Part shown: positions 1-64,000 of the stretch, one piece after another
Position numbering within the stretch: the first letter of the stretch is position 1
Layout: each line of letters begins with the position of its first letter
Assembly (NCBI GenBank): GCA_029258915.1
Contig: JAPDJU010000005.1
Location: 265,797-329,796, forward strand
Length of the DNA: 64,000 nucleotides
Direction of reading: 5' to 3'
DNA from: Thermoproteota archaeon
GTDB lineage: Archaea; Thermoproteota; Thermoprotei_A; EX4484-217-1
Position numbers and translations under genes: made by a program
Notes under the pieces: model-generated
What the model saw: only the letters and a program-made list of their open reading frames with translations
Databases searched by the model: none
Told to the model about the DNA's origin: nothing

Positions 1-2
1 GA

Positions 3-191
3 GGCGAAATATCAGGTCTTGAATCACGTATAGGAAGCATCGAAGGGGTTCTTGAAGATATAAGGACAGCTATAAGCGATTTGGAAAGCAATGTTGCTAG
101 CGTAAGCTCGCTAGTATATGGTGCTCTCGGCGCTGGCATCCTAGGTATTATCCTAGGTATTATCGCCATAGTTCTGGGAAGAAGAAGGTAA
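3..191 (+). CDS. 3' fragment of a gene truncated by the window start. It encodes a coiled-coil region followed by a C-terminal transmembrane anchor and a basic tail (..LVYGALGAGILGIILGIIAIVLGRRR*).
   Basis: Frame 3 is open from the window edge to TAA at 189-191. A hydrophobic stretch followed by RRR is typical of C-terminally anchored surface proteins in Sulfolobales-like archaea. Confidence 0.4.
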   Translation, partial: GEISGLESRIGSIEGVLEDIRTAISDLESNVASVSSLVYGALGAGILGIILGIIAIVLGRRR

Positions 192-402
192 TTTTCTTAT
201 AAACAAAGTAGGCTTTTTCTTTACTATTCTAATTCCTCCTAAATAACTACAATGGTAAAGTTAAGCTTGTTTGTGAGCAAAACAATTAAATATTCCTCAT
301 CTTAGTTTTAAAAGAGAATGAATGAGCTTACCTAGCTGAAACGGCCTAGCCCTTGGTGGTGAGGGTACAGTATTGCTGAAATATCATAGATCCCGGGAAG
401 TT

Positions 403-1455
403 ATGCGTATTATACGATTTATAGGTATAAGAACGTTAATAGTGGCTATTTCTCTTATAATAGCTATTTATCTTACAGTAATCGTAGCTAACATGGGTGG
501 TCATATAGATAAGATAATGGAGTCTGAAGTTAAGCTTAGAGTATATGCGAGGCTAAGAAATGACCCTACATGGAAAGCTTTACCAGCAGAGGAAAGAGAA
601 AGAATAGCGCAAAGTCGAATACAACAGGAACTAGAAAGGCTAGGATTAACACAGCCTTTTATTGTAAGAAGCTTCAAGTATCTACAAGATGCTTTGACAC
701 TTAACCTAGGTAGAGCCTTATATATAACTAGTGGAGGAGGTTCCAAGAGAATATGGGACATAATTCTTGAACGTTTGCCACCAACGGTTTTGCTATTCAC
801 GACAGCAAATGTTCTTATATTTTTCGCAGAAATACTTATCGGATTAACTGCGTCTAGAAAGTACGGTTCTAAACTTGATAAAACCATTGTAGGGTTTGCA
901 TGGTTGTCTTCAATGCCAGGCTGGTTTTACGGAATATTCCTAATACTCATATTTGCTGCTTGGCTCAGAGTACTACCTTATGGTGGCATGGTCGATGCCC
1001 CTCCACCCGAAGAACTTCACCTATATGCTTTAAGCGTGTTAAAACATATGGTGTTACCTTTAGCTTCATGGCTTATAGCCTACATACCCATTGGAGCTTA
1101 CTCTCGTAGAACATTCTTCCTTCTCTTTTCCATGGAAGACTACGTAGACTATGCTAGAGCTAGAGGCGTCCCTCCAAGGATTATTGAAAGAAGATACATA
1201 CTTAGACCCACGCTCCCCCCGATAATAACTTCGTTTGTTCTAACATTGATTGTTTCGTGGATGGGAGCTATGGTTACGGAGAGAGTTTTTTCATGGCCAG
1301 GACTGGGCACGCTTATGAGAGAAGCCATAGGTATTAATGATGCACCAGTTATCATAGGTGTAATTACCATCTATGCGTACTTACTGGCTATAAGCGTCAT
1401 TGCCTTAGACATAGCATATGCAATTATTGATCCTAGAATTAGAGTAGGAGGTTAG
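403..1455 (+). CDS. Permease of a Dpp/Opp-class (peptide/nickel/sugar) ABC transporter, DppB/OppB-like.
   Basis: The ORF track opens at TTG 373, but the N-terminus typical of this family (MRIIRFIGIRTLIVAISLII) begins at ATG 403. The protein has multiple transmembrane segments and an EAA-like loop. It abuts the next permease gene. Confidence 0.85.
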   Translation: MRIIRFIGIRTLIVAISLIIAIYLTVIVANMGGHIDKIMESEVKLRVYARLRNDPTWKALPAEERERIAQSRIQQELERLGLTQPFIVRSFKYLQDALTLNLGRALYITSGGGSKRIWDIILERLPPTVLLFTTANVLIFFAEILIGLTASRKYGSKLDKTIVGFAWLSSMPGWFYGIFLILIFAAWLRVLPYGGMVDAPPPEELHLYALSVLKHMVLPLASWLIAYIPIGAYSRRTFFLLFSMEDYVDYARARGVPPRIIERRYILRPTLPPIITSFVLTLIVSWMGAMVTERVFSWPGLGTLMREAIGINDAPVIIGVITIYAYLLAISVIALDIAYAIIDPRIRVGG

Positions 1456-1457
1456 AT

Positions 1458-2867
1458 ATGGCGACACGTCTAAGAGAATCAATCAAAATACTTTTCAGAT
1501 ACAAATCATTTATCATAGGCTTATTTATGATAATGTTCTTCGTAATATTATCCATATATGCTATTGTGATCATACCTTATGATAAAGCTATTCGTATGTG
1601 GAATTCCATAGAGTATTGGGAAGATTATCCTAAATTAGCGCTTCCGGCATGGATAAATAGTTTTTCCTCTAAGAAATTACCTGAAGGAACAATAATACTT
1701 GACTCTAGAAAAACAGAGTTAGGAATTACTAAGTCTGTTCAAAGAATAGAGTTTGGTGGAGTAGGTACTTTAATAAACATAAATATGAGATTCACTTACG
1801 AATACGAGGATTTCCCCTCAGAAATAGCATTATGGTTCTATGTTAACACAACAGAGCCCATGTTAATAATAATTACATGGGTAAAACCTGATGGAACAGA
1901 GGTTTTGGTGTACAGAGAAGTGCTGAGCAGTTATCAGTATTATAGGCTAACGGGAGACCTTGAATTCATTTCTAGGTTTGAAGCAAGGCTTATAAGCAAA
2001 CTCGGCAAAAAACCTAACTATCAAATACCTAGTGAAATAGCCTTATTTGCAAAGGAAGATGAAACAATTTTAGATAAAGAAACTGTTACTCCTCTCAAAG
2101 GTAAATACCAAGTCAAAATAAAAGCCAGAACAGGGGATCCTAAAGCTAATTTAGATGTGAAGATAAACATTTACGGTAAGGTCTATGGCCTTTTAGGAAC
2201 AGATGATAGAAGAAGAGACTTATTAATAGGTATCTTATGGGGAGCTCCTTTAGCGCTCTCCTTTGGAGTTCTTGCATCTGTTGCTACTGTTCTTTTACAA
2301 ATGATTATCGCAGCCATCGCGGCTTGGTATGGTGGCTGGGTTGATCATTTAATATCTAGGATAAACGAAGTCGTAATGATTATCCCATTCCTACCTTTAC
2401 TAATAATGATATCTTATTTCTACAAATTTAGCATATGGACGCTTCTTATAGTTGTTGTAGCCCTCAGCATGTTTGGCCCGGGAGTTAAAACTTACAGAGC
2501 TATGTTCTTACAAGTAAGGGAAATGCCCTATATTGAGGCTGCTCAAGCATATGGTGCTAGCAATGCTAGGATCATATTACGATACATGGTGCCGAAGATT
2601 CTTCCGACAATAGTACCTAACATAGTTTTAGCTGTACCATCGTTCGTATTCTTAGAAGCAGCATTAGCAATATTAGGCGTAGGAGATCCGCAAGCAATTA
2701 CCTGGGGTAAAATACTAGATGAAGCTTACACGGGTGGTGCACTATATTGGGGCCGTTACCACTGGATTTTAGCGCCTTCCCTTTGCTTAGTATTAATCTC
2801 CATAGGTTTTGCTTTAATGGGCTTTACCCTTGACAGAGTATTTAATCCTAGATTAAGGGAGATGTAG
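1458..2867 (+). CDS. Permease of a Dpp/Opp-class ABC transporter, DppC/OppC-like. It carries an extracytoplasmic insertion of about 200 aa after the first transmembrane segment.
   Basis: The C-terminal half matches the BPD_transp_1 fold (..LLIGILWGAPLALSFGVLASV..). Its ATG lies 3 nt after the stop of the upstream permease. Confidence 0.85.
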   Translation: MATRLRESIKILFRYKSFIIGLFMIMFFVILSIYAIVIIPYDKAIRMWNSIEYWEDYPKLALPAWINSFSSKKLPEGTIILDSRKTELGITKSVQRIEFGGVGTLININMRFTYEYEDFPSEIALWFYVNTTEPMLIIITWVKPDGTEVLVYREVLSSYQYYRLTGDLEFISRFEARLISKLGKKPNYQIPSEIALFAKEDETILDKETVTPLKGKYQVKIKARTGDPKANLDVKINIYGKVYGLLGTDDRRRDLLIGILWGAPLALSFGVLASVATVLLQMIIAAIAAWYGGWVDHLISRINEVVMIIPFLPLLIMISYFYKFSIWTLLIVVVALSMFGPGVKTYRAMFLQVREMPYIEAAQAYGASNARIILRYMVPKILPTIVPNIVLAVPSFVFLEAALAILGVGDPQAITWGKILDEAYTGGALYWGRYHWILAPSLCLVLISIGFALMGFTLDRVFNPRLREM

Positions 2868-2870
2868 AAT

Positions 2871-3830
2871 ATGGACGAAATCCTTGAAGCAGAGGATCTC
2901 TACCTATATTTTAGAACTTCAAGAGGAGATGTAAGAGCTGTTGACGGAGTCTCATTTAGTATCCTACGTGGAGAAACTTTAGCAGTAATTGGCGAATCAG
3001 GATGCGGTAAAACATCTTTAGCTAGGGCCTTAATGAGATATCTTCCGAGAAATGTATCACTTTACCGGGGAAAAGTGATTATTGATGGAATAAACGTAAT
3101 AAAACTTAGTGATAGAGAGTTTGATGAGAAAATCCGCTGGGTTAAAATCTCTTACGTGTCCCAAGCGGCTATGAACAGTTTAAACCCTGTGATTAAAGTT
3201 GTAGATCACCTAATAGAACCCCTTATTCTGAGAGAGATGGCAGCTAAAGAGGCTGCAATTGAAAAAGCTAAGGAAATGTTAAAATTAGTTGGTATTCCTG
3301 AAGATTTTCTTTATAGGTATCCCTTTGAACTTAGCGGGGGTATGAGGCAAAGAGTAGTAATAGCCCTTTCTCTAATAACTAAACCCAACATTGTTATACT
3401 TGATGAACCCACATCGGCTTTAGACGTTATGACTCAGGCAAATATTATAAATCTTCTCAAAAAGTTAAAAAGGGAGCTTAGATTAACATACATATTCATA
3501 ACGCATGATATAGGTACTTCAAGCGAGTTAGCTGATAAAGTTGCTGTCATGTATGCAGGTAAAATAGTTGAGTTTGGATCGTCAGAACAAGTATATGTAG
3601 ATCCTTTACATCCATATTCTAAAGCTCTATTAAATAGCGTACCACGCTTACACGAAGAAAGAATACCAACATTTGTTCCTGGTGCTCCTCCTAGCCTTAT
3701 AAACCCGCCAAAAGGTTGCAGATTTAGACCCAGATGCCCAAATGCAATGCCAATATGTGAAAAAGAGCCTCCACTAATTAAAATAAATAAGGAAAGTTAT
3801 GTTCAATGCTGGCTTTACACAGAAAAATAG
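2871..3830 (+). CDS. ATP-binding subunit of a Dpp/Opp-class ABC transporter, DppD-like.
   Basis: Walker A (GESGCGKTS), ABC signature (LSGGMRQRV), Walker B (ILDEPTSALD), and the C-terminal oligopeptide-type CxxRCP motif. Confidence 0.9.
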   Translation: MDEILEAEDLYLYFRTSRGDVRAVDGVSFSILRGETLAVIGESGCGKTSLARALMRYLPRNVSLYRGKVIIDGINVIKLSDREFDEKIRWVKISYVSQAAMNSLNPVIKVVDHLIEPLILREMAAKEAAIEKAKEMLKLVGIPEDFLYRYPFELSGGMRQRVVIALSLITKPNIVILDEPTSALDVMTQANIINLLKKLKRELRLTYIFITHDIGTSSELADKVAVMYAGKIVEFGSSEQVYVDPLHPYSKALLNSVPRLHEERIPTFVPGAPPSLINPPKGCRFRPRCPNAMPICEKEPPLIKINKESYVQCWLYTEK

Positions 3831-3835
3831 GAGGC

Positions 3836-4846
3836 ATGGTGGTTAAAATAAGCAAGACATTCATTAATGATGACAGGGAAAACCTTCTTGAAGTAAAAGG
3901 CTTAAGAATATGGTATCCTATACGAAAGTTTCTAAGCATAGTAGGATACGTGAAAGCTGTTGATGGAGTTTCGTTTAGTGTTAAGAAAGGAGAAATTTTC
4001 GGCGTAGTTGGCGAAAGCGGTTGCGGTAAAACAACCCTAGGCAAAGGAATATTGAGATTACTTAAACCCACTAGCGGTCACATATATTTCGAAGGTAAGG
4101 ATGTTGCACGTATTAAAGGTAAAAAGCTTAAGTGGTATAGAAGAGTTACAGGTATTGTACAGCAAGACCCTTATGGTGCGATGCCCCCGTTTATGCCGGT
4201 TAAAACAATATTAGAGGAGCCTTTAAAAATACACGGAGTGTCTAAAGAAGAAAGAAAAGAAAGGGTAATAAAGGCGCTAGAAGAAGTAAAGCTCACGCCC
4301 CCCGAGGATTTCCTTAATAAGTATCCTCATATGCTCAGCGGAGGCCAATTACAGAGAGTAGCCATAGCAAGAGCATTTATACTTAAACCTAAATTAGTTG
4401 TAGCTGACGAACCTGTGTCCATGCTTGATGCATCGGTTAGAGTTGAAACCTTAATGCTATTTAAAGAGCTCCAGAAAAAGCATAAAGTATCAGTAATTTA
4501 CATCACACATGACTTTTCAACGTCAAAATATTTCTCGGATAGAATAAGTGTAATGTATGCAGGCCACATAGTCGAGTTAGGACCTGCTAGAAAAGTAATG
4601 AGCGACTCTAAACATCCATATACATCACATCTTATAAAGGTTATACCAGATCCCGATCCTAAAAACAGGTTTGTGTTTAAAGAAACCTTACCAGGTGAAC
4701 CACCTAGTCTTGCCAATCCTCCTCCTGGTTGTAGGCTTTCGCCAAGATGTCCCTATGTAATGAACATATGCAAGGAAAAAGAACCACCAATGATAAGAGT
4801 ATCTCAGGAACAGTACGTGAAGTGTTGGTTATATGCACGCAAATAA
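3836..4846 (+). CDS. ATP-binding subunit of a Dpp/Opp-class ABC transporter, DppF-like.
   Basis: Walker A (GESGCGKTT), ABC signature (LSGGQLQRV), Walker B (VADEPVSMLD). GGAGG precedes ATG 3836. The track ORF begins earlier, at 3806. Confidence 0.9.
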   Translation: MVVKISKTFINDDRENLLEVKGLRIWYPIRKFLSIVGYVKAVDGVSFSVKKGEIFGVVGESGCGKTTLGKGILRLLKPTSGHIYFEGKDVARIKGKKLKWYRRVTGIVQQDPYGAMPPFMPVKTILEEPLKIHGVSKEERKERVIKALEEVKLTPPEDFLNKYPHMLSGGQLQRVAIARAFILKPKLVVADEPVSMLDASVRVETLMLFKELQKKHKVSVIYITHDFSTSKYFSDRISVMYAGHIVELGPARKVMSDSKHPYTSHLIKVIPDPDPKNRFVFKETLPGEPPSLANPPPGCRLSPRCPYVMNICKEKEPPMIRVSQEQYVKCWLYARK

Positions 4847-5051
4847 CCCTAAAATTTTAACAGTAATCGGAGCACTAATGCTAATTAGCGGATGGGCAAT
4901 AGCGTTTTTAACTGTTATTAAGATTATTGAGGAAAACCTGTATCTCATAATATTAGCGTACGGAATAAACCTTGTAGGTTTATTTATTGGACTATATGGA
5001 GTAAGTTCCTATATATATGTTAAGAGACGTGAAAAGAAGCAGAAAAAATAG
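4833..5051 (+). CDS. Small hypothetical membrane protein with two transmembrane segments and a lysine-rich C-terminus.
   Basis: ORF of 72 aa with two clear hydrophobic helices. Its start overlaps the stop of the ATPase gene. No recognisable family. Confidence 0.3.
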   Translation: MHANNPKILTVIGALMLISGWAIAFLTVIKIIEENLYLIILAYGINLVGLFIGLYGVSSYIYVKRREKKQKK

Positions 5052-5303
5052 TTTTAAGTAAAGCCACTTAAGTGCTTTAAATCACATCACTTAAACCATA
5101 ATACAAGTTTAACTATGAAAATACCCTTACTTCTGGTTACAGTATTCTTTAAAATGACACTATGCTGTCGTTAAAGTTTTCACAATTACGCTACTATAAT
5201 GTTTTAAATGATGTTGAATAGTACAGATATGTACATACACAAAATATTTAAGCACGCCCTTAACTAAATTGAGTGAATACAAATACAGGGTGAATTTGAA
5301 AAA

Positions 5304-7502
5304 ATGAGTTTAAGAAAAGCAATATCCAAGACTGCCGCTATTGCTATCGCTGTAATTTTGATTGTAGTTGTTGTTGCTGGAATGTATTTCGCAATGGCAC
5401 CTACTCCAACACCGACACCATCGCCAACAACTACACCTCCAGTATCGCCAACTCCAACACCAACAAGTCCAACTCCGACACCACCGCCTCGTACTAAAAC
5501 AATGCATAAGAGAGTAATCTACATTATAAATAACGACGCTACTGCTAGAATTCAACTTTACAGGGCAGGTGTTGGTGATAGAGCAGCAATACCACCGGAT
5601 AGAATAAAAGATGTTGAAGGTACAATCTTAGGTAACTACCAGATAGTTGTCGAGAAAAGGCCGGACCTCGTACTATTAACAGTATACTTTGCTGTACTAA
5701 ATACTCAAAGAGAACCACTAAACAATGTATATGTTAGACAAGCTCTCTCATGGGCTGTACCTTATGACACCATATTTGAGAAAGTATATGCTGGCTTATT
5801 AGTACCATATTATGGTGTCATACCTAAAGGTCTACTTGGTTATACAGAGTATAAGATTTTCAAATACGAATTTAACATGGATAAGGCCAGCGAACTTATT
5901 GAAAAATCAGGTATTGATCCATCACAGTATACGCTAACTATATACTACAACATAGGCAATGACCCCAGAGCTCAAACTGCTGCTTTACTAGCCAACACTT
6001 GGGGTAGACTAGGATTTAATATTGTAATTCAGCCATTAAGCTGGCCTGTAGTACTACATAAGACAGCTCATGGAGACTATGACGTATGGCTTGTTGGCTG
6101 GGTACCAGACTACCTAGACCCTGACAACTATGCTGGCCCAATGTTCTATGGAGGTATAGAATTCGATGAGTTAAACGTCTTCACAGTTGAATCTTCAGCT
6201 GAAATATCTGCTCACTTAAAGAACGCTAAAGTATTTGATACTGAAGAAGCATGGGTTGTTGTTGGAGAAAAAGGCACCGGAGCAACTGTACCTGAACTAA
6301 CAGGCAAGAGAATAGTAGTAGTACAGTACATGCCAAACTGGGAGGAAACGTTTACTATAGAAAAAGCTATGGAGGAAGGTTGGGGCTTCTCATACATTAA
6401 CCCGGCATTTTACAGAAACGTTACAACAGATGCTCTAATAATTGCTGCTAGAAGAGTAGCTGACATATCACTTAGAAGACCTGTATGTGAAGCAATATTT
6501 AGAGCATCAAACTATGAAGCACCATTCATATGGCTAGGTCAATACATATTCTTAAGACACTATTGGAACTGGGTTGGAGGGATATACTATCACCCAACAT
6601 TAGTTCCCAGATTTGACTTAGTATGGGAATGGAGTGATGCCCCAGTAGCTGATACCGGTATTAAAGAGTATAAGAATGATCCAGAAACGTACGTTATAGT
6701 CACTATTGGATGGCCTGATACTTTTGACCCTGCTAAAAGCTATGAAACTTTTGGATGGCAAATATTCCATCAAGTAGGAGACCCCTTAGTAACATATTGG
6801 AAAGAAGAAACAGAAGAAGTTTCACCAGATCTAGCAGTAGCATGGGCATTCGATGAATCTGGAACTGAATGGTACTTTATAATTAGAGGAGGAGTTGTAG
6901 CCTACGATCCATGGAATGATAAAACATATCCTATTGACGCAACGGATGTAATGTTTGAAATATGGAGACTAGCCAGGTCACAGCTGGATCCAACATGGAT
7001 GATAGCAGAGTTCATAGACGTTAATGCATCTAAGGTGTTAAGTGAAGAGGAATTTGATACTTTATTAGCCGAGAAACCACTGAAAGTAGCCTGGAGAGGT
7101 AAATCCGGCGAAGTAAGTTCATTAGATGAACTATTAAGCTTCTTTGGATATGAAGGCGACACAGCAGGAGTAGTAATGTTGAAACTATATCACCCATATG
7201 TACCATTCTTAAGCATCTTAGCTGACCCATTTGTCATGGTTGTTCCCGCAGAATACATGCTCGGAGATAAGTATGAGGAAGTTATGGAAGCCGGTGAATG
7301 GGGTAAGAATCCATCAGCATGGGCAGCATATGTACAACCAGGAGAAGAAGATCCAATACACAAGCTATTAGCAGAAAAACTAGTAGGTACTGGACCATTC
7401 TACATAAAAGAATATGTTGAAGACAGCTACATAGTATTAGAGATTAACCCATACTACTGGAATGCAACATTATGGGAACAACTCTACGGATACAAACCAT
7501 AA
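5304..7502 (+). CDS. Family-5 (Dpp/Opp-class) extracellular solute-binding protein. It has an N-terminal transmembrane/signal anchor followed by a Thr/Pro-rich linker.
   Basis: N-terminal hydrophobic anchor, then PTPTPTPSPTTTPPVSPTPTPTSPTPTPPP, a linker of the kind found in Sulfolobales substrate-binding proteins, then about 650 aa of SBP_bac_5-like domain. It sits between two permease/ATPase sets. Confidence 0.85.
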   Translation: MSLRKAISKTAAIAIAVILIVVVVAGMYFAMAPTPTPTPSPTTTPPVSPTPTPTSPTPTPPPRTKTMHKRVIYIINNDATARIQLYRAGVGDRAAIPPDRIKDVEGTILGNYQIVVEKRPDLVLLTVYFAVLNTQREPLNNVYVRQALSWAVPYDTIFEKVYAGLLVPYYGVIPKGLLGYTEYKIFKYEFNMDKASELIEKSGIDPSQYTLTIYYNIGNDPRAQTAALLANTWGRLGFNIVIQPLSWPVVLHKTAHGDYDVWLVGWVPDYLDPDNYAGPMFYGGIEFDELNVFTVESSAEISAHLKNAKVFDTEEAWVVVGEKGTGATVPELTGKRIVVVQYMPNWEETFTIEKAMEEGWGFSYINPAFYRNVTTDALIIAARRVADISLRRPVCEAIFRASNYEAPFIWLGQYIFLRHYWNWVGGIYYHPTLVPRFDLVWEWSDAPVADTGIKEYKNDPETYVIVTIGWPDTFDPAKSYETFGWQIFHQVGDPLVTYWKEETEEVSPDLAVAWAFDESGTEWYFIIRGGVVAYDPWNDKTYPIDATDVMFEIWRLARSQLDPTWMIAEFIDVNASKVLSEEEFDTLLAEKPLKVAWRGKSGEVSSLDELLSFFGYEGDTAGVVMLKLYHPYVPFLSILADPFVMVVPAEYMLGDKYEEVMEAGEWGKNPSAWAAYVQPGEEDPIHKLLAEKLVGTGPFYIKEYVEDSYIVLEINPYYWNATLWEQLYGYKP
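5400..5501 (+). repeat. Low-complexity (ACN CCN)n tract encoding the Thr/Pro-rich linker of the binding protein.
   Basis: A direct read of ccaacaccgacacca... repeats. Its reverse complement produces the artefactual Trp/Cys-rich antisense ORF at 5310..5555. Confidence 0.8.
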
Positions 7503-7664
7503 AAACATTAAGCCTAAACATTATTTTTCTAACAAAAACAAGTTCACACATAAAAAATTTTTAATCTCTTATAGTTCTATGTTAAATGTTCCTATAATGA
7601 TAAAGTTTATTAGATACCTCCTTTTCAACTACCATGAATAAATTTAGAACATTTACTCAGCGGG

Positions 7665-8717
7665 TTGAACGCATTGGCTGGGTTAAAAGAATACCTAGTT
7701 AGAAGAGCAGTTACATTCATCCCCACACTATTAGGTGTGACACTAATAGTATTTATAATTGCAAACATTATTCCAGCAGATCCTGCAAGAGCATGGGCTG
7801 GAGGTGAGAGAGCAAGACCTGAAATTGTTGCAAGAATTAGAAAGCAATACCATCTTGATGATCCATGGTATATACAATACGTTTTCGTAATGAAGGGTAT
7901 TATAAGTTACTTTACTTCACCTACGCATGAGGGAGCAATAATTGATCCCTTAACTAGCAAGTATGTTTTTGACAATATTTTTCTAAGATTTCCTACAACA
8001 TTTCAGCTAGCCTTATTCGCAGAAATATTTATCCTAACTATAGGTATTCCTTTAGGCTTAATTTCAGCTTTAAAAAGAAATACTTGGATCGATACATTTG
8101 TAAGGTTTTTCGCCTTAACAGGAACGTCAATGCCTATTTTCTGGTTTGGCTACTTAATGATGTGGGTTTTCTTCTCCCATCTTCGATGGACAAGTTTAGC
8201 AGGAGTACCTTCACCTAGATGCTATGAATCAGGCACATGTCCTATAACGACATATATTCCAATATTTGACGCTTTAATAGCAGGCGAATATGATATAGTT
8301 ATGCAAGTAATTAGAAGGTTCTGGCTTCCCGGGTTTGTTTTAGGGTTTAGAGCTGCTGGTGTTTTAGCTAGGATAGTTAGGAACTCGTTCTTAGATGCTT
8401 TAAGCTCGGATTTCATAGAATTCGCTAAAGCTAAAGGGCTACCTAAAAGATGGATATGGAAACATGCTTTGAAAAACGCTTTTGTTCCTGTAATAACTGT
8501 CATAGGATTGCAATTCGGTGGATTATTAGGAGGCGCTGTAATAACAGAAACAGTCTTTGGGCTTCCAGGTATTGGAAGGTATGCTGTTAATTCAATAAAC
8601 TACTTAAACATGCCAGCAGTAATCGGTGTAACATTAATGTTTGCATTTATGTATATGCTGGTTAATCTTATGGTTGATATAGTCTATTCAGCTTTAGATC
8701 CAAGAATAAGATATTAA
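7665..8717 (+). CDS. DppB/OppB-like ABC permease of a second transporter set.
   Basis: TTG start. The N-terminus (LKEYLVRRAVTFIPTLLGVTLIVF) and C-terminus (..DPRIRY) are typical of the family. Confidence 0.85.
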   Translation: MNALAGLKEYLVRRAVTFIPTLLGVTLIVFIIANIIPADPARAWAGGERARPEIVARIRKQYHLDDPWYIQYVFVMKGIISYFTSPTHEGAIIDPLTSKYVFDNIFLRFPTTFQLALFAEIFILTIGIPLGLISALKRNTWIDTFVRFFALTGTSMPIFWFGYLMMWVFFSHLRWTSLAGVPSPRCYESGTCPITTYIPIFDALIAGEYDIVMQVIRRFWLPGFVLGFRAAGVLARIVRNSFLDALSSDFIEFAKAKGLPKRWIWKHALKNAFVPVITVIGLQFGGLLGGAVITETVFGLPGIGRYAVNSINYLNMPAVIGVTLMFAFMYMLVNLMVDIVYSALDPRIRY

Positions 8718-8728
8718 GGTGAAAGCAG

Positions 8729-9895
8729 GTGACTCTTGTTTCTGAGGAAGTATATGAGAAGAAAATCCTTGACAAAGTAATTGACAGGCTTGTAGATGGC
8801 GTTGCAAAGGTAATAGATAAGTTCAAACCAGGATGGTCCGTAAAGAATAGATCTAAAATAGATGAATGGAAGTTAATGTTTTATGCTTTTAATAGGTCTC
8901 CACCAGGCTTAATAGGTGCAGCTTTAATACTAGGTTTCATAGCAATAGGTATTTTTGGACCGTATTTCGCACCTTACAGCTATAGGCTGTTCTTATTCAT
9001 AGAGCATGAAGAAACGTATCTTGTCCCACCTGGATCGACCATAGTATCTAAGGGAGAAACGTTTTATTTTCCACTAGGAACGGATAAGTATGGTAGAGAT
9101 TTGTTAAGCTTAATATTATATGGTGCAAGGGTTTCATTGGTTGTTTCAATGATAGTTATAGCTTTAGGTGTGCCTTTAGGCATAGTTTTAGGTTTAGTAG
9201 CGGGATATTTTGGAGGAAAAATAGATGAAATAATAATGAGAATTACAGATACATTCCTAGCATTTCCCGCTTTAATTTTGGCTATTGCTTTTGCAGCTGT
9301 TTTACCTGAAAGGCTAAGACCTATGATAATATATAATGAGCAGTTGAAAACATTGTTATCAATATTCTTTGCTGCCGACCCTAGGGATGCAGCTAATTTT
9401 GCACCAATACTTTCAGTTATACTTGCAATAATTATCGTTTGGTGGCCTGGCTATACTCGAATAATTAGAGGAAGTGTACTTAGTGTTAGAGAAAACCTTT
9501 ACGTTGAAGCAGCTAGAGCATTAGGTGTAAGTACATGGAAGATATTAACTAAACATATCCTGCCAAACGTTATTTCACCAGTATTGGTTCTCATAACTCT
9601 TGATGTTGGTGCAGTTATCCTTGTTGAAGCAGGCTTAAGCTTTTTAGGTCTTGGAGCTCAAGACCCTATGATAGACTGGGGTAAAATAGTTTTCGATGGA
9701 GCTCAATACTTCCCAGATAGATGGTGGCTGGTACTTTTCCCTGGGCTTGCAACATTCTTAGCAGTTTTAGGTTGGAACCTTGTAGGTGACACTTTAAGGG
9801 ACGTATTAGACCCGAAAACTAGGAGGAGCATAGAATTTAAAGTTAAAAAGAAAAAGCTGGCTGCAACATCAGAAGATGGAGGAGCTAGTCAATGA
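8729..9895 (+). CDS. DppC/OppC-like ABC permease of the second set.
   Basis: GTG start. Transmembrane-rich, with a C-terminus of ..LRDVLDPKTRR. It overlaps the next gene by 4 nt. Confidence 0.85.
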   Translation: MTLVSEEVYEKKILDKVIDRLVDGVAKVIDKFKPGWSVKNRSKIDEWKLMFYAFNRSPPGLIGAALILGFIAIGIFGPYFAPYSYRLFLFIEHEETYLVPPGSTIVSKGETFYFPLGTDKYGRDLLSLILYGARVSLVVSMIVIALGVPLGIVLGLVAGYFGGKIDEIIMRITDTFLAFPALILAIAFAAVLPERLRPMIIYNEQLKTLLSIFFAADPRDAANFAPILSVILAIIIVWWPGYTRIIRGSVLSVRENLYVEAARALGVSTWKILTKHILPNVISPVLVLITLDVGAVILVEAGLSFLGLGAQDPMIDWGKIVFDGAQYFPDRWWLVLFPGLATFLAVLGWNLVGDTLRDVLDPKTRRSIEFKVKKKKLAATSEDGGASQ

Positions 9896-10884
9896 CAATA
9901 TTTCCAACTAAAAAGGTAATTGAAGTTAAAGATTTGCACGTACACTTTTACACGTATGCTGGCGTGGTTAAAGCAATCTCCGGCGTATCCTTCGAAATTT
10001 ATGAGGGAGAAACTTTCTGCCTCGTTGGCGAAACCGGTTGCGGTAAAAGCGTAACTTCAAGAGCCCTAACCAGGCTGATAGAATCTCCAGGTAGAATAGT
10101 GAAAGGACGAATAATATTTTACAGAGACAGCGGCCCAGTAGATATCATGACTTTAAGCGAAGAAGAATTAAGGGAAATTAGGGGTAGGGAAATAGCATAC
10201 ATATTTCAAGATCCTACAGCAGCCTTAGATCCCCTTTATACTGTCGGTTATCAAATAGCTGAAACCATGGTTGCCCACAGAACTGCTGACTGGAGAGAAG
10301 CATTTAGAAAAGCAATAAACATACTTAAATCAGTGATAATGCCCGATCCTGAAAGGAGGGTTAAAAATTATCCTCATGAACTCTCAGGAGGCATGAGGCA
10401 AAGAGTAGTTATTGGTGTCTCACTTTCAAACAGACCTAAGCTTTTAATAGCTGATGAGCCTACAACAAACCTTGATGTAACAATTCAAGCACAAATACTT
10501 GATCTACTAAGAAAGCTAAAGAAAAATGAGCAAATGACACTTCTCCTTATAACCCACAATATGGGTGTTGTCGCTGAAATGTGTACTAGAGTAGCAGTAA
10601 TGTATGCAGGTAAAATTGTTGAATTAGGCCCTGTAATAGATGTGTTTAAGGATCCTAGGCACCCATACACTAGGGGTCTTCTTAGAGCAGTACCTAACCC
10701 CCTAGGGAAAGTGGAAAGACTAGAATCGATTCCTGGGACTGTTCCAAACTTAATTTATCCTCCGCCGGGTTGTAGATTCCATCCAAGATGCCCATATATG
10801 ATGGAAGTTTGTAAAAGTAAGGAACCGCCCATGGTTGATTTAGGTGAAGGCCGTAAAGTAGCTTGCTGGTTATATGTAAAATAG
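9892..10884 (+). CDS. ABC ATPase of the second set, DppD-like.
   Basis: GETGCGKS Walker A, LSGGMRQRV signature, ADEPTTNLD Walker B, and a C-terminal CRFHPRCP motif. Confidence 0.9.
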   Translation: MTIFPTKKVIEVKDLHVHFYTYAGVVKAISGVSFEIYEGETFCLVGETGCGKSVTSRALTRLIESPGRIVKGRIIFYRDSGPVDIMTLSEEELREIRGREIAYIFQDPTAALDPLYTVGYQIAETMVAHRTADWREAFRKAINILKSVIMPDPERRVKNYPHELSGGMRQRVVIGVSLSNRPKLLIADEPTTNLDVTIQAQILDLLRKLKKNEQMTLLLITHNMGVVAEMCTRVAVMYAGKIVELGPVIDVFKDPRHPYTRGLLRAVPNPLGKVERLESIPGTVPNLIYPPPGCRFHPRCPYMMEVCKSKEPPMVDLGEGRKVACWLYVK

Positions 10885-11865
10885 GTGGAACATATGAGTG
10901 AAACATTGATTAAAGTGGTAAATCTAAAGAAGTATTTTCCAATCAGAGGTATTTTCTTTACAAAAGCACGTGTCAAAGCTGTTGATGGCGTGACATTTGA
11001 TATTAGACGAGGAGAAACCTTAGGTTTAGTAGGTGAGTCTGGGTGTGGTAAAACAACCACAGGAAGACTTATCTTAAGGCTTTTAAAACCAACAGCAGGT
11101 CACGTATATTTTGAAGGTAAAGATGTTTTTAAATTAAAAGGAGAAGAACTTAAAAAATTTAGAAAAAGCGCCCAAATAATACTTCAAGACCCATATACTT
11201 CGCTTAATCCTCGAATGACAGTTTTTGAAATAATAAACGAAGCATTAGAAGTACATAAGATGAAAATCTCAGATAAGGAAGAATTTATAGTTAATTGGCT
11301 TAGAAAGGTAGGTTTAGAAAAACACCACCTATACAGGTATCCTCACGAATTTAGCGGGGGTCAGAGGCAAAGAATAGCTATTGTTAGAGCCTTGGTCATA
11401 AATCCAAAATTTGTAATTTTAGACGAACCTACATCTGCACTCGATGTCTCCGTTCAAGCACAAATATTGAACATGCTAAAAGATTTCCAAAGAGAAATGA
11501 GCTTAACATACCTATTTATATCGCATGATTTAGGTATTGTAAAATATATGAGTACGAGAATTGCGGTAATGTATTTAGGTAAAATAGTTGAACTAGCACC
11601 AGCCGACGAACTATTTGAAAAACCACAGCACCCATACTCCCAAATGTTACTGGCATCTATACCTATACCGGATCCAGAATACGCTTTGAAGAAACCTAAA
11701 GTAAGAGTTTATGGGGAGCCTCCAAGCCCTATAAATCCACCGCCAGGCTGTAGATTCCATCCAAGATGCGAACATGTCATGGAGATATGTAGTAAGGAGG
11801 AACCACCATTCATTGAAGTTGAAAGAGACCACTATGTTGCATGCTGGCTTTACGCTAAACGTTAG
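10885..11865 (+). CDS. ABC ATPase of the second set, DppF-like.
   Basis: GESGCGKTT Walker A, FSGGQRQRI signature, LDEPTSALD Walker B, and a C-terminal CRFHPRC motif. Confidence 0.9.
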   Translation: MEHMSETLIKVVNLKKYFPIRGIFFTKARVKAVDGVTFDIRRGETLGLVGESGCGKTTTGRLILRLLKPTAGHVYFEGKDVFKLKGEELKKFRKSAQIILQDPYTSLNPRMTVFEIINEALEVHKMKISDKEEFIVNWLRKVGLEKHHLYRYPHEFSGGQRQRIAIVRALVINPKFVILDEPTSALDVSVQAQILNMLKDFQREMSLTYLFISHDLGIVKYMSTRIAVMYLGKIVELAPADELFEKPQHPYSQMLLASIPIPDPEYALKKPKVRVYGEPPSPINPPPGCRFHPRCEHVMEICSKEEPPFIEVERDHYVACWLYAKR

Positions 11866-12548
11866 ATTTTCCTTAGAATACCTTCAATATAGTTTTTCAG
11901 ATCATCGCTTGAATTAATAAACCTTGTATAAATTACGTTTTCCTTTGGTGTGCTCTCTGTTCCGTCATAAAAAACTATTCTTTCCTTTTTCGGTATCACA
12001 TAAAATGGGCAATAAATTATTGATCCAGCGTCTTTAAATAATTTTATCTGTTCTCTAGAAGTTTTCTCATTTATTCCGAATCCTTCATTTAAAAGAGCCT
12101 TAACCATGAATATTCCTTGCTTATCGAACTTTTGAGGTCTAAGTATCTTTAAGATCCATTTAGCTCCTTCATCTACAGGGTAGGCCATATACTTACTCCA
12201 TAAATGTAGCTTTTTAGCATAATCGGATATCTTTCTGGTAAGCCTTTTAGATTCGAAATGAAGAATCTTAGCATAATTAAGTAGTTCACCTAAAATTGTT
12301 TCGGCATCCGTTTTTAATGGTTCTTGAATATACCCTCTAACAAAAGATTTTGGTATGTCAGTTAGAAGTTTAATGCTGAGTTTTCTTGACAATAAAATTT
12401 TAAAGTAACCACATGATGTTTTTTCAGATAATCCTACATCAACGAGCATATCATATTTTCGCCAACCTATACCATACGATAGTCTAATGTAAGGCTCCCA
12501 GAATAAAAGACCTTTAACATTCCTAGTTCTTAACTTTAGTGTTAGCAT
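11862..12548 (-). CDS. Hypothetical protein of 228 aa.
   Basis: Long ORF on the minus strand with no motif I can assign. Convergent with the ABC operon. Confidence 0.45.
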   Translation of the reverse strand: MLTLKLRTRNVKGLLFWEPYIRLSYGIGWRKYDMLVDVGLSEKTSCGYFKILLSRKLSIKLLTDIPKSFVRGYIQEPLKTDAETILGELLNYAKILHFESKRLTRKISDYAKKLHLWSKYMAYPVDEGAKWILKILRPQKFDKQGIFMVKALLNEGFGINEKTSREQIKLFKDAGSIIYCPFYVIPKKERIVFYDGTESTPKENVIYTRFINSSDDLKNYIEGILRKI

Positions 12549-12703
12549 TCCCTAACCTCTAACTCCCATATGTCGTCACTTGAGTATTTAAAGCTGTTTT
12601 AATAGATCATATTTCGTCCACTGCTGAATTTCTGCCATACCGGAAAGACTTTTAAGATTTTATGTTAAAAAAGGATTAGTGCATTAATAAACGGTGTTAA
12701 GCT

Positions 12704-13768
12704 ATGAAGTCTATAAAAGATGTAGGCATTGTCAGTTGGGGGGTTTATTTTCCTAAATACAGAATCAAATGTTCTGATATAGGCAAGGTCTGGGGTTTTC
12801 CTCCCCAATACTCTGATGGACTTCGTGTTTATGAGAAAACTGTAGCAAATATTGATGAAGACACTATTACAATGGGCTGGGAGGCTGCAAGATATGCTGT
12901 AGCTAGAGCAAAAATAGATCCTAAAGAAATAGAAGCCATATATGTAGGTACAGAATCTAAACCTTATGCTGTTAAACCCTCTATAACGATCATTGCTGAG
13001 GCATTAGGTATAACACCTAAAACTTTAGGAGCAGATTTAGAGTTTGCTTGTCGGGCTGCAAGCGAAGCCATGGAAGCATCAATAGGATTAATATCCTCAG
13101 GTATGATAAAATACTCTTTAGTTATAGGTTCCGATACTGCACAGGCTTCTCCAGGTGATGTGCTAGAATTTACAGCTTCAAGTGGTGCAGCAGCTTTTAT
13201 ACTGGGCTTGAGAAGCGAAAATATTGTAGCATATTTTGAGGGTTCATATAGCTATATTACGGATACACCTGACTTCTGGAGAAGATCTTTAGCACAATAC
13301 CCTATGCATGGTGAGCAGTTTACAGGAGACCCTGCATACTTTGCTCATATCATTTCAGCAGTGAAAGGGCTTATGGAAGAGCTTGGTTTTAAGCCTTCGG
13401 ATTTTGACTATGTTGTCTTCCATCAACCTAACGGTAGATTTCCTTTAAAAGCCGCCGCCAGGCTAGGTTTCTCAAAAGAAAAGGTTTTACCGGGATTAAT
13501 AACGCCAATGATAGGTAATACATATAATGGATCAGCACTAATAGGTCTGGCTGCAGTATTAGAAGTAGCAAACCCTGGTCAAAGAATTCTTTTAGTTCCT
13601 TTTGGAAGTGGCGCTGGTAGTGATGCTTACAGTATCATTGTGGAGGAAGGTGTCAAGGAAAAAATACACTTAGCACCTACAGTTAAAGAACTACTTGAAG
13701 ATAAGGAATACGTAGATTACACATGTTATTCTAAATATAGAGGTTTAACCTCTAAGTTCAATTTCTAA
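12704..13768 (+). CDS. Archaeal-type hydroxymethylglutaryl-CoA synthase.
   Basis: The N-terminus (VGIVSWGVYFPKYRI) and a thiolase-fold active-site Cys region (EFACRAASEA) are typical of archaeal HMGCS. A TATA-like ttaataaa lies just upstream. The gene is followed by a thiolase gene and a DUF35 gene. Confidence 0.9.
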   Translation: MKSIKDVGIVSWGVYFPKYRIKCSDIGKVWGFPPQYSDGLRVYEKTVANIDEDTITMGWEAARYAVARAKIDPKEIEAIYVGTESKPYAVKPSITIIAEALGITPKTLGADLEFACRAASEAMEASIGLISSGMIKYSLVIGSDTAQASPGDVLEFTASSGAAAFILGLRSENIVAYFEGSYSYITDTPDFWRRSLAQYPMHGEQFTGDPAYFAHIISAVKGLMEELGFKPSDFDYVVFHQPNGRFPLKAAARLGFSKEKVLPGLITPMIGNTYNGSALIGLAAVLEVANPGQRILLVPFGSGAGSDAYSIIVEEGVKEKIHLAPTVKELLEDKEYVDYTCYSKYRGLTSKFNF

Positions 13769-13782
13769 GAGGGCTATTAGCT

Positions 13783-14931
13783 ATGAGTAAAATATACATT
13801 GTAGGTGTAGGTCTAACAAAGATTGGAAGATTTTTTGACAAAGGTTTAAGAGAACTTTTTGCTGAAGCTGCTTCTAAAGCATTAGAAGAAATAGGTAATG
13901 AAAACGTTCAAGCCCTTATCGTAGGAAACATGATGAGCAGTTCGCTTAGTGAGCAAGACAATTTAGGTGCTCTATTAGCCGACCATGCTGGATTAGGAAA
14001 AATACCTGCGTTTAAAGTTGAAGCAGCATGTGGTAGTGGAGGAGCTGCAGTTTACACCGGTTACTCACTAATTGCTTCAGGGCTTTTTGATGTTGTTATG
14101 GTTGGAGGCGTTGAAAAGCAAACAGAGTATCCTACAAGAATAGTTTCTAAAGCGTTAGCGCAAGCAGCCGATGCTGAATATGAGCTATTTTATGGGATAA
14201 GTTTCACAGGATTAAACGCCTTAATTATGAGACTATACATGGATACGTATAATGTTTCAAGAGACGAAATGTCAGTATGGCCTGTTTTAATGCATAAAAA
14301 TGCTTCCAAGAATCCTTACGCGCAGCTTAGATTTGAAGTAACTAAAGACCAGGTAGCTAAATCAATTGTTATAGCTGACCCTATTAGGCTTCTAGATTCA
14401 AGCCCTATAGGCGACGGAGCTGCAGCGCTGATTTTGGCTTCAGAAAAAGTAGCTAGAAAGTTATCAGATACTCCCATAGAGGTAGCCGGAATAGGTATGG
14501 CAACAGACCACATATATGTAGCATATAGGGAAAACCTACTATCTCTTGAAGCAACAGTTTTATCAGCAAAAGGTGCCTATAGGATGGCCAAAATTGAACC
14601 TAAAGACATAGATGTAGCTGAAGTGCATGATGCATTTACTGTACTTGGCTTCATAAACATGGAAGATTTAGGCTTTTCTGAAAGAGGTAAAACACCAAAA
14701 CTCATGGATGAAGGAAGGTTTTGGCCTGGGGATAAACCAACAGTAAACCCAAGCGGAGGGCTTAAGGCTAGGGGGCATCCAGTTGGAGCTACTGGGGTTT
14801 ACCAAGTTGCTGAAGTAGCTATGCAGCTTAGAGGAGATTTTCCAGGCATTAAAGTTGAAGGTGATGTTGGTTTAGCGCAGAGCATAGGAGGCTTAGGAAC
14901 AACAGTTACTACATTAGTTCTTAAGAGGTGA
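13783..14931 (+). CDS. Acetoacetyl-CoA thiolase (acetyl-CoA C-acetyltransferase).
   Basis: Thiolase fold with the catalytic Cys region (EAACGSGGAAV). Located between the HMGCS and DUF35 genes. Confidence 0.9.
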   Translation: MSKIYIVGVGLTKIGRFFDKGLRELFAEAASKALEEIGNENVQALIVGNMMSSSLSEQDNLGALLADHAGLGKIPAFKVEAACGSGGAAVYTGYSLIASGLFDVVMVGGVEKQTEYPTRIVSKALAQAADAEYELFYGISFTGLNALIMRLYMDTYNVSRDEMSVWPVLMHKNASKNPYAQLRFEVTKDQVAKSIVIADPIRLLDSSPIGDGAAALILASEKVARKLSDTPIEVAGIGMATDHIYVAYRENLLSLEATVLSAKGAYRMAKIEPKDIDVAEVHDAFTVLGFINMEDLGFSERGKTPKLMDEGRFWPGDKPTVNPSGGLKARGHPVGATGVYQVAEVAMQLRGDFPGIKVEGDVGLAQSIGGLGTTVTTLVLKR

Positions 14932-14943
14932 TGAAATATTTCT

Positions 14944-15402
14944 ATGAAAATTTCTGTTCCAAGGGTTTGGAGGGAACTCAAATCACATTACCTTCTTGAA
15001 GCATCAGTATGTACGAAATGCGGAAAAATACACTATCCTCCAAGAACGATATGTGATAATTGTAAAAACCATAAACTAATAAGGAGAAAACTTAGCGGTG
15101 AAGGAGAAGTACTAACATACACCGTTCAATATGTAGTTCTTGAAGGCTATAGAGAACACGCACCGATAATATTTGCTATAGTTAAGCTTAAAGAAGGAGT
15201 AAATGTTCTAGCTCCGCTAACCGATGTCAAACCTGAAAATGTTAGGGTAGGTTTGAAAGTTACGGCTGTTTTAAGAAAAATAACAGAAGATGGAGATTTA
15301 GGCCTTATAAAGTATGGTATTAAATTTAAACCCATGAAAGAATTTAGGAATGAGGGAAACGTGGCTTATGAAAGCGAAAAAAGAACTAGAAAAAATAGTT
15401 AA
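14944..15402 (+). CDS. DUF35 OB-fold/zinc-ribbon protein, the scaffold subunit of the archaeal thiolase-HMGCS complex.
   Basis: A CxxC...CxxC zinc ribbon ([20 protein letters not shown]) followed by an OB-fold-like region. Confidence 0.8.
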
Positions 15403-16624
15403 TAAGGTGTTGAAAGGGGAAATAAAGCTCCATGAGCTTGACGAAATTCTCGGGAATAGTAACATAGCAGTTCTAGTTAGAAGATTATCGATAGAAAAAA
15501 TGCTTAACATACAACTGCCAAACATAGGATTTACAACGATAGATTGGAATGAGGTTGTTGGAAGAAACATAGAGAACCCTATAGGGGCAGTTCAAATACC
15601 TGTAGGAATAGCAGGACCCCTTAAAATACATGGTAATTATGCTAAAGGAGAGTTTTACATACCATTGGCAACATCCGAGGGAGCACTTGTAGCTAGTGTT
15701 AATAGAGGATGTAAAGCCATAACATTAAGCGGTGGCGCTAAAGTTAAAATATTAAGCGACACCATGAGCAGAGCACCAATATTTAAAACACCAAGTATAG
15801 ATGAAGCCCTCAAGCTTGTAAAATGGGTTAGAGAACATTTTAACGAAGTTAAAGTTGAAGCCGAATCTACAACAAGATATGGTAAGCTTTTACGAATAGA
15901 TTCGTTTATCATAGGAAATAACGTGTGGTTAAGATTCATTTACAGCACAGGAGATGCAATGGGCATGAACATGGTTACTATAGCTACAGATAAAGCCTGC
16001 AAGTACATAGAGGAAAAACTAGGTTTCAAATGTGTTTCTTTAAGTGGAAATTTGTGCGTGGATAAAAAACCATCACTTATGAACATGCTTTTCGGCAGAG
16101 GAAAAACGGTTGTTGCTGAAGCAGTGATTAAGGAAAATGTAGTTAAAGAAGTTCTTAAAACTTCACCTGAAGACCTTGTTGATGTAAATCTAAGAAAGAA
16201 CCTTTTAGGATCAGCTAGAGCCGGCAGTTTAAGCTTTAATGCGCATTATGCTAATATTGTAGCAGCTATATTCGTAGCTACAGGTCAAGACGTAGCACAA
16301 GTTGTTGAAAGTAGTATGGGATATACGTGGGCAGAAATAGTGAATAACAATGATCTTTATATTTCAGTAACTCTTCCAAGCTTAGAAGTAGGAACCGTAG
16401 GTGGAGGAACAAGGCTACCTACTCAAAGAGAAACATTGCAAATACTAGGAGTATATGGACCAGGAAATCCTCCAGGAGCAAATGCTAAAAAATTCGCTGA
16501 AATAGTCGCAGCGGTTATTTTAGCTGGCGAGCTCAGCTTACTAGCTGCCTTATCTGCAGGGCATTTAGCGGAAGCACATCGAAGATTGGGAAGAGGCTTG
16601 TCTAAGAAGTCTAAAAAACAATAA
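15368..16624 (+). CDS. hmgA: Class I HMG-CoA reductase.
   Basis: Conserved EGALVAS, DAMGMNM and GTVGGGT motifs. The track ORF begins at 15350; ATG 15368 is the likely start. It overlaps the DUF35 3' end by about 35-50 nt in another frame. Confidence 0.9.
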
Positions 16625-17390
16625 CAATCAGTTTTTCTTGCAGCTTCTTTAACACTCCTATGTTTACATGGTTAACATCTATTTCCACAAACGCTTTCTT
16701 AAAATTAAGTGTTTTAAAAAATTCTAAGACTGTCTCATTAAAGGTAGCATTGCTTAGACAGGAAACATTCCATACCTTAGCAGACTTTGCATCCTTTAAC
16801 TGCTTAAAACTTATGTTTATTTCTACTTTTTCTATGTTTTCTCTAGTATACTTAATCTCTAAGGCACTTCTTCCTATCCTACTAAATGGTATGTTTAAGG
16901 AATTAAGTACATTTGTCAATATATCACATAGGCAATGGTCGAATCTAACTATAGCGTTTGTTGTTAAAGATTTTAGAATATTTGTAATTTTAGAAACGAT
17001 AGGTGCAGCTAGAATTTCAGTTACAGCATATTCGCTTGGTAAGATAGTAACACAGTCAATAGGTACGGAAACATATGTTCTAGCTAAACCACTAATGTCA
17101 TAAGTGAAAAGTTTGTCGTTACATGTAGGGCCGAGAAGCACATACTTACCCACAACATTGCTTGAGATATTAAATCCTTTATCGACTATTACTCCTAAAC
17201 CTATACTTGAAAGTATGAATGGCTTAGGTAATTTGGGCTTTATCCTTCCTAATACGATATAGAAATCAAGAGGTGTAAGTAAGGTTCTCCTCACTCTAAC
17301 AAGAATATTTGATGGGTAAAGTATCTCAATAAAGTGTTCTTCAATAGCTAGATCTCTATCACCATGGGTTATAAGGGACACTGCTACCAT
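16611..17390 (-). CDS. Hypothetical protein of 259 aa.
   Basis: Long minus-strand ORF convergent with hmgA (3' overlap of 14 nt). No assignable motif. Confidence 0.4.
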
Positions 17391-17468
17391 AATTTTTATG
17401 CCCTAATAATGTTAGATGTCTTTAAGCTTTAATAGCAGTTATCCCTAATTTTCCACACGGTTAGCCTC

Positions 17469-18284
17469 ATGAATATTGGAAAACTGTTTGAAAATGTTGA
17501 GAAACCGATCATAGGTGTGGTACATTTAAAACCTCTTCCAGGAAGCCCGCTGTATAAAGGGGATTTTGAAGAAGTGTATGAAGCTGCTTTAAGAGATGCT
17601 GACGCGCTTTACTCAGGCGATGTTGATGGAATTATTATTGAAAATTATGGTGATAAACCCTATGTTATCTATGTTAAAAACCCATTAACCCTAACGGCAA
17701 TGTCAATAATAGCATATGAGGTAAGAAGAAAATATAATGACATTTACTTAGGGATAAACGTACTTAGGAATTCAGGTGTTGAAGCATTAGCTATAGCTTA
17801 TAATGTAAAAGCAAATTTCATTAGAGTTAATAATTTATGTCAAATGTTGGTATCTCCTGAGGGACTGTTGTATCCTATTGCAGAAAAAATAATACGTTTA
17901 AGAGAATACCTCAAAGCATCAATAAAGATCCTAGCAGATATCAATGTAAAACATGCTTCACCCCTAGATGCTAGAAGTATTGAATATGTAGCTAAAGATT
18001 GCGTTGAAAGATGCTTAGCTGATGCATTAATAATAACGGGTTCTAGAACAGGTGAAGAAGCAAGTATTAACGATCTAGTTAAAGTAAAGAAAGCAGTATC
18101 GGAACCTGTTCTGGTAGGTAGCGGGATAACTTTACATAACATAAGCAAGTACTGGAAATTTGCTGATGGATTTATTGTAGGAACCTATTTTAAGCTCCAT
18201 GAAAAAACAGAAAACCCCGTAGATTACAGTAAAGTAGTAAAACTTATGAAATACGTCAAGTCTTTAAGAGAGGTATCAAACTAA
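17469..18284 (+). CDS. BtpA/SgcQ-family TIM-barrel protein.
   Basis: MNIGKLFE..IIGVVHLKPLPGSP..GVDGIIIENYGD..VLVGSGIT matches the BtpA (PF03437) pattern. Confidence 0.65.
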   Translation: MNIGKLFENVEKPIIGVVHLKPLPGSPLYKGDFEEVYEAALRDADALYSGDVDGIIIENYGDKPYVIYVKNPLTLTAMSIIAYEVRRKYNDIYLGINVLRNSGVEALAIAYNVKANFIRVNNLCQMLVSPEGLLYPIAEKIIRLREYLKASIKILADINVKHASPLDARSIEYVAKDCVERCLADALIITGSRTGEEASINDLVKVKKAVSEPVLVGSGITLHNISKYWKFADGFIVGTYFKLHEKTENPVDYSKVVKLMKYVKSLREVSN

Positions 18285-18919
18285 TGTATAGCTTAATAGT
18301 TCTTGCCGGAGGATTTTCTAAACGTCTAAGTAATGTATTTAAACCTCTAGTAAGATTAAAGAATAAACCTTTAATTGAAATATTACTTAGTAACTTAAAC
18401 GAATTGTTTAAAGAAATAATTATTGTAGTAAAATATTATGAGCAGAAAAAAGCTATTGAAAAAACATTGCATCATAGGATCAGCATTACTTATGTTCTAG
18501 ATGATGGGCTATTTGAAGATGGGCCATTGGTTGCAATGTATTCTGGAGCGAAAAAAGCACATTATCATAAACTGTTTATTACAGCATCTGATTATCCTTT
18601 TCTCTCAACATATATAGTCAAGAAGTTGCTAGAAAAACTTAATGACTATGAGGCAGTTGTCCCCATATGGCCTAATGGATACATAGAACCTTTAGCTGCC
18701 TCATATAAGAAAATGCCTTTAATAAAATATTCTTATGAAGCTCTTATGAAAGGTGAAAGAAGGGCAAGAGCACCACTAAACTATATGAAAACATACTATG
18801 TTAATGTTTACGAGTTAACATACACTCCGGAGATAGTTTTTCATAACATAAACACGGAGAAAGATTTAATGTTAGCTGAGAAAATTATAGAAAAATTTTT
18901 CAGTCGGGAGTTCGTCTAA
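18284..18919 (+). CDS. MobA-like nucleotidyltransferase (GT-A fold), the type that transfers a nucleotide to molybdopterin or to CofC-like substrates.
   Basis: N-terminal LAGGFSKRL..KPL motif. Its start overlaps the BtpA stop by 1 nt (TAATG). Confidence 0.65.
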   Translation: MYSLIVLAGGFSKRLSNVFKPLVRLKNKPLIEILLSNLNELFKEIIIVVKYYEQKKAIEKTLHHRISITYVLDDGLFEDGPLVAMYSGAKKAHYHKLFITASDYPFLSTYIVKKLLEKLNDYEAVVPIWPNGYIEPLAASYKKMPLIKYSYEALMKGERRARAPLNYMKTYYVNVYELTYTPEIVFHNINTEKDLMLAEKIIEKFFSREFV

Positions 18920-19004
18920 TCATCCTTCATAAAGCGGCAGAGCTTCATCATCTAATTAGAACTTAGTTTTCAATAAATTTTAAATTTGACTCCCATACTT
19001 AGAT

Positions 19005-20219
19005 GTGGAATGGATGTTAATGGGTGGTTCTATGAGGTTCTATACTGCTAATGAGGACGAAATAGTTGAAGGCAAAGCTACTGACGTTTACTTCTTAAGA
19101 ACAGAGAAGATTTTGAGAGAGAAAGGATTAGCAAACATTAAAGTTAAAATGGAATTTCATTCTCATAACCTACCTAAAGGATACAAGTGGGCTATTTTCT
19201 CAGGTCTTGAAGAAGTATTAAGAGTTCTAGAAGGAAAACCTGTGAATGTTTGGGCTTTACCTGAAGGAACAGTATTTAAGTCTCAAGAACCGTTAATGAT
19301 TATTGAAGGAAAATATGCAGATATAGCTACGCTTGAAACGCCGCTGCTAGGGATTCTTAGACATTATGGTAGCATATCAACTGCTGCAGCTAGAATTAAA
19401 AGAATAGTTGGAGACAAAACAGTTCTATTCTTTGGTTTAAGAGCATTACACCCAGTACTGCAACCAATGGCTGATAGAGCGGCATACATTGGAGGCTTGG
19501 ATGGGGTCTCTGGAGTTCTTAGCGAAAAATATTTAGGGTTAAAACCTATGGGAACTATGCCTCATGCTTTAATAATAGTTTTCGGTAAACATGAAGAAGC
19601 ATGGAAAGCATTCGACGAAGTAATGCCCGAGGATGTTCCGAGAATAGCTTTAGTAGATACCTTTTATGATGAGAGAGAAGAGTCTTTAATGGCAGCTAGG
19701 CTTCTCAAAGAGAAGCTTTACGGTGTAAGATTAGATACTCCAAGCAGTAGAAGAGGCAGTATGTTAGAAATCGCTAGAGAAGTCCGTTGGACCCTTGACA
19801 TTCATGGATTTAAGCATGTTAAAATATTCATAAGCGGTGGTATAAATGAGGAAAACATTAAAGTGCTTAAAGAAGTAGCTGATGGGTTTGGTGTAGGAAC
19901 TTCAATTGCTTTCCCTAAGTCCATAGACATAAGTGCTGATGTTGTTGAAGTATTTAGAAACGATAAATGGGAGTTTATTGCTAAAAGAGGTAAGCTTCCG
20001 GGAGCAAAACAACTACATGTATGTCCAAATCATATTGATGAGCGTAAAATATCCTTATTAAGTGAGGAGAAAGAGTTCACATGTTCTAAATGCGGTTCTA
20101 CACTTAAACCGGTAATGGTGAAGTATATAGACCAAGGCAAACTTGTTAGAAAACTGCCTAAGCTAAGTGATATTAGAAAATATGTTTTAAATCAAATCTT
20201 TAAATTACCTGAACCCTAA
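19005..20219 (+). CDS. Archaeal-type nicotinate phosphoribosyltransferase with a C-terminal zinc ribbon.
   Basis: The NAPRTase fold (..[31 protein letters not shown]..) plus a C-terminal CPNH...CSKCGS ribbon. Confidence 0.85.
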
Positions 20220-20866
20220 ACTTCTTCTTCAATTTCTTTCTCTAATGGCTTTACTAGGCAAAGGTATTTTCTCCTATACCTTCCCGGTTTTGCCAATATT
20301 TCTATACCATCATAGTCTGCATTGTAAAGTCTTAAAGCATATTTTGTCGGATCCATATTATACTCTGAAATTAATTTCCTCATAGCATTTATCAGTATCT
20401 GTATAGCATTTTTTAATTTAGTAGTCTTAGACCTTAATTCATCAATGTGTTCTTCATAAAACCTGTAGATTTTTCTTACACCAATAATGTTCATTAGTGT
20501 TGAAGTATATACTATTACAAGACCGACTAAAAGTATTAGCCAGGGGAGAATACCGTATCCGGGCAAGTAGACGAGAACAGCACTTACAAATAGTATAGGA
20601 ACACCTGCATAAACTAAATACTTTGACATGCTTAGTCTCTTATACCACTTAAACATTCTTCCATTCTTCAGAGGAAAGCGAAGAATAATTTCTAGTATTC
20701 TTCTTACAGACTTCCATTTTAATGGAATATCGAACGATAATTCGTAAAATGCACTTTCAATAGGCTTTATAGACTTAACCTTACCTACACGGTAAGAATC
20801 TAGTGACTCTATTATGAATATGATGTTTTTGAGGTCACGTTTAACTACTTTATCTGCTTTAACCAT
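20216..20866 (-). CDS. Hypothetical membrane protein with two transmembrane segments.
   Basis: Central hydrophobic hairpin ([36 protein letters not shown]). No family assignable. Confidence 0.45.
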
Positions 20867-20895
20867 ATAGGCTCACCTATGTTAAGAATAGGTAT

Positions 20896-21351
20896 TTAAC
20901 ATAGACCAGTGTTTATGAATCTTTTAAGTTTTTTCTTATATTCTTCATCAAGACAGTTATCAATAAATATTGTTAGGAGAGCTATTTTACTGGCTGTCTC
21001 TGGAGATAGATCATGTTCCATCATGCAGGCATCTTTTTCGGCTATTTCTTCAGTTATTTCTAAGATGCCCATAAGCAGATGTTTAAGAACTTTCCAGCGT
21101 TCATATAACTCTTTGGCTATTCTCTCTCCTCTTTTGGTTAAGTCTATGTAACCGTATTTTTCATAATGTACTAACCCCATTTTGGAAAGTTTCTTCATAG
21201 CGTCTGTGACGCTAGGCATAGTTACTTTTAAGTCTGAAGCTATTTCTTTAACACGAATTACCTTTTTCCCTTGCTCAATCTTTAACTTATATATTGTCTT
21301 TAAATACTCTTGCATTGTCCTAGTTAAAGCCAGTTTAACCACCTTATACAT
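20896..21351 (-). CDS. DtxR/MntR-family metal-dependent transcriptional repressor.
   Basis: Winged helix-turn-helix (TMQEYLKTIYKL..VRVKEIASDLKVTMPSVTDAMKKLSKMGLV) and a metal-site region (EHDLSPE). Confidence 0.85.
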   Translation of the reverse strand: MYKVVKLALTRTMQEYLKTIYKLKIEQGKKVIRVKEIASDLKVTMPSVTDAMKKLSKMGLVHYEKYGYIDLTKRGERIAKELYERWKVLKHLLMGILEITEEIAEKDACMMEHDLSPETASKIALLTIFIDNCLDEEYKKKLKRFINTGLC

Positions 21352-21403
21352 AGTTACCTATGTAACTTTTTTAGATAAACCTAACTTTGATAAATTGTTG
21401 AAG

Positions 21404-21712
21404 CTATTTTAGTACAAATACTATAGGTTTCTTTATGTTTTTGAACATTTCCTCTAAGTTTAAAGAATCATACAACACGTTAATATTAGTGATTAGTGAA
21501 GATATCACCACAATATCATCATATTTTATGTTTTCTTTGCTAGTAAAGGGTCTGATAGAGTCTACTCTGAACGTTATCTTCTTAAGAACGTCTATTATTT
21601 TACGTACCTCAAGATCAGGTTTATAATATATTCTCAATGTACAATGGATATTCCTACAAATATCTTTAAGAACGTTAATTAGATTTTCTTCATTAAGGTC
21701 GTTAATTATCAC
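21404..21712 (-). CDS. Hypothetical small protein of 102 aa.
   Basis: ORF only. Confidence 0.3.
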   Translation of the reverse strand: MIINDLNEENLINVLKDICRNIHCTLRIYYKPDLEVRKIIDVLKKITFRVDSIRPFTSKENIKYDDIVVISSLITNINVLYDSLNLEEMFKNIKKPIVFVLK

Positions 21713-21744
21713 AGTTACATTGTACGTTACAGTATTATCATTGT

Positions 21745-22050
21745 TTATGGTTCCAGCACCTTAGGAAATTTTCTTACATATATTTTAGTTTGAGGCGATA
21801 TATTTTTCAACATGGCTATTACTTTCATTAACTGTTCATTATTGTTATTAATTAGCGGATTTACATGAACATAACATTCATTTAAGCGCGGCAGTAGATG
21901 AATGCTACAAATTATTTTATTATTATACATTAATAAGTAGTCATAACCATGTAGCCTTATGTAGAAACCTTGTTCTCTTAAAACTGATGCTAATTTTTCC
22001 CTATTTTCTTTTAGCTCTAGGGGGTTTAGGTATGACTTCAACAGTTTCAC
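21745..22050 (-). CDS. Hypothetical small protein of 101 aa.
   Basis: ORF only. Its 5' end overlaps the 3' end of the Sua5 gene in another frame. Confidence 0.25.
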   Translation of the reverse strand: MKLLKSYLNPLELKENREKLASVLREQGFYIRLHGYDYLLMYNNKIICSIHLLPRLNECYVHVNPLINNNNEQLMKVIAMLKNISPQTKIYVRKFPKVLEP

Positions 22051-22681
22051 CTAATGCTTTTTCTATTTCTTGCGGGCTTATAGGCCCTATTCTAATTATC
22101 TTCACGGTGTCTCGGGTAATGTCAACTATCGTTGAAGGTACTCCACCAGGCGAGGGACCCGCATCGAGTATTAAATCCACTTTCCCGTTAAGTATTCTTA
22201 ATGCTTCTTCAGCTGATTTTGATGCTTTAAACCCTGATTTATTAGCACTTGTACCAATAATTGCACCGCCGCATAACTCTATTAGCTTAAGAGTTACTTC
22301 GTAATTCGGTATTCTTAGTCCTATGCCTTTTCTATCTCCCGTGATAATTGATGGTATGTGTTCTTTTTTTCTAACAACTATTGTTAAGGGACCTGGCCAG
22401 AATCTTTTAGCAAGTTTTAAGGCTCTATCATTAAACTCTCCGAAGCTTCTTCCTATATGTAAATCGCTAATTAGAACGGGTAATGGCTTGCTTAAACTTC
22501 TCTCTTTAACTCTGAATACTCTAAGAACAGCTTCCTCATTTAACGGGTCTGCTCCCAGACCATAAACTGTGTCTGTAGGATAAACTATTACCCCGCCAGA
22601 TTTAACGACATTCGCTGCTTTCTTGATAACTTCTATTTCAGGTCTTTTAGGGTCGACCTTTAATATTATAGGTTTAGACAT
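22001..22681 (-). CDS. L-threonylcarbamoyladenylate synthase (Sua5/YrdC family), required for t6A tRNA modification.
   Basis: YrdC signature (VIVYPTDTVYGLGADP ... GTSAN). The track ORF begins at 22699; the ATG at 22681 (MSKPIILKV) is the likely start. Confidence 0.85.
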   Translation of the reverse strand: MSKPIILKVDPKRPEIEVIKKAANVVKSGGVIVYPTDTVYGLGADPLNEEAVLRVFRVKERSLSKPLPVLISDLHIGRSFGEFNDRALKLAKRFWPGPLTIVVRKKEHIPSIITGDRKGIGLRIPNYEVTLKLIELCGGAIIGTSANKSGFKASKSAEEALRILNGKVDLILDAGPSPGGVPSTIVDITRDTVKIIRIGPISPQEIEKALGETVEVIPKPPRAKRK

Positions 22682-22865
22682 AACGGAACATCTGCACATT
22701 TTTCTTATAATAGAAGTCTATTAGTTTTTCCTAAAGAAGTTTTAAGAAGCCGCGCGCAATACATCATTGCCTCTAGCTCATCCCTTGTAAGCCTCTCCAT
22801 AGCTTTGCTCGGCAGCGCGCGGCATAAATTTATATGTTCCACATAGCTTATATTGTTAATGCTAA

Positions 22866-22913
22866 ATGATGAACGCTTTTCAACCTAGAAGTGAGGAGGG
22901 ATCAACTGGCTGA
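22866..22913 (+). ncRNA. Candidate C/D box sRNA (box C ATGATGA, 12 nt, D'-like CTAG, C'-like TGAGGAG, 11 nt, box D CTGA).
   Basis: Box spacing is canonical. A TATA-like ataaatttatat lies about 30 nt upstream. The candidate sits in the leader of the aminotransferase gene. Confidence 0.35.
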
Positions 22914-22949
22914 ATATTGGTGGTAGGGGTGTTTAACAGAGAGTACATA

Positions 22950-24068
22950 ATGACCCCTGGTCCTACACCTGTACCTGAAAGAATAATTAAAGCTATTACA
23001 TCGAAAGAAGCCTTGCTACCAGCATACGGTAAAATATATGGTGAAGATTTAGAGCTTGTTAAAAAGCTTGTTGATGCTGATGGTAAAGCTATAATTATAG
23101 GCGGCGGGGCTACCGTAGGGTTAGAAGCAACATTAGCATCATTAATAGACTTTAAGGATAAAGTATTAGCTCTTTCGGCAGGATTTTTTGGTGACGCATT
23201 ATATAAGATGGTTAAATATTATAGTAATAACGTGTATGTTTTAAGAGCTGAAGCTGGAAAAACAGTCAGTGTAAGCGAAATTAAGAAGTTTCTTAATGAG
23301 CATCCTGATACAAAATTCGTTACCTTGACACACTGTGAAACCACAACAGGAGCACTATTTAACCTTGAAGAGATATCAGAAGTTGTTAGAGAGATAAGCG
23401 ATGCGAAGATTATTGTTGACTGTGTTTCTACTGTTGGAGCTGTTCCTATAAGCTTAAGAAAAGGACATGCCGATGCTGTGGTTTTCGGTGTTCAAAAGGT
23501 TCTCAATATGCCACCAGGATTAGCAGTTATCGTGTTGGGAAATAATGCTTTAGAGGTACTGGAGACTAGACAATGTGAAAGTTACTATTTGAATTTGAAA
23601 ATGTGGTTAAACTTTTGGGAGGAACGCGGATATTTACCATCGACACCACCAGTTAATCTGCTTCATGGTCTTAAAGAGGCTATAAATATAATATTTGAGG
23701 AAGGTTTAGAAAATGTGTTTAAAAGACATAAGAAAGTGTCTGAAGTAATTAGAGCATATTTAAAGGAATTAGGTTTAAGACTTGTTATAGAAAATGATAA
23801 TATAGCTTCGCCAACAATTACGGCATTTTATCTTCCTAAAGGAGTTTCAGATAAGCTCTTTATTGAGCATTTATGGAGTAAATTTAGAGTGTTTTTAGCT
23901 AAAACCTACGGTGATCTTGAGGGAAAAGCTATAAGAATAGGACATATGGGTTCTTCAGCAACTATGGACTACGTCTACATAACCTTAATAGCTATAACAT
24001 CAACACTAAAGAACCTAAATTTAGTTCCCTCTTTAAGACACATTCCCGTAGAATACTTTACTTTTTAA
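22950..24068 (+). CDS. Class V aminotransferase (alanine-glyoxylate / serine-pyruvate aminotransferase-like).
   Basis: N-terminal MTPGPTPVPERI, then the PLP fold. The track ORF begins at TTG 22917. Confidence 0.85.
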   Translation: MTPGPTPVPERIIKAITSKEALLPAYGKIYGEDLELVKKLVDADGKAIIIGGGATVGLEATLASLIDFKDKVLALSAGFFGDALYKMVKYYSNNVYVLRAEAGKTVSVSEIKKFLNEHPDTKFVTLTHCETTTGALFNLEEISEVVREISDAKIIVDCVSTVGAVPISLRKGHADAVVFGVQKVLNMPPGLAVIVLGNNALEVLETRQCESYYLNLKMWLNFWEERGYLPSTPPVNLLHGLKEAINIIFEEGLENVFKRHKKVSEVIRAYLKELGLRLVIENDNIASPTITAFYLPKGVSDKLFIEHLWSKFRVFLAKTYGDLEGKAIRIGHMGSSATMDYVYITLIAITSTLKNLNLVPSLRHIPVEYFTF

Positions 24069-24696
24069 CATAATCTAACGGATGTTTTATCATTTTCTTT
24101 AAAAAAACCCTCCAACCTTTTAAAGTAAGATCCTCAACTATTTTTTCCCAATTAATTCTAATAAGCAATAAAAATAATATCACAGTTGCTACGAGCGAAA
24201 CTATCGCGGCTAAGATTGATGATTCTCCAACGATAAACCTTATAATACCTCCAAAGAGCAAGGCCATGTAAGTGATAAATATTTTACCTATTACCGCAGC
24301 TGCAAAGAACTTAAATGGACTATAACCCATAGCACCTAACGGTATATATAAAATATCGTCAGGTAAAGGTGAAGCTGCGAAAATTAAAACAGCTATAAAA
24401 GCGCTTTTACTAGCAAGCTTCATGAAAAGCTCCATGCTCTCTTTAGTTTTCTCAGGAAGAACTTTTCTCGCAGCAAACCCTATAAGTAGGACTACAACCT
24501 TACCTAATGCTGCACCTATTCCTCCAAGAATAGCTATACCTATTCGAATTGCAGGACTTCCTATGGCTAAGCCGTATTCTACAATAAATATTAGGTAGGG
24601 AATAGTAGAGTAAGGTATAACGTTACCTAGAAAGGACACTATAAATACTCCTAAAGGTCCGTAAATGTAAATGAGCTCTCCTAGTTCTTCAAACAA
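24058..24696 (-). CDS. DedA/YqaA (SNARE-associated) family membrane protein.
   Basis: FLGNVIPYSTIPYLIF motif and multiple transmembrane segments. Confidence 0.55.
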   Translation of the reverse strand: MFEELGELIYIYGPLGVFIVSFLGNVIPYSTIPYLIFIVEYGLAIGSPAIRIGIAILGGIGAALGKVVVLLIGFAARKVLPEKTKESMELFMKLASKSAFIAVLIFAASPLPDDILYIPLGAMGYSPFKFFAAAVIGKIFITYMALLFGGIIRFIVGESSILAAIVSLVATVILFLLLIRINWEKIVEDLTLKGWRVFLKKMIKHPLDYVKK

Positions 24697-24881
24697 TAAG
24701 CAAACCCCGTTTAAGCATGCTTAAGTATAGTAGTCGTGAACATACTATGTTGAAACTAATACTTATAAACATTCTTTTAATGAATATAAACTTAATACGC
24801 TAGACTACTAATTCTATTTGTGGATGATGAGTTTTTGGGGAGAATGAGAAAAGATGATAGGATGCGGTTACCCGTCTGACT

Positions 24882-25583
24882 TTATGTTATAGGATATTTT
24901 GATAGCAATTTCTCTGCTTCTTCAACATCCTTATGCGTATCTATACTCTTCCAAAGCACATCAGTATAAATTACCGCTTTCAATAATCTCTTTTCTGCAA
25001 GAATAGGGAAAGCTGTTTGTTCTATATCGCCTTTTTCAGGTAAATGTTCAAATATTTTAGGTGTTAAACAATAAACACCGGCGTTTATCCAATATTCTCT
25101 AAGCACAGGTTTCTCTACGAAACTAAGTATTTCCCCCGATCTGGGATCAAACCTTATTATTCCATAAGGGGACTTTAAAGGAACAACTGCAATAGCACCT
25201 ACAACATTACCTGATACTGCATCACTTAATTTTTTAAGGTTTAAACTTGTTATTATATCACCGTTTAATACATAAAAGTACTTTTCATTTTTAAGAACAT
25301 GCTCAGCATTTTTAAGGCCTCCAGCGGTGCCCAGTGGTTCGTCCTCTACAACATAGCCTACTCTAACACCATATCTTTTACCACTACCTATTTCTTCTAT
25401 TATTTTCTCCTTCAAATAACCTACAGCTAAAATCACTTCATTTATACCGCCTTTTCTAAGCCACTCAAACTGCCATGCCAGAATAGGTTTACCTTTAATT
25501 TCGATAAGGGGCTTCGGTTTTTCCTGAGTTAAGGGTCTTAATCTTTTGCCAAAACCACCAGCTAAGATTAGTGCCTTAACCAT
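24882..25583 (-). CDS. Sugar-phosphate nucleotidyltransferase (glucose-1-phosphate thymidylyl- or mannose-1-phosphate guanylyl-transferase class).
   Basis: MVKALILAGGFGKRLRPLTQEKPKPL, then the GT-A fold. The track ORF extends to 25625. Confidence 0.85.
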   Translation of the reverse strand: MVKALILAGGFGKRLRPLTQEKPKPLIEIKGKPILAWQFEWLRKGGINEVILAVGYLKEKIIEEIGSGKRYGVRVGYVVEDEPLGTAGGLKNAEHVLKNEKYFYVLNGDIITSLNLKKLSDAVSGNVVGAIAVVPLKSPYGIIRFDPRSGEILSFVEKPVLREYWINAGVYCLTPKIFEHLPEKGDIEQTAFPILAEKRLLKAVIYTDVLWKSIDTHKDVEEAEKLLSKYPIT

Positions 25584-25751
25584 TACACACACCTCTTTAA
25601 TGATTTCTTCAGTAAGGGACTGCATATACTACTATAATGTTACATACTTAAATAGATATTTTAAATTTCGCTAAGAAATCATTTAAAGCAGTTGCGAGGA
25701 AAGATAAATACTTTTATGTAACTATATGTTTCTAGGCTAAAATGTAGAGAT

Positions 25752-26480
25752 ATGGGTGTAGATTCCGTGGAAAAGCTGAGCCGAGTAATTGAAGTTTCGA
25801 AAAAATATGAGAAGAAACTATCTCATTTGTGGCCTGTGATTATAGGTTTATACTTCATTCTTTCAATAATAGTTTCTATATCAAACTTTCTTAAAATGAC
25901 GGGAATAGGTTACGGTATTTTAGAGGAAGCACTAACACCAGTTACATGGTCTATCTATGGTTTAGGTATTTTAGCCGTATATTTCACATATCTCATAGTT
26001 CATAGAAGAAACTGGCATTTCGCTAAAATGTATTTTATATTTTCTGAACTACTAAATCACCTTAGTTTTAAGCCTTTACCTGAAAATCTCAAGGCAAAAT
26101 GTTTGGTATTAAAAGATCTTCTAAGAGATATTAAAGAGGAAGAAAAGCCTAGAAACATTTTCATATGGATCATTGCCTCAGCTATATCGTTTGGTTTTTT
26201 CGGCATCTTAGCTTCATATATTATACATAGAGATCTACATAAACATTCTATGAGAGAGGAGCGAATAATAGATGTTTTAAGTGAACTATCAGTATTTGAA
26301 GCTAATGCTGAAATACATGTTGTTAAGAAAAGAAGCATAGCTCATCTATTATTAGCTATACTTAGCGCTGGCCTTTATGCTCCAATATGGATTTACATGT
26401 TCATTAATGACTTTAATAAGCATATCGAAGAACATAAAATATTAGATGAACATTTAAAAAGATTTTTAGAAAGAACGTAG
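25752..26480 (+). CDS. Hypothetical membrane protein.
   Basis: Four or five hydrophobic helices. No family assignable. Confidence 0.45.
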   Translation: MGVDSVEKLSRVIEVSKKYEKKLSHLWPVIIGLYFILSIIVSISNFLKMTGIGYGILEEALTPVTWSIYGLGILAVYFTYLIVHRRNWHFAKMYFIFSELLNHLSFKPLPENLKAKCLVLKDLLRDIKEEEKPRNIFIWIIASAISFGFFGILASYIIHRDLHKHSMREERIIDVLSELSVFEANAEIHVVKKRSIAHLLLAILSAGLYAPIWIYMFINDFNKHIEEHKILDEHLKRFLERT

Positions 26481-26484
26481 TGTT

Positions 26485-27618
26485 TTATGGTGTGTGCTTG
26501 GCTTCTTTAGCTTTCTTTTTCATAGCTTTTATCGCTTCAACTTCCTCTGTTAAACCATAAAATGAAGCTATAAACTTTAGAGCGTTTCTCTTCTTTCTCC
26601 TATCAAATTTTACTATTTTTGTCCATCTTTCTTCAGGTAATGGTTTATATTCTATATAGTCCTTTTCTACAGCAGTTTTCCATAGTTTTTCTCCTTTATC
26701 ATTCATTATTAATACAGCATTCCATCCTATTAGCCCAAGAGCGCCGACAGTTATGTCCGAATAGTAAGATAAGAACTCTGGACAGTGTCTGCATGCAGGT
26801 GTTAGGAATTTAGCAGCATCTTTTAATGAGTATTCCACGGTTTTACCGTCCTTTAGGTAGAAGTAGAATTTAGCTTTAATATTCTTTTTAACAACGTCTT
26901 CAGGCTTCACTCCTGCTGACTTCATCATTTCCATCATTTTACTCCATTGCCAATTTTCTGAGCACATAATGCTTACGGTGTATTCTATTTTGTTAACAAA
27001 TTTCCTTAAACCAATTTCTCTAGCTCTTTGGATAGCTCTTATTTGACATGGTAAGCCAACTGTAAGAACTCTACTAAGCTCGGGATGAGTGTAAGCAAGT
27101 GTTTCGAGCAGGTGATTTACCGGGCTATAAACGTATTTACTTCCAGCAGCTTTTATAACGTCTTCCTTGGTTTTGGCAATTATAGGTACAGGTCTCCAAA
27201 ATTCATCTCTAGCAACAAGAAATGCTGCATCTATAAGCTCCTCTTCTAAAGCTGCTATTATCAGTGTTGATGTTATTCCACCATCCTGGGATACCTTACC
27301 TAAAGCCTCTATTTTAGTTCTCGCCAAGTATTTTTCTTTAGGTACTGGCGGTTCAATAAATAACTCTTTCTTCATAGCTACATGAGGACACATCATTGAA
27401 CATAAGCTACAGTATACGCAGGCTTCCTCTGTTATTACTGGATGATCCGGTTCTTCGAAAATGTAGTTAACTGCTTTTGAAGGGCATACTGCAGTACATG
27501 AGCCGCAGTAAGAGCATAAATCAGCATTTATTATTTCAAATACGTTTACTGGAATTACCTGGCTGAAAGGGCCTCGATATGTGTAGAATCTTATCTTAGG
27601 TGTTGTCATGTATAACAC
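26485..27618 (-). CDS. FrhB/FdhB/FpoF-family subunit of an F420-dependent oxidoreductase. It has an N-terminal 2x[4Fe-4S] ferredoxin domain.
   Basis: Two CxxCxxCxxxCP clusters (CSYCGSCTAVCP, CVYCSLCSMMCP) followed by an FrhB-like FAD/F420-binding region. Confidence 0.75.
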   Translation of the reverse strand: MLYMTTPKIRFYTYRGPFSQVIPVNVFEIINADLCSYCGSCTAVCPSKAVNYIFEEPDHPVITEEACVYCSLCSMMCPHVAMKKELFIEPPVPKEKYLARTKIEALGKVSQDGGITSTLIIAALEEELIDAAFLVARDEFWRPVPIIAKTKEDVIKAAGSKYVYSPVNHLLETLAYTHPELSRVLTVGLPCQIRAIQRAREIGLRKFVNKIEYTVSIMCSENWQWSKMMEMMKSAGVKPEDVVKKNIKAKFYFYLKDGKTVEYSLKDAAKFLTPACRHCPEFLSYYSDITVGALGLIGWNAVLIMNDKGEKLWKTAVEKDYIEYKPLPEERWTKIVKFDRRKKRNALKFIASFYGLTEEVEAIKAMKKKAKEAKHTP

Positions 27619-27728
27619 CTAGTAAGGACTATGTTAAATCATTCAGCATATATTGTTTAAAGTATTTTTCTATATTAGAATCTAAAGAATATTTAGATAA
27701 CTATTGAATCTATCCTGTTTTGAAACTT

Positions 27729-28511
27729 TTATGGTTCGAATTTTAAAAGATTATTGTTCGTAATTTCACCTTGTTTATTCTTTGTCCTCTCTTGTATACT
27801 AAGTATCTTCTTAAGTACCTTAGTAGGTGTTTTGAAAACTTCTAATGCAATGGTGTATATGTACTTATCGCTTGGAAGGTTCTTAGCTGCACCTATTCTA
27901 ACAGCCATAGCTCTTTTTAATGCTTCCTTCATTAGTTTGTTTCTAATCTCTCCTTTAGCTATTGCTTCAGCAACACGGAAGGCTATGTAAAATTTCTTAT
28001 AGTTGGTAATTGGCTGTTCGTATTCAGGGTATTCTGATGACACTTTATTCAGGAAAGCTGAAAAAATATTTTCATTTACAAATCCTAAAACAACGCCAGT
28101 AAATGGTACTCTCAATATCTTTATTAATTGTTCCTTAGATATGTCTCCAAGAGCGTGTCTTAAACGCACATTACCTATCCCTTGTTCTTTCATTTTTAAA
28201 AGAATATCGTCGATTTTAGATTCTTGCATTAGAGGTCCATTGAATATTTCAGGAAATTCTTTAAATAAACCTAAGCCATATTTTCCAATAAAGTATAGGC
28301 TTGAAAGCTCTTTTTCAAAAATGTCCGGTGGTCTAACTTTACCTCTTAAAGGCTCTATTCTCCTTTTAAAGTACTCTGCCATAAGTAAATCTATTATCTC
28401 TTCTCTTGTCCAGTCTCTTCTGTTTGACGATGTTATTTCGCTCCAAACTTTAATTAGTGCCTCTATTCTACTTCTGTAGGGGTTATTCTTTGCTATGTTC
28501 TCAACCCCCAA
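27729..28511 (-). CDS. Hypothetical protein of 260 aa.
   Basis: ORF only. Lies immediately downstream of reverse gyrase on the same strand. Confidence 0.45.
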   Translation of the reverse strand: MGVENIAKNNPYRSRIEALIKVWSEITSSNRRDWTREEIIDLLMAEYFKRRIEPLRGKVRPPDIFEKELSSLYFIGKYGLGLFKEFPEIFNGPLMQESKIDDILLKMKEQGIGNVRLRHALGDISKEQLIKILRVPFTGVVLGFVNENIFSAFLNKVSSEYPEYEQPITNYKKFYIAFRVAEAIAKGEIRNKLMKEALKRAMAVRIGAAKNLPSDKYIYTIALEVFKTPTKVLKKILSIQERTKNKQGEITNNNLLKFEP

Positions 28512-28569
28512 TATTTCAGATACTACATATTCATTCGTAGTAAATGCGAGTGTGTTAATTTAGTTGCTC

Positions 28570-31500
28570 TTATTTCTCACAAAGATTTTTAAGGATAAAG
28601 GTTCCCGTAGGGTATGTTACACCAGATTTCTTAGCTCTAACTATGATACTACATGTTTCTCTGTAAAATTCATTTAAAACTTTCGTTATATCTTCTTTAC
28701 CTAGTTCTACTTGATCTATTACTTCTTGCAATTTTCTAGTTCTTTCCTCACTTATTAGTTCACTAAAGTTTTCAATTAGGTATTTAAATACCCGTTTTCC
28801 TCTCTTTGTTGCCACCAGTTTTCCTCTACTTACTTCAACTATGTATCCTCTTTTTCTAAGAATATTTAGTATTTTAGCGTATGTTGATGGTCTACCTATT
28901 TTTCTTGCTTTCATCTCCTCTACGACTTCACCATAGGTATATAGTGGATATTCAGGTATTGTTCTTACATGTATTTCTTCTATCTCATATTCTCCACTAC
29001 CTATTTTTCTTGCTTCTTCCAAAACCAGTGGTTTCGTTAGTTTAAAGAATCCCTGTTCCACTATTTCCGTTGTGAACGTAAATTCCTTTGTAAAATCTTC
29101 GAATCTTAAAGTAAAAGTTTTCTTTATGACCTTAGCTGGCATCATTTGGCTTATTATAAATCTTCTAAATACTATGTCATATAACCTGTAATCTTCAGGT
29201 CTCAAGGGAACAGCTAATCTAAGAATACCTGCTGCTCTCAAAGACCTAATTTGCCTTGAATCAAGAGGTCTTGTTGGTCTTATACATTCATGTGCCCCCG
29301 GTTTTTCCCATTTTCTAGCTTTAAAATATTTTTCTCCGTACACTCTTATAATGTAGTCTTTGGCTAAACCTATACCTAAAGTACTAACGGTTGTACTGTC
29401 TGTTCTATGATATGTTATTAATCCTGCTTCGAAGAGTCTTTGAGCAGAATTCATAATTTTAGGTGCTGATAGGCCTAAAATTCTGGAGCCTTCAGCAAGC
29501 ATCGTATCGGTAGTGTGTGGTGGCGGCGGGTTAACTTCTACTATTTCTTCTCTAACATTTTCTACTATTATTTTCCCATGTTCACGTATTTTTTCAGCTA
29601 AACCTTTTGGAGCTTTAAATGTTAATTTTAGGTTTATGTCTTTAAGCTTAATAGTTATGAGTTCTGCCTTTTTCCTGTTTTTCAACGTTCTATCGACAAT
29701 CCATCCTAGTACTGGTGTTTGCACTCTTCCAGCTGAAAGCCAATGCATGTTAAATTCTTTCCATAATATAGGGCTTAGGCTAAACCCTATCCATCTATCT
29801 TCAATTCTCCTAACAATTTGAGCTTTAACCATGTTATGGTCTATTGATGATAGACTTTTTAGCGCTTCAATTAATCCTCTCCTTGTCACTTCATGGAATC
29901 TTATGCGCCAAATGTTTCTATTGAGCGGTTTTAAAAGTAGTATTACATCCCACGCTATTTTTTCTCCTTCACTATCAGGATCGGTGCCTACAAGGATTTC
30001 ATCTACTTGAGAAGCAAGCTGCCTTAAAGCCTTAATTACAGGTTTGCTCTCAACTAAAACTTTACCTCCACAATATGGGCATGCGGTTTCTTCTTCAGGA
30101 ACATCTCTTCCACATCTTATACATCTTTTAATAGGTTTGTAAATAGGTTGAAAAACACCGTTTGTAACATTTACTCCGAAAAGTCCTTTGTCACTTACAA
30201 GGTCTAAGATGTGGCCTCCTGTAGCTGTTATTATCATTAATCTGTCTTCAGTCATTACCTCAAATGTTTGAAGGGTTCCAATGGTTTTCCTTGTGGGTCT
30301 TCCAAAAAGCCTAGCTATGGTTCTGGCCTTATTAGGTGACTCTACAATAAAGAGTGTTGTCTTCATTAGTTCTCTTTCTTTAGTTTTAAGCTTTCCTTCT
30401 AAGGCTAGTCTAACTTTTCTTCTATCTTCATCTACTTCCTTCATTAGCTTATCTATATTTACTTCATCGTAATGTTTGAATTCCACGGTTTCAAGAAGCC
30501 ATTTAAGATTTCTTATAAGCGCGTTAAACGCTTTTATTTCATCAATAACTAATACGCTTACTCCTTTAGTTATACCGCCAACATATAATCTGCTTGTTCT
30601 ACCGCTTGCTTGTATGTAAGCTGTGGCATCAGGTATTATGAAGAAGTATTCTCCGGCTTTTTCTCCAAACGTTATTGTTCGGCTTCTTCTAAGTCTTTCT
30701 TTAACCTCTTCGTCTTTTAACACCTCGTTAAGGAAGTTAAGCGCGTCTTCGGCAACCTTTCTTACAAATTCAGGAAAACCGGTGAGTGATCTCCCTGTTT
30801 TCAAAGCTTCTCTTACGGCTTCTAATGTATCTCTAGTTGCTAATCTTACCTTTATTAGACCTCCTAAGACTCTATCAAATTCGTAAGGATATTTTTCGTA
30901 AATAGCGTCTCTAATTTCATTAAGCAGAATTAACCATCTACTTGGATGAAATTCTTCAAAGCTTATTCTAAGCCTAAATTTAGGTACTCCTGTAAAAACA
31001 GCATATCTTACCCTTTCAGGTAAATCTATTCCTCTAGTAAGTGGGCTACGGTACGAAGCTATACCTACTAAAACATCAACATCCCCTGCAATAAATTTCT
31101 CGAAAAGTCTTCTTCTTGTCCCAAGATATGCTTCAGCATTAATACCGTTTTTCTTCAATGTATCTGTTATTTTCTTTACATACTCTGCTCCTTTATCCAT
31201 AGGTACGAAAACTAGACCGCCTGTACCTAGTTTCTTAACAACATTAACTATTGTTTTCTCGAAAAGCTCCTTTGGGGGCTTAATATACATGTCGACTATA
31301 TTTCTCCCTACTTCAATTTTGCCTCCAACAGTGAAGCCGAAGAGTGCATTAAGTATCTTTACTCTTTTTGTTCTTCTAGCTGTTTGTGTTGCTCCACTGA
31401 CTATTACTTGACCTTTAACTTTAAGTCTGACACTAGTTTTTAACTTAGCTGCTTCACTTATTAGTTGTCTTGCTCTTTCAGGGTCTTCTCTTGCAAGCTT

Positions 31501-32082
31501 CCTAGCTTCACTTTCCATTTTCTGAGCTTTCTCTATGAGAGCTATTTCTTCTGGAGTAACGTTTAACATTTTAAGTACTATGTCAACGCTCTTACTTTTT
31601 CTGAGAAAACTGTCAACATCGTCTATAAAGGCGATGTTTATTGGTTGCTGTAGCTCCGTTCTCTTCATTAAGCTTATAGGTGTTGTAACAATTATCGAAG
31701 CATCAACAGTGTTTTCTAGTTCTAAACGTTTTTGCTTATTAGTAAGTAAGCTATGATACGCTGAAACAAGAACTCCGTCGAATCCAAGTTTGGATCTTAG
31801 CTCTAAAAGTTTTTGATGAACCTGATGCGCTAAAAGGCTTGTCGGAAGCATTATAAGCGTTCTTTTACCCTTACTGGCAGCATATAAGCTTAAAATCATT
31901 TGCATTGTTGTTTTACCGCTACCTGTAGGTGCCACCATGGCAAAGCTTTCTTTATTAAGAAATCTTCTAGCCCATAGTCTCTGCAATCCCCACATTTTAG
32001 AACCTACAGCTCTAACAAACAATTCATCTATTTTCTTAACTTCTCTCTCTATTTCCCATATCCTATTTAGTTCACCATACAT
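28570..32082 (-). CDS. rgy: Reverse gyrase (helicase-like domain fused to a topoisomerase IA domain). The annotated ATG lies downstream of the N-terminal zinc finger; see the finding at 32083-32235.
   Basis: Helicase motif I (AMVAPTGSGKTT), then DEAD-like motifs, then the topoisomerase IA domain with a CxxC...CxxC ribbon (CIRCGRDV..CPYCGG) and catalytic Tyr region. The length (1170 aa) fits. Confidence 0.95.
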   Translation of the reverse strand: MYGELNRIWEIEREVKKIDELFVRAVGSKMWGLQRLWARRFLNKESFAMVAPTGSGKTTMQMILSLYAASKGKRTLIMLPTSLLAHQVHQKLLELRSKLGFDGVLVSAYHSLLTNKQKRLELENTVDASIIVTTPISLMKRTELQQPINIAFIDDVDSFLRKSKSVDIVLKMLNVTPEEIALIEKAQKMESEARKLAREDPERARQLISEAAKLKTSVRLKVKGQVIVSGATQTARRTKRVKILNALFGFTVGGKIEVGRNIVDMYIKPPKELFEKTIVNVVKKLGTGGLVFVPMDKGAEYVKKITDTLKKNGINAEAYLGTRRRLFEKFIAGDVDVLVGIASYRSPLTRGIDLPERVRYAVFTGVPKFRLRISFEEFHPSRWLILLNEIRDAIYEKYPYEFDRVLGGLIKVRLATRDTLEAVREALKTGRSLTGFPEFVRKVAEDALNFLNEVLKDEEVKERLRRSRTITFGEKAGEYFFIIPDATAYIQASGRTSRLYVGGITKGVSVLVIDEIKAFNALIRNLKWLLETVEFKHYDEVNIDKLMKEVDEDRRKVRLALEGKLKTKERELMKTTLFIVESPNKARTIARLFGRPTRKTIGTLQTFEVMTEDRLMIITATGGHILDLVSDKGLFGVNVTNGVFQPIYKPIKRCIRCGRDVPEEETACPYCGGKVLVESKPVIKALRQLASQVDEILVGTDPDSEGEKIAWDVILLLKPLNRNIWRIRFHEVTRRGLIEALKSLSSIDHNMVKAQIVRRIEDRWIGFSLSPILWKEFNMHWLSAGRVQTPVLGWIVDRTLKNRKKAELITIKLKDINLKLTFKAPKGLAEKIREHGKIIVENVREEIVEVNPPPPHTTDTMLAEGSRILGLSAPKIMNSAQRLFEAGLITYHRTDSTTVSTLGIGLAKDYIIRVYGEKYFKARKWEKPGAHECIRPTRPLDSRQIRSLRAAGILRLAVPLRPEDYRLYDIVFRRFIISQMMPAKVIKKTFTLRFEDFTKEFTFTTEIVEQGFFKLTKPLVLEEARKIGSGEYEIEEIHVRTIPEYPLYTYGEVVEEMKARKIGRPSTYAKILNILRKRGYIVEVSRGKLVATKRGKRVFKYLIENFSELISEERTRKLQEVIDQVELGKEDITKVLNEFYRETCSIIVRAKKSGVTYPTGTFILKNLCEK

Positions 32083-32585
32083 TTTGAGAACTTTGTCTTC
32101 TACATGAGGTAAACATTTTTCACATGGTAAGCCTAATTCAAGCCTCTCAGAAGAAATAGGCCCACCACAATTAGGGCAAAGCTCCTTAAAGATTGCCGTT
32201 AATACCAGTACACTTCACCTCCACCTATTCATTTTATTTAAATTAGCATTAGGTCGCATCATAGGTGGAGGTTTCGCGCTCCATATAAAACTTATGACAC
32301 TTGCATCAGTTTTAAGTTTAATAGGGAACACTTTCTTTGCAATACGGTTTAATGCAAGCTCTGATATAAACGTACATATAGGGAAAACTTCTTTTAGAAT
32401 AATCAGTTTTCTCTTAAATAACTTATGTTTCACCTTAACTGTTTTACTAAGTTTCATGTCTTACCACTAACCTATAATCTATCAATGAATTCATCTCGTA
32501 GCTTAACTTTAGCTGATCCTGGTATTTTTCGAAATTAATTTCTTTACCCCAATTACCTTAGCTTTAAGGAGCATATTTAAATGGT

Positions 32586-33626
32586 TTACGGTAGAGCAAT
32601 TGCAGGTATTGAAAGTTTTTTCTTAATCTCTCTAGCTAATATATATGCTGATCCTTCTCTCGAAGCATCAGTAATTACAATCTTAGGCTTAGACTTTTCT
32701 ACATATTCTAGCAGCTGTTCGAAATCTGCATGGTCACTTAATGCAACTAAATATGTTTTTTCATTAATTTGTCTTAACGGCTCGGAAAACTCCCAGCCAG
32801 ATAATACAATGTTTGTCACAGACTGTTTACTATAAATTCTAGCAGTATTTAAATGTGCAAAAAATACATACCATCCTGTCTTGACGATTTCCTCAGCTTC
32901 AAAAGACTTATAATAAAATACCTCTTTAACTCGTAATCCATGCTTCATAGCTGCTTTCGTTACTTTATACACTCTTCTAGGTACTACAAACGGTGCATCT
33001 ATGCCTCGGGATCTTAGAATTTCCATGGCTTCTTGTATCTTTCCATGATAGCCGAAGATATGAACAGGTCCTTTAGCTAAACGGGTCTTAACAAGGTCTA
33101 CAAATAAATCTTCTACCTCATATTTAAAAGGTCTTACATGGTTAGGATTGCCGTAAGTAGCTTCTATAACTAAAAGATCAGCTCCAAGAATAGGCGTTGA
33201 AGGTAATTTAAAATCCCCAGTGTAAACTAATCTATCATCTTCTTCATCAATAACTAAAACTTGAGCAGCCCCAATAATGTGCTTGGCTTTATGCAATGAA
33301 ATTTTAGCATCTTTTATTTTTATTTCTTTATCATAGTTTAGGATTAAAGTTTTATTTTCCGGTATTTCATAACCTAAAGCCGTTAATATATCATATGTTG
33401 CTTCAGTCATGCCTATAAAGGGTGTTTTCTTAATGCTTTCCCTAAGGCCGTATATGTGGTCATGATGCGCGTGTGTTACTATGCGTAAAATAGCATTATC
33501 GTCATGTCCATCACATGCTATAAAGTTTTTAAAAACTACAGCCGAATTTTCCGTTATCTTAGCTTTCCTAAGCAGCCTATTGATGGTAGCGTCAAGCGTT
33601 AAGGACAAGTAACTGCTTGCCTCCAA
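32586..33626 (-). CDS. Metallo-beta-lactamase-fold, beta-CASP-type hydrolase (small RNase J / aCPSF-like).
   Basis: THAHHDH motif, then beta-CASP-like motifs (..VIEATYG.., ..SDHAD..). Confidence 0.7.
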   Translation of the reverse strand: MEASSYLSLTLDATINRLLRKAKITENSAVVFKNFIACDGHDDNAILRIVTHAHHDHIYGLRESIKKTPFIGMTEATYDILTALGYEIPENKTLILNYDKEIKIKDAKISLHKAKHIIGAAQVLVIDEEDDRLVYTGDFKLPSTPILGADLLVIEATYGNPNHVRPFKYEVEDLFVDLVKTRLAKGPVHIFGYHGKIQEAMEILRSRGIDAPFVVPRRVYKVTKAAMKHGLRVKEVFYYKSFEAEEIVKTGWYVFFAHLNTARIYSKQSVTNIVLSGWEFSEPLRQINEKTYLVALSDHADFEQLLEYVEKSKPKIVITDASREGSAYILAREIKKKLSIPAIALP

Positions 33627-33776
33627 ACAAGTTACTGGGCCGTATGAAATGTTTATGTTTAACGCAGATTTATCTATTTCCTAGATCGTTTACTTGTAGA
33701 GTTCATTATAGTGTTTTAGCATCAAGTTTTTATCTTTCTATTAGAATGATAGGTTTTTGAGTTAAAACCTAATGCT

Positions 33777-35213
33777 GTGATAGCAATGGCCTTAAGAGTT
33801 ACAAACACTTTAACAGGGCAGAAGGAAGTATTTGAACCCTTAATTCCCGATCTCGTTAGAATGTATGTTTGCGGACCAACACCATACGACCATACCCATA
33901 TAGGTCATGCGAGAGCATACACTATCTTCGATCTTATAAGAAGATATCTTGAACTTAAAGGTTATAGGGTATTTCATGTAATGAACATCACAGACATAGA
34001 TGATAAGATAATAAGAAGAGCGAAAGAACTGAATGCGCCATGGGAAGAAGTGCCTAAGAAATATACTGAGGAATTTTTAGACATAATAACTAAGCTTAAC
34101 ATAAAAATACCTCATGTAATGCCTAAAGTAACGGAGCATATGGAGGAAATTATAGAATTCATTAAGGGACTTATCGAAAAAGGTTATGCCTACGAAAGCC
34201 ATGGAAGCATATATTTTAATGTAGATGCGTTTGAAGATTACGGTAAACTCTCTAAGAGAAAGCATAGAGAAGAATGGAGACAAGAAGAGGAAGTTCTTAA
34301 AGAGAAAAGGAAACCATATGACTTCGCATTATGGAAAAAAGCTAAGCCTGGAGAGCCGTGGTGGAATAGCCCTTGGGGTTCAGGTAGGCCTGGATGGCAT
34401 ATAGAATGTTCTGTTATGAGTAGCAAGTATCTTGGGGAACAATTTGATATACATGGGGGAGGACAGGATCTAATATTTCCACATCATGAAAACGAAATTG
34501 CCCAAAGCGAAGCATATTTTGGAGTTAAACCATGGGTTAAATATTGGATTCATGTAGGCTATCTTACGATTAAAGGAGAAAAAATGAGTAAGAGCTTAGG
34601 AAATATTATACCAGTTTATGAGGTCTTTAAGAAATATAAACCTGAAGTGTTAAGGCTTTACCTCTTAAGTTCCTATTATAGAAGCCCAATGGACTTTACA
34701 TGGGAGGGCCTGGAGCAAGCGAAAATACTGTATGAAAGACTTGTTATTCTCACGGAGAATGTGAAAAAGATTTTAAGAGAAGAAAATGTACCTCACAGAG
34801 TGAGATATGACGTTAGAGCTATAGCTAAAGAACTTTCTTCTATAAGAAAGGGATTCTATGAAAGCCTTGACGATGACTTTAACATGGCTAAAACAATGCC
34901 ATATGTGCATAGATTCGTAAGTTTTGCCAATAAAGTTCTCGAATATAAACCAATATTTCCTATAGCACTACTAATAATGGAATTCATTAAGGAAATGAAC
35001 ATAGTACTTGGAGTACTAGACAAACATCTCGTTCCAACAACAGATGTTGAAAAGAAACTAAACCAGGTAATAGATGCTATAGTTAAGATTAGACATAAGT
35101 TTAGAATGGAAAAGGATTACAAGACATCTGACTGGATTAGGTCTGAGCTTGCAAAGGTTGGTGTAAAGCTTTTCGACACTAAAGATAAGACAACATGGGT
35201 TATTGAATATTAA
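33777..35213 (+). CDS. cysS: Cysteinyl-tRNA synthetase.
   Basis: HIGH-type motif (GPTPYDHTHIGHAR), zinc-site Cys, and KMSKS. Confidence 0.95.
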   Translation: MIAMALRVTNTLTGQKEVFEPLIPDLVRMYVCGPTPYDHTHIGHARAYTIFDLIRRYLELKGYRVFHVMNITDIDDKIIRRAKELNAPWEEVPKKYTEEFLDIITKLNIKIPHVMPKVTEHMEEIIEFIKGLIEKGYAYESHGSIYFNVDAFEDYGKLSKRKHREEWRQEEEVLKEKRKPYDFALWKKAKPGEPWWNSPWGSGRPGWHIECSVMSSKYLGEQFDIHGGGQDLIFPHHENEIAQSEAYFGVKPWVKYWIHVGYLTIKGEKMSKSLGNIIPVYEVFKKYKPEVLRLYLLSSYYRSPMDFTWEGLEQAKILYERLVILTENVKKILREENVPHRVRYDVRAIAKELSSIRKGFYESLDDDFNMAKTMPYVHRFVSFANKVLEYKPIFPIALLIMEFIKEMNIVLGVLDKHLVPTTDVEKKLNQVIDAIVKIRHKFRMEKDYKTSDWIRSELAKVGVKLFDTKDKTTWVIEY

Positions 35214-35247
35214 GATTAACAAACCATAATTTTAATGGAGACTAATA

Positions 35248-36189
35248 ATGATTACGCTGTTAAGTGGAGGTACAGGCACACCTAAGCTTATTGAAGGCTT
35301 AAGACATGTAGTTAAGGATGAAGAATTAACGGTAATTGTAAATACTGCAGATGATGTATGGTGGAACGGACTATACATTTCACCAGACGTAGATACTGTA
35401 TTGTACCTGTTTGCAAACATCCTTGACACAGATAAGTACTGGGGAATACGTGGCGATACCTTTCATGCGTTAAATCAATTGTCAAAGTATGGTGCAGAAT
35501 GGACATGGTTTAGCGTAGGAGATAGAGACCTAGCAACACATATAATTAGAACATATCTTTTAAAGAAGGGATATAAACTACATGAGGTTGTAAAATATCT
35601 CTCAGAGAAAATGCATGTTAAAGCCACAATACTTCCTATGAGTAATGATAGAGTAGAAACCATGGTTAAAACAAATAAGGGCTCTATGAATATTCAAGAA
35701 TACTTGGTAAGGTTTAAAGCAGAACCAGAAGTTTATGAAATAAAGTTTCCGGGGTTGGAAAAAGCAAAACCCGCACCTGGGGTCATTGAAGCTATAGAAA
35801 GAGCAGACATGCTAATTATAGGTCCAAGTAACCCTGTAAACAGCATAGGCCCTATAATTAGCTTAAAAAGGGTCAAGGAGAAACTGACAAGGTTAAAAGC
35901 ACCTATAATAGCTGTTTCACCTATAATCTCAGGGAAGCCTGTTTCTGGTCCAGCAGACAAGTTTATGAGAGCTTTAGGCTACGAACCATCACCTATAGGT
36001 ATCGTGGAAATATATAAGGAGTTCTTAGATGGTATAGTTATAGATGTCGTTGATAGAAGCTTGGCCAAGGTAATAATGGACAAGTATAGGGTTAAAGTTA
36101 AAGTAGCAAACACCATAATGGTAACTCTCAAAGATAAAGTTAAATTAGCAGAAGAAGTTTTAGATTTTGCAAAAAGAATGAAGCAATAG
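35248..36189 (+). CDS. cofD: 2-phospho-L-lactate transferase (CofD).
   Basis: The N-terminal LLSGGTGTPKL motif is characteristic of CofD/UPF0052. Confidence 0.85.
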   Translation: MITLLSGGTGTPKLIEGLRHVVKDEELTVIVNTADDVWWNGLYISPDVDTVLYLFANILDTDKYWGIRGDTFHALNQLSKYGAEWTWFSVGDRDLATHIIRTYLLKKGYKLHEVVKYLSEKMHVKATILPMSNDRVETMVKTNKGSMNIQEYLVRFKAEPEVYEIKFPGLEKAKPAPGVIEAIERADMLIIGPSNPVNSIGPIISLKRVKEKLTRLKAPIIAVSPIISGKPVSGPADKFMRALGYEPSPIGIVEIYKEFLDGIVIDVVDRSLAKVIMDKYRVKVKVANTIMVTLKDKVKLAEEVLDFAKRMKQ

Positions 36190-36192
36190 CCG

Positions 36193-36858
36193 TTGAGCTG
36201 TAAAAACATGGAAATTACAGCAATAGTTCCCATTAAAGAATTCAGTAAAGCCAAAAGCAGGCTAGCAAAAATATTACCTCTAAATGTTAGAATAGAATTA
36301 AGTAAAGCTATGCTTAAAGACGTCATTTTAGCCTTAGCTTCCAACTGCGAAATAAAGAACATTGTTATAATAACACCTAATAAGGATGTAGACGATGTAG
36401 TTACCATTTCTAAAAAGGTTAGAATACTTCATGATGAAGGCATAGGGCAAGTGTTTGCTTTAAAAAAAGCATTAAATTACACCTTAGAAATGTATAACCC
36501 GGATGCTATTCTCATTGCTGTAGCTGACTTACCTTCCATAAGACCTCAGGATGTAAGTAAAATGATACATTTAATACAAACATATCATTCAATAGTTTTA
36601 GCACCATCTACTGATGGCGGAACAAACGTTATGATACAATATCCTCCAGCAATAATAGATTTAAAATACGGGCCTATGAGCTTCAAAAAACACGTAGAAG
36701 AAGCCTATAGAAAGAAGGTATTCTTACAAATATATTTCTCTGAAACAACATCCATAGATCTAGATACGCTCGATGATTTAAAGCAAGTAATGAAAATACA
36801 CGTATCGTACAATACAAGAGAGATCCTAAGAAAAATCAAAGAGGTTTACACTATATGA
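36193..36858 (+). CDS. cofC: 2-phospho-L-lactate (or PEP) guanylyltransferase (CofC).
   Basis: MobA-like fold with the CofC N-terminus (AIVPIKEFSKAKSRL). Starts 3 nt after cofD. Confidence 0.8.
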   Translation: MSCKNMEITAIVPIKEFSKAKSRLAKILPLNVRIELSKAMLKDVILALASNCEIKNIVIITPNKDVDDVVTISKKVRILHDEGIGQVFALKKALNYTLEMYNPDAILIAVADLPSIRPQDVSKMIHLIQTYHSIVLAPSTDGGTNVMIQYPPAIIDLKYGPMSFKKHVEEAYRKKVFLQIYFSETTSIDLDTLDDLKQVMKIHVSYNTREILRKIKEVYTI

Positions 36859-37904
36859 ATGCTAATTCAGAGTTTATTGAAGGCGATTTCGTAGAAGATA
36901 TTAACAACATAATATTTGATGTCAAGGGCTTGGAGCATCCACCAACTAGAGTTATTGCTTTTCCACGATATATACCGGATGAGAAAGGCGATAGAATTAG
37001 AAAGGTAGACAATAGAAAGTATGCTAAAATTTATGATTTAAACTTAAGATATACATACATGAAGAAATTTCTCAGAAAATACCTAGTTTATAACGAAGTT
37101 TTTGACATGGAGTTATGTGAAATACCTAAAACCGATATAATCAGACATTATAAACCAGCTAATAAATTAAAAGAACTAATAAGTAATATAGAATTTCTTG
37201 ATGAAACACAGCAAAGTGCATTAAAATTAGCTTTAATACTATCATACAAATCCGGTGTACCGTTAAAAAATTTAGGAATAAGCGGATCTATAATGGTAGA
37301 TTTACATAAAGATAATAGTGATATAGATATTGTAGTTTATGGAACAAAAGAATCTTTTAAAGTTATTGAGGCTCTTAGAGAGTTTTTCAATGAAGGAATA
37401 TTGAGAAAATATAGTATGGATGAATATGAAAGGCTATACGTTTTTAGAAAAGCCTATGAGGTCTTAGATTTTAAAGCTTTCATTAAGCATGAGAAAAGGA
37501 AACTTTTTCAAGGAATGTTTAAAGATAGAGAATTCTTCATAAGGTTTATTGAGAATTTATCTGAGAAGAAACCATACGGCTATTATAGATACAAGAATTT
37601 AGGTAAAATCACAGTCAAAGCAAGAGTCATTGATGACGCGCATTCTATATTTACACCTGTAAGATACGTAATAGACAATGTTAAAATAATTGAAGCAGAA
37701 ACGAAGCATTCAATAAAACCTGAAAATATCACTGAAATTGTTTCCTTTAGAGGTAGATTTTGTCAGCAAGTGTTTAAAGGTGAGAACATTATTGCTAAGG
37801 GTAAAATTGAAGCCGTCTTAGAAAATAATTACTTAACCCATTATAGAATAATCGTAGGGGGTTCACCTAAAGATTACTTAGTTAATGAGGAGTTTGTAAA
37901 GTGA
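36855..37904 (+). CDS. Paralog A of an uncharacterised family. Domain order: unknown N-terminal domain of about 130 aa, then a Pol-beta-superfamily nucleotidyltransferase core (GISGSIMVDLHKDNSDIDIVV), then an unknown C-terminal domain.
   Basis: GS-x9-DxD nucleotidyltransferase signature. It overlaps cofC by 4 nt and paralog B by 4 nt. Confidence 0.6.
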   Translation: MNANSEFIEGDFVEDINNIIFDVKGLEHPPTRVIAFPRYIPDEKGDRIRKVDNRKYAKIYDLNLRYTYMKKFLRKYLVYNEVFDMELCEIPKTDIIRHYKPANKLKELISNIEFLDETQQSALKLALILSYKSGVPLKNLGISGSIMVDLHKDNSDIDIVVYGTKESFKVIEALREFFNEGILRKYSMDEYERLYVFRKAYEVLDFKAFIKHEKRKLFQGMFKDREFFIRFIENLSEKKPYGYYRYKNLGKITVKARVIDDAHSIFTPVRYVIDNVKIIEAETKHSIKPENITEIVSFRGRFCQQVFKGENIIAKGKIEAVLENNYLTHYRIIVGGSPKDYLVNEEFVK

Positions 37905-38974
37905 GAAAATTTAAGCTATTCAAGGATAGAGACTTTATTGAGGACAAAGACGGATACATGTTCTGTGTAGTAGGATACGTTCACCCACCAGATCGTGTTC
38001 TAGCATATCTAAAATATGTACCATCAAGAAAGAAGACAATATGGTATCGTGAAAGCGTAGGATTTAGAAGGATCTTAAAGTATTATAGTAGTGTAGCAGT
38101 TTTAGATTCTATGCGGCTTCTCAGCAAAACCAAACCTAATTACATATACTATGACAACTGCTTCAATATAAAGTTCATAGGTGTACCAAAGAGTGAAATT
38201 AGAAAACACTATATTCCTGAAGGGAAATTGAAAGAAATAATTGATAAACCAAGCAGAGACCCTCTCGAACAAGACCTTGTAGAATTAGTTAATTATTTAT
38301 CAGAAATATCTGACATAAACTTAAAATACTTTGGAATTTCAGGCTCCATCCTTCTGAATATTCATAACCCTAAATACTCAGACATAGACTTAATGGTTTA
38401 CGGTAGGGATAACTCATTTAAGCTGCTAGGCATAATAGATCAGGCTGTAAACGAGGGTATGATTTCTTTACCAGGTAAGCGTATGTTAGAGACATGGTCT
38501 TATGAAGTTTCGAAACATCATCCACTTACACCTAAAGAAGCTATGAGGCTATATGTTGAAAGAAAAACAAGGTTAATATTTAAAGGTAAAAGAGTTTTTT
38601 CATTACATCCAGCAAGACTTGACAATGAAATATTAGAAAATTATGGAGACAAAATATACGTACCCGTATGTTTAGCAAAAATTAAAGGTACTGTTAAAGA
38701 TGCTTCAGATTCTCTATTTTTACCAGCAACATACATCGTAGATGACGTTGAAATTATTGAAGGGAGTTTTGAAGGAGAAATATATGAAGTAACAACATTT
38801 GAAGGATTATACTCTGCTTTACTTAAAGAATGTGAGGAATTTATTGCATATGGAAAAGTAGAAAAGGCGATTGAGACGAGAACAGGTAAAACATATTATA
38901 GGCTTGTAGTAGGCTCTGCGGAAGCTAAAGGAAAAGACTATATAAAACCTATAAGATGGCTTAAAGGAGGTTGA
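37901..38974 (+). CDS. Paralog B of the same nucleotidyltransferase-fold family (GISGSILLNIHNPKYSDIDLMVYG).
   Basis: Same domain order as paralog A and a conserved N-terminal motif (HPP.RV.A...Y.P). GTG start overlapping the stop of A; its own stop overlaps the cofE start. Confidence 0.6.
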   Translation: MRKFKLFKDRDFIEDKDGYMFCVVGYVHPPDRVLAYLKYVPSRKKTIWYRESVGFRRILKYYSSVAVLDSMRLLSKTKPNYIYYDNCFNIKFIGVPKSEIRKHYIPEGKLKEIIDKPSRDPLEQDLVELVNYLSEISDINLKYFGISGSILLNIHNPKYSDIDLMVYGRDNSFKLLGIIDQAVNEGMISLPGKRMLETWSYEVSKHHPLTPKEAMRLYVERKTRLIFKGKRVFSLHPARLDNEILENYGDKIYVPVCLAKIKGTVKDASDSLFLPATYIVDDVEIIEGSFEGEIYEVTTFEGLYSALLKECEEFIAYGKVEKAIETRTGKTYYRLVVGSAEAKGKDYIKPIRWLKGG

Positions 38975-39747
38975 TTTGTTTGGCTAAGAAAATAGAGTTC
39001 ATAGGCTTAGAAACAATACCTGAAATTAAAAAAGGCGATGACATAGGTAAGTTAATAGTTGAAGCATGCGAAAAAGAGAATGTAAACATAGAGAATGGAG
39101 ACATAATTATTATAACACATAAGATAGTATCTAAAGCTGAAGGTAGAATAGTTAATTTACATAAAATAGTTCCTTCGAAGAAAGCCATAGAGATAGCAGA
39201 ATATACAGGCAAAGATCCTAAACTTGTAGAATTAATCTTGAGAGAATCGGAAGAAATAGTTAAACTAACTAGTGAAGGACATATAATTGTAAGAACAAGG
39301 CACGGAATAATATGTGCTAACGCTGGAATCGATGCTTCAAACATTGCTGGAACAGAAGACATTGTAGCACTGATTCCCGAGGACCCTGATAGCTCAGCTA
39401 AAAAAATAAGGGAAAGAATAATGGAGCTTACAGGAAAAGATGTAGCTATAATAATTACGGACACTTATGGTAGACCGTTAAGAGAAGGTATGATAAACAT
39501 GGCTATAGGTCTTTCTGGAATAAAGCCGTTTAGAGACTATAGAGGAAAACCTGACCTTTATGGTTATCAATTTAGAGTAACAATAATTGCTGTGGCAGAC
39601 GAATTAGCTTCGGCTGCGGAGCTTCTTATGGGTCAGGGGAAAGAGAAAATACCTGTAGTAATTGTTAAAGGATATAGGTTTGAAAGAAGCGAATTATCAT
39701 CGGCTAGAGAACTTAATATGCCTGAGGAAAAGTGGTTGTTTAAATGA
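38971..39747 (+). CDS. cofE: Coenzyme F420-0:L-glutamate ligase (CofE).
   Basis: CofE pattern (GDIIIITHKIVSKAEGR..). TTG start preceded by GGAGG. Confidence 0.85.
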   Translation: MICLAKKIEFIGLETIPEIKKGDDIGKLIVEACEKENVNIENGDIIIITHKIVSKAEGRIVNLHKIVPSKKAIEIAEYTGKDPKLVELILRESEEIVKLTSEGHIIVRTRHGIICANAGIDASNIAGTEDIVALIPEDPDSSAKKIRERIMELTGKDVAIIITDTYGRPLREGMINMAIGLSGIKPFRDYRGKPDLYGYQFRVTIIAVADELASAAELLMGQGKEKIPVVIVKGYRFERSELSSARELNMPEEKWLFK

Positions 39748-39846
39748 TTTACGAAGTATAATATCTATTAAGTTATTTTGAAACTACAAAGATATATACC
39801 ACACCCGAGTATATTAGACAAGGATATTTGTTCATTAGTGAGCTAG

Positions 39847-40902
39847 GTGAATCGGTTGACAGGACGTCGTAGAAGAGAATTCGGCGAAATCAGAAAAATA
39901 CAGGTAACCGGTGGTTCAACGTTCATTGTTTCTCTACCTAAGCATTGGGTAACGAACGCTGGACTTCATCCAGGAGATTCTATAGTAGTTTATGCGCAAA
40001 ACGATAACACTTTATTACTAATGCCATTGAAAGAAGCTTCTAAGAGGAAAGAGGTTACACTCAGCATTAAAAGCAAGGAATGGTCCATCAACAGGGCTGT
40101 AAGAATGCTTGTAGCATCATACATTGCCGGAGGCGACATAATCAAACTTGTTGTTAAAGAAGGAACAGCACCTATAGAAGACAAGAAGATTCTTAGAGAT
40201 TTCATAAGAAGATATCTTGTTGGAGCAGAAGTTGTTGAAGATATACCGGAAGGCCTTGTAATACAAGTTATAGCCAATGTTGAAGAACTTAAAATAATAA
40301 ATATCCTGCAAAGAATGCATAAACTAGTCTGGAGTATGATTAAAGACACTATAAGCGCTTTTCTTAACCTAGACAAAGACCTTGCAAGAGATGTAATAAT
40401 GAGAGACGATGAAATAGATAGATTCTACTTTCTCTTCATAAGACAGCTAAACCTGTCACTTCAAGATAGAAGAATAATGATTGATGTCGGTTTAGAAGAA
40501 CCTGCTGATGCAATAAACTTAGCCATGATAGCTAGAAATGTTGAAAGAGTTGCAGATCATACGGCGTATATATCGGATAAAATAATAAAACTAACTAAGA
40601 AACCTTATGACCCACTTAAATTAAAAATCGAAGAACTAACCAAGGCTGTAATAGAAGTTTTTAATGAAGCTATGAATGCTCTGTATAGTATGAATGATAA
40701 TATGGCTTTAAGGGCAATAGAACGAGCAATGAAATATATGAAATTAGAAGAGGAAATAGAAAAAATAGTTTCTTCAGTAAGCACTGTTGATGTTGATATG
40801 CCCTTCTTAAGACTAATAATTGAACGTTTGCAAGGAATGCTTGTAGACGCTGAGGATATAGCTGAACATACCATGGATATGATAGCTATTAGAAAAAGAT
40901 AG
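39847..40902 (+). CDS. PhoU-family phosphate-uptake regulator with an N-terminal AbrB/SpoVT/MazE-type DNA-binding domain.
   Basis: N-terminal QVTGGSTFIVSLPKHWV (AbrB swapped hairpin), followed by two PhoU-like helical repeats. Confidence 0.75.
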   Translation: MNRLTGRRRREFGEIRKIQVTGGSTFIVSLPKHWVTNAGLHPGDSIVVYAQNDNTLLLMPLKEASKRKEVTLSIKSKEWSINRAVRMLVASYIAGGDIIKLVVKEGTAPIEDKKILRDFIRRYLVGAEVVEDIPEGLVIQVIANVEELKIINILQRMHKLVWSMIKDTISAFLNLDKDLARDVIMRDDEIDRFYFLFIRQLNLSLQDRRIMIDVGLEEPADAINLAMIARNVERVADHTAYISDKIIKLTKKPYDPLKLKIEELTKAVIEVFNEAMNALYSMNDNMALRAIERAMKYMKLEEEIEKIVSSVSTVDVDMPFLRLIIERLQGMLVDAEDIAEHTMDMIAIRKR

Positions 40903-40931
40903 AAAATTTACTTTAGTTAATAATTGAGCAA

Positions 40932-41468
40932 CTACTTTAGCTTATAGCCTATTTTCCTAAGGAAAACTCTTCTCTCCCTTATCTTCTCTTCCGTTTCAAT
41001 ACCTACAGGCTTATATCCATCTATGACGCCTAAAAGTCCTCGTCCTTGTTCAGTCTCTATAACTACAGCTTGAATAGGATTTGCTGTAGCAGCAAAAATT
41101 CTGGTGACTTCTGGAACATTTTTTAAAGCGTTAAGAACATTTATTGGCCAACCGTCCTTTAAATATATAATGAAAACATGGCCGGCTCCTATCTTTAGGC
41201 ATGTCTCAGCAGCTAGCTTCCTTAATTCTTCATCGTTACCTTCATATCTTACTAATCTATCACCGCTTGCTTCGCAAAAGCCTAAGCCAAATTTTATTGA
41301 AGGACAGCTATTAACTATTGCTTCGTATATGTCTTCAGTAGATTTTATGAAGTGGCTTTGACCTATAATTATATTCACTCCCTTTGGAAGAGGCAGTTGA
41401 ACGATTTCTACTTTAAATTTTTCACCCACAATAATTCCCCATAATAATTTGAAGTTTAGGAAATCCAT
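40932..41468 (-). CDS. Conserved hypothetical protein of 178 aa. It may belong to the archaeal family annotated as adenosine-specific kinase.
   Basis: ORF with a conserved-looking core (GQSHFIKSTEDIYEAI). The family assignment comes from memory only. Confidence 0.35.
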   Translation of the reverse strand: MDFLNFKLLWGIIVGEKFKVEIVQLPLPKGVNIIIGQSHFIKSTEDIYEAIVNSCPSIKFGLGFCEASGDRLVRYEGNDEELRKLAAETCLKIGAGHVFIIYLKDGWPINVLNALKNVPEVTRIFAATANPIQAVVIETEQGRGLLGVIDGYKPVGIETEEKIRERRVFLRKIGYKLK

Positions 41469-41521
41469 AAATATGTCTCTTCATACTTAAAATAAATGCA
41501 AAAGTAGCGTGGAGAATATTT

Positions 41522-42901
41522 ATGGAATATGGAGTATTATATCCTCCCAGTATAGACCAGTGGTACCTGCTCGTTAAGATACTCATTAGTTTTCTTGCTG
41601 GAGCACTTATCGGTTTGGAAAGAGAAAAAGCTAAGACCTCGGCTCTTAAAGGAGAGGGCGAATCAGGGCTTCCGCCAGGTGTAAGAAGTTTCGGCTTCAT
41701 AAGTCTGCTAGGTTTGTTCTCAATAGTTATACCTCAAATTGTAGGTCAGAGTGTAGGCTTAATTGAATTCGTTAGAATATTACCTATAGCAATAACAATA
41801 CTTACAGTTTCAATAATAGTTCTCTATAGTGCATATAGATTACTGGTGGTTAAAGAGGCTGGTATAACAACACCTTTAGCATTAAGCTTAACTTTTGCCG
41901 TAGGTATATTGATAGGCTTAGACAGGCTTATTGAGGCAATAGCTACATCGGTTTTCGTAACGTTTATGTTAGCTATCAAGCTAAGAATAGAGGCTTTAAT
42001 CAGATTTATAACTTATGAAGAACTATTATCAATGCTTGAAATAGGTATAATCGTTTTCCTTTTAGGACCATTTTTAGCCGTTGACGTTTATGACCCGGTA
42101 CTTCATGTAATTAACTTCAAGGTTCTTTACATATTTTTTGTAGTCATTCTTGTGTTCTCTCTTCTTGGATACTTTCTAGTGAAAATTAAAGGACCTAAAG
42201 CTATAGAGTATTTTTCCTTTTTCGGAGGACTTGTACATAGTGAAGCAGCAGTTGTAAGTGTAATTAAATTAAGAAAGCATTTGAGAATTCCTAACCCTAT
42301 TGTCTCAGGAAGTATAGTAATAGCTTCTACAGCTATGATCTTTAGAAACATTATGTTAACATTAGTTATGCTTATAGTTACCGTAGGCCATTTGGTTTTA
42401 GGCGAAATTCTGTTCATGGTTTTTGCTATAGCATTTCTAATATCTGCTCTAGAAGGATATTTTATGGTTAAGCTTGCCTTCGCAACACCAATACCTGTAT
42501 CTGAGGAAAAGATTAAAGGTATGGAAATAGCTAAACCAATAAGTTACTCCATAGCCTTAAAAGCTCTACTAATTTTTGCAGCAATGCTAATTGTAGTAAC
42601 TTATACGACCTTCGCTTTCGGTAAACACGGTGTAATAGTATCATCTGTATTTGGAGGTTTAGTGAGCGCAGAAGCGTTGATATTTGCAGTGTTTTCTCTT
42701 CTTTCAGCAAAGAAAATAGCTGTAAATACTGCCCTAGCAGCAGCCCTTCTAGCCACAGGTTCAGCAATATTGAATAAAATATTCTTTGCGAAAGCAGCAG
42801 GAGCTGAAAGCAATATTTTAAAACAAATAATATGGCAACTAATAATACTATCATTACCTGTTGAAATAGCTGGAATATACATAGCATTCATTGCAGGGTA
42901 A
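41522..42901 (+). CDS. MgtC/SapB-like N-terminal domain plus a DUF4010-like polytopic membrane protein.
   Basis: LAGALIGLEREK motif (MgtC family), then about 10 transmembrane segments. Confidence 0.55.
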   Translation: MEYGVLYPPSIDQWYLLVKILISFLAGALIGLEREKAKTSALKGEGESGLPPGVRSFGFISLLGLFSIVIPQIVGQSVGLIEFVRILPIAITILTVSIIVLYSAYRLLVVKEAGITTPLALSLTFAVGILIGLDRLIEAIATSVFVTFMLAIKLRIEALIRFITYEELLSMLEIGIIVFLLGPFLAVDVYDPVLHVINFKVLYIFFVVILVFSLLGYFLVKIKGPKAIEYFSFFGGLVHSEAAVVSVIKLRKHLRIPNPIVSGSIVIASTAMIFRNIMLTLVMLIVTVGHLVLGEILFMVFAIAFLISALEGYFMVKLAFATPIPVSEEKIKGMEIAKPISYSIALKALLIFAAMLIVVTYTTFAFGKHGVIVSSVFGGLVSAEALIFAVFSLLSAKKIAVNTALAAALLATGSAILNKIFFAKAAGAESNILKQIIWQLIILSLPVEIAGIYIAFIAG

Positions 42902-43080
42902 AAGCTGCAGTTAATTTCATCTTTACAACAGCCGCGAAATTGGCATGCATATCATCCATAAACTTTTTATTCTTATTATAGCAAGCTCTTAAATATTTTG
43001 ATGCCTATATTATGATAAAGAGCAAGATTATAATGAATTGATCTCTATAAAAAACCCTTTAATTGTAATTGAAGGTCTTA

Positions 43081-43112
43081 ATAAACTTTACCAATATATT
43101 GGTAAAGTTTAT
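43081..43112. promoter_or_regulatory. Perfect 32-bp palindrome (16-bp arms) about 90 bp upstream of the ssb start.
   Basis: ataaactttaccaatat|atattggtaaagtttat, verified base by base. Confidence 0.5.
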
Positions 43113-43142
43113 ATAAGCCGGTCTAGAAAGGGCACTTGTCCC

Positions 43143-43167
43143 GCAAGAAACATGTGCTGTTTCTTGC
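43143..43167. promoter_or_regulatory. Perfect inverted repeat (10-bp arms, 5-bp spacer) abutting the ssb BRE/TATA.
   Basis: gcaagaaaca-tgtgc-tgtttcttgc. The TATA-like gtaaaataaag lies at about 43181-43191, with the TTG start at 43204. Confidence 0.5.
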
Positions 43168-43203
43168 TGGGATATCAAGCGTAAAATAAAGAGTGGAAAA
43201 CAT

Positions 43204-43602
43204 TTGGGTAGAGAAGTAAAAATTAAAGATCTAAAGCCCGGAATGGACAATATATCAATAAAAGTAAGAATTCTTGAAGCAGGTAAACCTAAAGTTATTC
43301 AAACAAGAAAAGGTTCAAGGATAATATCAGAAGCCCTTGTTGGTGACGAAACAGGAAGAACAAGAATGACATTATGGGGTAAGAAAGCAGGAAGCATAAA
43401 AGCGGGAGAAGTAATAAGGCTTAGAAAAGCATTCGTAACAGTGTTTAGAGGAGTAGCTCAATTAAACATAGGTAAGCAAGGAGAAATAGTAAAGCTTGAT
43501 GACAGCGAAGTTGTAGCTTCGAACAAAATCCCAGAAACATCACCTAAAGTAGAATCTCATAGAAGACCATACAGAAGAACTTCGTTCAGAAAATCATGGT
43601 AA
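43204..43602 (+). CDS. ssb: Crenarchaeal single-stranded DNA-binding protein (single OB fold plus flexible C-terminal tail).
   Basis: Collinear with Sulfolobus SSB (..KDLKPGMDNISIKVRILEA..ISEALVGDETGRTRMTLWGKKAGSIK..). TTG start about 12 nt downstream of the TATA box, so probably leaderless. Confidence 0.85.
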   Translation: MGREVKIKDLKPGMDNISIKVRILEAGKPKVIQTRKGSRIISEALVGDETGRTRMTLWGKKAGSIKAGEVIRLRKAFVTVFRGVAQLNIGKQGEIVKLDDSEVVASNKIPETSPKVESHRRPYRRTSFRKSW

Positions 43603-43623
43603 AGAAATATGAGGGAATAATTT

Positions 43624-43893
43624 ATGGAAAAAGAGATATTAGACAAAAAACCGATAAGAAAAGGTACACCAATAGGAAAAAGCGACGAAGGCTATGTTGT
43701 TAGCCTAGATGAAAATCACGCTTACACGTTAAATCCGGCAGCATTTTACATATGGCTTCTATGTAGCGGAGAATTAACAGTAAATGAGATCGTAGATAAA
43801 ATCGCAGAAGCCACAGGCATCAAGAGAACAGAACTCGAAGAACCCGTTAACTACATTGTAAAAGAGTTACTAAGAGTAAAACTCATAGAGTAA
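43624..43893 (+). CDS. PqqD-like small protein, a candidate RiPP recognition element or peptide chaperone.
   Basis: ..HAYTLNPAAFYIWLLCSGELTVNEIVDKIAE.. matches the PqqD (PF05402) pattern. Confidence 0.5.
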   Translation: MEKEILDKKPIRKGTPIGKSDEGYVVSLDENHAYTLNPAAFYIWLLCSGELTVNEIVDKIAEATGIKRTELEEPVNYIVKELLRVKLIE

Positions 43894-44030
43894 AAACCTA
43901 TACGTAACAAAAACTTAACACAACATTTTTTCTTTATATTTTCCTTAGCTCGTTTCGAGATGTCCCTAGCAGTTATATAAAATCTTTAACCTAATATATT
44001 TCTGACCTTGTAGATAATGTTGTGTAGTTA

Positions 44031-44687
44031 ATGAGGGAAGTTTTCATGAGGAAACCTATTAGGCTAGGTATTCCGGTTTTAGACGAATATGTAGGTAGTT
44101 TAAAACCTGGAACAACAATACTTATCGAAGGTCTACCAGAAACTTATCCCTACCTATTACTTCACAGAATAGGGTATCAAGTTTCTAGAGCAGGAGTAAA
44201 AGTAACGTACATAATTTGGGGAGATAATGCAGAAGATTATAGAGAGGCAGCAATTAATGTAGGACTAGATGTACCAACTCTTGAAAGAGAACATCTATGG
44301 AAATATTTTTCGATAATGTCTTTAGATGAGTTATGGAATATTATGTTAAAGGAAGCAGCTAAATCGTTGATCCTAATAGATGCCACATCAATATCCTTGG
44401 AAATACCTCTAAAGGAAGCCATGGAATTAAGGAACATGGCTAAAAAGTGGGGTACAATCACAGTTATATCTATAACACCTCCTGTAATAGGAGAGAAAAC
44501 GCTTCTCTTACTGGAGAAACTGTTTGATATAATATTAGAATTACAAGTGAAGATAATTAGAGATGAAGTAAGGTATCTAATGAATATTAAGAAACACAAG
44601 AAAATGCCTAAAAAAGGTCTTATAATAACCTACTCTATAGGGGCACAAGGGATTAAGGTGGAACAATTAAGAAAAATACCGTACTAA
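44031..44687 (+). CDS. KaiC/RecA-fold FlaH-like protein with a degenerate Walker A.
   Basis: GIPVLDEYVGSLKPGTTILIEGLPETYPY aligns to the KaiC/FlaH pattern G..LD..LGGG.P.G...LI.G.PGTGKT, with the P-loop residues replaced. Confidence 0.55.
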   Translation: MREVFMRKPIRLGIPVLDEYVGSLKPGTTILIEGLPETYPYLLLHRIGYQVSRAGVKVTYIIWGDNAEDYREAAINVGLDVPTLEREHLWKYFSIMSLDELWNIMLKEAAKSLILIDATSISLEIPLKEAMELRNMAKKWGTITVISITPPVIGEKTLLLLEKLFDIILELQVKIIRDEVRYLMNIKKHKKMPKKGLIITYSIGAQGIKVEQLRKIPY

Positions 44688-44806
44688 AACGCAACAAAGC
44701 ATCTGAATAAGAAGTCAAGGAGCATGTATGACAGCAAAATACACTTAAAGCGAACAATCTTAAATATACTTAGAATACTAGAATAAGAATATTTTAGGGA
44801 AACTGA

Positions 44807-46405
44807 ATGGATATTTTAGAGAAAATAAGAAGGAAACTAAACAATAATGTAAATCCTGGTTTGGCGAAGGGAAAAGTTGCAGCAAAAACTGTAGCCATCA
44901 AAGCAAAAAAGGAACTGCCTAAAAAAAGAACCTTGGTTAAAAATATATATGCTGTAAATCCGCCATACGCTTATGTAATGATATATATTGATGAAAAAGG
45001 TATCTTACGATACAATGTATTAGAACCCTATCTTGTACCCGAAGAGAAAATATACTATAAAGAGATGAAGGAGCTAATACTTGAAGAAGCAAAGATACCT
45101 ATTGCAGCATTAAGAGATTATAGAATGGCCTCAGAGGTTCTCTCTAAAACAATAGATGAAATAGTAAGGAGGTATAGAATAAGACTTCAAAAGGAATCTA
45201 TAGACAAAATTAAGTATTATATAGTGAGAGACCTTGTAGGTTACGGTAAAATAGATCCTATGTATAGAGATCCTTATGTTGAAGATATAGTTTGTGATGG
45301 CCATAATATACATGTTTATGTTTACCATAGAGACTTTGAGTGGATGCCAACAAATGTAATTTTTGAAAGCCCTGATGAGCTTGAAAGCTTTATTAGGAAA
45401 TTAGCTTTTAGAGCAGGTCAAAGCATTACCTATGCCAGGCCTATAGTTGAAGGACCATTACCTCCTGAAGGTTTTAGAGTGCATTTAACATTAAAAGAGG
45501 TATCTCGTAGAGGAAGCACTTTTACCATTAGAAAATATAGCATAGAGCCTTACACTGTAATTAATCTGTTAAAGTTTAATACATTAAGTACAGACACCGC
45601 TGCCTACCTATGGTTATTAATAGATAACGTAATGAGCTTCATGGTTCTCGGCCCCATGGCCTCCGGTAAAACAACATTACTTAACGCTGTAGCTATGATG
45701 ATTAGGCCTGAAGCAAAAATAGTTACCATAGAGGAAACGCCCGAACTAAGGCTCCCTCATGAAAATTGGGTTCCCATGACTGTAAGGCCTAGTTTCGAAC
45801 CTGGAGTTGAAGATATAACACTTTTTGAGCTTTTAAAGAGCGCATTAAGGCAAAGACCTGAATACATTATTGTAGGTGAAATTAGAGGTAAAGAAGCATA
45901 TACGTTTTTCCAAGCAATGGCAGTAGGGCATGGAGGATTAACGACTATACATGGTGAAAGCGTTCAAGCAGTAATTTCAAGGTTAGAGAACGAGCCCATG
46001 AATATACCTAGAGTTTTAATACCTTTAGTTAAAGCATTCGTGCATATGGGTAGGGTTAAAGTTAGAGGAGAAATTATGAGAAGAGTATTAAGAGTTGTTG
46101 AAACAGTAGGCATAGACACAGCTACAAAGGAAGTTATATTAAACGAAGTTTACGTATGGGACCCCGTAACAGATACATGGAAATTCTCTGGGAGAAGCTA
46201 CGCTTTCGAATACATAGCTACAAACAGAGGTTTACCTTTAAGTGAAATATATAAAGACTTTGAAAGAAGGAGAATAGTGTTAGAATGGATGAAACAGAAG
46301 AACATGGTTAAATTCTCCGAAGTAGCCGATATACTGAGAAAATACTATCAAGACCCTGAAGAAACCTATAGACATGCAGAATCCGAATTAAGGAGGATAG
46401 CGTAA
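44807..46405 (+). CDS. FlaI/TadA/VirB11-family secretion ATPase of a type-IV-filament system.
   Basis: Walker A (GPMASGKTT), Asp box, Walker B (IIVGEIRG), His box (TIHGES). Confidence 0.85.
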   Translation: MDILEKIRRKLNNNVNPGLAKGKVAAKTVAIKAKKELPKKRTLVKNIYAVNPPYAYVMIYIDEKGILRYNVLEPYLVPEEKIYYKEMKELILEEAKIPIAALRDYRMASEVLSKTIDEIVRRYRIRLQKESIDKIKYYIVRDLVGYGKIDPMYRDPYVEDIVCDGHNIHVYVYHRDFEWMPTNVIFESPDELESFIRKLAFRAGQSITYARPIVEGPLPPEGFRVHLTLKEVSRRGSTFTIRKYSIEPYTVINLLKFNTLSTDTAAYLWLLIDNVMSFMVLGPMASGKTTLLNAVAMMIRPEAKIVTIEETPELRLPHENWVPMTVRPSFEPGVEDITLFELLKSALRQRPEYIIVGEIRGKEAYTFFQAMAVGHGGLTTIHGESVQAVISRLENEPMNIPRVLIPLVKAFVHMGRVKVRGEIMRRVLRVVETVGIDTATKEVILNEVYVWDPVTDTWKFSGRSYAFEYIATNRGLPLSEIYKDFERRRIVLEWMKQKNMVKFSEVADILRKYYQDPEETYRHAESELRRIA

Positions 46406-46406
46406 G

Positions 46407-47291
46407 TTGGGCATTTCGCATGTAGCATACAGAATGTTTAAAGGAAAAGGAATATACAATTTCCTCTTAAAAACCTTAAGCTGGTTAGACCCATACTTAA
46501 TGTACTCAGGTTTTAACATACCTTTACGTAGATATGTAGCTACTTTAATTTTAATTACACTAATCACTTTCTCTGCATCATTACCATTAACTTACATTTT
46601 GCATACCTTATTCTTTGAAACAAGTGTAGTATTTAATTTAGCAGCCTCAATCATACTCTCCTTAATGGTATCAGCTATAATTCTAAGTCTTTTTGTATAC
46701 ATACCTGTTTTTAAAGCTAAAAGTAGACTTGAACTCTTAGAAACAAGGCTTCCCTACATAGTTTCATACATGACCATCTTATCCTATGCAGGAAGAAATG
46801 TAGAGTCCATAATTGCTAAACTTACTGAAAAAGGGAAACTATTTGGTATAGAAGAACCAGCTACAAGAATGCTTAGAAAAATTTTTATCTTAGGCCAAGA
46901 TACGGCTAAAATGCTTATGGATGAGGCTAGAAAAAACCCTTCAATAGTTTATTCATCCCTCTTAGAAAGCTTAGCTGGAATTGTTGAAACAGGTAAGGGG
47001 TTAAGTGAATTTTTAGAATCCGAGTTTATGAATTTGCTAAGAAGTAGAGAAGCAAAAATTAAGGAAGCCATGAATTCTATGACAGTTTTGATGGAAATAT
47101 TCATCAGTCTAGTTATTGTCTTACCATTAGTCTTAACAATAATGTTATCTATTATGGCGTCTTTAGGAACTGTTGCATTACCTATAGATCCACTTTTACT
47201 TTTATTTCTAATGTATTTCATAATAGCTCCATCGATAGCTACAATGATAGTTTTAATGATAGATTCCTTAATATCAAAGATTTCGGGATAG
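46407..47291 (+). CDS. Half-size FlaJ/TadB-like (T2SS-F fold) polytopic membrane protein.
   Basis: Three or four transmembrane segments with a cytoplasmic helical domain. Immediately downstream of the ATPase gene. Confidence 0.55.
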   Translation: MGISHVAYRMFKGKGIYNFLLKTLSWLDPYLMYSGFNIPLRRYVATLILITLITFSASLPLTYILHTLFFETSVVFNLAASIILSLMVSAIILSLFVYIPVFKAKSRLELLETRLPYIVSYMTILSYAGRNVESIIAKLTEKGKLFGIEEPATRMLRKIFILGQDTAKMLMDEARKNPSIVYSSLLESLAGIVETGKGLSEFLESEFMNLLRSREAKIKEAMNSMTVLMEIFISLVIVLPLVLTIMLSIMASLGTVALPIDPLLLLFLMYFIIAPSIATMIVLMIDSLISKISG

Positions 47292-47294
47292 CAT

Positions 47295-48221
47295 ATGAGC
47301 AAGCACTTAGTAGTAAAAGTTATGAATAGAAATATCTTAACCTTGATACTGTCTGTCTTCTTAGCTACGCTCTTCTTAGTAATAAGTCTTGTAGTTTTAA
47401 AAATGGCTGATTTCACTAAAGCACTCATAATAGCTGGGCCTATACCTACATTGTTACCTTATGATATTAATTTCATAAACTTAATGGTTGCATTTGCAAT
47501 TATCTTACTTACTCCTTATCCTCTAATTAAATACTTGGAGCATAGGAGGAAGCGAAAAGTCGAATTACTAATGCCTGTTTTTCTTTACGATCTCGCAGGA
47601 CTCGTTAGAGCCGGTTATACTGTACCTAAAGCTCTTGAAATGGAAGCCGAAAAAGACCTGGGACCTTTAACAGACCTTATAAGAAAAGCAGTTACTAGAA
47701 TAACCTTAGGCGAAAGTGTTTCTAAGGCTCTAAACAAAGCATTTAAGGACCAAACCTTAATAACCAGAAGATTTATTGAAACAATAGCTGAGGCTCATGA
47801 AAGCGGAGGAAGAGCAGCCCAAGTACTTTCGGGAGCATCATCGCATGCAGCTAGGCTTGAGGCATTTGAGGAAGAAAAGAGAAGAAGTATGAAAGTTTAT
47901 GTTTCTATAATATACGTTTCAATAATAGTATTCATGGTTTCGGCTGCCTTTCTTCTATTCTTTAATACAGCACTTTATGGAACTATGAAGGAAGGCGGAG
48001 GAATATTCACCATGTTGCTTACGCCAGAGCAGTTGAGAGGGTTATTGTATTACGCTACATTACTTATATCTGCTCCTTCATGCTTTGTTATAGGTAAAAT
48101 AAGGTCAGGGACCATAGTGGAAGGCGCATTACATTTAGTTTTTATTTACATAGCGATAGCTATTTTCTATAATAGCATAGATGGCATAATTTCTATGCTT
48201 TTATCTCTTTTCTCTCTTTAA
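47295..48221 (+). CDS. Second half-size FlaJ/TadC-like membrane protein.
   Basis: Topology similar to the preceding gene. Together the pair equals one archaeal FlaJ. Confidence 0.55.
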   Translation: MSKHLVVKVMNRNILTLILSVFLATLFLVISLVVLKMADFTKALIIAGPIPTLLPYDINFINLMVAFAIILLTPYPLIKYLEHRRKRKVELLMPVFLYDLAGLVRAGYTVPKALEMEAEKDLGPLTDLIRKAVTRITLGESVSKALNKAFKDQTLITRRFIETIAEAHESGGRAAQVLSGASSHAARLEAFEEEKRRSMKVYVSIIYVSIIVFMVSAAFLLFFNTALYGTMKEGGGIFTMLLTPEQLRGLLYYATLLISAPSCFVIGKIRSGTIVEGALHLVFIYIAIAIFYNSIDGIISMLLSLFSL

Positions 48222-49203
48222 ACTTTTTAACAAGTGTGAGAATTTGATTAAGTATTTCAGTTATGGATTTACCGGAAACGAGATTAACACCTTGACTTGA
48301 GGCTACCTTTCTTATGCTCTCCGAGGAACTGTCAGTTACATAAATGTATTTAATATCTGGGAAATCCATGAACTTAGCTATATGAGCAAGAAGGTCCGTT
48401 ATTTGAAGTTCAGCTGATGCTATTGGTCTATAATCTACCCCTATTAACGATTGGTCTGCTTTAACCACAATGTCGAACCTATGATTTACGCCTGAAATAC
48501 CTTTTAAGGTAGCGTTCTTCTCTACTTGAAAACCTTTAGATGAAAGTGATAGAAGTATTAAATTTCTAATTAAAATACCTGATTTTAGCAGTTTAACGCC
48601 ATAATCCGTTGTTCTATACATGTAAACTGCTTTATACTTTGCTGTCAATATATTAAATTCCTTACCGCATTCCCTACATATGAAATGTATTTTTGGTCTA
48701 TCTGCTCTTCTACCACAGTCTATACATTCAAATATTTCACCTAAAACTCTATAGTCAACACCTTCTTCACGAAGGCTCACTTTACAGTTCGGACATATAA
48801 GCTGTTCTTCAGACTCCTTCTTAGGCTGGCGAAGAAATTTCAACTTAGTATCTACGAAACCACAGGTTACATGCTGTATTATTTCTGTCTTAATCATGTT
48901 TATTGAACCGCATGAAGGGCATTTAAACCTAGTACCTACATGGATTTTACCGCAATAAGGACATTCAATGACTCTCTCGGCTATTTTTTCCTCAACAAGC
49001 CCTAATTCTATGAGTTTCCTTATTTTCTCTTGCCACTCAGGAAACATTTTCATTTTAGGATATTCTATACCATGCTCTAACCTAATCTGAGGCGCAATTT
49101 CTCTTTCCTCAACCATTATTTCTAAAATTTTAAGTAGCGTGGGATCCCTAAGTAACGTTTCAGCAAGTACTAACTCCCTATTTTTCTCCAACACTGTGCT
49201 CAA
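48193..49203 (-). CDS. Multi-zinc-ribbon protein with an N-terminal wHTH-like region and a C-terminal restriction-endonuclease-like (Mrr_cat-like) domain.
   Basis: Four CxxC pairs (CPYCG/CPSCG/CPNC/CIDCG/CREC) and a C-terminal ..GFQVEKNATLKGISGVNHRFDIVVKAD.. region. Confidence 0.45.
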   Translation of the reverse strand: MSTVLEKNRELVLAETLLRDPTLLKILEIMVEEREIAPQIRLEHGIEYPKMKMFPEWQEKIRKLIELGLVEEKIAERVIECPYCGKIHVGTRFKCPSCGSINMIKTEIIQHVTCGFVDTKLKFLRQPKKESEEQLICPNCKVSLREEGVDYRVLGEIFECIDCGRRADRPKIHFICRECGKEFNILTAKYKAVYMYRTTDYGVKLLKSGILIRNLILLSLSSKGFQVEKNATLKGISGVNHRFDIVVKADQSLIGVDYRPIASAELQITDLLAHIAKFMDFPDIKYIYVTDSSSESIRKVASSQGVNLVSGKSITEILNQILTLVKKFKERKEIKA

Positions 49204-49269
49204 AAACAGTGCACCAGACTGTTCGATAGTATTCCAATCTACTATATAGAAATATAGCTTTATTGCTTT

Positions 49270-49713
49270 TTAAACTCTCTTTAACCGGTGCTTATAAGTT
49301 TTGCCTTTGTCTATTATGTGTATTACTTCGATTCCTCTGCTTACCAGAGTGTCTGAGATGAATCTTCTATGGCACTTAAACCATAATTTCTCAGAACACA
49401 TTATAGCTACATTGCAATTAGTATTTTGAATGGCAGACATAAGCCTATTTATACCTTCTACGTAATCTTCTGTTTTCATATATTCTTCATAACCGCCTTT
49501 CCTAAAACCTCCTAAAAGATCACCTAACCATAAATACCCTATACCAAGCTTATCTAGTTTATGTTGGAGACGATCTCTATTAAAATAAGGATATTTAGTA
49601 CTCTTAGGAAAACGTCTAACATCAACTAACATCTTAATATCATAATACTTCAGTAGGCTTACGAACATGCTTAAACTCCTATTTGAGTGCCCTATTGTGT
49701 ACACTTTAGCCAT
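49270..49713 (-). CDS. DUF488 (YeaO-like) protein.
   Basis: The VYTIGHSNRS motif is characteristic of DUF488. Confidence 0.7.
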   Translation of the reverse strand: MAKVYTIGHSNRSLSMFVSLLKYYDIKMLVDVRRFPKSTKYPYFNRDRLQHKLDKLGIGYLWLGDLLGGFRKGGYEEYMKTEDYVEGINRLMSAIQNTNCNVAIMCSEKLWFKCHRRFISDTLVSRGIEVIHIIDKGKTYKHRLKRV

Positions 49714-49835
49714 AAATTACTACCTTTTACACTCTACTAGGTAAAAGTGTTTATTTTTAGAATTAACTATTTTTCTATAGTCTGAGAAGATACTTTACGA
49801 GAAATAGTTAGCATGGAAATGAGGAGAGTAAAGTA

Positions 49836-50321
49836 TTGAGCATGAAGTATGCTATAAGACAAACAACATTAAATGACATAGACAGGGTTATGTACATAAA
49901 TAGAGTGTCGCTTCCCGAAAACTATACAAAAGTATTCTTTATAGAGCATTTAAGGAAGTGGCCAAAAGGATTCTATGTGGCTGAAGTCGATGGTGTAGTT
50001 ATAGGTTATGTTATGTCAAGGGTTGAAATAGGGTGGGGTTACCTTAAACCAGGGCTTGTAAGAAAAGGGCATATAGTTTCTTTAGCTGTTCTGGAAAATT
50101 ATAGGAGAAAAGGTATTGGAACAGCACTTATGCAAGCAGCGCTTAAAGGATTAAAAGAGTATGGTGCAAGAGAAGTGTATTTAGAAGTTAGGGTTTCAAA
50201 TACTCCAGCAATAAGACTTTATGAGAAACTAGGATTTACAGTGAAGAGAACAATACCGTACTACTATCTTGATGGTGAGGATGCGTTTCTTATGGTTAAA
50301 CCTTTAGCTGAAATACCCTAG
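49836..50321 (+). CDS. GNAT N-acetyltransferase, Ard1/RimI-like.
   Basis: Acetyl-CoA motif (RRKGIGTALM). Its size and layout resemble archaeal Ard1. Confidence 0.8.
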   Translation: MSMKYAIRQTTLNDIDRVMYINRVSLPENYTKVFFIEHLRKWPKGFYVAEVDGVVIGYVMSRVEIGWGYLKPGLVRKGHIVSLAVLENYRRKGIGTALMQAALKGLKEYGAREVYLEVRVSNTPAIRLYEKLGFTVKRTIPYYYLDGEDAFLMVKPLAEIP

Positions 50322-50385
50322 AATTTTTAAAGCATGCTTAAGCAAGAAACTATAATCTGAAATAAACGTTAGGTGAAGTTGGCTT

Positions 50386-51111
50386 ATGGAGAAAAAATAT
50401 GTTCTTGTAAGGGTTAAAAAAGGTCTAGCTCATGGTTTACTAGGAAAATACTATGAAATATCATTGAAGAAGCCTCCGGAAAAACAGTTTTTAAAAAGAA
50501 ATCTCAGAGCAACAAGAATAGATCCCCAAATAAACTTTGTATGGTGGGATAAACCAGCACCGGAAGTCCCAGCAGAATTTTTTGCTGTTGAATGGTCAGG
50601 TTACTTGGTGGTTAAAAAAGCTGGCCTCTACAGATTTTACATTTTAACCGATGATGGAGCGAAATTATGGATAAACGATAAATTAATAATAGACGCATGG
50701 AAGGATCAAGCACCAACAGTGTATCATAGCGATGTATTAGCTTTAAGTGCTGGCTATCATAAAATAGAGCTGAGATTTTATAATAAATTCGTCTTTGGAG
50801 AAATAATGCTTGGATGGATAAGACCAGACGGTATAGCAGAAATAATACCTTCAGAAAACTATGCTATACCATTAGATAATAAAATCGTTATTAAAGGTTT
50901 ACCTGATAACTGTAAAGTTGAATTGTGGAGCGGCGGTAAGCTTTTAGAAGCAATAGTTAAGGGTAAGAAGGCAGAGTTGAATGCCAAAATAATATCTAAG
51001 CCCATAGACGGATACTTTAAGATATATGATAGTTCAGGGGCCTTGCTACTCGAAAGCCCTGTTATAAGAGATATATGGGGAGGAGATGTATTTCAAGTAG
51101 GTGAAGAATAA
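50386..51111 (+). CDS. PA14-domain protein with no signal peptide.
   Basis: ..YHSDVLALSAGYHKIELRFYN..GWIRPDG matches the PA14 beta-barrel pattern. Confidence 0.55.
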   Translation: MEKKYVLVRVKKGLAHGLLGKYYEISLKKPPEKQFLKRNLRATRIDPQINFVWWDKPAPEVPAEFFAVEWSGYLVVKKAGLYRFYILTDDGAKLWINDKLIIDAWKDQAPTVYHSDVLALSAGYHKIELRFYNKFVFGEIMLGWIRPDGIAEIIPSENYAIPLDNKIVIKGLPDNCKVELWSGGKLLEAIVKGKKAELNAKIISKPIDGYFKIYDSSGALLLESPVIRDIWGGDVFQVGEE

Positions 51112-51182
51112 AGGATACGGTTTCACTGCTGTACCGCTTTAACATGTTTTTATAAACAGCATTTAGACAGGGTTTATAGACT

Positions 51183-51476
51183 ATGAAAAGTACGTTAGGC
51201 ATAATAATATCAGACTCTAAGTTAACAATAATAGGTTTCACGATGAGTGAAGCGTTTGAATATGTTGATTCATTATGGAGTTTCCTTAGAAAAAACTTAC
51301 CAAAAACTTCATGGAGTAGTATTGCTATAGAAGTTGCAGGTATAAGCAGTTTAAATAAACTATCATTTAAATGGGCAGTTTCTATAGATATCAATGACGA
51401 TTCTCTTTTTGAAGAAATATTGTTAAGTTTAACTGAAAATAACTTTTTGACAAATAAGAAAATCGAAATTATTTAG
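51183..51476 (+). CDS. Hypothetical small protein.
   Basis: ORF only. Confidence 0.3.
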   Translation: MKSTLGIIISDSKLTIIGFTMSEAFEYVDSLWSFLRKNLPKTSWSSIAIEVAGISSLNKLSFKWAVSIDINDDSLFEEILLSLTENNFLTNKKIEII

Positions 51477-51541
51477 AAAAACAACTATATATCCGGTGCT
51501 TTGTAAAACTAAGGCAGAAAATATTAGCTCCAGGTTAGCCT

Positions 51542-52084
51542 ATGAAGCTAAAGATACTATTACTCATATCGCTATTAGCTCTAAGTCTAGCGGCGATCTC
51601 GCTTCTTACCTCTAGCTATATTACTCCATCAAATACAACATATACCCAAGAATACTATAAAACGCAAGAAAACATTTTGTCTAAGAATATTACATTTTAC
51701 ATTTACGGCTCCATAGGCTGTCCAGCATGTAAATCTGTAAAAGAACTCTTAGAGGAAAACTTTGACAAAGAAATTGTATTCTATGAACTTAGTGGTAATG
51801 AGGAACATGTTAAAAACTTCCATAGAATATATGAATTATTAGCTCAAGCAAAAGGAACGGGTCAAAACTTATACATTCCTCTCACAGGAGTGTTTATAAA
51901 TGATAGGCTTGCTTTTATCGTAATAGGTTTTCAGCCTCTAGATTTCTGGGAAAAAATACTGTTAAGTTCTCCAAAAGACTATATTGTGGTTTTCCATCCC
52001 GAAGATGGCAACACAGGAACTATTGTAATAGCTGATAGTGAAATAATACATTCATTAGAAAAATTATTTGCTAAAGAAGGGTAA
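51542..52084 (+). CDS. Secreted thioredoxin-fold protein with a CPAC active site.
   Basis: Sec-type signal peptide, then ..IYGSIGCPACKSV.. Confidence 0.6.
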   Translation: MKLKILLLISLLALSLAAISLLTSSYITPSNTTYTQEYYKTQENILSKNITFYIYGSIGCPACKSVKELLEENFDKEIVFYELSGNEEHVKNFHRIYELLAQAKGTGQNLYIPLTGVFINDRLAFIVIGFQPLDFWEKILLSSPKDYIVVFHPEDGNTGTIVIADSEIIHSLEKLFAKEG

Positions 52085-52092
52085 TTTGGCTT

Positions 52093-52737
52093 ATGAACAC
52101 CTATGCAACATTACATGTTTTAACACTGGTACTGTCCATGGCTATATTAGATTCTATAAACCCTTGTACATTCGCTATTTATACTTCTCTACTTATAATG
52201 GCTTCTACAATTCATGGTAAAAATCATAAGCAAGTTAAAATTGTAGGTTTATCATTCATCTTAGGGGTATTTGTAGCATACTATCTCTTAGGTTTAGGTC
52301 TATTAGCAGTTTTAGGTTTCCTTGATTTAATATCTAAGGTAATAGGATTAGCTGCTATGGCACTTGGTTTATACTTATTGCTGACCAATGTAAGCGGTAG
52401 AGGATGTAAGATTAAGGTTAGGCATTTAAAATATGTCCGCAGTGCAGTAAATCCCTATCTAGCATTTATAATAGGTGATTTTTTAGGCCTTACGTTACTC
52501 CCATGCAGTGGCGGTCCATACGTAGTTACACTAACGGTAATGGAGAAATTTAAACTACCATATTACTATGAAATTATTTTATTAACAATATACAACACAG
52601 TCTTCATAATGCCCTTAGTCCTTATTCTTACTGGAATATATCATGTGTGGAAAATAGTTAAAGGTGAGGAGAGAATTATAAAAATTATTGAAGGCTTAAT
52701 ACTAATAGGTCTAGGTACTTACATATTCTTCTTATAG
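52093..52737 (+). CDS. CcdA/DsbD-family transmembrane thiol-disulfide transporter.
   Basis: Cys in TM1 (NPCTFAIY) and TM4 (LPCSGGPY). Six transmembrane segments. Confidence 0.7.
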   Translation: MNTYATLHVLTLVLSMAILDSINPCTFAIYTSLLIMASTIHGKNHKQVKIVGLSFILGVFVAYYLLGLGLLAVLGFLDLISKVIGLAAMALGLYLLLTNVSGRGCKIKVRHLKYVRSAVNPYLAFIIGDFLGLTLLPCSGGPYVVTLTVMEKFKLPYYYEIILLTIYNTVFIMPLVLILTGIYHVWKIVKGEERIIKIIEGLILIGLGTYIFFL

Positions 52738-52811
52738 TTTTAACGCGATTTTGCTCGTAATAGATTTAAGTACAGGAAAAACGCAAGTAGTATTTGCATG
52801 AGGAGTAAAAG

Positions 52812-54284
52812 ATGAGCAAGAAGCCTAGTATAAGCACCTATGGTTTTAGATGGGGTATTATAAGAGACCCTATATACGATTACATACCATTTAATAAGGA
52901 TGTAGAGGGTAAGATTATAGACACACCTTATGTTCAAAGGCTAAGAAGAATTCATCAGCTACAAATAGCTCACTTCATATATCCCGGCGCAGATCATAAA
53001 AGATTCCAACATAGTCTTGGAGTAATGCATCTAACAGGCATGTTTAGTGAACATCTGCTTACAATGTTAACGACAGCTGAAGGCGAGGAATTATTAGAAG
53101 GCTACAGCATATTAGAACTCGTTGAAGCCTCTAGAATAGCAGGATTACTTCACGATATAGGCCATGGACCTTACAGCCACTCCTTTGAAGAATCTATCTT
53201 ATCTAAAAGTAAGAAACTTCGCGAAGAAGGCTTAGGAGATCACGAACTAGTGGGTCTAGCTTTAATAGAATGTACAAGCTTAGGAGACATGATAGATAAA
53301 ATAGGTAAGGAGTTTAAGCTTGAAAACTTAAAAGACCTTGTCTTAAAACTTATTAAACCATATGACCCCGCCGCACCCACAATAATAAGGCTTTTACAGA
53401 AGGTTGTTAAAAACTGGATTTACCCAGCAGATATAATGGATTTTCTAATCAGGGACAGTTACTATGCTGGAACAAAAGAATACGGAACAATAGATTATTA
53501 TAGACTAATATTCTACAGTTATCCTTATAAAGACTTAATAGTTATGGACGAGAAGAACATAAACACTTTAAGAAGTTTTCTGCAAAGCAGGCAATACATG
53601 TTTGACACTGTATATCTGCATCCAATATGTAGATCGTTTGAACATACAATACAATTAATGCTGAAGAATGTTAAAGAAGAACTGGAACTTGAAAATAGAG
53701 TGCTTGAAATTAAGGAGGGTAAGCCTAAAAGATATTTAGAATTAGACGACTACTCTATTCTTTACATGGTAACTAATTTAAGTGAAAACAAAGAAAATGT
53801 AAAGTTAGCAAAAGAGTATACGAAAGATCTTCTTTACAGAAGGAAACGTTGGAAACCCGTTGGAAAGCCGTATGATATTTCCTTGCCAACGCATGAAGCT
53901 CCATTTTTCTATAGATTCGGAGATCCAGCATCAGCTTCAAAAGAAATATTTGAAGTTCTCTCTGAAAAATTAGAAGATGCAGGGTTTAAAGAATACGTAA
54001 ACCTGTTCTGGGTTGATCATAGTATGAGAAGAAGTCTTCCCGCATTACCGTATCCATTACATACTGTACATTTAGCTAGAAGAGTTAAAGATAAAATAGA
54101 AATTGTAGATGGTGTTCCTATATCTAAAATCCTTGAAGAAGCAGGCTTAAAACCAAAAATAACATTCACAATATACGGTCCAACAGTTCTCCTAGAAGAT
54201 TATAGTGTTAGAAAGAAACTTGAAACAATAGCTTCTGAAGTTTTTAAGGAGGTTTTTGGAACAACACCGGGAGTGACCATGTAA
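52812..54284 (+). CDS. HD-domain phosphohydrolase, dGTPase/SAMHD1-like dNTP triphosphohydrolase family.
   Basis: HKRFQHSLGV...LLHDIGHGPYSHSFE HD motif. Confidence 0.8.
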   Translation: MSKKPSISTYGFRWGIIRDPIYDYIPFNKDVEGKIIDTPYVQRLRRIHQLQIAHFIYPGADHKRFQHSLGVMHLTGMFSEHLLTMLTTAEGEELLEGYSILELVEASRIAGLLHDIGHGPYSHSFEESILSKSKKLREEGLGDHELVGLALIECTSLGDMIDKIGKEFKLENLKDLVLKLIKPYDPAAPTIIRLLQKVVKNWIYPADIMDFLIRDSYYAGTKEYGTIDYYRLIFYSYPYKDLIVMDEKNINTLRSFLQSRQYMFDTVYLHPICRSFEHTIQLMLKNVKEELELENRVLEIKEGKPKRYLELDDYSILYMVTNLSENKENVKLAKEYTKDLLYRRKRWKPVGKPYDISLPTHEAPFFYRFGDPASASKEIFEVLSEKLEDAGFKEYVNLFWVDHSMRRSLPALPYPLHTVHLARRVKDKIEIVDGVPISKILEEAGLKPKITFTIYGPTVLLEDYSVRKKLETIASEVFKEVFGTTPGVTM

Positions 54285-54359
54285 TAGGAGAGTAATTATT
54301 CTAATACCTAACTCTTAAATACCCTTTACTCCCTCTATACTAAGGGTGTTTAGCAAAAA

Positions 54360-55010
54360 ATGACAACAATTAAATGGCATGGTCATGCATGTTTTGAAAT
54401 AGTCTCCGATAAAGGGGTAATCATAGGTATAGACCCTCATGATGGTGTAAGTTTAGGCATAAAGCCGCCAATGTTTAAGGCTGACATAATCTTAGTAACT
54501 CACAACCACTTTGACCATAACGCAATACAGGTTATTTCTAAACCTAACTCCAGAGTATTAGACATGTTTGAGGGGGAAACAACAGTAGGTGGCATTAAAA
54601 TAAAAGGTGTTAAAAGTTTTCATGATCCATACCGTGGGTCTTTGAGAGGAGAGGTTATACTGTACAAGGTTAAAGTAGATGATCTAGATATAGTGCACCT
54701 AGGAGATTTAGGCACATTACCTGAAAATGAATTATTAAAAGAGATTATGCCAGCAGACATCCTAATGATACCGGTAGGTGGGGTATATACCATAAGTCCT
54801 TCCGAAGCCGCTGAGGTTGTTGATAAGATTAAACCCAAAATTGCAATACCGATGCACTATAAGATACCTGGTCTAAGGTTAGGATTAAGAAAAATAGATG
54901 AATTTCTAGGAAAGATAAAATATGATGTTAAAAGAATTAGTAGAGAATTTACAATATCGAAACCTAGTTTACCTTCAGCAACTGAAGTATGGGTCTTAAC
55001 GTATCAGTAG
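54360..55010 (+). CDS. Metallo-beta-lactamase-fold hydrolase.
   Basis: ..ILVTHNHFDHN.. motif. Confidence 0.75.
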   Translation: MTTIKWHGHACFEIVSDKGVIIGIDPHDGVSLGIKPPMFKADIILVTHNHFDHNAIQVISKPNSRVLDMFEGETTVGGIKIKGVKSFHDPYRGSLRGEVILYKVKVDDLDIVHLGDLGTLPENELLKEIMPADILMIPVGGVYTISPSEAAEVVDKIKPKIAIPMHYKIPGLRLGLRKIDEFLGKIKYDVKRISREFTISKPSLPSATEVWVLTYQ

Positions 55011-55017
55011 GTTTAAA

Positions 55018-55194
55018 CTAAATAATAACTCTAATCTTTTTCGCTTTAGCTCTTCTAATTTTTTCTCTCTCGCCACGAATAAGCTCCATTAGAGCTTTCC
55101 TTATAACCTCACTTCTAGTTTCTCCTCTAAGTTCAGCATATTCATCTATAAGCTCTAGTAACTCCTCTTCAATTTTAAAGGTAACTACTCTCAT
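55018..55194 (-). CDS. Ribbon-helix-helix (CopG/Arc/MetJ) protein of 58 aa.
   Basis: MRVVTFKIEEELLELIDEYAELRGETRSEVIRKALMEL is a typical RHH. The track ORF is extended spuriously upstream to 55437. Confidence 0.6.
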   Translation of the reverse strand: MRVVTFKIEEELLELIDEYAELRGETRSEVIRKALMELIRGEREKIRRAKAKKIRVII

Positions 55195-55333
55195 CGAACC
55201 CCGCCTCCGTATTACTGATAGTGCTGAGGAAAATAAAATACTTTTCTTTAAAGAGTTTTCTCTCATCAGCAGTACTAAGAGAGCGAATAGTTTATATTTC
55301 TCTCTCGAGAGTTTTCTTTTAGGGAGTATACAT

Positions 55334-55639
55334 ATGCCAACCATACACCTCTCAGTTCCAGAAGCTATATACCGGGACCTTAGAGAAGTAGCTGGCGAAT
55401 ATGGTGTACAAATAACAGACCTTGTTAAAATATTCATAAAAGAAGGATTAGAACGTAGATTTGAAGGTAAAAGAAGAGCTTCAGGGCAAGAAGAAAGAGT
55501 AGAAATCTTAGAAGGAGAAATTTATAGATTAAAAGGAGCAATAGAAGAGCTATTTAGGAAAATTGAAGAACTAACTGACAGAGTTGAAGAGTTAAAAACC
55601 CCAAGCATAGAACCAGAGATTATTGAAGAAGCACATTAA
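55334..55639 (+). CDS. Ribbon-helix-helix protein with a C-terminal coiled coil.
   Basis: The N-terminal 45 aa (IHLSVPEAIYRDLREVAGEYGVQITDLVKIFIKEGL) form an RHH, followed by heptad-like EILEGEIYRLKGAIEELFRKIEELTDRVEEL. Confidence 0.6.
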   Translation: MPTIHLSVPEAIYRDLREVAGEYGVQITDLVKIFIKEGLERRFEGKRRASGQEERVEILEGEIYRLKGAIEELFRKIEELTDRVEELKTPSIEPEIIEEAH

Positions 55640-55831
55640 ATTTCCGCTTTAGCCCTTCAATAACTTAAAACAGTTCAAACCCTACCTGCGCCCACCTACA
55701 CTATACCATATAGCTCTGTAAAAATCAGAGTGCTTTTCAAATATTTTCAAGATCTTCTTTAAGAACCAATTATCAGATAAGCTTAACTTAAATATTATAT
55801 GGTCTAAATACTACAAGGTAGATGCCGGGCT

Positions 55832-56350
55832 ATGAACGAAGTTGCTTATAGAGGTAAAAAATTTAATGTGCTCAAATTTCTAACTACCCTACCCAATGGT
55901 AGAAAGGCTATTGGAGAGGTGGTAGATTATCCTGGAGCTGCTGCAATATTGCCTTTGCTACCTAATAGCACGATTTTACTTTTAAAACAATATAGAGTAC
56001 CAATAGGTAAATGGATAATAGAAATACCTGCTGGGACACTAAAACCTGGAGAAAACCCCTTAGAATGCGCTCAGAGAGAACTAGAAGAAGAAACAGGTTT
56101 TAAAGCTAAAAACTGGGTTAAAATGCTGGAAATATATACATCACCAGGCTACAGCAATGAGGTTCTCCACATATTTCTAGCTAAAAACTTAGAAAAGGGT
56201 GTTAAGAAAACCGAGATCACGGAAGTTCTTGAAAACACATATCTTACATTAGATGAAGCCATAGCGTTAATAAAAAGAGGAGTTATAAAAGATGCTAAAA
56301 CAATAATTGCTATACTTTACTATGCTTATTGCTTTAAACATAAGACATGA
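55832..56350 (+). CDS. Nudix hydrolase (ADP-ribose pyrophosphatase-like).
   Basis: Nudix box (GTLKPGENPLECAQRELEEETGF). Confidence 0.85.
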   Translation: MNEVAYRGKKFNVLKFLTTLPNGRKAIGEVVDYPGAAAILPLLPNSTILLLKQYRVPIGKWIIEIPAGTLKPGENPLECAQRELEEETGFKAKNWVKMLEIYTSPGYSNEVLHIFLAKNLEKGVKKTEITEVLENTYLTLDEAIALIKRGVIKDAKTIIAILYYAYCFKHKT

Positions 56351-56384
56351 TATTATCTTACTTTAAAACTTGTAGAAAGTTGAA

Positions 56385-56470
56385 GAAATGTGTTGAGGCC
56401 GGGAGCGACCCGTCCCAGCGCTCATTACCCCCCGGGACTCGGGGGTGCCTTCCGGCTCGCGTGGGAACCG
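56385..56470. ncRNA. GC-rich (about 70%) island of about 90 nt in a roughly 35% GC intergenic region, a candidate structured ncRNA of unknown class.
   Basis: Local hairpins GGGA-N8-TCCC and CCCCC-GGGACTC-GGGGG. GCCGGGA at 56389 can pair with TTCCGGC at 56439. Strand not determined. Confidence 0.35.
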
Positions 56471-56511
56471 GGGCTCGTATTTACACTTTATTCTCTGAAA
56501 TATTTTAAAGT

Positions 56512-56736
56512 TTGCTGCATCCCTTAATGTTAACAGAAGCACTTAGTGAAATATTTAAAGCGGTCTATAGGAGAAAGTGGTTTTTACATAGCAAATCTCT
56601 TCTCTTAGGAACATATGATGAAGTATCCGAACAGATGGAATTTCTTAAAGATAAAGGTGTTTACGAAGTAGTGCTCTATATTCCCTTACTTTACGGGGAA
56701 CATAGGTTCTTGAAGAATATGTTGAAAAAATTTTGA
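56512..56736 (+). CDS. Hypothetical small protein.
   Basis: ORF only. An alternative ATG lies at 56527. Confidence 0.3.
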   Translation: MLHPLMLTEALSEIFKAVYRRKWFLHSKSLLLGTYDEVSEQMEFLKDKGVYEVVLYIPLLYGEHRFLKNMLKKF

Positions 56737-56748
56737 GATAAACAATGC

Positions 56749-57075
56749 TTATTCCGTTGGTTCTAATTTAACAGCTGTGCCATATGCTAGTATTTCTGCA
56801 GCTCCCGAAGCTATAGCTGATGTCATAAATCTTACATTTACAACAGCATCAGCTCCCAGTTTCTTTGCCTCTTCAATCATTCTTCGCAATGCCTGCTCTC
56901 TAGCTTCTCTAAGCATTTCAGTGTATTCTTTAAGCTCTCCTCCAACAATATGTCTGAGAGCAGCAACTATGTCTCTACCTATATGCTTAGCTCTAACAGT
57001 GCTTCCTGATACCACTCCTAGAACTTTAACTACTCTATACCCTGGAATTTCACTTGTAGTAGTTACTATAACCAT
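56749..57075 (-). CDS. YbjQ/UPF0145 (DUF74) family protein.
   Basis: ..GYRVVKVLGVVSGSTVRAKHIGRDIVAALR..GADAVVNVRF.. pattern. Confidence 0.75.
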   Translation of the reverse strand: MVIVTTTSEIPGYRVVKVLGVVSGSTVRAKHIGRDIVAALRHIVGGELKEYTEMLREAREQALRRMIEEAKKLGADAVVNVRFMTSAIASGAAEILAYGTAVKLEPTE

Positions 57076-57196
57076 AGATTTTCCCTCAATGTAGATTTCT
57101 CACTCTGAACACTTATTGCTATCTACTTTATGATTTTATTTACTAATAATTTTATATAGTTGTTTTCTGCAAATTCCTCATGAAAGGCGATAATTC

Positions 57197-59215
57197 ATGA
57201 CATCCGTAACCATTCTTGAGGAGTTTTCCCGTGACCAACTTCTTGATTTTTATAAGGATATGCTAAGAATAAGAGCTTTTGAAGATGAGACGTTAAAATA
57301 TTATGAGGTTGCTAAAGTCTATGGTATGCTTCATGTAGCCCATGGAAAAGAAGCTTTAGCTGTTGGATTTGCTAAAAACATCAAACCAAACGATTTCGTC
57401 TTAGCAAGCTACAGAGCACACGATCATGCATTAATGAAAGGCATTGTCATGTACCGTTTAGCAGCCGAACTTATGGGTAGAGCTACGGGAATAAATAAGG
57501 GCAAAGCGGGTTCAATGCACATAATGGATGATAAAACAAGGTTTCTCGAAGACTCCGTTGTAGGAGGCCAAATACCTATTGCTAATGGAATAGCATTTGC
57601 TTTCAAATATTTAGGAGAAAGCTCTATTGTCGTGTGTTTCTTCGGAGATGGAGCCTGCAATATAGGCGCTTTCCATGAAACATTAAACATGGCTTCCCTA
57701 TTGAAACTCCCCATAGTTTTCGTTGTAGAGAATAATAAATGGGCAATTACAACCCACGTTTCAATATCGACTTCAGTAGATAAAATAGTGAAAAGAGCAG
57801 TAGCATACAACATGATCGGAATGGAGGTTGACGGTACAGATGTTCTAGCAGTGTACAGAGTTGCAAAGAAGGCGATAAGCATAGCACGTAACGAGAAAAA
57901 GCCTGTCCTCGTGGAAGCACACACGGTTAGAATTAGAGGACATTACGACGGGGATATTCTTCAACCTTACAGGCCTAAAGAAGATATTGAACAACATCGT
58001 AAAAACGACCCTATACCTAAGTTCAGAGCTAAACTATATGAGCTTGGAGTACTAAATGAAAAGCTAGATAAAAAACTATGGAGAGAAGCTAAACTAGAAG
58101 CTGAAGAAGCATATAAAAAAGCCGAGAAAGACCCGTTCCCGCCACCCGAAGAGGCCTTAACAGATGTGTTCCCAGGAGAAGAGGCAAAGATACCTCCTGA
58201 ACTCACATTACTAAGTGTTAAAGATGTTGAGAAAGCAGAAAATATGAGGATGATAACCTACGCTAAGGCAATAAATGAAGCGCTGCATGAGGAAATGGAG
58301 AAAGACGATAAAATATTTATTCTAGGCGAAGATATTCGATGGGGAGGGGTCTATAGGGTCACTGAGGGTCTTCTTGAAAGATTTGGTCCTGAAAGGGTAA
58401 TAAACACCCCAATAGCTGAGGAAGCAATAACAGGCTTAGCCCTAGGAGCAGCAATGATGGGGTTAAGGCCTATAGTTGAACTAATGTACACCTTTACGTA
58501 CAATATAGCCATGGACCAAGTAACGAACCATATTGCAAGAATACCTTACATGTCAGGAGGCAAGTTTAAAGTACCATTAGTGATCAGATCGCCTAACTAT
58601 ACTTTAGCTTCAGTAGGTGCACAACATAGTTTCAGAAATGAAGCATGGTTTATGCACACACCAGGACTTAAAGTTGTTATAACTGCAACACCATTTGATG
58701 CTAAAGGCTTAATGAAAACAGCTATTAGAGAAAATAACCCAGTTCTATTCTTTGAACATGCAAGACTATACCATGTTAGAGGGCCTGTACCGGATAAAGA
58801 ATATTACATACCTTTAGGCAAAGCTGATGTTAAAAGAAAAGGCTCCGATGTAACAATAGTAACGTATTCCAGACCGCTATATGATGTTTTAAAGGCTGCG
58901 GAAGAGCTTTCAAAAGAGGGTATAGAGGCTGAAGTTATAGATTTAAGGTCGCTAGCACCATTAGATGAAGAAACCATAATATCCTCAGTTAAGAAGACCG
59001 GTAAAGTAGTTATTGTTGAAGAAGATGAAATAACATGCGGTGTTGGAGCAGAAATATCAGCATTGATAATGGAGAAAGCCTTTGATTACTTAGATGCTCC
59101 AGTAAAAAGAGTTGCTGCTCCAATGGTACCTATACCGTTCTCCAAACCATTAGAAGAATACGTAGTGCCTAACGCCAAGGACGTCATTAAAGCTGTTAAA
59201 GAATTGCTAGGCTAA
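57197..59215 (+). CDS. 2-oxoacid dehydrogenase E1 component with alpha and beta subunits fused in a single chain.
   Basis: The N-terminal half carries the TPP motif (FGDGACNIGAF, E1 alpha). The C-terminal half (from ..MRMITYAKAINEAL..) is E1 beta. The two are joined by an Ala/Glu/Pro-rich linker. Confidence 0.85.
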   Translation: MTSVTILEEFSRDQLLDFYKDMLRIRAFEDETLKYYEVAKVYGMLHVAHGKEALAVGFAKNIKPNDFVLASYRAHDHALMKGIVMYRLAAELMGRATGINKGKAGSMHIMDDKTRFLEDSVVGGQIPIANGIAFAFKYLGESSIVVCFFGDGACNIGAFHETLNMASLLKLPIVFVVENNKWAITTHVSISTSVDKIVKRAVAYNMIGMEVDGTDVLAVYRVAKKAISIARNEKKPVLVEAHTVRIRGHYDGDILQPYRPKEDIEQHRKNDPIPKFRAKLYELGVLNEKLDKKLWREAKLEAEEAYKKAEKDPFPPPEEALTDVFPGEEAKIPPELTLLSVKDVEKAENMRMITYAKAINEALHEEMEKDDKIFILGEDIRWGGVYRVTEGLLERFGPERVINTPIAEEAITGLALGAAMMGLRPIVELMYTFTYNIAMDQVTNHIARIPYMSGGKFKVPLVIRSPNYTLASVGAQHSFRNEAWFMHTPGLKVVITATPFDAKGLMKTAIRENNPVLFFEHARLYHVRGPVPDKEYYIPLGKADVKRKGSDVTIVTYSRPLYDVLKAAEELSKEGIEAEVIDLRSLAPLDEETIISSVKKTGKVVIVEEDEITCGVGAEISALIMEKAFDYLDAPVKRVAAPMVPIPFSKPLEEYVVPNAKDVIKAVKELLG

Positions 59216-59281
59216 TATTATAAATAAACCAACTCTCTATATTTAACTCTGCTTCGTTAGTTTAAACTCGGAGGGAAAAGT

Positions 59282-60940
59282 ATGGTTAAAGAAGTTATTG
59301 TACCCAGAATGGGAGATGTACCGGAAGCTACCATTCTTAAATGGCTTAAAAAAGAAGGAGACAAAGTTAGTAAAGGAGAACCTGTAGTTGAAGTAGACTT
59401 GTTTAAAGCAACTAAAAGGCTTGAAGCACCTGTTTCAGGTTTTCTAGCTAAAATTTTAGCTAAAGAAAACGATGTTGTTGCTATTGGCTCGCCTGTTGCA
59501 TTAATTGCCGAAAGTGCTGAAGAATTAGAGAAAATTAAAGGTAAACCCCCAGTAGAGAAAAAGCCTAAACCAGTGCCAATTGCTCCTAAAGTTGAAGCAG
59601 CTAAACCACCAATTGAAATTCCTAAGAAAATAAGAATATCCCCAAGAGCAAGAAAGCTTGCTGAAAAATATGGAATAGACATAACAAAGATTAAAGGTAC
59701 AGGCCCGGGAGGAAGAATTGTTGAAAAAGACGTTCTAAGATATATTGAGGAAATGAAAAAACTTGAAGCTATAGCGCCAAGGGTTAAAGAAGTTAGAAAA
59801 CTTATCGGTAAAAGAAGAACTATAGCTTGGCGTCTTAGTGAAGAATGGAGGACAGCGCCCCACATCAACATAGCAGGTAAAGTGGATTTAAGTAAAGCCC
59901 ATGCTTTCAGAAAGATTCTCAACGAGCAATTAGAGAAGAAAGGTGTACATGTTACATTCACCGACCTATTTATAAAGGCAGCTGCCCTAGCTGCTGCAGA
60001 AGTTCCAGAAGTAAATGCTTCGTTAGAAGGTGAGGAAATAAAGATCTATGAAGACATTAACATAAACATCGCTGTAGCAACCCCCGAGGGACTTGTAGTA
60101 CCTGTAATTAGGAATCCCCATAAGAAAACATTCGAACAGTTAGCTAAAGAAAGAGAGGACATTGTTAGAAGAGCTAGAGAAGGTAAACTAACAGAAAAGG
60201 ATGTTTTAGGAGGAACAATAACGCTATCAAATATGGGAATGTATGATGTAGTGTTCTTCTCAGCAGTCCTCAACCCGCCGCAAGCTGTCCTTGTAGCTAT
60301 AGGTAAAGCAGAAAACGTCCCAGTAGTGGAAGGCGATACAGTTAAAATAAAGCCTATGGCATACATTAATGTTATAGCAGATCATAGAATAGTAGATGGA
60401 GCAGTAGCTGCTAATTATCTTAAAGCGATTAAAGATAAACTTGAGAATCCTGAAAAACTCTTATTAGAGAATGAAAAAAATTTACTAAGAAAACCTATAG
60501 TTCCTATAGAAAAAACATTGCCTGTAACTAAAGAAGTTAAGGCAGAAAAAGCAGTAGAGTATAAACCTTATCTACGAGCTGAAGAACTTGAAGAACCTAG
60601 AAGGATAGCTGAAGAATACATGAAAGCCATAAGGCAGTACTATAAGTTTGACAAAGAAGCTGCTCAAGCATTCTTCAGGTTTTCAGGAGCAGCAGTGAGA
60701 AGCAATGTACTGCCTGAGAAAATAAAACATCTAATAACTATTGCTGTTAGTGTAGCAATACATTGTAAAGAATGTGTAGCAATACATGTAAGAGACGCTT
60801 TAGAAGCCGGTGCAACGCCGGAAGAAATAATTGATGCAGTAACGCCAGCAATACTTCTTTCAGGCGGGCCTGGAACAACAATGCTAGACATAGTCTTTAA
60901 GAGTATTGAAGCATTTGCGAAGGAAAGAAAAACTAAATAA
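59282..60940 (+). CDS. Dihydrolipoamide acyltransferase E2 (lipoyl domain, peripheral subunit-binding domain, catalytic domain) fused to a C-terminal AhpD/carboxymuconolactone-decarboxylase-family domain.
   Basis: Lipoyl domain, peripheral subunit-binding domain (GTGPGGRIVEKDV), catalytic DHRIVDGA, then after a linker ..IHCKECVAIH.., an AhpD-type CxxCxxxH motif. Confidence 0.85.
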   Translation: MVKEVIVPRMGDVPEATILKWLKKEGDKVSKGEPVVEVDLFKATKRLEAPVSGFLAKILAKENDVVAIGSPVALIAESAEELEKIKGKPPVEKKPKPVPIAPKVEAAKPPIEIPKKIRISPRARKLAEKYGIDITKIKGTGPGGRIVEKDVLRYIEEMKKLEAIAPRVKEVRKLIGKRRTIAWRLSEEWRTAPHINIAGKVDLSKAHAFRKILNEQLEKKGVHVTFTDLFIKAAALAAAEVPEVNASLEGEEIKIYEDININIAVATPEGLVVPVIRNPHKKTFEQLAKEREDIVRRAREGKLTEKDVLGGTITLSNMGMYDVVFFSAVLNPPQAVLVAIGKAENVPVVEGDTVKIKPMAYINVIADHRIVDGAVAANYLKAIKDKLENPEKLLLENEKNLLRKPIVPIEKTLPVTKEVKAEKAVEYKPYLRAEELEEPRRIAEEYMKAIRQYYKFDKEAAQAFFRFSGAAVRSNVLPEKIKHLITIAVSVAIHCKECVAIHVRDALEAGATPEEIIDAVTPAILLSGGPGTTMLDIVFKSIEAFAKERKTK

Positions 60941-61017
60941 ACTTACTTAAAGTAAAAATGCTATGGAGCTGGTGGCAGGACGGCCTCTGATAAGTGATGA
61001 TGCTGAGCTGCACTGAT

Positions 61018-62151
61018 CTACTTTACAACAACTTTCTTCTTAAGAACCCAACGTAAAAACAGTGTAAACTCTTTTCTAACATTACCTTCAATATTTAAAA
61101 CATACTTTCTGTCAACTACTTTTCTAATTTTCCCCTTACCTATAGTTTCTAGGAAAGCCTTAACTTCACTAACATCATAGTTGATGTCTTCCTTACAGCA
61201 ACCATACTTAATAGAGCATGGTAAGCAGCATGGTATGTTAAAGTCTTCAGCACATACTTGACATGCTTGATAATATATCTTTATACCAAGTTTCTCACAG
61301 AGTTTTGCTATTTTCTTTTTAATATCAGCTGTTTTTACGGGAACTTGTTCATTGAATGATTTGGGTTTTCTTAGAATTCTTTTCTCGATTTCTCTTAAGG
61401 GTATGTTTAACGCTTTCAATTTAGACATTATTCTAAGTGTAACCCTTAAAGAACCTATTAAAACCCTGTTAATGTCGTATGAAATAGCTTTTTCTAAAAT
61501 ATCTTTAATTTCGTAATCATTAACGCCAGGTATTATAGGTCTAAGAAACAACACGGGGTTAAAACCTGCTTTTTTAAGATTGTAAAGTGTTTGGAATCTA
61601 AGTTCAGGATTAGGTGCTTTCCCTTCAAGCTTATCGTAATGTTTCAACGTTATTATGGTGACTAAAACACTTAGTTTCCCATTAACCAGCCTTCTAAGCT
61701 TTAAAGCATTATCATATGTTAAATAGGCTTTAGTAGAGATCTGCGTAGGATTACCTAAACACCTTGTTGTGGCTTTCAAGTACTCATAGGTTCTATTAGC
61801 AGTGTTTTTGAGAAAAGGTTCTGTAACTGAGCCGTAAGCTAGAAAAGTACCGTTTAAACCTAAAGCAACGTAAGGGTTTGATGCTATAGAATACGCAATT
61901 TGTAATCCTGTTAAGTGATAAGGCTTAGATTTAAATGGAAACCCCATATCTGGGATGTAACAATAAGAGCATGCATAATCGCAACCTACACCTATATGTA
62001 TTGTTAAACCGCATGGTCTAGGCCTACGTCTACTATGCCAATCGCTTTTAGCTTCTTCCACCAGTTTTTTATCGCATATTTCGCTTTCCAGCTTCTTAAT
62101 GGTGCTTATTTTTCTACGCCATTCCTCGAAAACACTTACTTTCCAAACCAA
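61018..62151 (-). CDS. Radical SAM protein, SplB-like (COG1533, spore-photoproduct-lyase family).
   Basis: GVGCDYACSYCY is a CxxxCxxC motif in the SplB-like context. A Cys-rich C-terminus follows. Confidence 0.7.
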   Translation of the reverse strand: MVWKVSVFEEWRRKISTIKKLESEICDKKLVEEAKSDWHSRRRPRPCGLTIHIGVGCDYACSYCYIPDMGFPFKSKPYHLTGLQIAYSIASNPYVALGLNGTFLAYGSVTEPFLKNTANRTYEYLKATTRCLGNPTQISTKAYLTYDNALKLRRLVNGKLSVLVTIITLKHYDKLEGKAPNPELRFQTLYNLKKAGFNPVLFLRPIIPGVNDYEIKDILEKAISYDINRVLIGSLRVTLRIMSKLKALNIPLREIEKRILRKPKSFNEQVPVKTADIKKKIAKLCEKLGIKIYYQACQVCAEDFNIPCCLPCSIKYGCCKEDINYDVSEVKAFLETIGKGKIRKVVDRKYVLNIEGNVRKEFTLFLRWVLKKKVVVK

Positions 62152-62218
62152 AGCCTACAAACCACCATACTGAAATAGTACTCAAATATAACTATATTGT
62201 GTAGTTTAAAAACTAACT

Positions 62219-63040
62219 ATGGTTTTATGGAGGATAGCTTTGACAACTGTAATAGAAATCTCAGGTTTACTTGAAAAACAATTACAGCTTCTTGTTGATA
62301 TAGGGTTGTATTCTTCAAAAACCGAAGCTGTAAGAGATGCTGTACGTAGACTTCTAAACTCGGTAAACATAGCTGATGTAGCAGTGAAAATTTATAGTCA
62401 AGGAAGAATCTCTTTAGCTTACGCTTCAGAATTAGCTGAACAATCTATCCCCGAATTCTTCATAAAATTATTAGGTAAAGGAATAGTACCTAGGCTCGTC
62501 AGTTCAAGAAAAAACGTAGAAGAAGTTGTTGAGAACATCGATAAGAAAAAAGTTTTAGTCTTCGACGTAAGCTCGCTATATGTAACGTATTTAAGCGAAA
62601 CATTGGATGTATTTAGAAGAATATTAACGTACCTTAGTGAAAAGAGAAACGTAAGAAATATAGTGTCGCCTGACACAATACTTCACCTTAAATTCATTGA
62701 ATTAAAAAGGCTAATAAGTTTTGGCCATAGAAGCATAGAATTGCCATTAACTGTAGCTAATGTGGATGCTAATGAGTTTAAGAAATTTAAAAACAAATTC
62801 ATTAAAGAGCAAAGCCTTACAACAGCTGAGATGACTACACAATATTTAGCCTATAGGTTAAAAGCCATTTTAGTAACGGATGATTATAAAGCATTAGAGA
62901 TAGCAAATAAAACCAACGTATATGCTATTTCTACAATGTCTCTTTTAAACTATGCAAAGTACCATAGGATAATAAGTGATGTTAAATACGCTGAAGCTCG
63001 TGAAAAACTTGAAACCATATATTCTATGGCTACTGGGTGA
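62219..63040 (+). CDS. Single-chain fusion of RHH (CopG-like) + UPF0175 (antitoxin-type HTH) + DUF3368 (PIN-like nuclease).
   Basis: RHH: ISGLLEKQLQLLVDIGLYSSKTEAVRDAVRRLL. UPF0175: GRISLAYASELAEQSIPEFFIKLLGKGI. PIN-like: KVLVFDVSSL ... LVTDDYKALEIA. Confidence 0.6.
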   Translation: MVLWRIALTTVIEISGLLEKQLQLLVDIGLYSSKTEAVRDAVRRLLNSVNIADVAVKIYSQGRISLAYASELAEQSIPEFFIKLLGKGIVPRLVSSRKNVEEVVENIDKKKVLVFDVSSLYVTYLSETLDVFRRILTYLSEKRNVRNIVSPDTILHLKFIELKRLISFGHRSIELPLTVANVDANEFKKFKNKFIKEQSLTTAEMTTQYLAYRLKAILVTDDYKALEIANKTNVYAISTMSLLNYAKYHRIISDVKYAEAREKLETIYSMATG

Positions 63041-63046
63041 GGATCA

Positions 63047-63604
63047 TTGGAAGACTTAGTGATAGCTGTAGATGTTTCATTGAGCATGAAAGCAAGCGAC
63101 TATATACCTAACAGAATGGAAGCAGCTAAAAGAGCAATATTATCACTAGTGACAGCAAAGCTTGAGAAAAACGTTGAAGACCGTATAGGAGTAGTAGCTT
63201 TCTATGGGCGCTCACTGCCAATAATAGATCTCACTAGGAACAAAGAATTATTGATATCAGTAATTAGGCAACTACGAGTGTTAGGAGAAGCAACCGCACC
63301 AGGGGATGGGCTTAAAGAAGCACTTTACATGCTGAGAGGAAGATGGCCGAAAATAGGTAAGGAAAGGGTGTTAATAGTTACTGATGGTACATTTAATGAA
63401 GGAATACCTTTAGATGTTGTAGCTGAATATGCTGCGAGAAGAAACGTTATTGTGGACTTCTTAACGCTAGGTAAGCTAACAAGCTACGATAGAACAATGA
63501 TTTCAAGAACCTTAAAACTAACTGGTGGAGTACATGAACATGCTGGAACAACATCGGAATTGATAAATAAAGCTATCAAATTAGGTATTAGAGAAATTCC
63601 ATAA
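63047..63604 (+). CDS. Small cytosolic von Willebrand factor A (vWA) domain protein.
   Basis: MIDAS motif (DVSLSM) ... VLIVTDGTFNEG. Confidence 0.7.
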   Translation: MEDLVIAVDVSLSMKASDYIPNRMEAAKRAILSLVTAKLEKNVEDRIGVVAFYGRSLPIIDLTRNKELLISVIRQLRVLGEATAPGDGLKEALYMLRGRWPKIGKERVLIVTDGTFNEGIPLDVVAEYAARRNVIVDFLTLGKLTSYDRTMISRTLKLTGGVHEHAGTTSELINKAIKLGIREIP

Positions 63605-64000
63605 TAGCCTTAGAAAGATCACCATATTTTATGTGCATAAAATATCCTTTAACAGTTCTAAGAATTTCTCTTATAATAGCTATGTCTGTTGGATAAAGCC
63701 TGCTAAAAGCAAAGAAATCAACTCTAACATTATGAAGTCTTAAGGAACTTATAGTGTACCTAGGATCGATACCTGTGTTAAAAGTTCCATCAGTAATAAC
63801 TAATATCCTCTTTTTAACACCATCCCTTGAAAGATCCTTAAGCATTCTATAAGCTTCCACAATACCATCCCCTAAAGCAGTACCGCTACCTAAAGGCCTT
63901 AAACTATCAATAGCCTTCAAAAGGTCCTTAATACTGTTCGTTAAATCTATTATCGGAGCAGAATATTCATAAAACCCGACAATACCTACTCTAGCAAGTA
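63588..64000 (-). CDS. Paralogous vWA domain protein. Only the 3' part is in the window; the 5' end runs off the edge.
   Basis: ..RILVITDGTFNTGIDP.. is collinear with the plus-strand vWA gene. The frame stays open to base 64000. The 3' ends of the two genes overlap by 17 nt. Confidence 0.6.
   Translation of the reverse strand, partial: LARVGIVGFYEYSAPIIDLTNSIKDLLKAIDSLRPLGSGTALGDGIVEAYRMLKDLSRDGVKKRILVITDGTFNTGIDPRYTISSLRLHNVRVDFFAFSRLYPTDIAIIREILRTVKGYFMHIKYGDLSKAIMEFL

Follow-up and report, generated by a model that had tools for sequence, protein, structure and literature searches.

Where does translation of a reverse gyrase begin when its N-terminal zinc finger is encoded ahead of the first canonical start codon? 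The question arises in the window, the 64-kb stretch of DNA analyzed here, and it concerns the one protein that is specific to hyperthermophiles. An earlier reading of the letters alone (the sequence-only reading) had placed the zinc finger of a minus-strand reverse gyrase upstream of the first ATG (32082) and behind an in-frame TGA (32217-32215), and had noted that ATG, GTG, and TTG are all absent in frame between this TGA and the finger. Both observations were borne out when the strand was re-read, and the absence extends as far as ATG 32082. From ATG 32232-30 the frame runs AAT AGG TGG AGG, TGA 32217-15, and then AGT GTA CTG GTA, which is followed by TTA ACG GCA ATC TTT AAG GAG CTT TGC CCT AAT TGT GGT GGG. 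This one frame is common to an automatically called ORF of 1170 amino acids (28570-32082, minus strand, starting at ATG 32082), an ORF of 80 amino acids (32215-32457), and the stretch in between. Three explanations had been offered: a TGA produced by faulty sequencing or assembly, translation from a non-canonical codon, and a real N-terminal lesion. The second fits best. In the reading that we favor, to which we assign a probability of roughly one-half, the reverse gyrase is intact, its canonical start was lost in the ancestor of its clade, and a Shine-Dalgarno (SD) sequence would direct initiation to a CUG codon, coupled to translation of the ORF upstream.

The gene encodes a complete reverse gyrase

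Read from 32214, the frame gave a Pfam match to zf_Rg (PF17915; E 3.4e-17, score 62 bits, cut-off 25.5) at 32092-32199 on the minus strand, which identifies the stretch upstream of ATG 32082 as a genuine reverse-gyrase zinc finger. Downstream of it, a single polypeptide matches DEAD, ResIII, Toprim, and Topoisom_bac (topoisomerase IA), and the translation contains the motifs APTGSGKT, IDDVD, and ITYHRTDS together with a second zinc ribbon. The last Cys of the finger lies about 60 residues before helicase motif I (APTGSGKT), in agreement with the distance reported previously. Full-length matches in the PDB are the reverse gyrases of A. fulgidus (1GKU/1GL9, E 1e-207) and T. maritima (4DDT, E 8e-187), with which the protein shares the full domain set. 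It differs from known reverse gyrases in the absence of a canonical start before the finger and in a leader of ~320 nt that is specific to its clade. When the window was compared with a related lineage (L010), the body of the gene had an ω of 0.06, which is indicative of strong purifying selection. Judged by its sequence, the reverse gyrase gene is intact, functional, and under strong selection. The coding sequence that we propose spans 28570-32208 (minus strand) and would comprise 1212 codons plus the stop, starting at CTG 32208-32206.

The use of TGA as a sense codon was ruled out, as TGA ends 8 of 55 long ORFs. At the other end of the gene, the window's reverse gyrase is five codons shorter than those of L010 and L028 (28570-28584, minus strand); a change of CAA to TAA has removed the residues QEQLN. 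Exact-product look-ups with the 1170-aa ORF and with a 346-aa ORF returned no match; the gene callers behind that collection had used other starts or contig cuts.

The missing start codon is not an assembly artefact

If the TGA were a sequencing or assembly error, or the gene a pseudogene that died recently, this would account for the missing canonical start and for nothing else. An independently assembled Logan contig (SRR22064146_16644) is 100% identical to the window from 38457 to 32113, that is, across the TGA and into the finger, and the same architecture was found in ENA, JGI, and Logan contigs of other samples. The comparison covers six lineages from different metagenomes that carry an insertion in the leader, described below (the window, L010-13/16, L017, L028-31, L014, and L015); the sequences of L014 and L015 end 20 codons past the CTG. 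In the flanking genes, dS is 0.11-0.18 between the window and L010, 0.3 for L015, and 0.5 for L014, with ω values of 0.03-0.09. Counterparts of the 80-aa ORF (81%, 67%, and 66% identical, plus two closer variants) are all flanked by the same two genes, the MBL-fold gene and reverse gyrase. Wherever a relative has this ORF, gene callers began reverse gyrase at the downstream ATG, yielding a product of 1175 amino acids that lacks zf_Rg.

The identical independent assembly and the conservation of the structure in six diverged lineages contradict an error, and the intact 3.5-kb ORF with its ω of 0.06 argues equally against a pseudogene; we regard both as extremely improbable. The missing canonical start is real biology and not a sequencing error. 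The suggestion of an N-terminal lesion also fails: the TGA does not lie inside the ancestral gene and instead forms the end of an SD sequence.

Synteny at the reverse gyrase locus is clade-wide, with CofC, CofD, CysRS, the MBL-fold gene, reverse gyrase, and DUF2192. Logan contigs from three runs (L014, L015, and L009) break within the finger codons, at window equivalents 32149, 32149, and 32113, respectively, likely because k-mers in this region are shared with co-occurring related strains. One sample, Ga0190363, contains one insertion-bearing and two insertion-free lineages. A more distant contig, L006 (CAZQIO010000009.1), is labelled 'Candidatus Saccharibacteria' and encodes a reverse gyrase 55% identical to that of the window; this contig is probably mis-binned and from a hyperthermophile.

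The zinc finger codons evolve as coding sequence

The substitution pattern across lineages was used to judge whether the finger is translated. In the stretch that starts with the CTG and stops just short of Met 32082, the codon variants comprised 10 synonymous and 7 non-synonymous ones. Three of the seven represent one variable position, and the four Cys codons of the CPNC...CEKC motif (32178-76, 32169-67, 32124-22, and 32115-13, minus strand) are kept in every lineage. The LVLTAIFK stretch after the CTG shows synonymous changes only. The two codons between the TGA and the CTG have 0 synonymous and 3 non-synonymous variants (S/R/N and V/I). The 10:7 ratio in the finger region differs from the ratio of 12:61 in the upstream ORF (Fisher p = 0.0008). 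Because the finger codons evolve as coding sequence, the finger is part of the protein, as the sequence-only reading had maintained, and initiation would have to be non-canonical. Alignment with the N termini of relatives leads to the same place: Met 32082 corresponds to an internal Ile in these proteins, which indicates that the finger belongs to the protein and that translation does not really begin at the "first usable" ATG.

It might nevertheless be argued that translation begins at Met 32082, leaving the finger codons as an untranslated relic in front of a finger-less reverse gyrase. ATG 32082 is indeed the first canonical start, and gene callers choose it (1170 or 1175 amino acids). Such a relic, however, would need to retain a coding-type pattern and four Cys across lineages with dS of up to 0.5, and no SD precedes Met 32082. 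The T. maritima enzyme loses supercoiling when its zinc fingers are deleted or their Cys residues mutated, an effect mainly attributed to the N-terminal finger (PMC3553957), and the body of the present gene is under strong purifying selection. We therefore consider a truncated enzyme improbable. On the proposed start, current gene models of the clade (1170 or 1175 amino acids) would be 42 residues too short, with the finger dropped. Since these residues are cut by gene callers, domain surveys of MAGs would wrongly score the clade's reverse gyrases as finger-less.

A clade-specific insertion lies in front of the start region

Three insertion-free groups are nearest to the clade, with reverse gyrase amino acid identities of 83% (L001/L002/L018-22), 73% (L003/4/23), and 70% (L005/24/25). 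Their reverse gyrases start with ATG ~65-100 nt past the stop of the MBL-fold gene and have the N termini MITAIFRDLCPNCGG, MVLAIFKDLC, and MIPAIFKGLC. Sequence on either side of an insertion can be aligned between the window and L001, with ~335 nt in the window facing 13 nt in L001. This alignment on both flanks indicates that the extra DNA is a derived leader insertion and that the TGA lies outside the ancestral coding region. The insertion, of ~310-335 nt (32225-32536, minus strand, with a right boundary that is uncertain between 32225 and 32202), is located between native promoter-proximal sequence and the SD and is absent from all three outgroups. The position of the ancestral ATG is occupied in the clade by CTG GTA, and gap placement decides between CTG 32208 and GTA 32205: an ungapped MAFFT alignment places the outgroup ATG on GTA 32205-03, and with a one-codon gap, TAC ATG GTT TTA of L003 matches TA CTG GTA TTA of the clade. 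The loss of the canonical start appears to date to the common ancestor of the clade, a small group of uncultivated archaea that are hyperthermophilic and Desulfurococcales-like.

Upstream of the insertion, a TATA-like box (TTTAAATA, 32574-32581, minus strand) belongs to the putative native promoter region of reverse gyrase, a region that is conserved with insertion-free relatives; hardly any variation was seen in the block 32583-32539. A long-range inverted repeat, perfect over 11 bp, joins this region to the gene, with one arm, GCTCCTTAAAG, at 32572-32562 and the other, CTTTAAGGAGC, at 32191-32181 (minus strand), the latter forming reverse gyrase codons 6-10. In all insertion-bearing lineages 10 pairs are invariant and one changes from U-A to U-G. 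Inspection by hand of the insertion-free L001 revealed a weaker, 8-bp version that would fold locally around the start codon.

The bracketing of the region by this repeat would fit removal of the insertion to restore a normal start, either from the RNA (as a bulge-helix-bulge, BHB, intron or by other splicing) or from the DNA (as a mobile element or an invertible segment). In insertion-bearing lineages only, ATG 32574-72 abuts the upstream arm. The evidence against removal is broader. A strict 3-4-3 scan for BHB motifs returned six candidates, roughly as many as chance would give, and none of them yields a canonical in-frame start. No intron or ribozyme was identified with Rfam, and the GCTCCTTAAAG arm is probably upstream of the transcription start, which speaks against removal at the RNA level. 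At the DNA level, neither terminal repeats nor a target duplication was found, no second copy of the insert was present in the window or the studied loci, and no homologue was detected in protein sets or viral contigs. Inversion of the segment, worked out by hand, would create the junction ...TAC CTT AGC TTT AAG, which has no start codon, and an insertion-free contig at ~98% identity was not found. Removal of the insertion therefore seems very improbable.

Several origins and roles of the insert were considered and rejected. A mobile element (MITE or IS) is at odds with the lack of viral-contig matches and of repeats in the window or the studied loci, and with an ORF that was found at this locus alone. 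Birth by partial duplication of the reverse gyrase 5' end would leave similarity along the diagonal, which apart from one 42-nt patch is at background. This patch (32509-32469, minus strand), just 5' of the 80-codon ORF, is 76% identical to reverse gyrase coding sequence at 32042-32001 (EVKKIDELFVRAVG), with a shuffle P of ~0.003; it may be a trace of the insert's origin. A structured RNA was rejected on a bulk alifold z of -1.1 on both strands, with only one hairpin standing out and weak covariation in the full RNAalifold structure. Rfam searches found no family on 31900-32800 even at E ≤ 5, and none at the gathering score across the 64-kb window, in which no tRNA genes were found either. Opposite the insert (32294-32470 and beyond, plus strand), the window and L010 have an open frame of 106 codons, which in the other lineages is only 65-72 codons long; it is not a conserved ORF.

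A CTG codon at Shine-Dalgarno spacing is the best candidate start

The SD, GGAGGTGA, occupies 32215-32222 on the minus strand and has the in-frame TGA (32217-32215) as its final three bases; L014 has a variant with one A-to-G change, GGGGGTGA. The consensus of the start region over the six lineages is GGTGG(A/G)GGTGA A(G/A)(T/A) (G/A)TA CTG GTA TTA AC(G/A) GC(A/G) ATC TTT. None of the six has an ATG, GTG, or TTG between the TGA and the zinc finger. The CTG at 32206-32208 (minus strand), 6 nt past the SD, is the sole near-cognate codon that is invariant in all of them. A spacing of 6 nt from GGTGA is also the modal value for other genes of the window, which have GGTGA-6-ATG, GGTGA-6-GTG, and GGTGA-9-ATG; none of these other genes combines an SD with a near-cognate codon and a long upstream extension. 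CTG 32208-32206 is most likely the start, a codon identity that we infer from conservation and spacing. Initiation there would give a protein beginning MVLTAIFKELCPNCGG..., one residue longer at its N terminus than the MITAIF and MVLAIF of relatives.

Initiation at another non-standard codon (GTA 32205, or ATA in L014) or by an unconventional route, such as reinitiation without codon selection, would have some appeal. A GTA start agrees with the ungapped alignment described above and would produce a typical N terminus, 9 residues before the first Cys. However, GUA has only one base in common with AUG, and no role as an initiator is known for it; ACG (32199-97) and ATA each change from lineage to lineage; and only CTG is both near-cognate and invariant, at the SD optimum. 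We judge these routes to be improbable as well. The out-of-frame GTG at 32213-11, followed by a frameshift, was rejected as a start: it is out of frame, it is replaced by ATG in L028-31 and by GAA/GAG in L014/L015, where it is consequently no start codon, and no slippery site is present. The same GTG opens a mini-ORF of four codons directly past the SD (GTG TAC TGG TAT TAA, 32213-32199, minus strand).

Near-cognate starts that are conserved in important genes are known, as in E. coli infC, which has a conserved AUU start, and CUG starts occur in eukaryotes (PMC4705826). The present gene resembles these cases in combining a conserved near-cognate start, an important gene, and a strong initiation context, with the codon here deduced from sequence. 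Among archaeal start codons, a review names AUG, GUG, and UUG only; switches from AUG to CUG starts are very rare (2 of 61,358), and our search of the literature found no documented archaeal CUG start. A conserved finger that lacks ATG, GTG, and TTG would provide natural evidence that archaeal ribosomes use a near-cognate start, probably CUG. If so, this would be the first documented case of CUG initiation in archaea.

The upstream ORF may be kept open for its translation

The upstream ORF (32215-32457, minus strand) extends over 80 codons from ATG 32457 to TGA 32215. It has exactly this length, with no indels, in six lineages, and three indel events were seen in the ~80 nt 5' of it. Pairwise ω values are 0.7-1.6, changes are spread evenly over codon positions, and 12 synonymous variants face 61 non-synonymous ones. 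There was no Pfam match, and homologues outside this locus were not detected among 5.8 billion and 1.84 billion proteins or in viral contigs. A conserved protein was therefore ruled out. When the observed substitutions were relocated at random, the ORF stayed open in all five lineages covered with P ~0.04, which together with the lack of indels is indirect evidence that it is translated. Its own SD is weak. An ORF that is open and free of indels yet shows no protein constraint fits one whose translation, rather than product, matters; the 80 codons resemble an upstream ORF in which the frame is maintained. The sequence-only reading had regarded them as the reverse gyrase frame upstream of the TGA and probably not as a separate gene; the ORF is indeed not a conserved protein gene, as the ω near 1 indicates, but it is not a continuation of reverse gyrase.

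A rival explanation is readthrough of the UGA from ATG 32457 or ATG 32232, which would add an N-terminal extension of ~83 or 6 residues. The reading frame of reverse gyrase is in all lineages also that of the upstream ORF and of the short ATG-AAT-AGG-TGG-AGG ORF, and the 80 codons are open and indel-free, as readthrough would demand. A common frame has a 1-in-3 chance, however, and coupling would account just as well for the lack of indels. For the upstream ORF ω is ~1, the codons right after the UGA vary freely (S/R/N), and UGA is a normal stop in this genome. We know of no recoding signal for Thermoproteota. A long extension may also be harmful, since the N terminus of T. maritima reverse gyrase is fixed against the zinc finger (PMC3553957). 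Taken together, these points make readthrough unlikely.

A hairpin could link translation of the upstream ORF to the CUG start

At the 3' end of the insert, a perfect 12-bp hairpin with a 32-nt loop (32217-32272, minus strand) pairs the SD with an anti-SD-like sequence, CCUCCACCU. Its 5' arm, ACCUCCACCUAU, spans 32272-32261 and its 3' arm, AUAGGUGGAGGU, 32228-32217. The upstream ORF contains both arms, and its frame reads the 5' one as Lys-Pro-Pro-Pro-Met. Eleven of the 12 pairs never vary; the remaining one changes from U-A to U-G, and double changes are absent. Variable columns number 1 of 24 in the arms and ~10 of 32 in the loop, and the alifold z is -4.4 relative to column shuffles, none of 60 being as low. 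What is conserved here could be the SD and the Pro codons and not the pairing as such. The predicted ΔG at 37°C is -20 kcal/mol, falling to ~-2 at 90°C, and melting is predicted at ~90-100°C, values that are extrapolated from 37°C parameters.

Initiation of reverse gyrase is probably coupled to the upstream ORF, as suggested by the arrangement of stop, SD, and CTG. A long transcript would carry the upstream ORF, and ribosomes translating it would open the hairpin, perhaps with a pause on the Pro-Pro-Pro that is encoded by the anti-SD arm. Termination on the UGA within the SD would then free the SD and deliver ribosomes 6 nt from the CUG. With a hairpin of marginal predicted stability near the growth temperature, heat could add to the unmasking of the SD. 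We put forward the full scheme, in which the upstream ORF and the anti-SD:SD hairpin gate the CUG start and heat, together with ribosome transit or a pause at Pro-Pro-Pro, opens it, as a tentative and rather doubtful extension of the coupling.

Elements of this scheme have precedents. Termination-reinitiation in archaea is efficient over a range of distances between stop and start that includes 6 nt (Huber et al., 2019; PMC10666635), the distance by which the stop of the co-directional ORF precedes the proposed start here. The RNA-unfolding model of coupling has been established in bacteria (PMC12548453). As expected of coupled cistrons, the stop is within ~20 nt of the start (PMC10666635), and an SD is found in the 3' end of the upstream ORF; the SD-covering hairpin is here wholly inside that ORF. 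The locus departs from such pairs in that the downstream gene has CUG in place of AUG, GUG, or UUG in every lineage, and in that the upstream cistron is an orphan ORF free of protein constraint and not a partner subunit.

In bacteria, leader-peptide and stalling switches unmask an SD (secM-secA, ermCL-ermC), as do SD-sequestering RNA thermometers. As in the stalling switches, a ribosome on the 5' arm (Pro-Pro-Pro) could open the anti-SD:SD hairpin, and like the thermometers, the hairpin is predicted to be marginally stable near 90°C. Unlike typical bacterial leader peptides, the upstream ORF is much longer, at 80 codons. The gene itself is standard; what appears to be new is a canonical start that is consistently absent, a leader restricted to the clade with its open and unconstrained ORF, and the SD-masking hairpin, in a domain of life and on a gene for which no such translational control is described. 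The leader could set the level of reverse gyrase post-transcriptionally and, if so, would be the first example in which a leader ORF or a thermosensor controls this hallmark enzyme of hyperthermophily.

A second TATA-like box, also TTTAAATA, lies in the loop of the hairpin (32235-32242, minus strand), and its TTTAAA core is invariant. If active, it could give rise to transcripts from near 32212, downstream of the SD. Such transcripts would have neither the SD nor the upstream ORF and would count against the coupling model. Two direct repeats of 24 nt were also observed inside the upstream ORF (32321-32344 and 32378-32401; 79% identical and 57 nt apart), encoding ILKEVFPI and IAKKVFPI; they could represent an old internal duplication or a binding site.

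Follow-up and report, generated by a model that had tools for sequence, protein, structure and literature searches.

Background

Canonical CitG converts ATP to a 5-triphospho-alpha-ribosyl adduct with loss of adenine. In the reaction of CitX and MdcG, a hydroxyl attacks the alpha-phosphate of the 5-triphosphoribosyl compound, PPi leaves, and a phosphodiester is formed. Nucleotidyltransferases (NTases) of the Pol-beta type that act on hydroxyls of small molecules or proteins are also well known, namely, ANT, AadA, and GlnE. In pterin metabolism, HPPK is classically fused to enzymes of its own pathway, as in HPPK-DHPS and FolB-HPPK. In Bathyarchaeia, Asgard archaea, and Thermoproteota, groups of prime importance for carbon cycling and for models of eukaryote origin, the archaeal Wood-Ljungdahl pathway uses methanopterin (H4MPT) to carry its C1 units. 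H4MPT shares user enzymes (Mer and Mtd) with coenzyme F420. To our knowledge, several late steps of H4MPT biosynthesis have had no gene assigned to them since the biochemical outline of the 1990s, namely, ribofuranosyl reduction, ribose 5-phosphate attachment, and hydroxyglutarate attachment.

Here we analysed a stretch of 64 kb (the window) from a heat-loving archaeon of the Thermoproteota, in which two NTase-like genes, X and Y, lie among cof genes. An earlier note on this DNA had put forward X and Y as an F420-pathway or F420-tailoring activity. Judging from gene context, we lean towards X and Y being members of an uncharacterised NTase family of C1-cofactor biosynthesis whose target cofactor is most likely a methanopterin-type pterin and not F420.

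Results and discussion

X and Y in the cof gene cluster

On the + strand, cofD, cofC, X, Y, and cofE follow one another as a single compact unit, as the earlier note had described. The features are as follows.

35248..36189, + strand: cofD, 2-phospho-L-lactate transferase (PF01933, 1.2e-56; TIGR01819 equivalog, 359 bits against a cut-off of 257)
36193..36858, + strand: cofC, 2-phospho-L-lactate guanylyltransferase (PF01983, 8.9e-35; TIGR03552, 136.8 bits against a cut-off of 105)
36855..37904, + strand: X, X-type member of an uncharacterised archaeal three-domain NTase family, 349 aa
36933..36977, + strand: motif EHPPTRVIAFPRYIP of the X N-terminal domain, residues 27-41, with H28 and P29 invariant in alignments A1 and A2
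37275..37343, + strand: Pol-beta NTase signature of X, GISGS-x9-SDIDIVVYG, residues 141-163, with weak PF01909 and Polbeta matches
37584..37886, + strand: all-beta OB-fold domain at the C-terminus of X, residues about 244-344
37901..38974, + strand: Y, Y-type paralog in the same NTase family as X, 357 aa
38333..38404, + strand: Pol-beta NTase signature of Y, GISGS-x10-SDIDLMVYG, residues 145-168
38971..39747, + strand: cofE, F420-0:gamma-glutamyl ligase (PF01996, 4.3e-82; TIGR01916, 289 bits against a cut-off of 181)

CofD, CofC, and CofE each score above the Pfam and NCBIfam equivalog cut-offs. The spacing had been given as a 3-nt gap followed by three 4-nt overlaps. The overlaps at cofC/X (ATGA) and X/Y (GTGA) are firm, each with a GAGG-type motif about 10 nt upstream, whereas the outer two junctions hinge on the choice of start codon. 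If cofC starts at TTG 36193 the gap after cofD is 3 nt, and if it starts at ATG 36208, which is likelier, the gap is 18 nt. Similarly, TTG 38971 as the cofE start gives a 4-nt overlap with Y and TTG 38980 a 5-nt gap; the latter is more likely because it has the better GGAGG spacing and was also chosen when genes were called independently on an identical contig (L088). X and Y are putatively co-transcribed with the cof genes in the window. These genes are the only direct gene link of X and Y there, and CitG-like, FolT-like, Mpt, Mfn, Fwd, Ftr, Mch, and Mer genes were looked for in the 64 kb and none was found. The window also encodes an FrhB/FdhB-family F420 protein.

Family assignment and predicted structure

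X and Y are 31% identical across their full length (E=4e-41), so the proposed paralogy of two proteins of about 350 aa holds. The shared motifs that had been pointed out are present in both: the N-terminal motif of Y is VHPPDRVLAYLKYVP, and the NTase signature has a spacer of nine residues in X and ten in Y. This signature conforms to the hG[GS]-x9-13-Dh[DE]h pattern of the Pol-beta nucleotidyltransferase superfamily. In an alignment of 102 sequences the invariant residues, in X numbering, are H28, P29, G141, G144, S145, S155, D156, D158, Y162, and G163, and those of Y (alignment A4) are G145, G148, S149, S160, D161, D163, Y167, and G168. The predicted catalytic residues of X are G144-S145 and D156-x-D158. 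The signature residues are retained in all four paralog classes of the family, and E237 and E319, candidates for a third catalytic carboxylate on a neighbouring strand, are 91-100% conserved across all of them. The palm has an intact G-S/D-x-D set together with conserved glutamates. Both X and Y look catalytically competent.

Both proteins fall below the gathering cut-off of Pfam PF01909 (NTP_transf_2), with 17.9 and 15.5 bits against 21, and the score for PF18765 (Polbeta) is 15.6 bits against a threshold of 26.9. A precomputed PF01909 match is present in a few homologs. Searches of NCBIfam and of PDB sequences with X and Y gave no match, and no Pfam or NCBIfam match linked them to CofC, CofD, CofE, CofF, the nitroreductase domain of FbiB, or F390 synthetase. 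These results agree with the earlier view that the pair belongs to no characterised family and support X and Y being paralogous Pol-beta-fold nucleotidyltransferases outside any such family.

The AlphaFold models (pLDDT 95.7 for X and 95.2 for Y) have their secondary-structure elements in the same order. In each, an N-terminal domain that carries the invariant H-P motif is followed by an NTase palm of the Pol-beta type and then by an OB fold at the C-terminus. The palm is modelled as an alpha-beta-alpha-beta-alpha-beta fold that can be superposed on known members of the Pol-beta superfamily; the structures that it matches best are those of GLD-2, CutA, Cid1, TUT4/7, and Pol X enzymes. The C-terminal domain most resembles OB folds that bind ssDNA or RNA (RPA, SSB, MCM-N, editosome OB proteins, and anticodon-binding domains of aminoacyl-tRNA synthetases). 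ANT(2'')-Ia and AadA are among the weak Foldseek matches (E about 0.3). All structural matches are at the level of single domains (Z <=9.3, identity 6-20%), and no solved structure matched the full-length three-part architecture of the models. TiaS, the tRNA-Ile2 agmatidine synthetase with a kinase-like domain, an OB fold, and a Zn ribbon, was considered and rejected because X and Y lack its TCKD and FLD domains.

Neighbourhoods and spread of the family

The family is archaeal, with about 600-1,250 clusters at 50% identity, and Y has at least 337 orthologs of its own. Three or four paralog classes coexist in many Bathyarchaeia, and every class retains the catalytic residues. In many genomes an X-type gene has no paralog within 8 kb, and a Y-type gene occurs singly in Vulcanisaeta and in the locus L093; these solitary genes rule out an obligate X-Y heterodimer as a family-wide rule.

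We counted neighbours at 82 non-redundant homologous loci, which are mostly from Bathyarchaeia and are not independent of one another. A pterin or C1 gene is a neighbour in 70 of them, and linkage to H4MPT/C1 genes extends to about ten archaeal lineages besides that of the window. Recurrent partners in different lineages are CitG-like and FolT-like genes, MptA/MptH/MptG/DmrX/MptE, Fwd/Ftr/Mch/Mer, CODH/ACS, and, as a fusion, HPPK. Thus, the earlier judgement that a cofactor pathway was more likely than a hitch-hiking system stands, since the wider neighbourhood is one of cofactor biosynthesis. The assignment to F420 did not fare as well. Cof genes are nearby in only 4/82 loci, three of them from the window's own lineage, and the comparison of neighbourhoods that the earlier note had suggested gave no conserved co-localisation with cofC, cofD, or cofE across independent lineages. 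Linkage to cof is limited to that lineage (L001/L005/L006/L088), with one loose case (L043) and one mixed supercluster with cofE (L093) elsewhere.

A CitG-like gene (PF01874, 5.7e-70) is nearby in 50 of the 82 loci and gives the family an operon partner of the CitG/MdcB type that is absent from the window. It is directly adjacent to a family member in L025, L035, L060, L062, and L075, and lies immediately upstream of X in Methanomethylicia and several Bathyarchaeia. These archaeal CitG-like proteins score 47-51 bits, against CitG/MdcB equivalog cut-offs of about 280. In the cultured Vulcanisaeta, whose protein WP_054850186.1 is 43% identical to Y, the CitG-like and Y-type genes overlap by 14 nt; the cluster also holds MptA, MptE, FTR, Fwd, Mch, ATP-grasp genes, MfnB, and Fae, and its same-strand run is Y-type, CitG, ATP-grasp_3, and MfnB (4-HFCP synthase), with an AA_kinase gene adjoining. 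A FolT-like membrane protein, whose profile matches the folate ECF S component FolT (4z7f, E=7e-6), is encoded nearby in 44 loci, directly upstream of X in 39 of these, an arrangement that spans Bathyarchaeia, Thermofilaceae, Asgard, and Baldrarchaeota.

Several lineages have the family in a cluster with Mpt/Dmr genes that were defined by experiment. In addition to Vulcanisaeta, Jordarchaeia have a single-strand operon, MptG-DUF1464-DmrX-MptH-MptA-X-Y (MptG NF040726, 399.5 bits against 328; DmrX TIGR02700, 300 against 251; DHPS-like TIGR00284, 375 against 257; MptA PF02649, 2e-65). The bathyarchaeial locus L035 has the order DUF1464, DmrX-like, MptE-like, DUF447, CitG, X, Y. The supercluster L093 holds MptE, MptD, DUF447, MptG-like, DUF1464, Mtd-like, MfnB, cofE, and a Y-type gene, and it shows that cof genes and the family co-cluster within a wider C1-cofactor neighbourhood. 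Among other C1 genes, Thermofilaceae have Mer (NF002619, 448 bits against 276) upstream of the FolT-like gene and X, FTR immediately follows X-Y in Baldrarchaeota and in one complete Bathyarchaeota genome, and in Methanofastidiosia an X-type gene is the final gene of the CODH/ACS operon cdhABC-cooC-cdhDE. Fusion to a methanopterin pathway enzyme is seen in the protein P0304, in which HPPK (PF01288, 3e-40) is naturally joined to an intact X-type module, one cluster among the 150 representatives listed. The next genes in its operon encode a flavoprotein and then a DUF6513/Pterin_bind/DUF4346 DHPS-like protein.

No classical methanogen, Archaeoglobus, or Thermococcus was named among the labelled homologs in the best 120-150 matches per search. 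Since these organisms make canonical H4MPT, the family is probably not a universal step of its synthesis.

Proposed role and alternative explanations

That the family takes part in C1-cofactor biosynthesis is, in our judgement, probable. Whether it does so in the pterin/H4MPT branch specifically is an even call, and that it catalyses a phosphodiester step coupled to CitG is offered tentatively. The role would be in biosynthesis or salvage of C1 cofactors of the archaeal Wood-Ljungdahl/methanogenic type, with H4MPT or a lineage-specific 'modified folate' as the likeliest target. Because a CitG-like partner recurs and canonical CitG makes a triphosphoribosyl adduct, the donor could be a triphosphoribosyl intermediate made by CitG. 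As Pol-beta NTases do in general, the palm would direct a hydroxyl, that of a hydroxy-acid acceptor, at the alpha-phosphate of the ribose-5'-triphosphate with release of PPi. This would yield a phosphodiester of ribose-5-phosphate, for instance the link between ribose-5-phosphate and 2-hydroxyglutarate in the methanopterin side chain. The parallel to CitG with CitX/MdcG would be functional and not ancestral. The position of X-Y between cofC and cofE would fit a habit of Thermoproteota to cluster H4MPT, methanofuran, and F420 biosynthesis genes; superclusters in this phylum do combine all three with the X/Y family.

Context alone does not resolve the cofactor target because the neighbourhoods mix H4MPT with methanofuran and F420 genes. 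Further points against the pterin reading are that in the window cof genes are the sole direct partners, that no classical methanogen was named among the homologs inspected, that the CitG-like proteins score low against CitG/MdcB, and that X and Y show no sequence relationship to CitX. A role in making methanofuran, perhaps in assembly of its side chain, is unlikely but is the alternative to which we give most weight. It draws on the Vulcanisaeta run described above, whose genes after CitG (ATP-grasp and MfnB) are methanofuran genes and as such speak against the pterin reading, and on L093, where MfnB, AA_kinase, and a HisA/F-like gene are close to the Y-type gene. The HisA/F-like Orf17 is required for bacterial methylofuran synthesis (PMC8141765). 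In many Bathyarchaeia fwdABCD lies beside CitG, FolT-like, and X. However, fusion to HPPK, a FolT-like partner, and an operon of the order MptG-DmrX-MptH-MptA-X-Y are all specific to pterins, and no such enzyme has been reported as needed by methylotrophic bacteria that make methylofuran. As far as we know, methanofurans contain no ribose, phosphate, or nucleotide, and so their pathway has no evident need for chemistry of the NTase and CitG types. Somewhat less probable again is an F420-pathway or tailoring enzyme acting between CofC/CofD and CofE, for example in phospholactyl supply or modification or in F390-like nucleotidylation. In the window's lineage cofC and cofE flank the pair, whose junctions include ATGA and GTGA overlaps, the gene order is retained in relatives to about 50% identity, and an F420 protein of the FrhB/FdhB family is encoded in the window. 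Elsewhere, L043 has a family member, a MobA-like NTP transferase, and cofE in a single-strand run, the Y-type gene of L093 is 2.6 kb from cofE, a gene of the F420_oxidored family is upstream of X in Theionarchaea, and the Mer that adjoins FolT-like and X is F420-dependent. Against this, three of the four loci with cof genes are from one syntenic lineage, and since its synteny extends to the flanking CysRS and PhoU genes, the cofC-X-Y-cofE order is not specific to function. In about ten other lineages no fusion or operon with cofC/D/E/G/H was seen, pterin genes give a fusion and several operons, and canonical CofC/CofD/CofE chemistry requires no Pol-beta-type NTase.

An OB fold with a TENT/PolX-like palm is typical of nucleic-acid enzymes, and this also speaks against the pterin reading. 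X and Y could modify tRNA/RNA or act as template-independent terminal nucleotidyltransferases, with a single-stranded RNA or DNA end held in the OB fold and a cofactor context that is incidental or regulatory; the domain resemblances of the palm and of the C-terminal domain favour this, as do Nop5 and fibrillarin downstream in two Asgard loci. We consider it improbable because those resemblances are distant and at domain level only, a PAP-associated/central domain and any Pfam RNA-binding domain are absent from X and Y, and the neighbours are overwhelmingly cofactor genes. In addition, the fusion partner HPPK is a small-molecule pterin enzyme, and the weak Foldseek matches include ANT(2'') and AadA as well. 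An unrelated two-gene module inserted in the cof operon, such as a toxin/antitoxin or defence pair of the minimal-NTase kind, is disfavoured and very improbable: overlapping paired NTase genes do resemble some MNT-type modules and PF01909 is the weak best Pfam match, but HEPN and other partner domains are absent, proteins of about 350 aa carry two additional conserved domains, the family is spread vertically over TACK, Asgard, and some Euryarchaeota, where its metabolic operons are stable, and the GC content near X and Y does not stand out in the window.

On the methanopterin reading, X and Y are good candidates for a missing step of the pathway. Within the collection of papers searched, none ties an NTase or CitG to H4MPT biosynthesis. 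The analysis offers a concrete and testable candidate, a large and structurally novel NTase family with a recurrent CitG-like partner and a pterin-kinase fusion, and a cultured host that carries it, namely, Vulcanisaeta sp. JCM 14467. A further lesson is that function should not be inferred from one operon, since the eye-catching F420 context is lineage-specific.

Comparison with known systems

CofC and CofD (FbiD and FbiA) share the operon with X and Y in the window, and there is a conceptual likeness in that a 2-hydroxy-acid is joined to a sugar or polyol by a phosphodiester via a nucleotide-type activated intermediate. However, CofC is a MobA-like NTP transferase of the GT-A type (PF01983/PF12804) and CofD has its own fold (PF01933), X and Y match neither, and their co-localisation with cofC or cofD is limited to one lineage. 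Template-independent Pol-beta enzymes (GLD-2/TENT2, CutA, Cid1, TUT4/7, poly(A) polymerases) and Pol X palms align over about 100-120 residues at 11-20% identity. Unlike enzymes of the GLD-2/TENT type, X and Y have no central/PAP-associated domain, combine a unique HPP domain at the N-terminus with an OB fold at the C-terminus, match the Pfam NTase models below threshold, and occur among cofactor genes and not genes of RNA metabolism. ANT(2'')-Ia, AadA/ANT(3''), kanamycin NTase, and GlnE, whose Pol-beta palms move NMP to a hydroxyl that is not part of a nucleic acid, are a precedent for a small-molecule substrate, but the matches to ANT(2'')-Ia and AadA are insignificant, their accessory domains are different, and X/Y loci have no resistance-gene context.

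In P0304, HPPK is fused to an X-type module with a DHPS-like gene downstream, which resembles HPPK-DHPS and FolB-HPPK; the difference is that its partner is an NTase-fold protein, which is not known to have been described in folate or methanopterin synthesis. The pairing of CitG with CitX (MdcB with MdcG), which makes and attaches the 2'-(5''-phosphoribosyl)-3'-dephospho-CoA prosthetic group, differs in several respects. The profile of X/Y against E. coli CitX gave an hhalign probability of 0.3% and PF03802 had no match at E<=0.1, X and Y are twice the length of CitX with extra N-terminal and OB domains, and the archaeal CitG-like proteins are far below the CitG/MdcB equivalog cut-offs. Near X/Y there are no genes for an acyl-carrier protein, citrate lyase, or malonate decarboxylase, the context being one of pterin/C1 cofactors instead. 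The likeness is that in both a CitG-family gene is paired in an operon with a second transferase, and the reaction type of CitX/MdcG is the chemistry that we propose for X and Y.

X and Y within the cof operon

The gene layout confirmed that cofD, cofC, X, Y and cofE all lie on the + strand in the order described in the earlier note. The five genes are:

35248-36189, + strand, cofD, above the Pfam and NCBIfam equivalog cut-offs
36193-36858, + strand, cofC, above the Pfam and NCBIfam equivalog cut-offs
36855-37904, + strand, X, 349 aa
37901-38974, + strand, Y, 357 aa
38971-39747, + strand, cofE, above the Pfam and NCBIfam equivalog cut-offs

These genes had been described as joined by a 3-nt gap and three 4-nt overlaps. 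Two of these junctions, cofC/X (ATGA) and X/Y (GTGA), are clear overlaps with a GAGG-type motif ahead of each; the other two depend on the choice of start codon. The cofD/cofC gap is 3 nt with a TTG start or 18 nt with an ATG start. For Y/cofE, the TTG at 38971 gives an overlap of 4 nt and the TTG at 38980 a gap of 5 nt. The start at 38980, and with it the gap, is more plausible because it has the better Shine-Dalgarno spacing and is used by an independent gene call on an identical contig. Directly 3' of cofE (39847-40902, + strand) is a gene for a MazE/AbrB-type DNA-binding domain fused to two PhoU domains, whose position is kept in relatives (77% identity) and whose product is possibly a regulator.

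X and Y are paralogs over their full length (31% identity, E=4e-41), as had been claimed. Both carry the HPP and nucleotidyltransferase motifs that had been named, and the motif core, namely, H28, P29, G141, G144, S145, S155, D156, D158, Y162, and G163, is invariant in 102 homologs. The statement that they belong to no characterised family also held, because neither protein scored above any threshold in Pfam or NCBIfam and no relative was found in the PDB when it was searched by single sequence and by profile. In the very confident AlphaFold2 models (pLDDT 95.7 for X and 95.2 for Y, pTM 0.91) the predicted order of elements from the N-terminus is common to both proteins: a beta/alpha domain with the HPP motif, a helical linker, a Pol-beta-type palm, a helical segment, and an all-beta domain. 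The X/Y family is a structurally new variant inside a known superfamily and has no characterised member. That X and Y are an active/inactive pair was ruled out since the catalytic residues are kept in all four paralog classes. Gene content likewise excludes an obligate X-Y heterodimer as a family-wide property; in the window's own lineage such a heterodimer may be formed.

Other genes of the window and the host

That the host is a hyperthermophile follows from its reverse gyrase (28570-32082, - strand; E=3e-207 to PDB 1GKU/1GL9). The order reverse gyrase, MBL-fold protein, CysRS, cofDC-XY-E, PhoU-like, adenosine-kinase-like, MgtC, and SSB is syntenic in three related loci (L001, L005, L006). 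A gene some 9 kb ahead of the cof operon (26485-27618, - strand) encodes an F420-reactive iron-sulfur protein of the FrhB/FdhB family (PF04432 7.6e-35, PF04422 6e-22) with N-terminal 4Fe-4S motifs, which is consistent with F420 use by the host. At 57197-60940 (+ strand) a 2-oxoacid dehydrogenase has E1 alpha and beta fused in one 672-aa protein, and the E2 that follows has a C-terminal carboxymuconolactone-decarboxylase (CMD) domain, an unusual fusion. At 44031-49203 there are genes for a KaiC-like ATPase and for a type-IV-pilus-like assembly set (T2SSE/T2SSF), with a convergent gene for a zinc-ribbon protein, TackOD1 (PF18551). The stretches 373-11865 and 12704-16624, both on the + strand, encode two sets of oligopeptide-type ABC transporters as well as enzymes of the mevalonate pathway in a cluster (HMG-CoA synthase-like, thiolase, HMG-CoA reductase). 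The overall picture from the gene content is that of a peptide-using heterotroph.

Distribution of the X/Y family

Word-indexed searches gave at least 1,689 homologs of X and at least 337 of Y, and when 1.84 billion representatives were searched exhaustively with a profile, 1,702 clusters matched at E<=1e-3, of which 617 reached E<=1e-30. The named sources are Thermoprotei (including the cultured Vulcanisaeta sp. JCM 14467), Desulfurococcales-like MAGs, Thermofilaceae, Bathyarchaeia (which greatly outnumber all the others), Methanomethylicia, Geothermarchaeota, Nitrososphaerota, Baldrarchaeia, the Asgard Jord-, Hod-, Hel-, Thor-, Loki-, Prometh-, Atabey-, and Wukong-archaea, and the euryarchaeal Methanofastidiosia and Theionarchaea. 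Database labels for these proteins do not go beyond 'hypothetical protein' or 'predicted nucleotidyltransferase'. The named matches included no classical methanogen, Archaeoglobus or Thermococcus. Since classical methanogens appear to be without the family, X/Y would not be a universal step of tetrahydromethanopterin (H4MPT) synthesis.

Linkage of X/Y to F420 genes

Neighbourhoods were compared in 80 loci, one genome per GTDB species, retrieved by a scan with X-type sequences only, in which Bathyarchaeia dominate, and loci from metagenome look-ups were added. By tblastn with the CofD, CofC and CofE of the window, the order cofD-cofC-X-Y-cofE was found only in the closest relatives of the window (L001-L003, L005, L006, and the identical L088). 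Here, too, CysRS precedes the operon and the PhoU-like gene follows it, and thus the whole region is syntenic in them. The cof genes are nearby in 4 of the 82 non-redundant loci, and the sole case outside the window's lineage is locus L043, where a family member, a MobA-like NTP transferase (PF12804, 6.5e-28) and cofE stand in a one-strand row (14479-16766, - strand). L043 is weak as a second independent link because the ORF that overlaps cofE is MobA-like and no clear CofC; the MobA-like protein may substitute for CofC, and the row is only suggestive. The F420 linkage is therefore genuine in the window's lineage, yet it is no property of the family. Of the proposal in the earlier note that X-Y is an F420-pathway enzyme, the involvement in cofactor biosynthesis stands, while a role specific to F420 is probably not the case. 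In Theionarchaea (L090 6768-8966) an X-type gene is preceded by a gene of the F420_oxidored family and by two genes for 80-85-aa AsnC-type ligand-binding proteins, the second of which it overlaps.

Pterin and C1 genes as recurrent neighbours

All adjoining ORFs were clustered and the representatives annotated. At least one pterin/C1-linked neighbour was found in 70 of the 82 loci. In 50 of them there is a CitG-like gene (PF01874, 5.7e-70) close by. In Methanomethylicia (L062) and several Bathyarchaeia loci (L025, L035, L060, L075) it immediately precedes X on the same strand. Examples of CitG-like genes are at L036 6189-7139, L062 6966-7970, and L091 11076-12062. Against this strong Pfam match, the archaeal CitG-like proteins reach only 47-51 bits with the CitG/MdcB equivalog models (cut-offs ~280) and, judged by sequence, are a distinct subfamily far from the characterised equivalogs. 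A classical methanogen also has such a protein. Another recurrent neighbour, seen in Bathyarchaeia, Thermofilaceae, Hod-/Promethearchaeota, and Baldrarchaeota, encodes a multi-pass membrane protein of ~240 aa; it is nearby in 44 loci and immediately precedes X in 39. The profile of this protein matches FolT, the S component of the folate ECF transporter (4z7f, E=7e-6), with weaker matches to other FolT structures and RibU. Genes for C1 enzymes of the H4MPT/methanofuran pathway (FwdABCD, Ftr, Mch, Mer) occur in 43 of the neighbourhoods.

The loci from Bathyarchaeia are mutually non-independent and also carry the obviously unrelated CdvABC. Jordarchaeia have, on one strand, MptG (NF040726, 399.5 bits vs cut-off 328), DUF1464, DmrX (TIGR02700, 300 vs 251), DHPS-like TIGR00284 (375 vs 257), MptA (PF02649, 2e-65), X, and Y; also in Jordarchaeia, a fusion of a TiaS TCKD domain and a TrmB-type HTH lies between X-Y and the CitG-like gene (L054 12889-14040, - strand). 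The order in Bathyarchaeia L035 is DUF1464, DmrX-like, MptE-like, DUF447, CitG, X, and Y. Thermofilaceae have a genuine Mer (448 bits vs 276) ahead of the FolT-like gene and X, and in Methanofastidiosia X closes a cdhA-B-C-cooC-D-E operon after a 2-nt gap. The cultured Vulcanisaeta has a Y-type protein (WP_054850186.1) with 43% identity to Y of the window, and its gene shares 14 nt with CitG. The cluster around the two contains DUF1464, MptA, MptE-like, FTR, FwdB/D, FwdA, FwdC, Mch, a RimK-type ligase, an ATP-grasp_3 ligase, MfnB, AA_kinase, Hydantoinase_A, Fae, and SHMT; as a caveat to the pterin reading, methanofuran genes are equally close there. The Y-type gene of L093 (Thermoprotei/Geothermarchaeota lineage) is in a supercluster with Mtd-like, HisA/F-like, cofE, MfnB, AA_kinase, Hydantoinase_A, MptE-like, MptD (DHNA), DUF447, MptG-like, and DUF1464. 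Finally, HPPK (PF01288, 3e-40) and an intact X-type module are naturally fused in one family representative, P0304, whose gene is followed by those for a flavoprotein and a DUF6513/Pterin_bind/DUF4346 DHPS-like protein. About 10 phylogenetically separate contexts agree on the pterin/C1 association. Within the 64-kb window itself there is no CitG-like, FolT-like or Mpt/H4MPT gene.

Proposed role of X/Y

The X/Y family belongs among the genes for the synthesis and use of the C1 cofactors found in the archaeal Wood-Ljungdahl/methanogenic type of metabolism, with which it shares its neighbourhood. Three lines are specific for pterin: the HPPK fusion, the FolT-like partner, and the MptG-DmrX-MptH-MptA-X-Y operon. 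In Thermoproteota superclusters such as L093 and L091, genes for H4MPT, methanofuran and F420 biosynthesis stand side by side, and the cofD-cofC-X-Y-cofE operon is most simply the local version of this mixed clustering. Clustering of F420 and H4MPT genes makes biological sense because both are co-substrates of Mer and Mtd. Given the OB fold and the TENT-like palm, the substrate of X/Y may also be a nucleic acid.

In the literature nothing relevant was found that joins CitG, triphosphoribosyl or nucleotidyltransferase to (tetrahydro)methanopterin, or CitG to methanofuran, nor was anything relevant found on COG1665; the link of X/Y to methanopterin-type cofactor genes appears to be previously unreported. 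The methylotroph orf21 was considered as a CitG homolog and rejected since Orf21 is an MfnE homolog (PMC8141765), and bacterial H4MPT islands are therefore not used here in support of CitG.

For a role in C1-cofactor synthesis, the recurrent and sometimes translationally coupled CitG-like partner suggests a chemistry. Canonical CitG transfers 5-triphospho-alpha-D-ribose from ATP onto a hydroxyl with loss of adenine, and CitX/MdcG transfers the phosphoribosyl adduct onto a serine hydroxyl with loss of PPi. The methanopterin side chain has an alpha-ribosyl-5-phosphate that is phosphodiester-linked to 2-hydroxyglutarate, and to our knowledge no enzymes have been assigned to the ribose-5-phosphate and hydroxyglutarate steps. 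Because the chemistry of CitG and CitX matches these unassigned steps, we propose that the CitG-like protein and X/Y would perform both of them, or lineage-specific variants of them. The palm would aim a hydroxyl at the alpha-phosphate of the ribose-5'-triphosphate, with PPi leaving, and the FolT-like importer could allow salvage of precursors. The cultured Vulcanisaeta host makes this old pathway gap directly testable. Homology of X/Y to CitX is ruled out (hhalign probability 0.3%), and the likeness to the CitG/CitX system is a working analogy.

What the first reader, a model, noticed from the sequence alone, without database searches (positions are those of the whole stretch)
43624..48221. 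Pilin-less type-IV-filament-like module: PqqD-like protein, pseudo-FlaH, FlaI-like ATPase and a split FlaJ (TadB/TadC-like pair)
The FlaI-like ATPase (intact Walker A/B and His box) is followed by two membrane proteins of about 300 aa each, rather than the single FlaJ of about 500-550 aa that archaea usually have. This mimics the bacterial Tad TadB/TadC split. It is preceded by a KaiC/FlaH-like protein whose P-loop is replaced (EGLPETYPY instead of G.PGTGKT) and by a PqqD-like protein of 89 aa of the kind that binds leader peptides in RiPP pathways. No archaellin or pilin with a class III signal peptide, and no FlaX/G/F, is present in the flanks. The module therefore does not match the archaellum, Ups, Aap or bindosome loci as I know them. 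It may be a secretion or uptake machine whose filament subunits are encoded elsewhere. The PqqD-like protein would be an unexpected accessory, perhaps chaperoning a peptide substrate.
Basis: partly seen in the sequence, partly recalled or inferred. Interest (0 to 1): 0.6.

Follow-up and report, generated by a model that had tools for sequence, protein, structure and literature searches.

The report
Pilus assembly core; PqqD belongs to ssb
The region holds the membrane and ATPase core of an ordinary archaeal type IV pilus machine whose pilin genes lie elsewhere, and the small PqqD-like gene next to it is the conserved partner of the DNA-binding gene ssb, not part of the machine.

Summary

- **Core module.** Six of those nine have classical Pilin_N pilins next to the module. 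This is therefore a normal type IV pilus core. This uncultured Desulfurococcales-like lineage simply has no pilin gene in the locus or in the 64-kb window.
- **Split platform.** A split FlaJ/TadC is common in archaea (Makarova 2016), so it is not unusual.
- **FlaH-like protein.** It has a KaiC/FlaH fold, and its P-loop is replaced by a conserved PETYPY motif. Similar P-loop-less versions sit in three distant loci of the same pilus family. I found no description of this, so it is a modest new detail.
- **PqqD-like protein.** It is a genuine PqqD/RRE-fold protein but does not belong to the module. In 94 of 96 metagenomic loci it lies directly downstream of ssb, usually overlapping it by 1-4 nt, and what follows it varies freely. 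In the window, a T-run and a TATA-like box separate it from the pilus genes.

Interest is low to moderate. The ssb-PqqD pair is the more novel by-product.

The parts
43204..43602 (+). Crenarchaeal-type SSB (one OB fold plus a basic tail). It is the first gene of the ssb-PqqD pair and is not part of the pilus module.
   Evidence: NCBIfam NF005050 gives 172.7 bits against a cut-off of 176, and Pfam Ssb-like_OB gives E=2e-11. An SSB ORF lies directly upstream of the PqqD-like gene in 94 of 96 metagenome loci.
43624..43893 (+). PqqD/RRE-fold protein of 89 aa. It is the second gene of the ssb operon and is not part of the pilus module.
   Evidence: Pfam PF05402 gives E=3e-12. The AF2 model has pLDDT 93 and matches the RRE fold. 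An SD-like GAGGG lies 8 nt upstream, and the gap to the ssb stop is 21 nt. Pairing with ssb is seen.
43925..43985 (+). Intergenic T-run (TTTTTTCTTTATATTTT, about 43925-43945) followed by a TATA-like box (TTATATAAAA, about 43974). I read this as the end of the ssb-PqqD transcript and the promoter of the FlaH-like gene.
   Evidence: Read directly from the sequence. This is inference from archaeal promoter and terminator rules. No transcript data were available.
44046..44687 (+). Pseudo-FlaH: a single-domain KaiC/FlaH-fold protein with Walker A replaced by G-L-P-E-T-Y-P-Y. An alternative start is at 44031.
   Evidence: Degenerate P-loops of the same type occur in L003 (GDPETYPH), L012 (GTPESMMPA) and L114 (GEPESYYY). 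dN/dS is 0.16-0.22.
44807..46405 (+). Type IV pilus assembly ATPase (T2SSE/VirB11 family, FlaI/GspE2-like) with all catalytic motifs intact.
   Evidence: The best solved relatives are A. fulgidus GspE2 2OAP (330 bits) and S. acidocaldarius FlaI 4II7 (290 bits).
46407..47291 (+). TadC1: a platform protein with one T2SSF domain, equivalent to the N-terminal half of FlaJ/UpsF.
   Evidence: Pfam T2SSF gives E=5e-8. The NCBIfam ArlJ model matches at positions 3-243 of 555 and UpsF at 26-247 of 484. A hydropathy scan finds 4 hydrophobic segments.
47295..48221 (+). TadC2: a platform protein with one T2SSF domain, equivalent to the C-terminal half of UpsF.
   Evidence: Pfam T2SSF gives E=2e-16, and the NCBIfam UpsF model matches at positions 227-482 of 484. 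It is a weak paralogue of TadC1 (26% identity, E=1e-4).
48193..49203 (-). TackOD1 (arCOG06883) protein. It has an N-terminal region that looks wHTH-like (my reading of the sequence, not tested), five CxxC motifs plus one HxxC zinc-ribbon motif, and a C-terminal domain weakly similar to AF1548. It is convergent with TadC2 and overlaps it by 29 nt.
   Evidence: Pfam PF18551 gives E=2.5e-32. The Cys motifs are invariant in a 7-lineage alignment. The C-terminal domain matches AF1548 1Y88 at E=0.003. The gene is present next to the ATPase-TadC-TadC unit in 7 of 9 lineages.

Best explanation
Positions 44046-49203 encode the cytoplasmic and membrane core of an archaeal type IV pilus assembly machine of a family spread across Thermoproteota (TACK archaea).

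- **Components.** The core is a hexameric FlaI/GspE2-like ATPase and a two-piece platform. TadC1 plus TadC2 together equal the two T2SSF repeats of a single FlaJ. There is also a FlaH-like protein that keeps the KaiC fold but has lost its nucleotide-binding loop. A convergently encoded TackOD1 zinc-ribbon protein completes the set.
- **Inferred roles.** The FlaH-like protein probably acts as a nucleotide-independent ring or adaptor under the ATPase. The TackOD1 protein is probably a regulator or nucleic-acid-binding accessory.
- **Pilins in trans.** The pilin substrates are of the Pilin_N type with a K-[GA]-[VI]-S-P-V-I-A signal. They are encoded next to the module in most related lineages. 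In this lineage they, and the prepilin peptidase, must be supplied from elsewhere in the genome.
- **PqqD-like gene.** The PqqD-like gene at 43624-43893 is not part of the machine. It is the second gene of a widely conserved two-gene ssb-PqqD operon that happens to lie upstream here.
- **Shown versus inferred.** Shown: gene content, motifs, folds, synteny and purifying selection. Inferred: pilus assembly as the function, the role of the pseudo-FlaH, the role of TackOD1, and the transcript boundaries.
For: - **Domains and motifs:**
- **ATPase relatives:** the closest solved relatives are archaeal T4P/archaellum ATPases.
- **Conserved unit:** ATPase-TadC-TadC-TackOD1 is found in the window lineage, L003, L005 (Nezhaarchaeales), L012, L013 (Bathyarchaeota), L014 (Nitrososphaerota) and L115.
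- **Pilins in related loci:** Pilin_N pilins occur in L003, L005, L012, L013, L114 and L115.
- **Literature:**
  - One or two TadC genes, KaiC-family proteins and arCOG06883 have all been reported in archaeal T4P loci, with pilins often acting in trans (PMC4858521).
  - TackOD1 equals arCOG06883 (PMC5847659).
- **Selection:** all module genes show dN/dS of 0.05-0.22 against three related genomes (dS is saturated, so this is qualitative).
- **Pseudo-FlaH:** fold and motif are shown, and distant degenerate versions.
- **PqqD reassignment:**
Against: - No pilin, archaellin or prepilin peptidase is in the 64-kb window. Pilus assembly therefore rests on homology and on related loci.
- I could not read the rest of the genome. 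One search extended the view about 3 kb beyond the right end of the window. One search found no record for the left end.
- The ATPase was not placed in a proper phylogeny.
- The transcript structure is read from sequence only.
- Within the window's own lineage the whole neighbourhood is syntenic, from MgtC through to PA14. Only the distant loci are informative about module membership.
Confidence: 0.75

Rival explanations
1. The module is a pilin-independent secretion or uptake machine, and the PqqD-like protein chaperones a peptide substrate to the ATPase and platform.
For: The genes are adjacent and on the same strand. The PqqD/RRE fold is a peptide-binding fold. No pilin is in the window.
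Against: - The PqqD-like gene follows ssb in 94 of 96 loci, with unrelated downstream genes.
- It is absent from L003, L004, L005, L012-L014, L114 and L115.
- A T-run and a TATA-like box separate it from the FlaH-like gene.
- Related loci do carry pilins.
Confidence: 0.04
2. The module is a bindosome-like system. It would assemble or position solute-binding proteins that carry class III-like signal peptides, not a pilus fibre.
For: The only class-III-like N-terminus in the window belongs to an ABC-transporter solute-binding protein at 5304-7502. Its N-terminus reads MSLRKAISKTAAIAIAVILIVVVVAG followed by a Thr/Pro linker, and it hits SBP_bac_5 at E=2.5e-53. The ATPase hits the BasE model at 236 bits.
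Against: - The solute-binding protein is 37 kb away, so there is no linkage.
- The BasE score is far below the cut-off of 1000 and lower than the FlaI score.
- Related loci encode Pilin_N pilins, not binding proteins.
- Cleavage of that N-terminus by a prepilin peptidase is untested.
Confidence: 0.1
3. The module is a decaying remnant. It lost its pilin gene and is no longer functional.
For: The pilin gene found between the FlaH-like gene and the ATPase in L003 is missing here, leaving only a 119-nt gap. The FlaH-like protein has lost its P-loop.
Against: - All genes are intact in at least seven related genomes, at 42-89% amino-acid identity and with dN/dS of 0.05-0.22.
- The ATPase motifs are intact.
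- The degenerate P-loop motif is itself conserved: T-Y-P is invariant.
Confidence: 0.05
4. The module is a DNA uptake or exchange machine. It would be a T4P-like apparatus functionally tied to the neighbouring ssb and to a nucleic-acid-binding TackOD1 protein.
For: - ssb lies just upstream.
- In L003, PBP2 (PolB1-binding protein 2, E=3e-27) overlaps the start of the FlaH-like gene.
- The TackOD1 protein has zinc ribbons and a weak match to AF1548, which I recall as having a restriction-endonuclease-like fold.
- A second, different T4P locus lies two genes downstream of ssb-PqqD in L019/L072.
Against: - The ssb-PqqD pair sits next to many unrelated genes.
- Two T4P neighbours among 35 sequence clusters is about what chance gives. 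My rough estimate expects about 0.7.
- No ComEC- or Ced-like channel was seen in the locus.
- The candidate catalytic positions of the C-terminal domain are not conserved in the alignment.
Confidence: 0.05

Closest known systems
TACK (clade 4) archaeal type IV pilus loci with arCOG06883/TackOD1, as catalogued by Makarova, Koonin and Albers 2016 (PMC4858521) and Galperin 2018 (PMC5847659)
   Same: Both have a VirB11/T2SSE ATPase, a TadC-like platform encoded by two genes, a cysteine-rich double zinc-ribbon arCOG06883 protein in the locus, and a KaiC-family protein nearby. Pilins can act in trans in both.
   Different: arCOG06883 was reported mostly from Thaumarchaeota. Here it also occurs in Desulfurococcales-like, Nezhaarchaeales, Bathyarchaeota and other Thermoprotei loci. 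The KaiC-family partner here has no P-loop, and this lineage has no pilin gene in the locus.
Archaellum motor core FlaH-FlaI-FlaJ (ArlH/I/J)
   Same: The gene order is the same: a RecA/KaiC-fold protein, then the ATPase, then the platform. The ATPase and FlaH-like folds are homologous.
   Different: - All scores are below the orthologue cut-offs.
- The FlaH-like protein lacks Walker A, whereas FlaH binds ATP.
- The platform is split into two genes.
- No archaellin, FlaF, FlaG or FlaX is present.
- A. fulgidus GspE2 is a closer solved relative than FlaI.
Bacterial Tad/Flp pilus (TadA/CpaF, TadB, TadC)
   Same: Both pair an ATPase with two single-T2SSF-domain platform proteins.
   Different: The ATPase is much closer to archaeal proteins (2OAP at 330 bits) than to CpaF (about 150 bits). 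The TadA-family model TIGR03819 scores 170 bits against a cut-off of 373. The pilins in related loci are of the archaeal Pilin_N type.
PqqD / RiPP recognition element (RRE) proteins, such as PqqD and the lasso-peptide B1 proteins TbiB1 and 6JX3
   Same: The 89-aa protein belongs to the family by sequence (PF05402). It has the same fold of a three-stranded sheet plus three helices.
   Different: No radical-SAM enzyme, protease or other RiPP enzyme and no precursor peptide was seen next to it. Its conserved partner is ssb instead.

Membership tests
Archaeal type IV pilus assembly system | T2SSE/VirB11-family ATPase with Walker A, Asp box, Walker B and His box | tested here: met
   Pfam T2SSE gives E=2e-30. 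The motifs are at residues 282, 305, 353 and 374.
Archaeal type IV pilus assembly system | Polytopic platform protein(s) with two T2SSF domains in total | tested here: met
   There are two adjacent genes with one T2SSF domain each. They map to the N-half and C-half of FlaJ/UpsF.
Archaeal type IV pilus assembly system | Pilin(s) with a class III signal peptide in the locus or genome | tested here: inconclusive
   None was found in the 64-kb window. Pilins are present in 6 of 9 related loci. The rest of the genome could not be read.
Archaeal type IV pilus assembly system | Prepilin peptidase (PibD/FlaK, Peptidase_A24) | tested here: inconclusive
   A tblastn with the L014 A24 peptidase found nothing convincing in the window. 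An A24 gene does sit in the related locus L014.
TACK T4P loci with arCOG06883 | TackOD1 (PF18551) protein with 5 CxxC plus 1 HxxC encoded next to the ATPase and TadC genes | tested here: met
   PF18551 gives E=2.5e-32. The motifs are at residues 81, 95, 111, 137, 160 and 176. The adjacency is conserved in 7 of 9 lineages.
Archaellum (ArlH/I/J) | ATPase, ArlH and ArlJ reach the NCBIfam equivalog cut-offs | tested here: not met
   FlaI scores 404 against 550, ArlH 30.5 against 215, and ArlJ 58.9 against 550.
Archaellum (ArlH/I/J) | Archaellin plus FlaF/FlaG in the operon | tested here: not met
   No class III signal-peptide ORF lies near the locus.
Sulfolobales Ups / bindosome systems | Orthology to BasE or UpsF. 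No UpsE or AapE model appeared among the hits. | tested here: not met
   BasE scores 236 against 1000, and UpsF scores 36.8 and 45.5 against 400. The organism is not a Sulfolobales member.
FlaH/KaiC ATP-binding proteins | RecA/KaiC fold | tested here: met
   The AF2 model has pLDDT 83.6. TM is 0.82-0.84 to KaiC and to FlaH 4YDS.
FlaH/KaiC ATP-binding proteins | Walker A GxxxxGK[ST] | tested here: not met
   It is replaced by G-[LS]-P-E-T-Y-P-Y, with T-Y-P invariant in the 14-sequence alignment.
PqqD / RRE | Sequence match to PF05402 above the gathering score, and the RRE fold | tested here: met
   47.1 bits against 23.4. Foldseek matches TbiB1, PqqD and lasso B1 with TM 0.66-0.72.
PqqD / RRE | Genomic association with a RiPP-modifying enzyme and a precursor peptide | tested here: not met
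   The upstream partner is ssb in 94 of 96 loci. Ten sampled downstream neighbours are unrelated housekeeping genes.

The most novel reading that the evidence does not exclude
Two linked novelties survive the evidence.

1. **P-loop-less FlaH.** This pilus family has an ancient FlaH paralogue without a P-loop (motif G-x-P-E-[ST]-Y/M-x-x). It is found from Desulfurococcales-like archaea to Methanomethylicia. It may dock on the assembly ATPase without nucleotide, which would be a pseudo-enzyme solution to the step that FlaH performs with ATP in the archaellum.
2. **ssb-PqqD operon.** Crenarchaeal ssb forms a conserved two-gene operon with a PqqD/RRE-fold protein in Desulfurococcales, Fervidicoccales and Sulfolobaceae. 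An RRE fold binds an extended peptide as an added beta-strand. The partner may therefore recognise the flexible C-terminal tail of SSB, or hand SSB to client proteins. That would be a use of the RRE fold outside RiPP biosynthesis, in DNA metabolism.
Probability: 0.25. Interest if true: 0.55.

Novelty: new member of a known kind. Interest (0 to 1): 0.3.

Why it matters
The pilus module matters little on its own. It extends a catalogued family of TACK type IV pilus loci to another uncultured lineage, and it shows that pilin genes can be fully detached from the core. Two side results are more useful.

- **Pseudo-FlaH.** A conserved FlaH-like pseudo-ATPase gives a natural test of whether nucleotide binding by FlaH-type proteins is needed to dock on FlaI-type ATPases.
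- **ssb-PqqD operon.** This pair was seen in 94 of 96 loci falling into 35 sequence clusters. I found no description of it in the searchable literature. It points to an untested partner of the main crenarchaeal single-stranded-DNA-binding protein. It could be tested directly in Sulfolobus genetics if the cultured strains carry the pair. Only a Sulfolobaceae MAG was confirmed here.

Tried and rejected
- **Word-indexed homologue searches.** These found only 5 relatives of the PqqD-like protein and 14 of the FlaH-like protein. That was too shallow for context, so I used the exhaustive representative search instead (214 hits at E<=1e-3).
- **The search for related loci with PqqD alignments.** It failed twice because no conserved stretch was available. 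I replaced it with a hand-made degenerate DNA pattern.
- **Genome scan with the FlaH-like alignment.** It returned only 6 loci, all from the same lineage and fully syntenic. These say nothing about module membership.
- **Pilin search in the window.** Three methods found only a solute-binding protein.
- **Extending beyond the window.** The right end gained about 3 kb with VWA proteins and no pilin. The left end had no record.
- **Prepilin peptidase.** A tblastn found nothing.
- **Small gene upstream of the FlaH-like gene in L003.** I considered it as a PqqD counterpart and rejected that. It is PBP2, PolB1-binding protein 2.
- **T4P locus near ssb-PqqD in L019/L072.** I considered it as evidence of a real link and judged it compatible with chance.
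- **Literature searches linking PqqD and SSB in archaea.** They found nothing relevant.
- **Promoter and terminator scanner.** I did not use it, because it models bacterial sigma-70 signals.


Full report
**1. Observation**

- The 89-aa protein (43624-43893) is a PqqD-family member: Pfam PF05402 at E=3e-12, 47 bits against a cut-off of 23.4.
- The 218-aa protein is a weak but above-threshold KaiC-family member (PF06745, E=1e-6). Homologues show its true start is probably 44046, giving 213 aa.
- The 532-aa protein is a T2SSE ATPase with Walker A (GPMASGKT, residue 282), an Asp box, Walker B and a His box all intact.
- The two membrane proteins each carry one T2SSF domain. They align to the N-terminal and C-terminal halves of FlaJ/UpsF models and are weak paralogues of each other.
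It is a TackOD1 protein (PF18551, E=2.5e-32) that converges on TadC2 and overlaps it by 29 nt.

**2. Organism**

This is not Sulfolobales. The ATPase's nearest named relative (75% identity) is from 'Desulfurococcales archaeon ex4484_217_1'. All six genome loci that carry the FlaH-like protein come from uncultured Desulfurococcales or Thermoprotei MAGs. Orthology to the Ups, Aap or bindosome systems is therefore not expected and is not found. BasE scores 236 bits against 1000, UpsF scores 37 and 46 against 400, and FlaI scores 404 against 550. Among solved structures, A. fulgidus GspE2 (2OAP, 330 bits) is closer than S. acidocaldarius FlaI (290 bits) and far closer than bacterial CpaF (about 150 bits).

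**3. What is conserved around the ATPase**

Within the window's own lineage the entire neighbourhood is syntenic, from MgtC through SSB, PqqD, the FlaH-like gene, the ATPase, TadC1, TadC2, TackOD1, DUF488 and GNAT to PA14. Those loci therefore say nothing about which genes work together. The informative comparisons are the distant relatives, with 45-53% ATPase identity.

| Locus | Lineage | Gene order |
|---|---|---|
| L003 | unnamed (GCA_054042505.1) | RHH, PBP2, FlaH-like, pilin, ATPase, TadC, TadC, convergent TackOD1 |
| L005 | Nezhaarchaeales | two divergent pilins, ATPase, TadC, TadC, convergent TackOD1 |
| L012 | unnamed | FlaH-like, ATPase, TadC, TadC, convergent TackOD1, pilin |
| L013 | Bathyarchaeota | ATPase, TadC, TadC, three pilins, TackOD1 |
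| L014 | Nitrososphaerota | prepilin peptidase, two-domain KaiC with intact P-loop, ATPase, TadC, TadC, TackOD1 |
| L115 | Thermoprotei | pilin, ATPase, TadC, TadC, convergent TackOD1 |
| L114 | Methanomethylicia | two pilins, ATPase, TadC, TadC, convergent FlaH-like |
| L004 | Ignicoccus islandicus | ATPase, TadC, TadC only |

The conserved unit is therefore ATPase, two TadC genes and TackOD1, seen in 7 of 9 lineages. It is often accompanied by a FlaH/KaiC-like protein, and it has Pilin_N pilins in the locus in 6 of 9 lineages.

This matches the published census. That census reports TadC encoded by one or two genes, KaiC-family proteins linked to T4P loci, and arCOG06883 double zinc-ribbon proteins in thaumarchaeal T4P loci. 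It also reports pilins that often act in trans (PMC4858521). TackOD1 is arCOG06883 (PMC5847659). The split platform is therefore ordinary, and the module is a member of a known kind.

**4. Pilins**

No pilin or archaellin is present anywhere in the 64-kb window. I tested this in three ways:

- a class-III-signal scan over every possible start codon;
- a tblastn with three pilins from related loci;
- a lenient N-terminal-TM scan.

The only class-III-like N-terminus belongs to an ABC-transporter solute-binding protein 37 kb away, at 5304-7502. In L003 the pilin sits between the FlaH-like gene and the ATPase. Here that gap is only 119 nt, so the pilin gene has been lost or moved in this lineage.

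The module is nevertheless maintained. All its genes are intact in the related genomes, and dN/dS is 0.05-0.22 (dS is saturated, so this is only qualitative). The most economical reading is that pilins are supplied in trans.

**5. The FlaH-like protein**

A profile of the family hits FlaH (4WIA, E=6e-7) ahead of KaiC. The AF2 model (pLDDT 83.6) superimposes on KaiC domains and on FlaH 4YDS with TM 0.82-0.84.

The Walker A sequence is replaced by G-[LS]-P-E-T-Y-P-Y, and T-Y-P is invariant in the 14-sequence alignment. Degenerate loops of the same flavour occur in L003 (GDPETYPH), L012 (GTPESMMPA) and L114 (GEPESYYY). This is therefore an old, conserved P-loop-less variant and not a recent decay.

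The census paper does not mention inactive KaiC or FlaH proteins. By analogy with FlaH, whose interaction with FlaI is described as nucleotide-dependent (title cited), I infer a scaffold or adaptor role that no longer depends on nucleotide. This is inference only.

**6. The PqqD-like protein**

It is a true RRE-fold protein. The AF2 model has pLDDT 93, and the best matches are TbiB1 with its leader peptide, PqqD and lasso B1. Three lines of evidence remove it from the module.

- *Absent from distant loci.* No distant locus of the pilus family has it. In L003 the small gene in that position is PBP2, PolB1-binding protein 2, at E=3e-27.
- *Coupled to ssb in the window.* It starts 21 nt after the ssb stop and has an SD-like GAGGG. 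After its own stop come a T-run and a TATA-like box, ahead of the FlaH-like gene.
- *Paired with ssb across metagenomes.*
  - An exhaustive profile search found a family of about 214 representatives. Named members come from Desulfurococcaceae, Fervidicoccus fontis and Sulfolobaceae.
  - A degenerate DNA pattern built from the PqqD motif alone retrieved 99 metagenomic stretches. Of these, 96 encode the protein.
  - In 94 of the 96, an SSB gene lies immediately upstream on the same strand, most often overlapping by 4 nt or 1 nt. The two exceptions are cut by a contig end.
  - These loci fall into 35 clusters at 70% identity, with a median pairwise identity of 40%.
  - Their SSBs have the canonical linker, an RGG-rich stretch and often an acidic tail.
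  - Ten sampled downstream neighbours are unrelated housekeeping genes: MoeA, thiolase, carboxyl transferase, DHODH, a tRNA synthetase and others.
  - Only the window's own lineage has the pilus genes downstream.

A second lineage (L019/L072) has a different T4P locus two genes further on. My rough estimate is that this is about what chance would give.

**7. TackOD1**

The protein has three parts. The N-terminal region looks wHTH-like, which is my reading of the sequence and was not tested. The centre has five CxxC motifs and one HxxC motif, all invariant across seven lineages. The conserved C-terminal domain has a weak profile match to AF1548 (1Y88, E=0.003), but the candidate catalytic positions are not conserved. 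Its tail-to-tail position against TadC2, often with overlapping 3' ends, recurs in five lineages beyond the window. A regulatory or nucleic-acid-binding role is plausible but untested.

**8. Verdict**

The locus is a new member of a catalogued TACK type IV pilus family whose pilins are encoded elsewhere. The split platform is normal. The pseudo-FlaH is a modest new detail. The PqqD-like gene belongs with ssb. I found no description of the ssb-PqqD operon in the searchable literature. It is the most interesting thing to come out of this finding, but it lies outside the claimed module.

Noticed in passing
window 43204-43893 (+); loci L015-L113: There is a conserved two-gene ssb-PqqD/RRE operon. 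In 94 of 96 metagenomic loci found with a PqqD-only DNA pattern, an SSB gene lies directly upstream, mostly overlapping by 4 nt or 1 nt. The loci form 35 clusters at 70% identity, and their downstream genes are unrelated. Named members come from Desulfurococcaceae, Fervidicoccus and Sulfolobaceae. I found no paper describing this.
   Followed up: yes
It is convergent with TadC2 and overlaps it by 29 nt. The same tail-to-tail arrangement occurs in L002, L003, L005, L012 and L115. Its C-terminal domain weakly resembles AF1548 (1Y88).
   Followed up: partly
window 5304-7502 (+) and 7665-11865 (+): A family-5 solute-binding protein has a class-III-like N-terminus (MSLRKAISKTAAIAIAVILIVVVVAG) and a Thr/Pro-rich linker. 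Downstream ORFs look like the rest of an ABC transporter operon, but I did not annotate them. It is the only candidate prepilin-peptidase substrate in the window.
   Followed up: partly
window 63047-63920; L116 10841-11870: Two small VWA-domain proteins sit tail to tail, and a 657-aa unannotated protein follows just beyond the window. VWA proteins are known regulators or partners of archaeal T4P and archaellum systems, but these lie 15 kb from the module.
   Followed up: no
window 50386-51111 (+): A 241-aa PA14/GLEYA-domain protein has no recognisable signal peptide. It is conserved in synteny with the locus across the lineage. The PA14 domain is usually carbohydrate-binding and extracellular.
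   Followed up: no
window 51542-52737 (+): A secreted or anchored thioredoxin-like protein with a CPAC motif (180 aa) lies next to a 214-aa multi-pass membrane protein. They look like a disulfide-handling pair.
   Followed up: no
L002 11585-13492: In a related genome the DUF488 gene is split into two halves about 1.5 kb apart. A 47-aa ORF and a 368-aa SSO2105_N-domain protein lie between them, which suggests an insertion.
   Followed up: no
L019 8359-12093; L072 6053-9788: Another lineage has a different T4P locus two genes downstream of ssb-PqqD. It comprises a wHTH protein, a 152-aa class III pilin, a 442-aa ATPase and a single 494-aa TadC. I judged this probably coincidental.
   Followed up: partly
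L003 5422-6293: PBP2 (PolB1-binding protein 2) overlaps the start of the FlaH-like gene by 4 nt. So in both this lineage and the window's, a replication-protein gene lies just upstream of the pseudo-FlaH gene. This is unexplained.
   Followed up: no

Follow-up and report, generated by a model that had tools for sequence, protein, structure and literature searches.

Toxin-antitoxin (TA) modules are usually regarded as mobile, selfish or defensive units of two genes. Proteins in which toxin and antitoxin are fused are also known, CapRel and EzeT among them. Further mono-gene fusions are ParD-ParE, YefM-YoeB and RelE-YiaG (PMC11980606). The UPF0175 antitoxins have been stated to occur exclusively with PIN proteins of the COG2405 type (PMC5499597; PMC2701414), and in a crenarchaeal pair, ArnA-ArnB of Sulfolobus acidocaldarius, a cytoplasmic vWA protein with an intact MIDAS and a regulator together control a cell-surface structure (PMC6509490). 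The structure that this pair represses is the archaellum, and a glutamate of the partner is a proposed ligand of the MIDAS (PMC6509490). Both the UPF0175/DUF3368 pair and fused TA proteins as such were already known; what is new at the locus described here is a fused lineage and its linkage to vWA genes, and neither the fused family nor this linkage was found described anywhere in the searchable literature.

The window (the whole stretch of archaeal DNA that was analysed, 64,000 nucleotides) carries an ORF of 273 aa at 62219..63040 (+), present together with every peptide that an earlier sequence-only reading had quoted from it. That reading had taken the ORF for a toxin-antitoxin-like module fused into one polypeptide. 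The single open frame stood; its start probably has to be moved. The fused RHH-UPF0175-PIN gene is placed here at 62240..63040 (+), with a TTG start, a TGA stop and a product of 266 aa, and homologues begin at the matching M/L-TTVIEISG. The seven in-frame codons from the upstream ATG (62219..62239, +) belong to the mechanical ORF call and are probably untranslated; they overlap a Shine-Dalgarno-like GGAGG (62229..62233, +) that lies 6 nt before the TTG, and the homologues P0003-P0006 start at the downstream position. Because the GGAGG (kept as TGGAGGATA in L001 and as TGGTGATAA in L007) and TTG 62240 are conserved in these two orthologous loci, from which ATG 62219 is absent, TTG 62240 is most likely the true start. 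Residue numbers throughout nevertheless refer to the 273-aa ORF, not to the 266-aa protein.

The frame encodes, in order, an RHH domain of the ParD/CopG type (62240..62365, +; residues 8-49), a UPF0175 (COG2886) HTH antitoxin domain that ends in a conserved P-x-L-G (62366..62491, +; residues 50-91), a linker helix (62492..62551, +; residues 92-111) and a PIN domain of the COG2405/DUF3368 type (62552..63037, +; residues 112-273). On the window protein alone, Pfam gave UPF0175 (PF03683) at 26.3 bits over residues 54-91, just below the GA of 27.9, and RHH_8 at 18.6 bits over residues 20-49, with no match to DUF3368 (PF11848); NCBIfam added faint matches to a ParD antitoxin and to a PIN-like protein (PRK12496), and held no informative family for either the fused protein or the vWA proteins. 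Since these calls are sub-threshold on the single sequence, family-level evidence was needed, and it bore out the earlier assignment of a CopG-type RHH, a UPF0175 segment and a DUF3368/PIN domain in substance. Among 37 family members, UPF0175 was matched in 13, RHH_1 or RHH_8 (sub-threshold) in 12 and the PIN model PF20698 in 10 (best E 2.9e-12), and PF01850 was matched neither by these 37 nor by the window protein. Precomputed DUF3368 matches exist for ASAC_1217, P0003 and the L053 homologue. The N-terminus of the family profile matched the ParD/CopG antitoxin structures 6x0a and 5ceg (E ~5e-4), with the RHH signature G-x-Y-x-S-x-S-E-x-V-R aligned, and the profile also matched 2mdt by sequence (E 3e-3).

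The structural model led to the same domains. An AF2 model from 37 sequences, which replaced an earlier one from seven sequences (pLDDT 67), reached pLDDT 91.8 and pTM 0.86, the latter value indicating that the domains are held in a fixed mutual arrangement. The N-terminal half is modelled as helical, with the RHH strand at the very N-terminus unstructured, as a model of a single chain should show it, and the two RHH helices after it; residues 92-111 are helical and lie just ahead of PIN strand 1, and the C-terminal domain alternates strand and helix (beta-alpha-beta). Its best PDB match in Foldseek was SSO1118 (2mdt; TM 0.70 on the target, probability 1.0), which is placed under COG2405/DUF3368 by Matelska et al. 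(2017; PMC5499597), followed by Nob1, PAE2754, VapC4 and the HARP RNase P. An identification of the PIN domain as Nob1 was considered and dropped, its similarity to PRK12496 and 2lcq being only weak. A ParD/CopG-type RHH, a UPF0175 HTH domain and a COG2405/DUF3368-type PIN domain are thereby confirmed in one frame.

The same fusion is found well beyond the window. A word-indexed search returned six full-length homologues (251-273 aa), whose identity ranges from 99% to 31%. When 1.84 billion representatives were searched exhaustively with a profile, 106 matched, about 40 of them full-length proteins of 250-278 aa and the remainder free-standing halves; 71 unique members could be aligned. A scan of GTDB species genomes with one peptide pattern found 42 loci, in Desulfurococcales, Acidilobaceae, Pyrodictiaceae, Caldisphaera, Aeropyrum sp., Hestiella and Marsarchaeota, and missed Acidilobus saccharovorans. 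The latter species supplies a cultured member, ASAC_1217 of strain 345-15, whose annotation goes no further than hypothetical or 'PIN domain-containing' protein; other members are annotated as 'hypothetical protein' or wrongly named ParD antitoxin.

The prior expectation that UPF0175 and DUF3368 are separate genes is the only ground for suspecting an artefact of assembly or sequencing, or a normal cassette of two genes that was recently read through in the manner of a pseudogene. The check for a missed stop or frameshift that had been proposed from the letters alone came out in favour of the fusion: the frame is intact in a 99%-identical protein of an independent data set, and unbroken in homologues at 88, 72, 69, 52 and 31% identity and in the roughly 40 full-length 50%-cluster representatives. 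It is likewise one continuous frame, not separate UPF0175 and DUF3368 genes, in the window and in 38/38 unique fused genomic loci, so that independent assemblies and many species agree, and the AF2 model is confident through the linker. Compared with the closest locus (88% identity, dS 0.35), the gene shows a dN/dS of 0.17 overall, with 0 for the RHH (dN = 0), 0.32 for UPF0175 and 0.19 for the PIN domain, so that all parts, including the junction, are under purifying selection. The artefact reading thus has practically no chance of being correct, and on the comparative data an assembly artefact can be regarded as excluded. This is a real, selected gene, and it runs in one frame from a complete UPF0175-type antitoxin into the cognate PIN toxin of the COG2405/DUF3368 type.

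The relatives of the two halves point to the way in which the gene arose. The free-standing proteins most closely related to the N-terminal half are UPF0175 proteins of 106-115 aa (E ~1e-19 with the family profile), which score 42 bits for UPF0175, above the Pfam threshold. Each is followed by a DUF3368 PIN gene of 160-161 aa that overlaps it by a few bases, so that the nearest relatives directly support the idea of a usual two-gene cassette turned into one gene. Such split cassettes occur in Methanoperedens genomes (L045, L046) and on metagenome contigs (L051, L052). Residues 1-100 of the fused protein are 37-41% identical to the free-standing 106-aa antitoxins, which already have the RHH and HTH domains, the P-x-L-G motif and a tail of about 20 residues. 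Since RHH plus UPF0175 is present even in the free-standing antitoxins of this subfamily, the RHH is not a third fused module. The 106-aa antitoxins can be aligned with the fused protein as far as the linker (residues 92-111), which is equivalent to their C-terminal tail; the linker helix is accordingly the former antitoxin tail, joined to PIN strand 1 at roughly the place of the old stop/start overlap. The signature D...T/S-x-x-E...DD...S/T is common to the fused PIN domain and the 160-aa free-standing PIN proteins.

It had been claimed from the sequence alone that the expected acidic positions of the PIN domain are present, and on alignment of the 71 unique members they are. The acidic residue after PIN strand 1, D116 (codon 62564..62566, +), is D in 60/71 and E in 7/71 (acidic in 94%); in the T/S-x-x-E motif of the active-site helix, T201-T-A-E204 (codons 62819..62830, +), residue 201 is T or S in 67/71 (94%) and residue 204 is E in 67/71 and D in 4/71 (acidic in 100%); and in the acidic pair after PIN strand 3, D221-D222 (codons 62879..62884, +), D222 is D in 70/71 and E in 1/71 (acidic in 100%), with position 221 acidic in 58/71. 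Conservation in the family does not extend to the second (E ~40) and the fourth of the canonical PIN acidic residues, which fits the variability of the COG2405 active site reported by Matelska et al. (2017; PMC5499597).

These missing residues are one reason to consider that the PIN domain is catalytically dead and that the protein is an RHH/HTH transcription factor with the PIN domain as a scaffold for oligomerisation or for docking of the vWA protein. COG2405 members, including 2mdt, have been listed with incomplete active sites (PMC5499597), and degenerate PIN scaffolds are known, for example Utp23. The distribution of conservation also suits such a factor, the RHH being by far the most conserved part: mean pairwise identity is 58% for the RHH, 24% for the PIN domain and, lowest of all, 17% for the linker, and the RHH alone has a dN of 0; P91 is invariant in the aligned members. 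What argues for an active enzyme is that D116, T201, E204 and D222 have been kept in 94-100% of the 71 members even as the rest of the PIN domain drifted to 24% identity, and that the free-standing DUF3368 partners show this D/E/D set without exception. A dead PIN domain is therefore rather unlikely, if worth keeping in mind, and the fused PIN domain is likely, from its residues, to be catalytically competent.

Downstream of the fused gene, the convergent pair of vWA paralogs that had been noted earlier is indeed present. The first gene, vWA-A (63047..63604, +), starts 6 nt past the stop of the fused gene and encodes a minimal cytoplasmic vWA protein of 185 aa with the MIDAS DVSLS (VWA_2, 66.6 bits). 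The second, vWA-B (63588..>64000, -), is a convergent paralog whose 5' end lies outside the window, the frame being open to the window end; its orthologues are 166-183 aa long and match VWA_2/VWA. The D-x-S-x-S of the MIDAS is kept everywhere in vWA-A; in vWA-B the MIDAS is degenerate in most clades and intact (DVSSS) in the window's clade. All vWA proteins of the fused loci are bare, signal-less domains of 166-210 aa (around 185 aa). The best PDB sequence matches of vWA-A were the Rpn10 vWA domain and BatB. Two candidate links of the vWA paralogs, to Rpn10 and to TFIIH p44/p34 (the latter from weak matches to Ssl1 and Tfb4), were rejected as cross-hits within the clan that fall below the generic VWA models.

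When ORFs were called in all fetched loci and searched with HMMs made from the window's neighbours, a vWA gene was found within 200 bp in 38/38 unique fused loci. It is co-directional and directly downstream in 36 of these, commonly with an overlap of 4 or 8 nt, and a second vWA paralog is present in 20. Acidilobus saccharovorans has one vWA gene, 75 bp downstream of ASAC_1217. A reverse search from vWA-A led to homologues at 46% identity that again flank a fused gene (264 aa), whereas no vWA gene was found at any of the five split-cassette loci (L044-L046, L051, L052). Clustering of the neighbouring ORFs showed that only the fused gene, the vWA gene and a large protein recur across loci that otherwise differ. 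In these hyperthermophilic archaea the vWA genes are the invariant operon partner of the fused gene, not incidental neighbours. Of the options that the sequence-only reading had offered, a domesticated nuclease or a new regulatory architecture is favoured by this invariant partnership.

The large protein is a membrane-anchored surface protein of 787-1545 aa, adjacent in about 60% of the loci. It has a signal peptide and a long ectodomain and, towards the C-terminus, a coiled coil, a single TM helix and a tail of basic residues; this C-terminal end has a weak similarity to SlaB, the anchor of the S-layer (E 1.6e-4). A further clade has a secreted S8 protease of 1226 aa as the neighbour. The window's own surface-protein gene is expected beyond position 64000, as in the syntenic loci L001 and L057. 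No surface-protein neighbour was found in Caldisphaera, Hestiella, Marsarchaeota G2 or Acidilobus saccharovorans, and since these four lineages are without it, the surface protein is taken as an accessory rather than a core association. It is conceivable, yet doubtful, that the fused protein, the MIDAS-bearing vWA protein and its mostly MIDAS-degenerate paralog form a cellular module, not described before, in Marsarchaeota and archaea of the Desulfurococcales type, in which a TA complex was domesticated into a vWA-gated regulator and RNase acting on the mRNA or the transcription of the major membrane-anchored, S-layer-like surface protein encoded beside it.

The mono-gene TA proteins known to act in phage defence (PMC11980606) raise the question of whether this locus belongs with them, as a single-chain system of defence or abortive infection in which a cue from phage or stress, perceived by the antitoxin half or by the vWA protein, unleashes the PIN RNase to arrest the cell. 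The conserved PIN triad would suit such a role, and both halves match a PADLOC candidate, PDC-S70, whose models correspond to the UPF0175/DUF3368 cassette of two genes (ASAC_1217 scores 31.7 bits). These PDC-S70 matches were the only ones in PADLOC, weak for the window protein (15 bits), and assign the locus to no known defence system; the vWA proteins match nothing there. No relatives were found in the 2.9 million viral contigs of IMG/VR. The loci lie among housekeeping genes rather than in defence islands, the window's context consisting of 2-oxoacid dehydrogenase genes and a radical-SAM gene and that of Acidilobus saccharovorans of MoeA and a ribosomal-protein operon. In a neighbour-joining tree of the family the sequences group largely by taxon, roughly tracking taxonomy, and the linkage to the vWA and surface-protein genes is kept across deep lineages, unlike that of typical, patchy defence genes. 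As the distribution is core-genome, vertical and non-viral, a defence function is disfavoured and seems improbable.

The same observations (core-gene contexts, no viral relatives in IMG/VR and a taxonomy-like tree) differ from the mobile, patchy, multi-copy distribution of TA modules. The fused gene occurs lineage-wide, looks single-copy and shares its operon with one or two genes for minimal vWA proteins, and the best reading of the locus is that it is domesticated rather than mobile.

What the fused protein may bind was approached from the upstream regions. Operator-like palindromes with a common GGAATCC core lie upstream of the fused gene in three loci (L038, L024 and L047), that of L038 being CTTGGAATCCCCCGGGGGATTCCAAG. 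The window's own upstream region contains a weak palindrome and no convincing operator, and neither the alignment of three orthologous upstream regions nor repeat searches revealed a conserved operator in the window's clade. A family-wide test of inverted repeats showed a modest enrichment (7.2 vs 5.5-5.8 matched bases). The RHH ribbon, T-T-V-I-E-I-S, is without a basic residue and has one conserved acidic residue, which is unusual for a ribbon that reads DNA. By analogy with known antitoxins, the protein should dimerise and bind DNA through its N-terminal half.

Taken together, the gene is interpreted as encoding a domesticated single-chain TA complex, that is, a DNA-binding regulator and cis-neutralised RNase with vWA partners, a reading to which we would give a probability of about one half. 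The fused protein would dimerise through its RHH and PIN domains, and the RHH/HTH half would bind DNA and regulate its own vWA operon, possibly also the adjacent surface-protein gene; that an operon is regulated is suggested by the N-terminal half being the most constrained part. Nuclease function is probably retained, since the PIN active site has been kept. With the antitoxin tail still covalently attached and the pTM high, the RNase would probably be held in check in cis, the retained tail being assumed to occlude the active site. No separate antitoxin can be degraded to free such a nuclease, so its release or targeting would depend on the co-translated vWA protein, which, from gene order, is the obvious candidate to release, target or scaffold the nuclease via its MIDAS. 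The acidic residue clamped by the MIDAS would belong either to the fused protein or to a client.

If this domestication is correct, the locus would be a clear case of a TA module that has been fused and fixed in vertical inheritance, within a cellular operon whose other products, the vWA proteins, are unrelated to it. It would offer a testable example both of TA domestication and of the control of a nuclease with a covalently attached inhibitor, as well as a first context for a pair of orphan archaeal vWA proteins and, possibly, for the regulation of crenarchaeal surface-layer genes. For experiments, ASAC_1217 comes from a cultured host with a complete genome, so that its sequence and context are fully known.

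Among known systems, VapBC (an RHH or AbrB antitoxin with a PIN toxin) likewise combines a DNA-binding antitoxin with a PIN RNase, and the PIN fold of the fused protein matches VapC4, PAE2754 and Rv0301. The fused protein differs in its PIN subfamily (no match to PF01850 and a COG2405-like signature), in its additional HTH domain, in the fusion of the genes and in the vWA linkage, which is absent from VapBC. The mono-gene TA fusions are similar in carrying antitoxin and toxin on one chain, so that regulation cannot rest on selective loss of the antitoxin; the sequence-only reading had likewise argued that a covalent fusion cannot work by differential proteolysis in the usual way. In contrast to them, the toxin of the present loci has a PIN fold in place of BECR/RelE, RSH or zeta, the loci showed no defence context, and a vWA partner gene is obligate.

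The ArnA-ArnB pair provides a crenarchaeal precedent for a MIDAS-bearing vWA protein in a regulatory pair that acts on a surface structure, and the architecture is not homologous. ArnB carries a beta-sandwich and a four-helix bundle as additional domains and is controlled through phosphorylation, whereas the vWA proteins of the present loci consist of the bare domain (166-210 aa); ArnB is paired with an FHA/zinc-finger protein, the vWA proteins here with an RHH-HTH-PIN protein. The MIDAS is thus present in both, the domain architecture and the partner differ, and ArnB was not among the PDB sequence matches of vWA-A.

The closest likeness in ancestry is to the UPF0175 (COG2886)/DUF3368 (COG2405) type II TA cassettes, to which both halves of the fused protein are homologous. 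Unlike these cassettes, which consist of two overlapping genes, the present locus encodes one polypeptide; it is always co-operonic with a vWA gene, which the split cassettes are without; and its spread is that of a core-genome gene that tracks taxonomy, as opposed to a mobile and patchy one.

Strong palindromes were found upstream of the gene for the fused RHH-UPF0175-PIN protein at three of the homologous loci compared with the window (L038, at about 5930-5955; L024; L047), lying 25-50 bp 5' of the start codon of the fused gene. All share a GGAATCC core, and that of L038 (CTTGGAATCCCCC/GGGGGATTCCAAG) has perfect arms of 13 nt. These palindromes are considered a candidate clade-specific operator. 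A separate small RHH protein of 62-65 aa is also encoded on the forward strand at two other loci (L009, 4920-5117; L053, 5681-5869), where the fused gene stands between two vWA genes and the small RHH gene follows just 3' of the second; by match, this protein resembles the RHH found at the N-terminus of fused-family members.

In the window's clade, the gene call for the convergent vWA paralog (vWA-B), as seen at L001 in the region 7849-7905 on the reverse strand, begins at an internal ATG, with loss of the MIDAS motif (D-x-S-x-S). The frame 5' of this start is open and encodes LIEDLILAVDVSSSM, and the real start therefore lies farther upstream than the called ATG. At L047, which derives from one Desulfurococcales MAG, the fused RHH-PIN gene is followed by an ORF of 781 aa that unites vWA, PUA-like and PAPS-reductase domains (976-3321, forward strand) and could be either a read-through or a true fusion.

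At L034 (7407-12298), and also at L024, L038, L026 and L053-L055, the one or more vWA genes are followed downstream by a gene for a PAPS_reduct + 4Fe-4S protein of 671-737 aa, and a Lhr-like helicase (DEAD + DEAD_assoc) lies beyond it in most of these loci. The proximity of the PAPS_reduct + 4Fe-4S gene to vWA may reflect either lineage synteny or functional linkage; this gene order was seen in several lineages.

Large neighbouring proteins of 787-1545 aa (L001, 8016-10379; L004, 7344-11219, reverse strand; L032, 1995-5831) combine a signal peptide and a coiled-coil stalk with a TM anchor at the C-terminal end and an RR/KP tail, the C-terminus bearing a weak likeness to the S-layer anchor SlaB. 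These uncultured lineages probably use them as S-layer or stalk proteins.

Other PIN proteins were also observed. In P0060, a 1282-aa protein of the representative library, a PIN segment at the C-terminal end (residues 1029-1152) is akin to the PIN domain of the fused family. In the closest syntenic loci of the window, a PF01850 PIN gene of ordinary appearance (146 aa), preceded upstream by a small partner (95-97 aa), is located on the reverse strand around 4-5 kb downstream (L001, 12193-12633; L057, 11026-11728); its counterpart would fall past the window end.

The window also contains a 2-oxoacid dehydrogenase cluster on its forward strand. Orthologues of its single-chain, 672-aa E1 (57197-59215) are composed of E1_dh + Transket_pyr + Transketolase_C, which suggests that alpha and beta subunits are fused in one chain. 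Orthologues of the 552-aa E2, a lipoyl acyltransferase (59282-60940), have the order Biotin_lipoyl + E3_binding + 2-oxoacid_dh + CMD; the C-terminal CMD/AhpD-like domain of the window's E2, with its CxxC motif (HCKEC), is an extra. Because lipoyl E2 reduces AhpD in the mycobacterial AhpC/AhpD/DlaT peroxidase relay, the E2-CMD fusion could be functionally related to that system.
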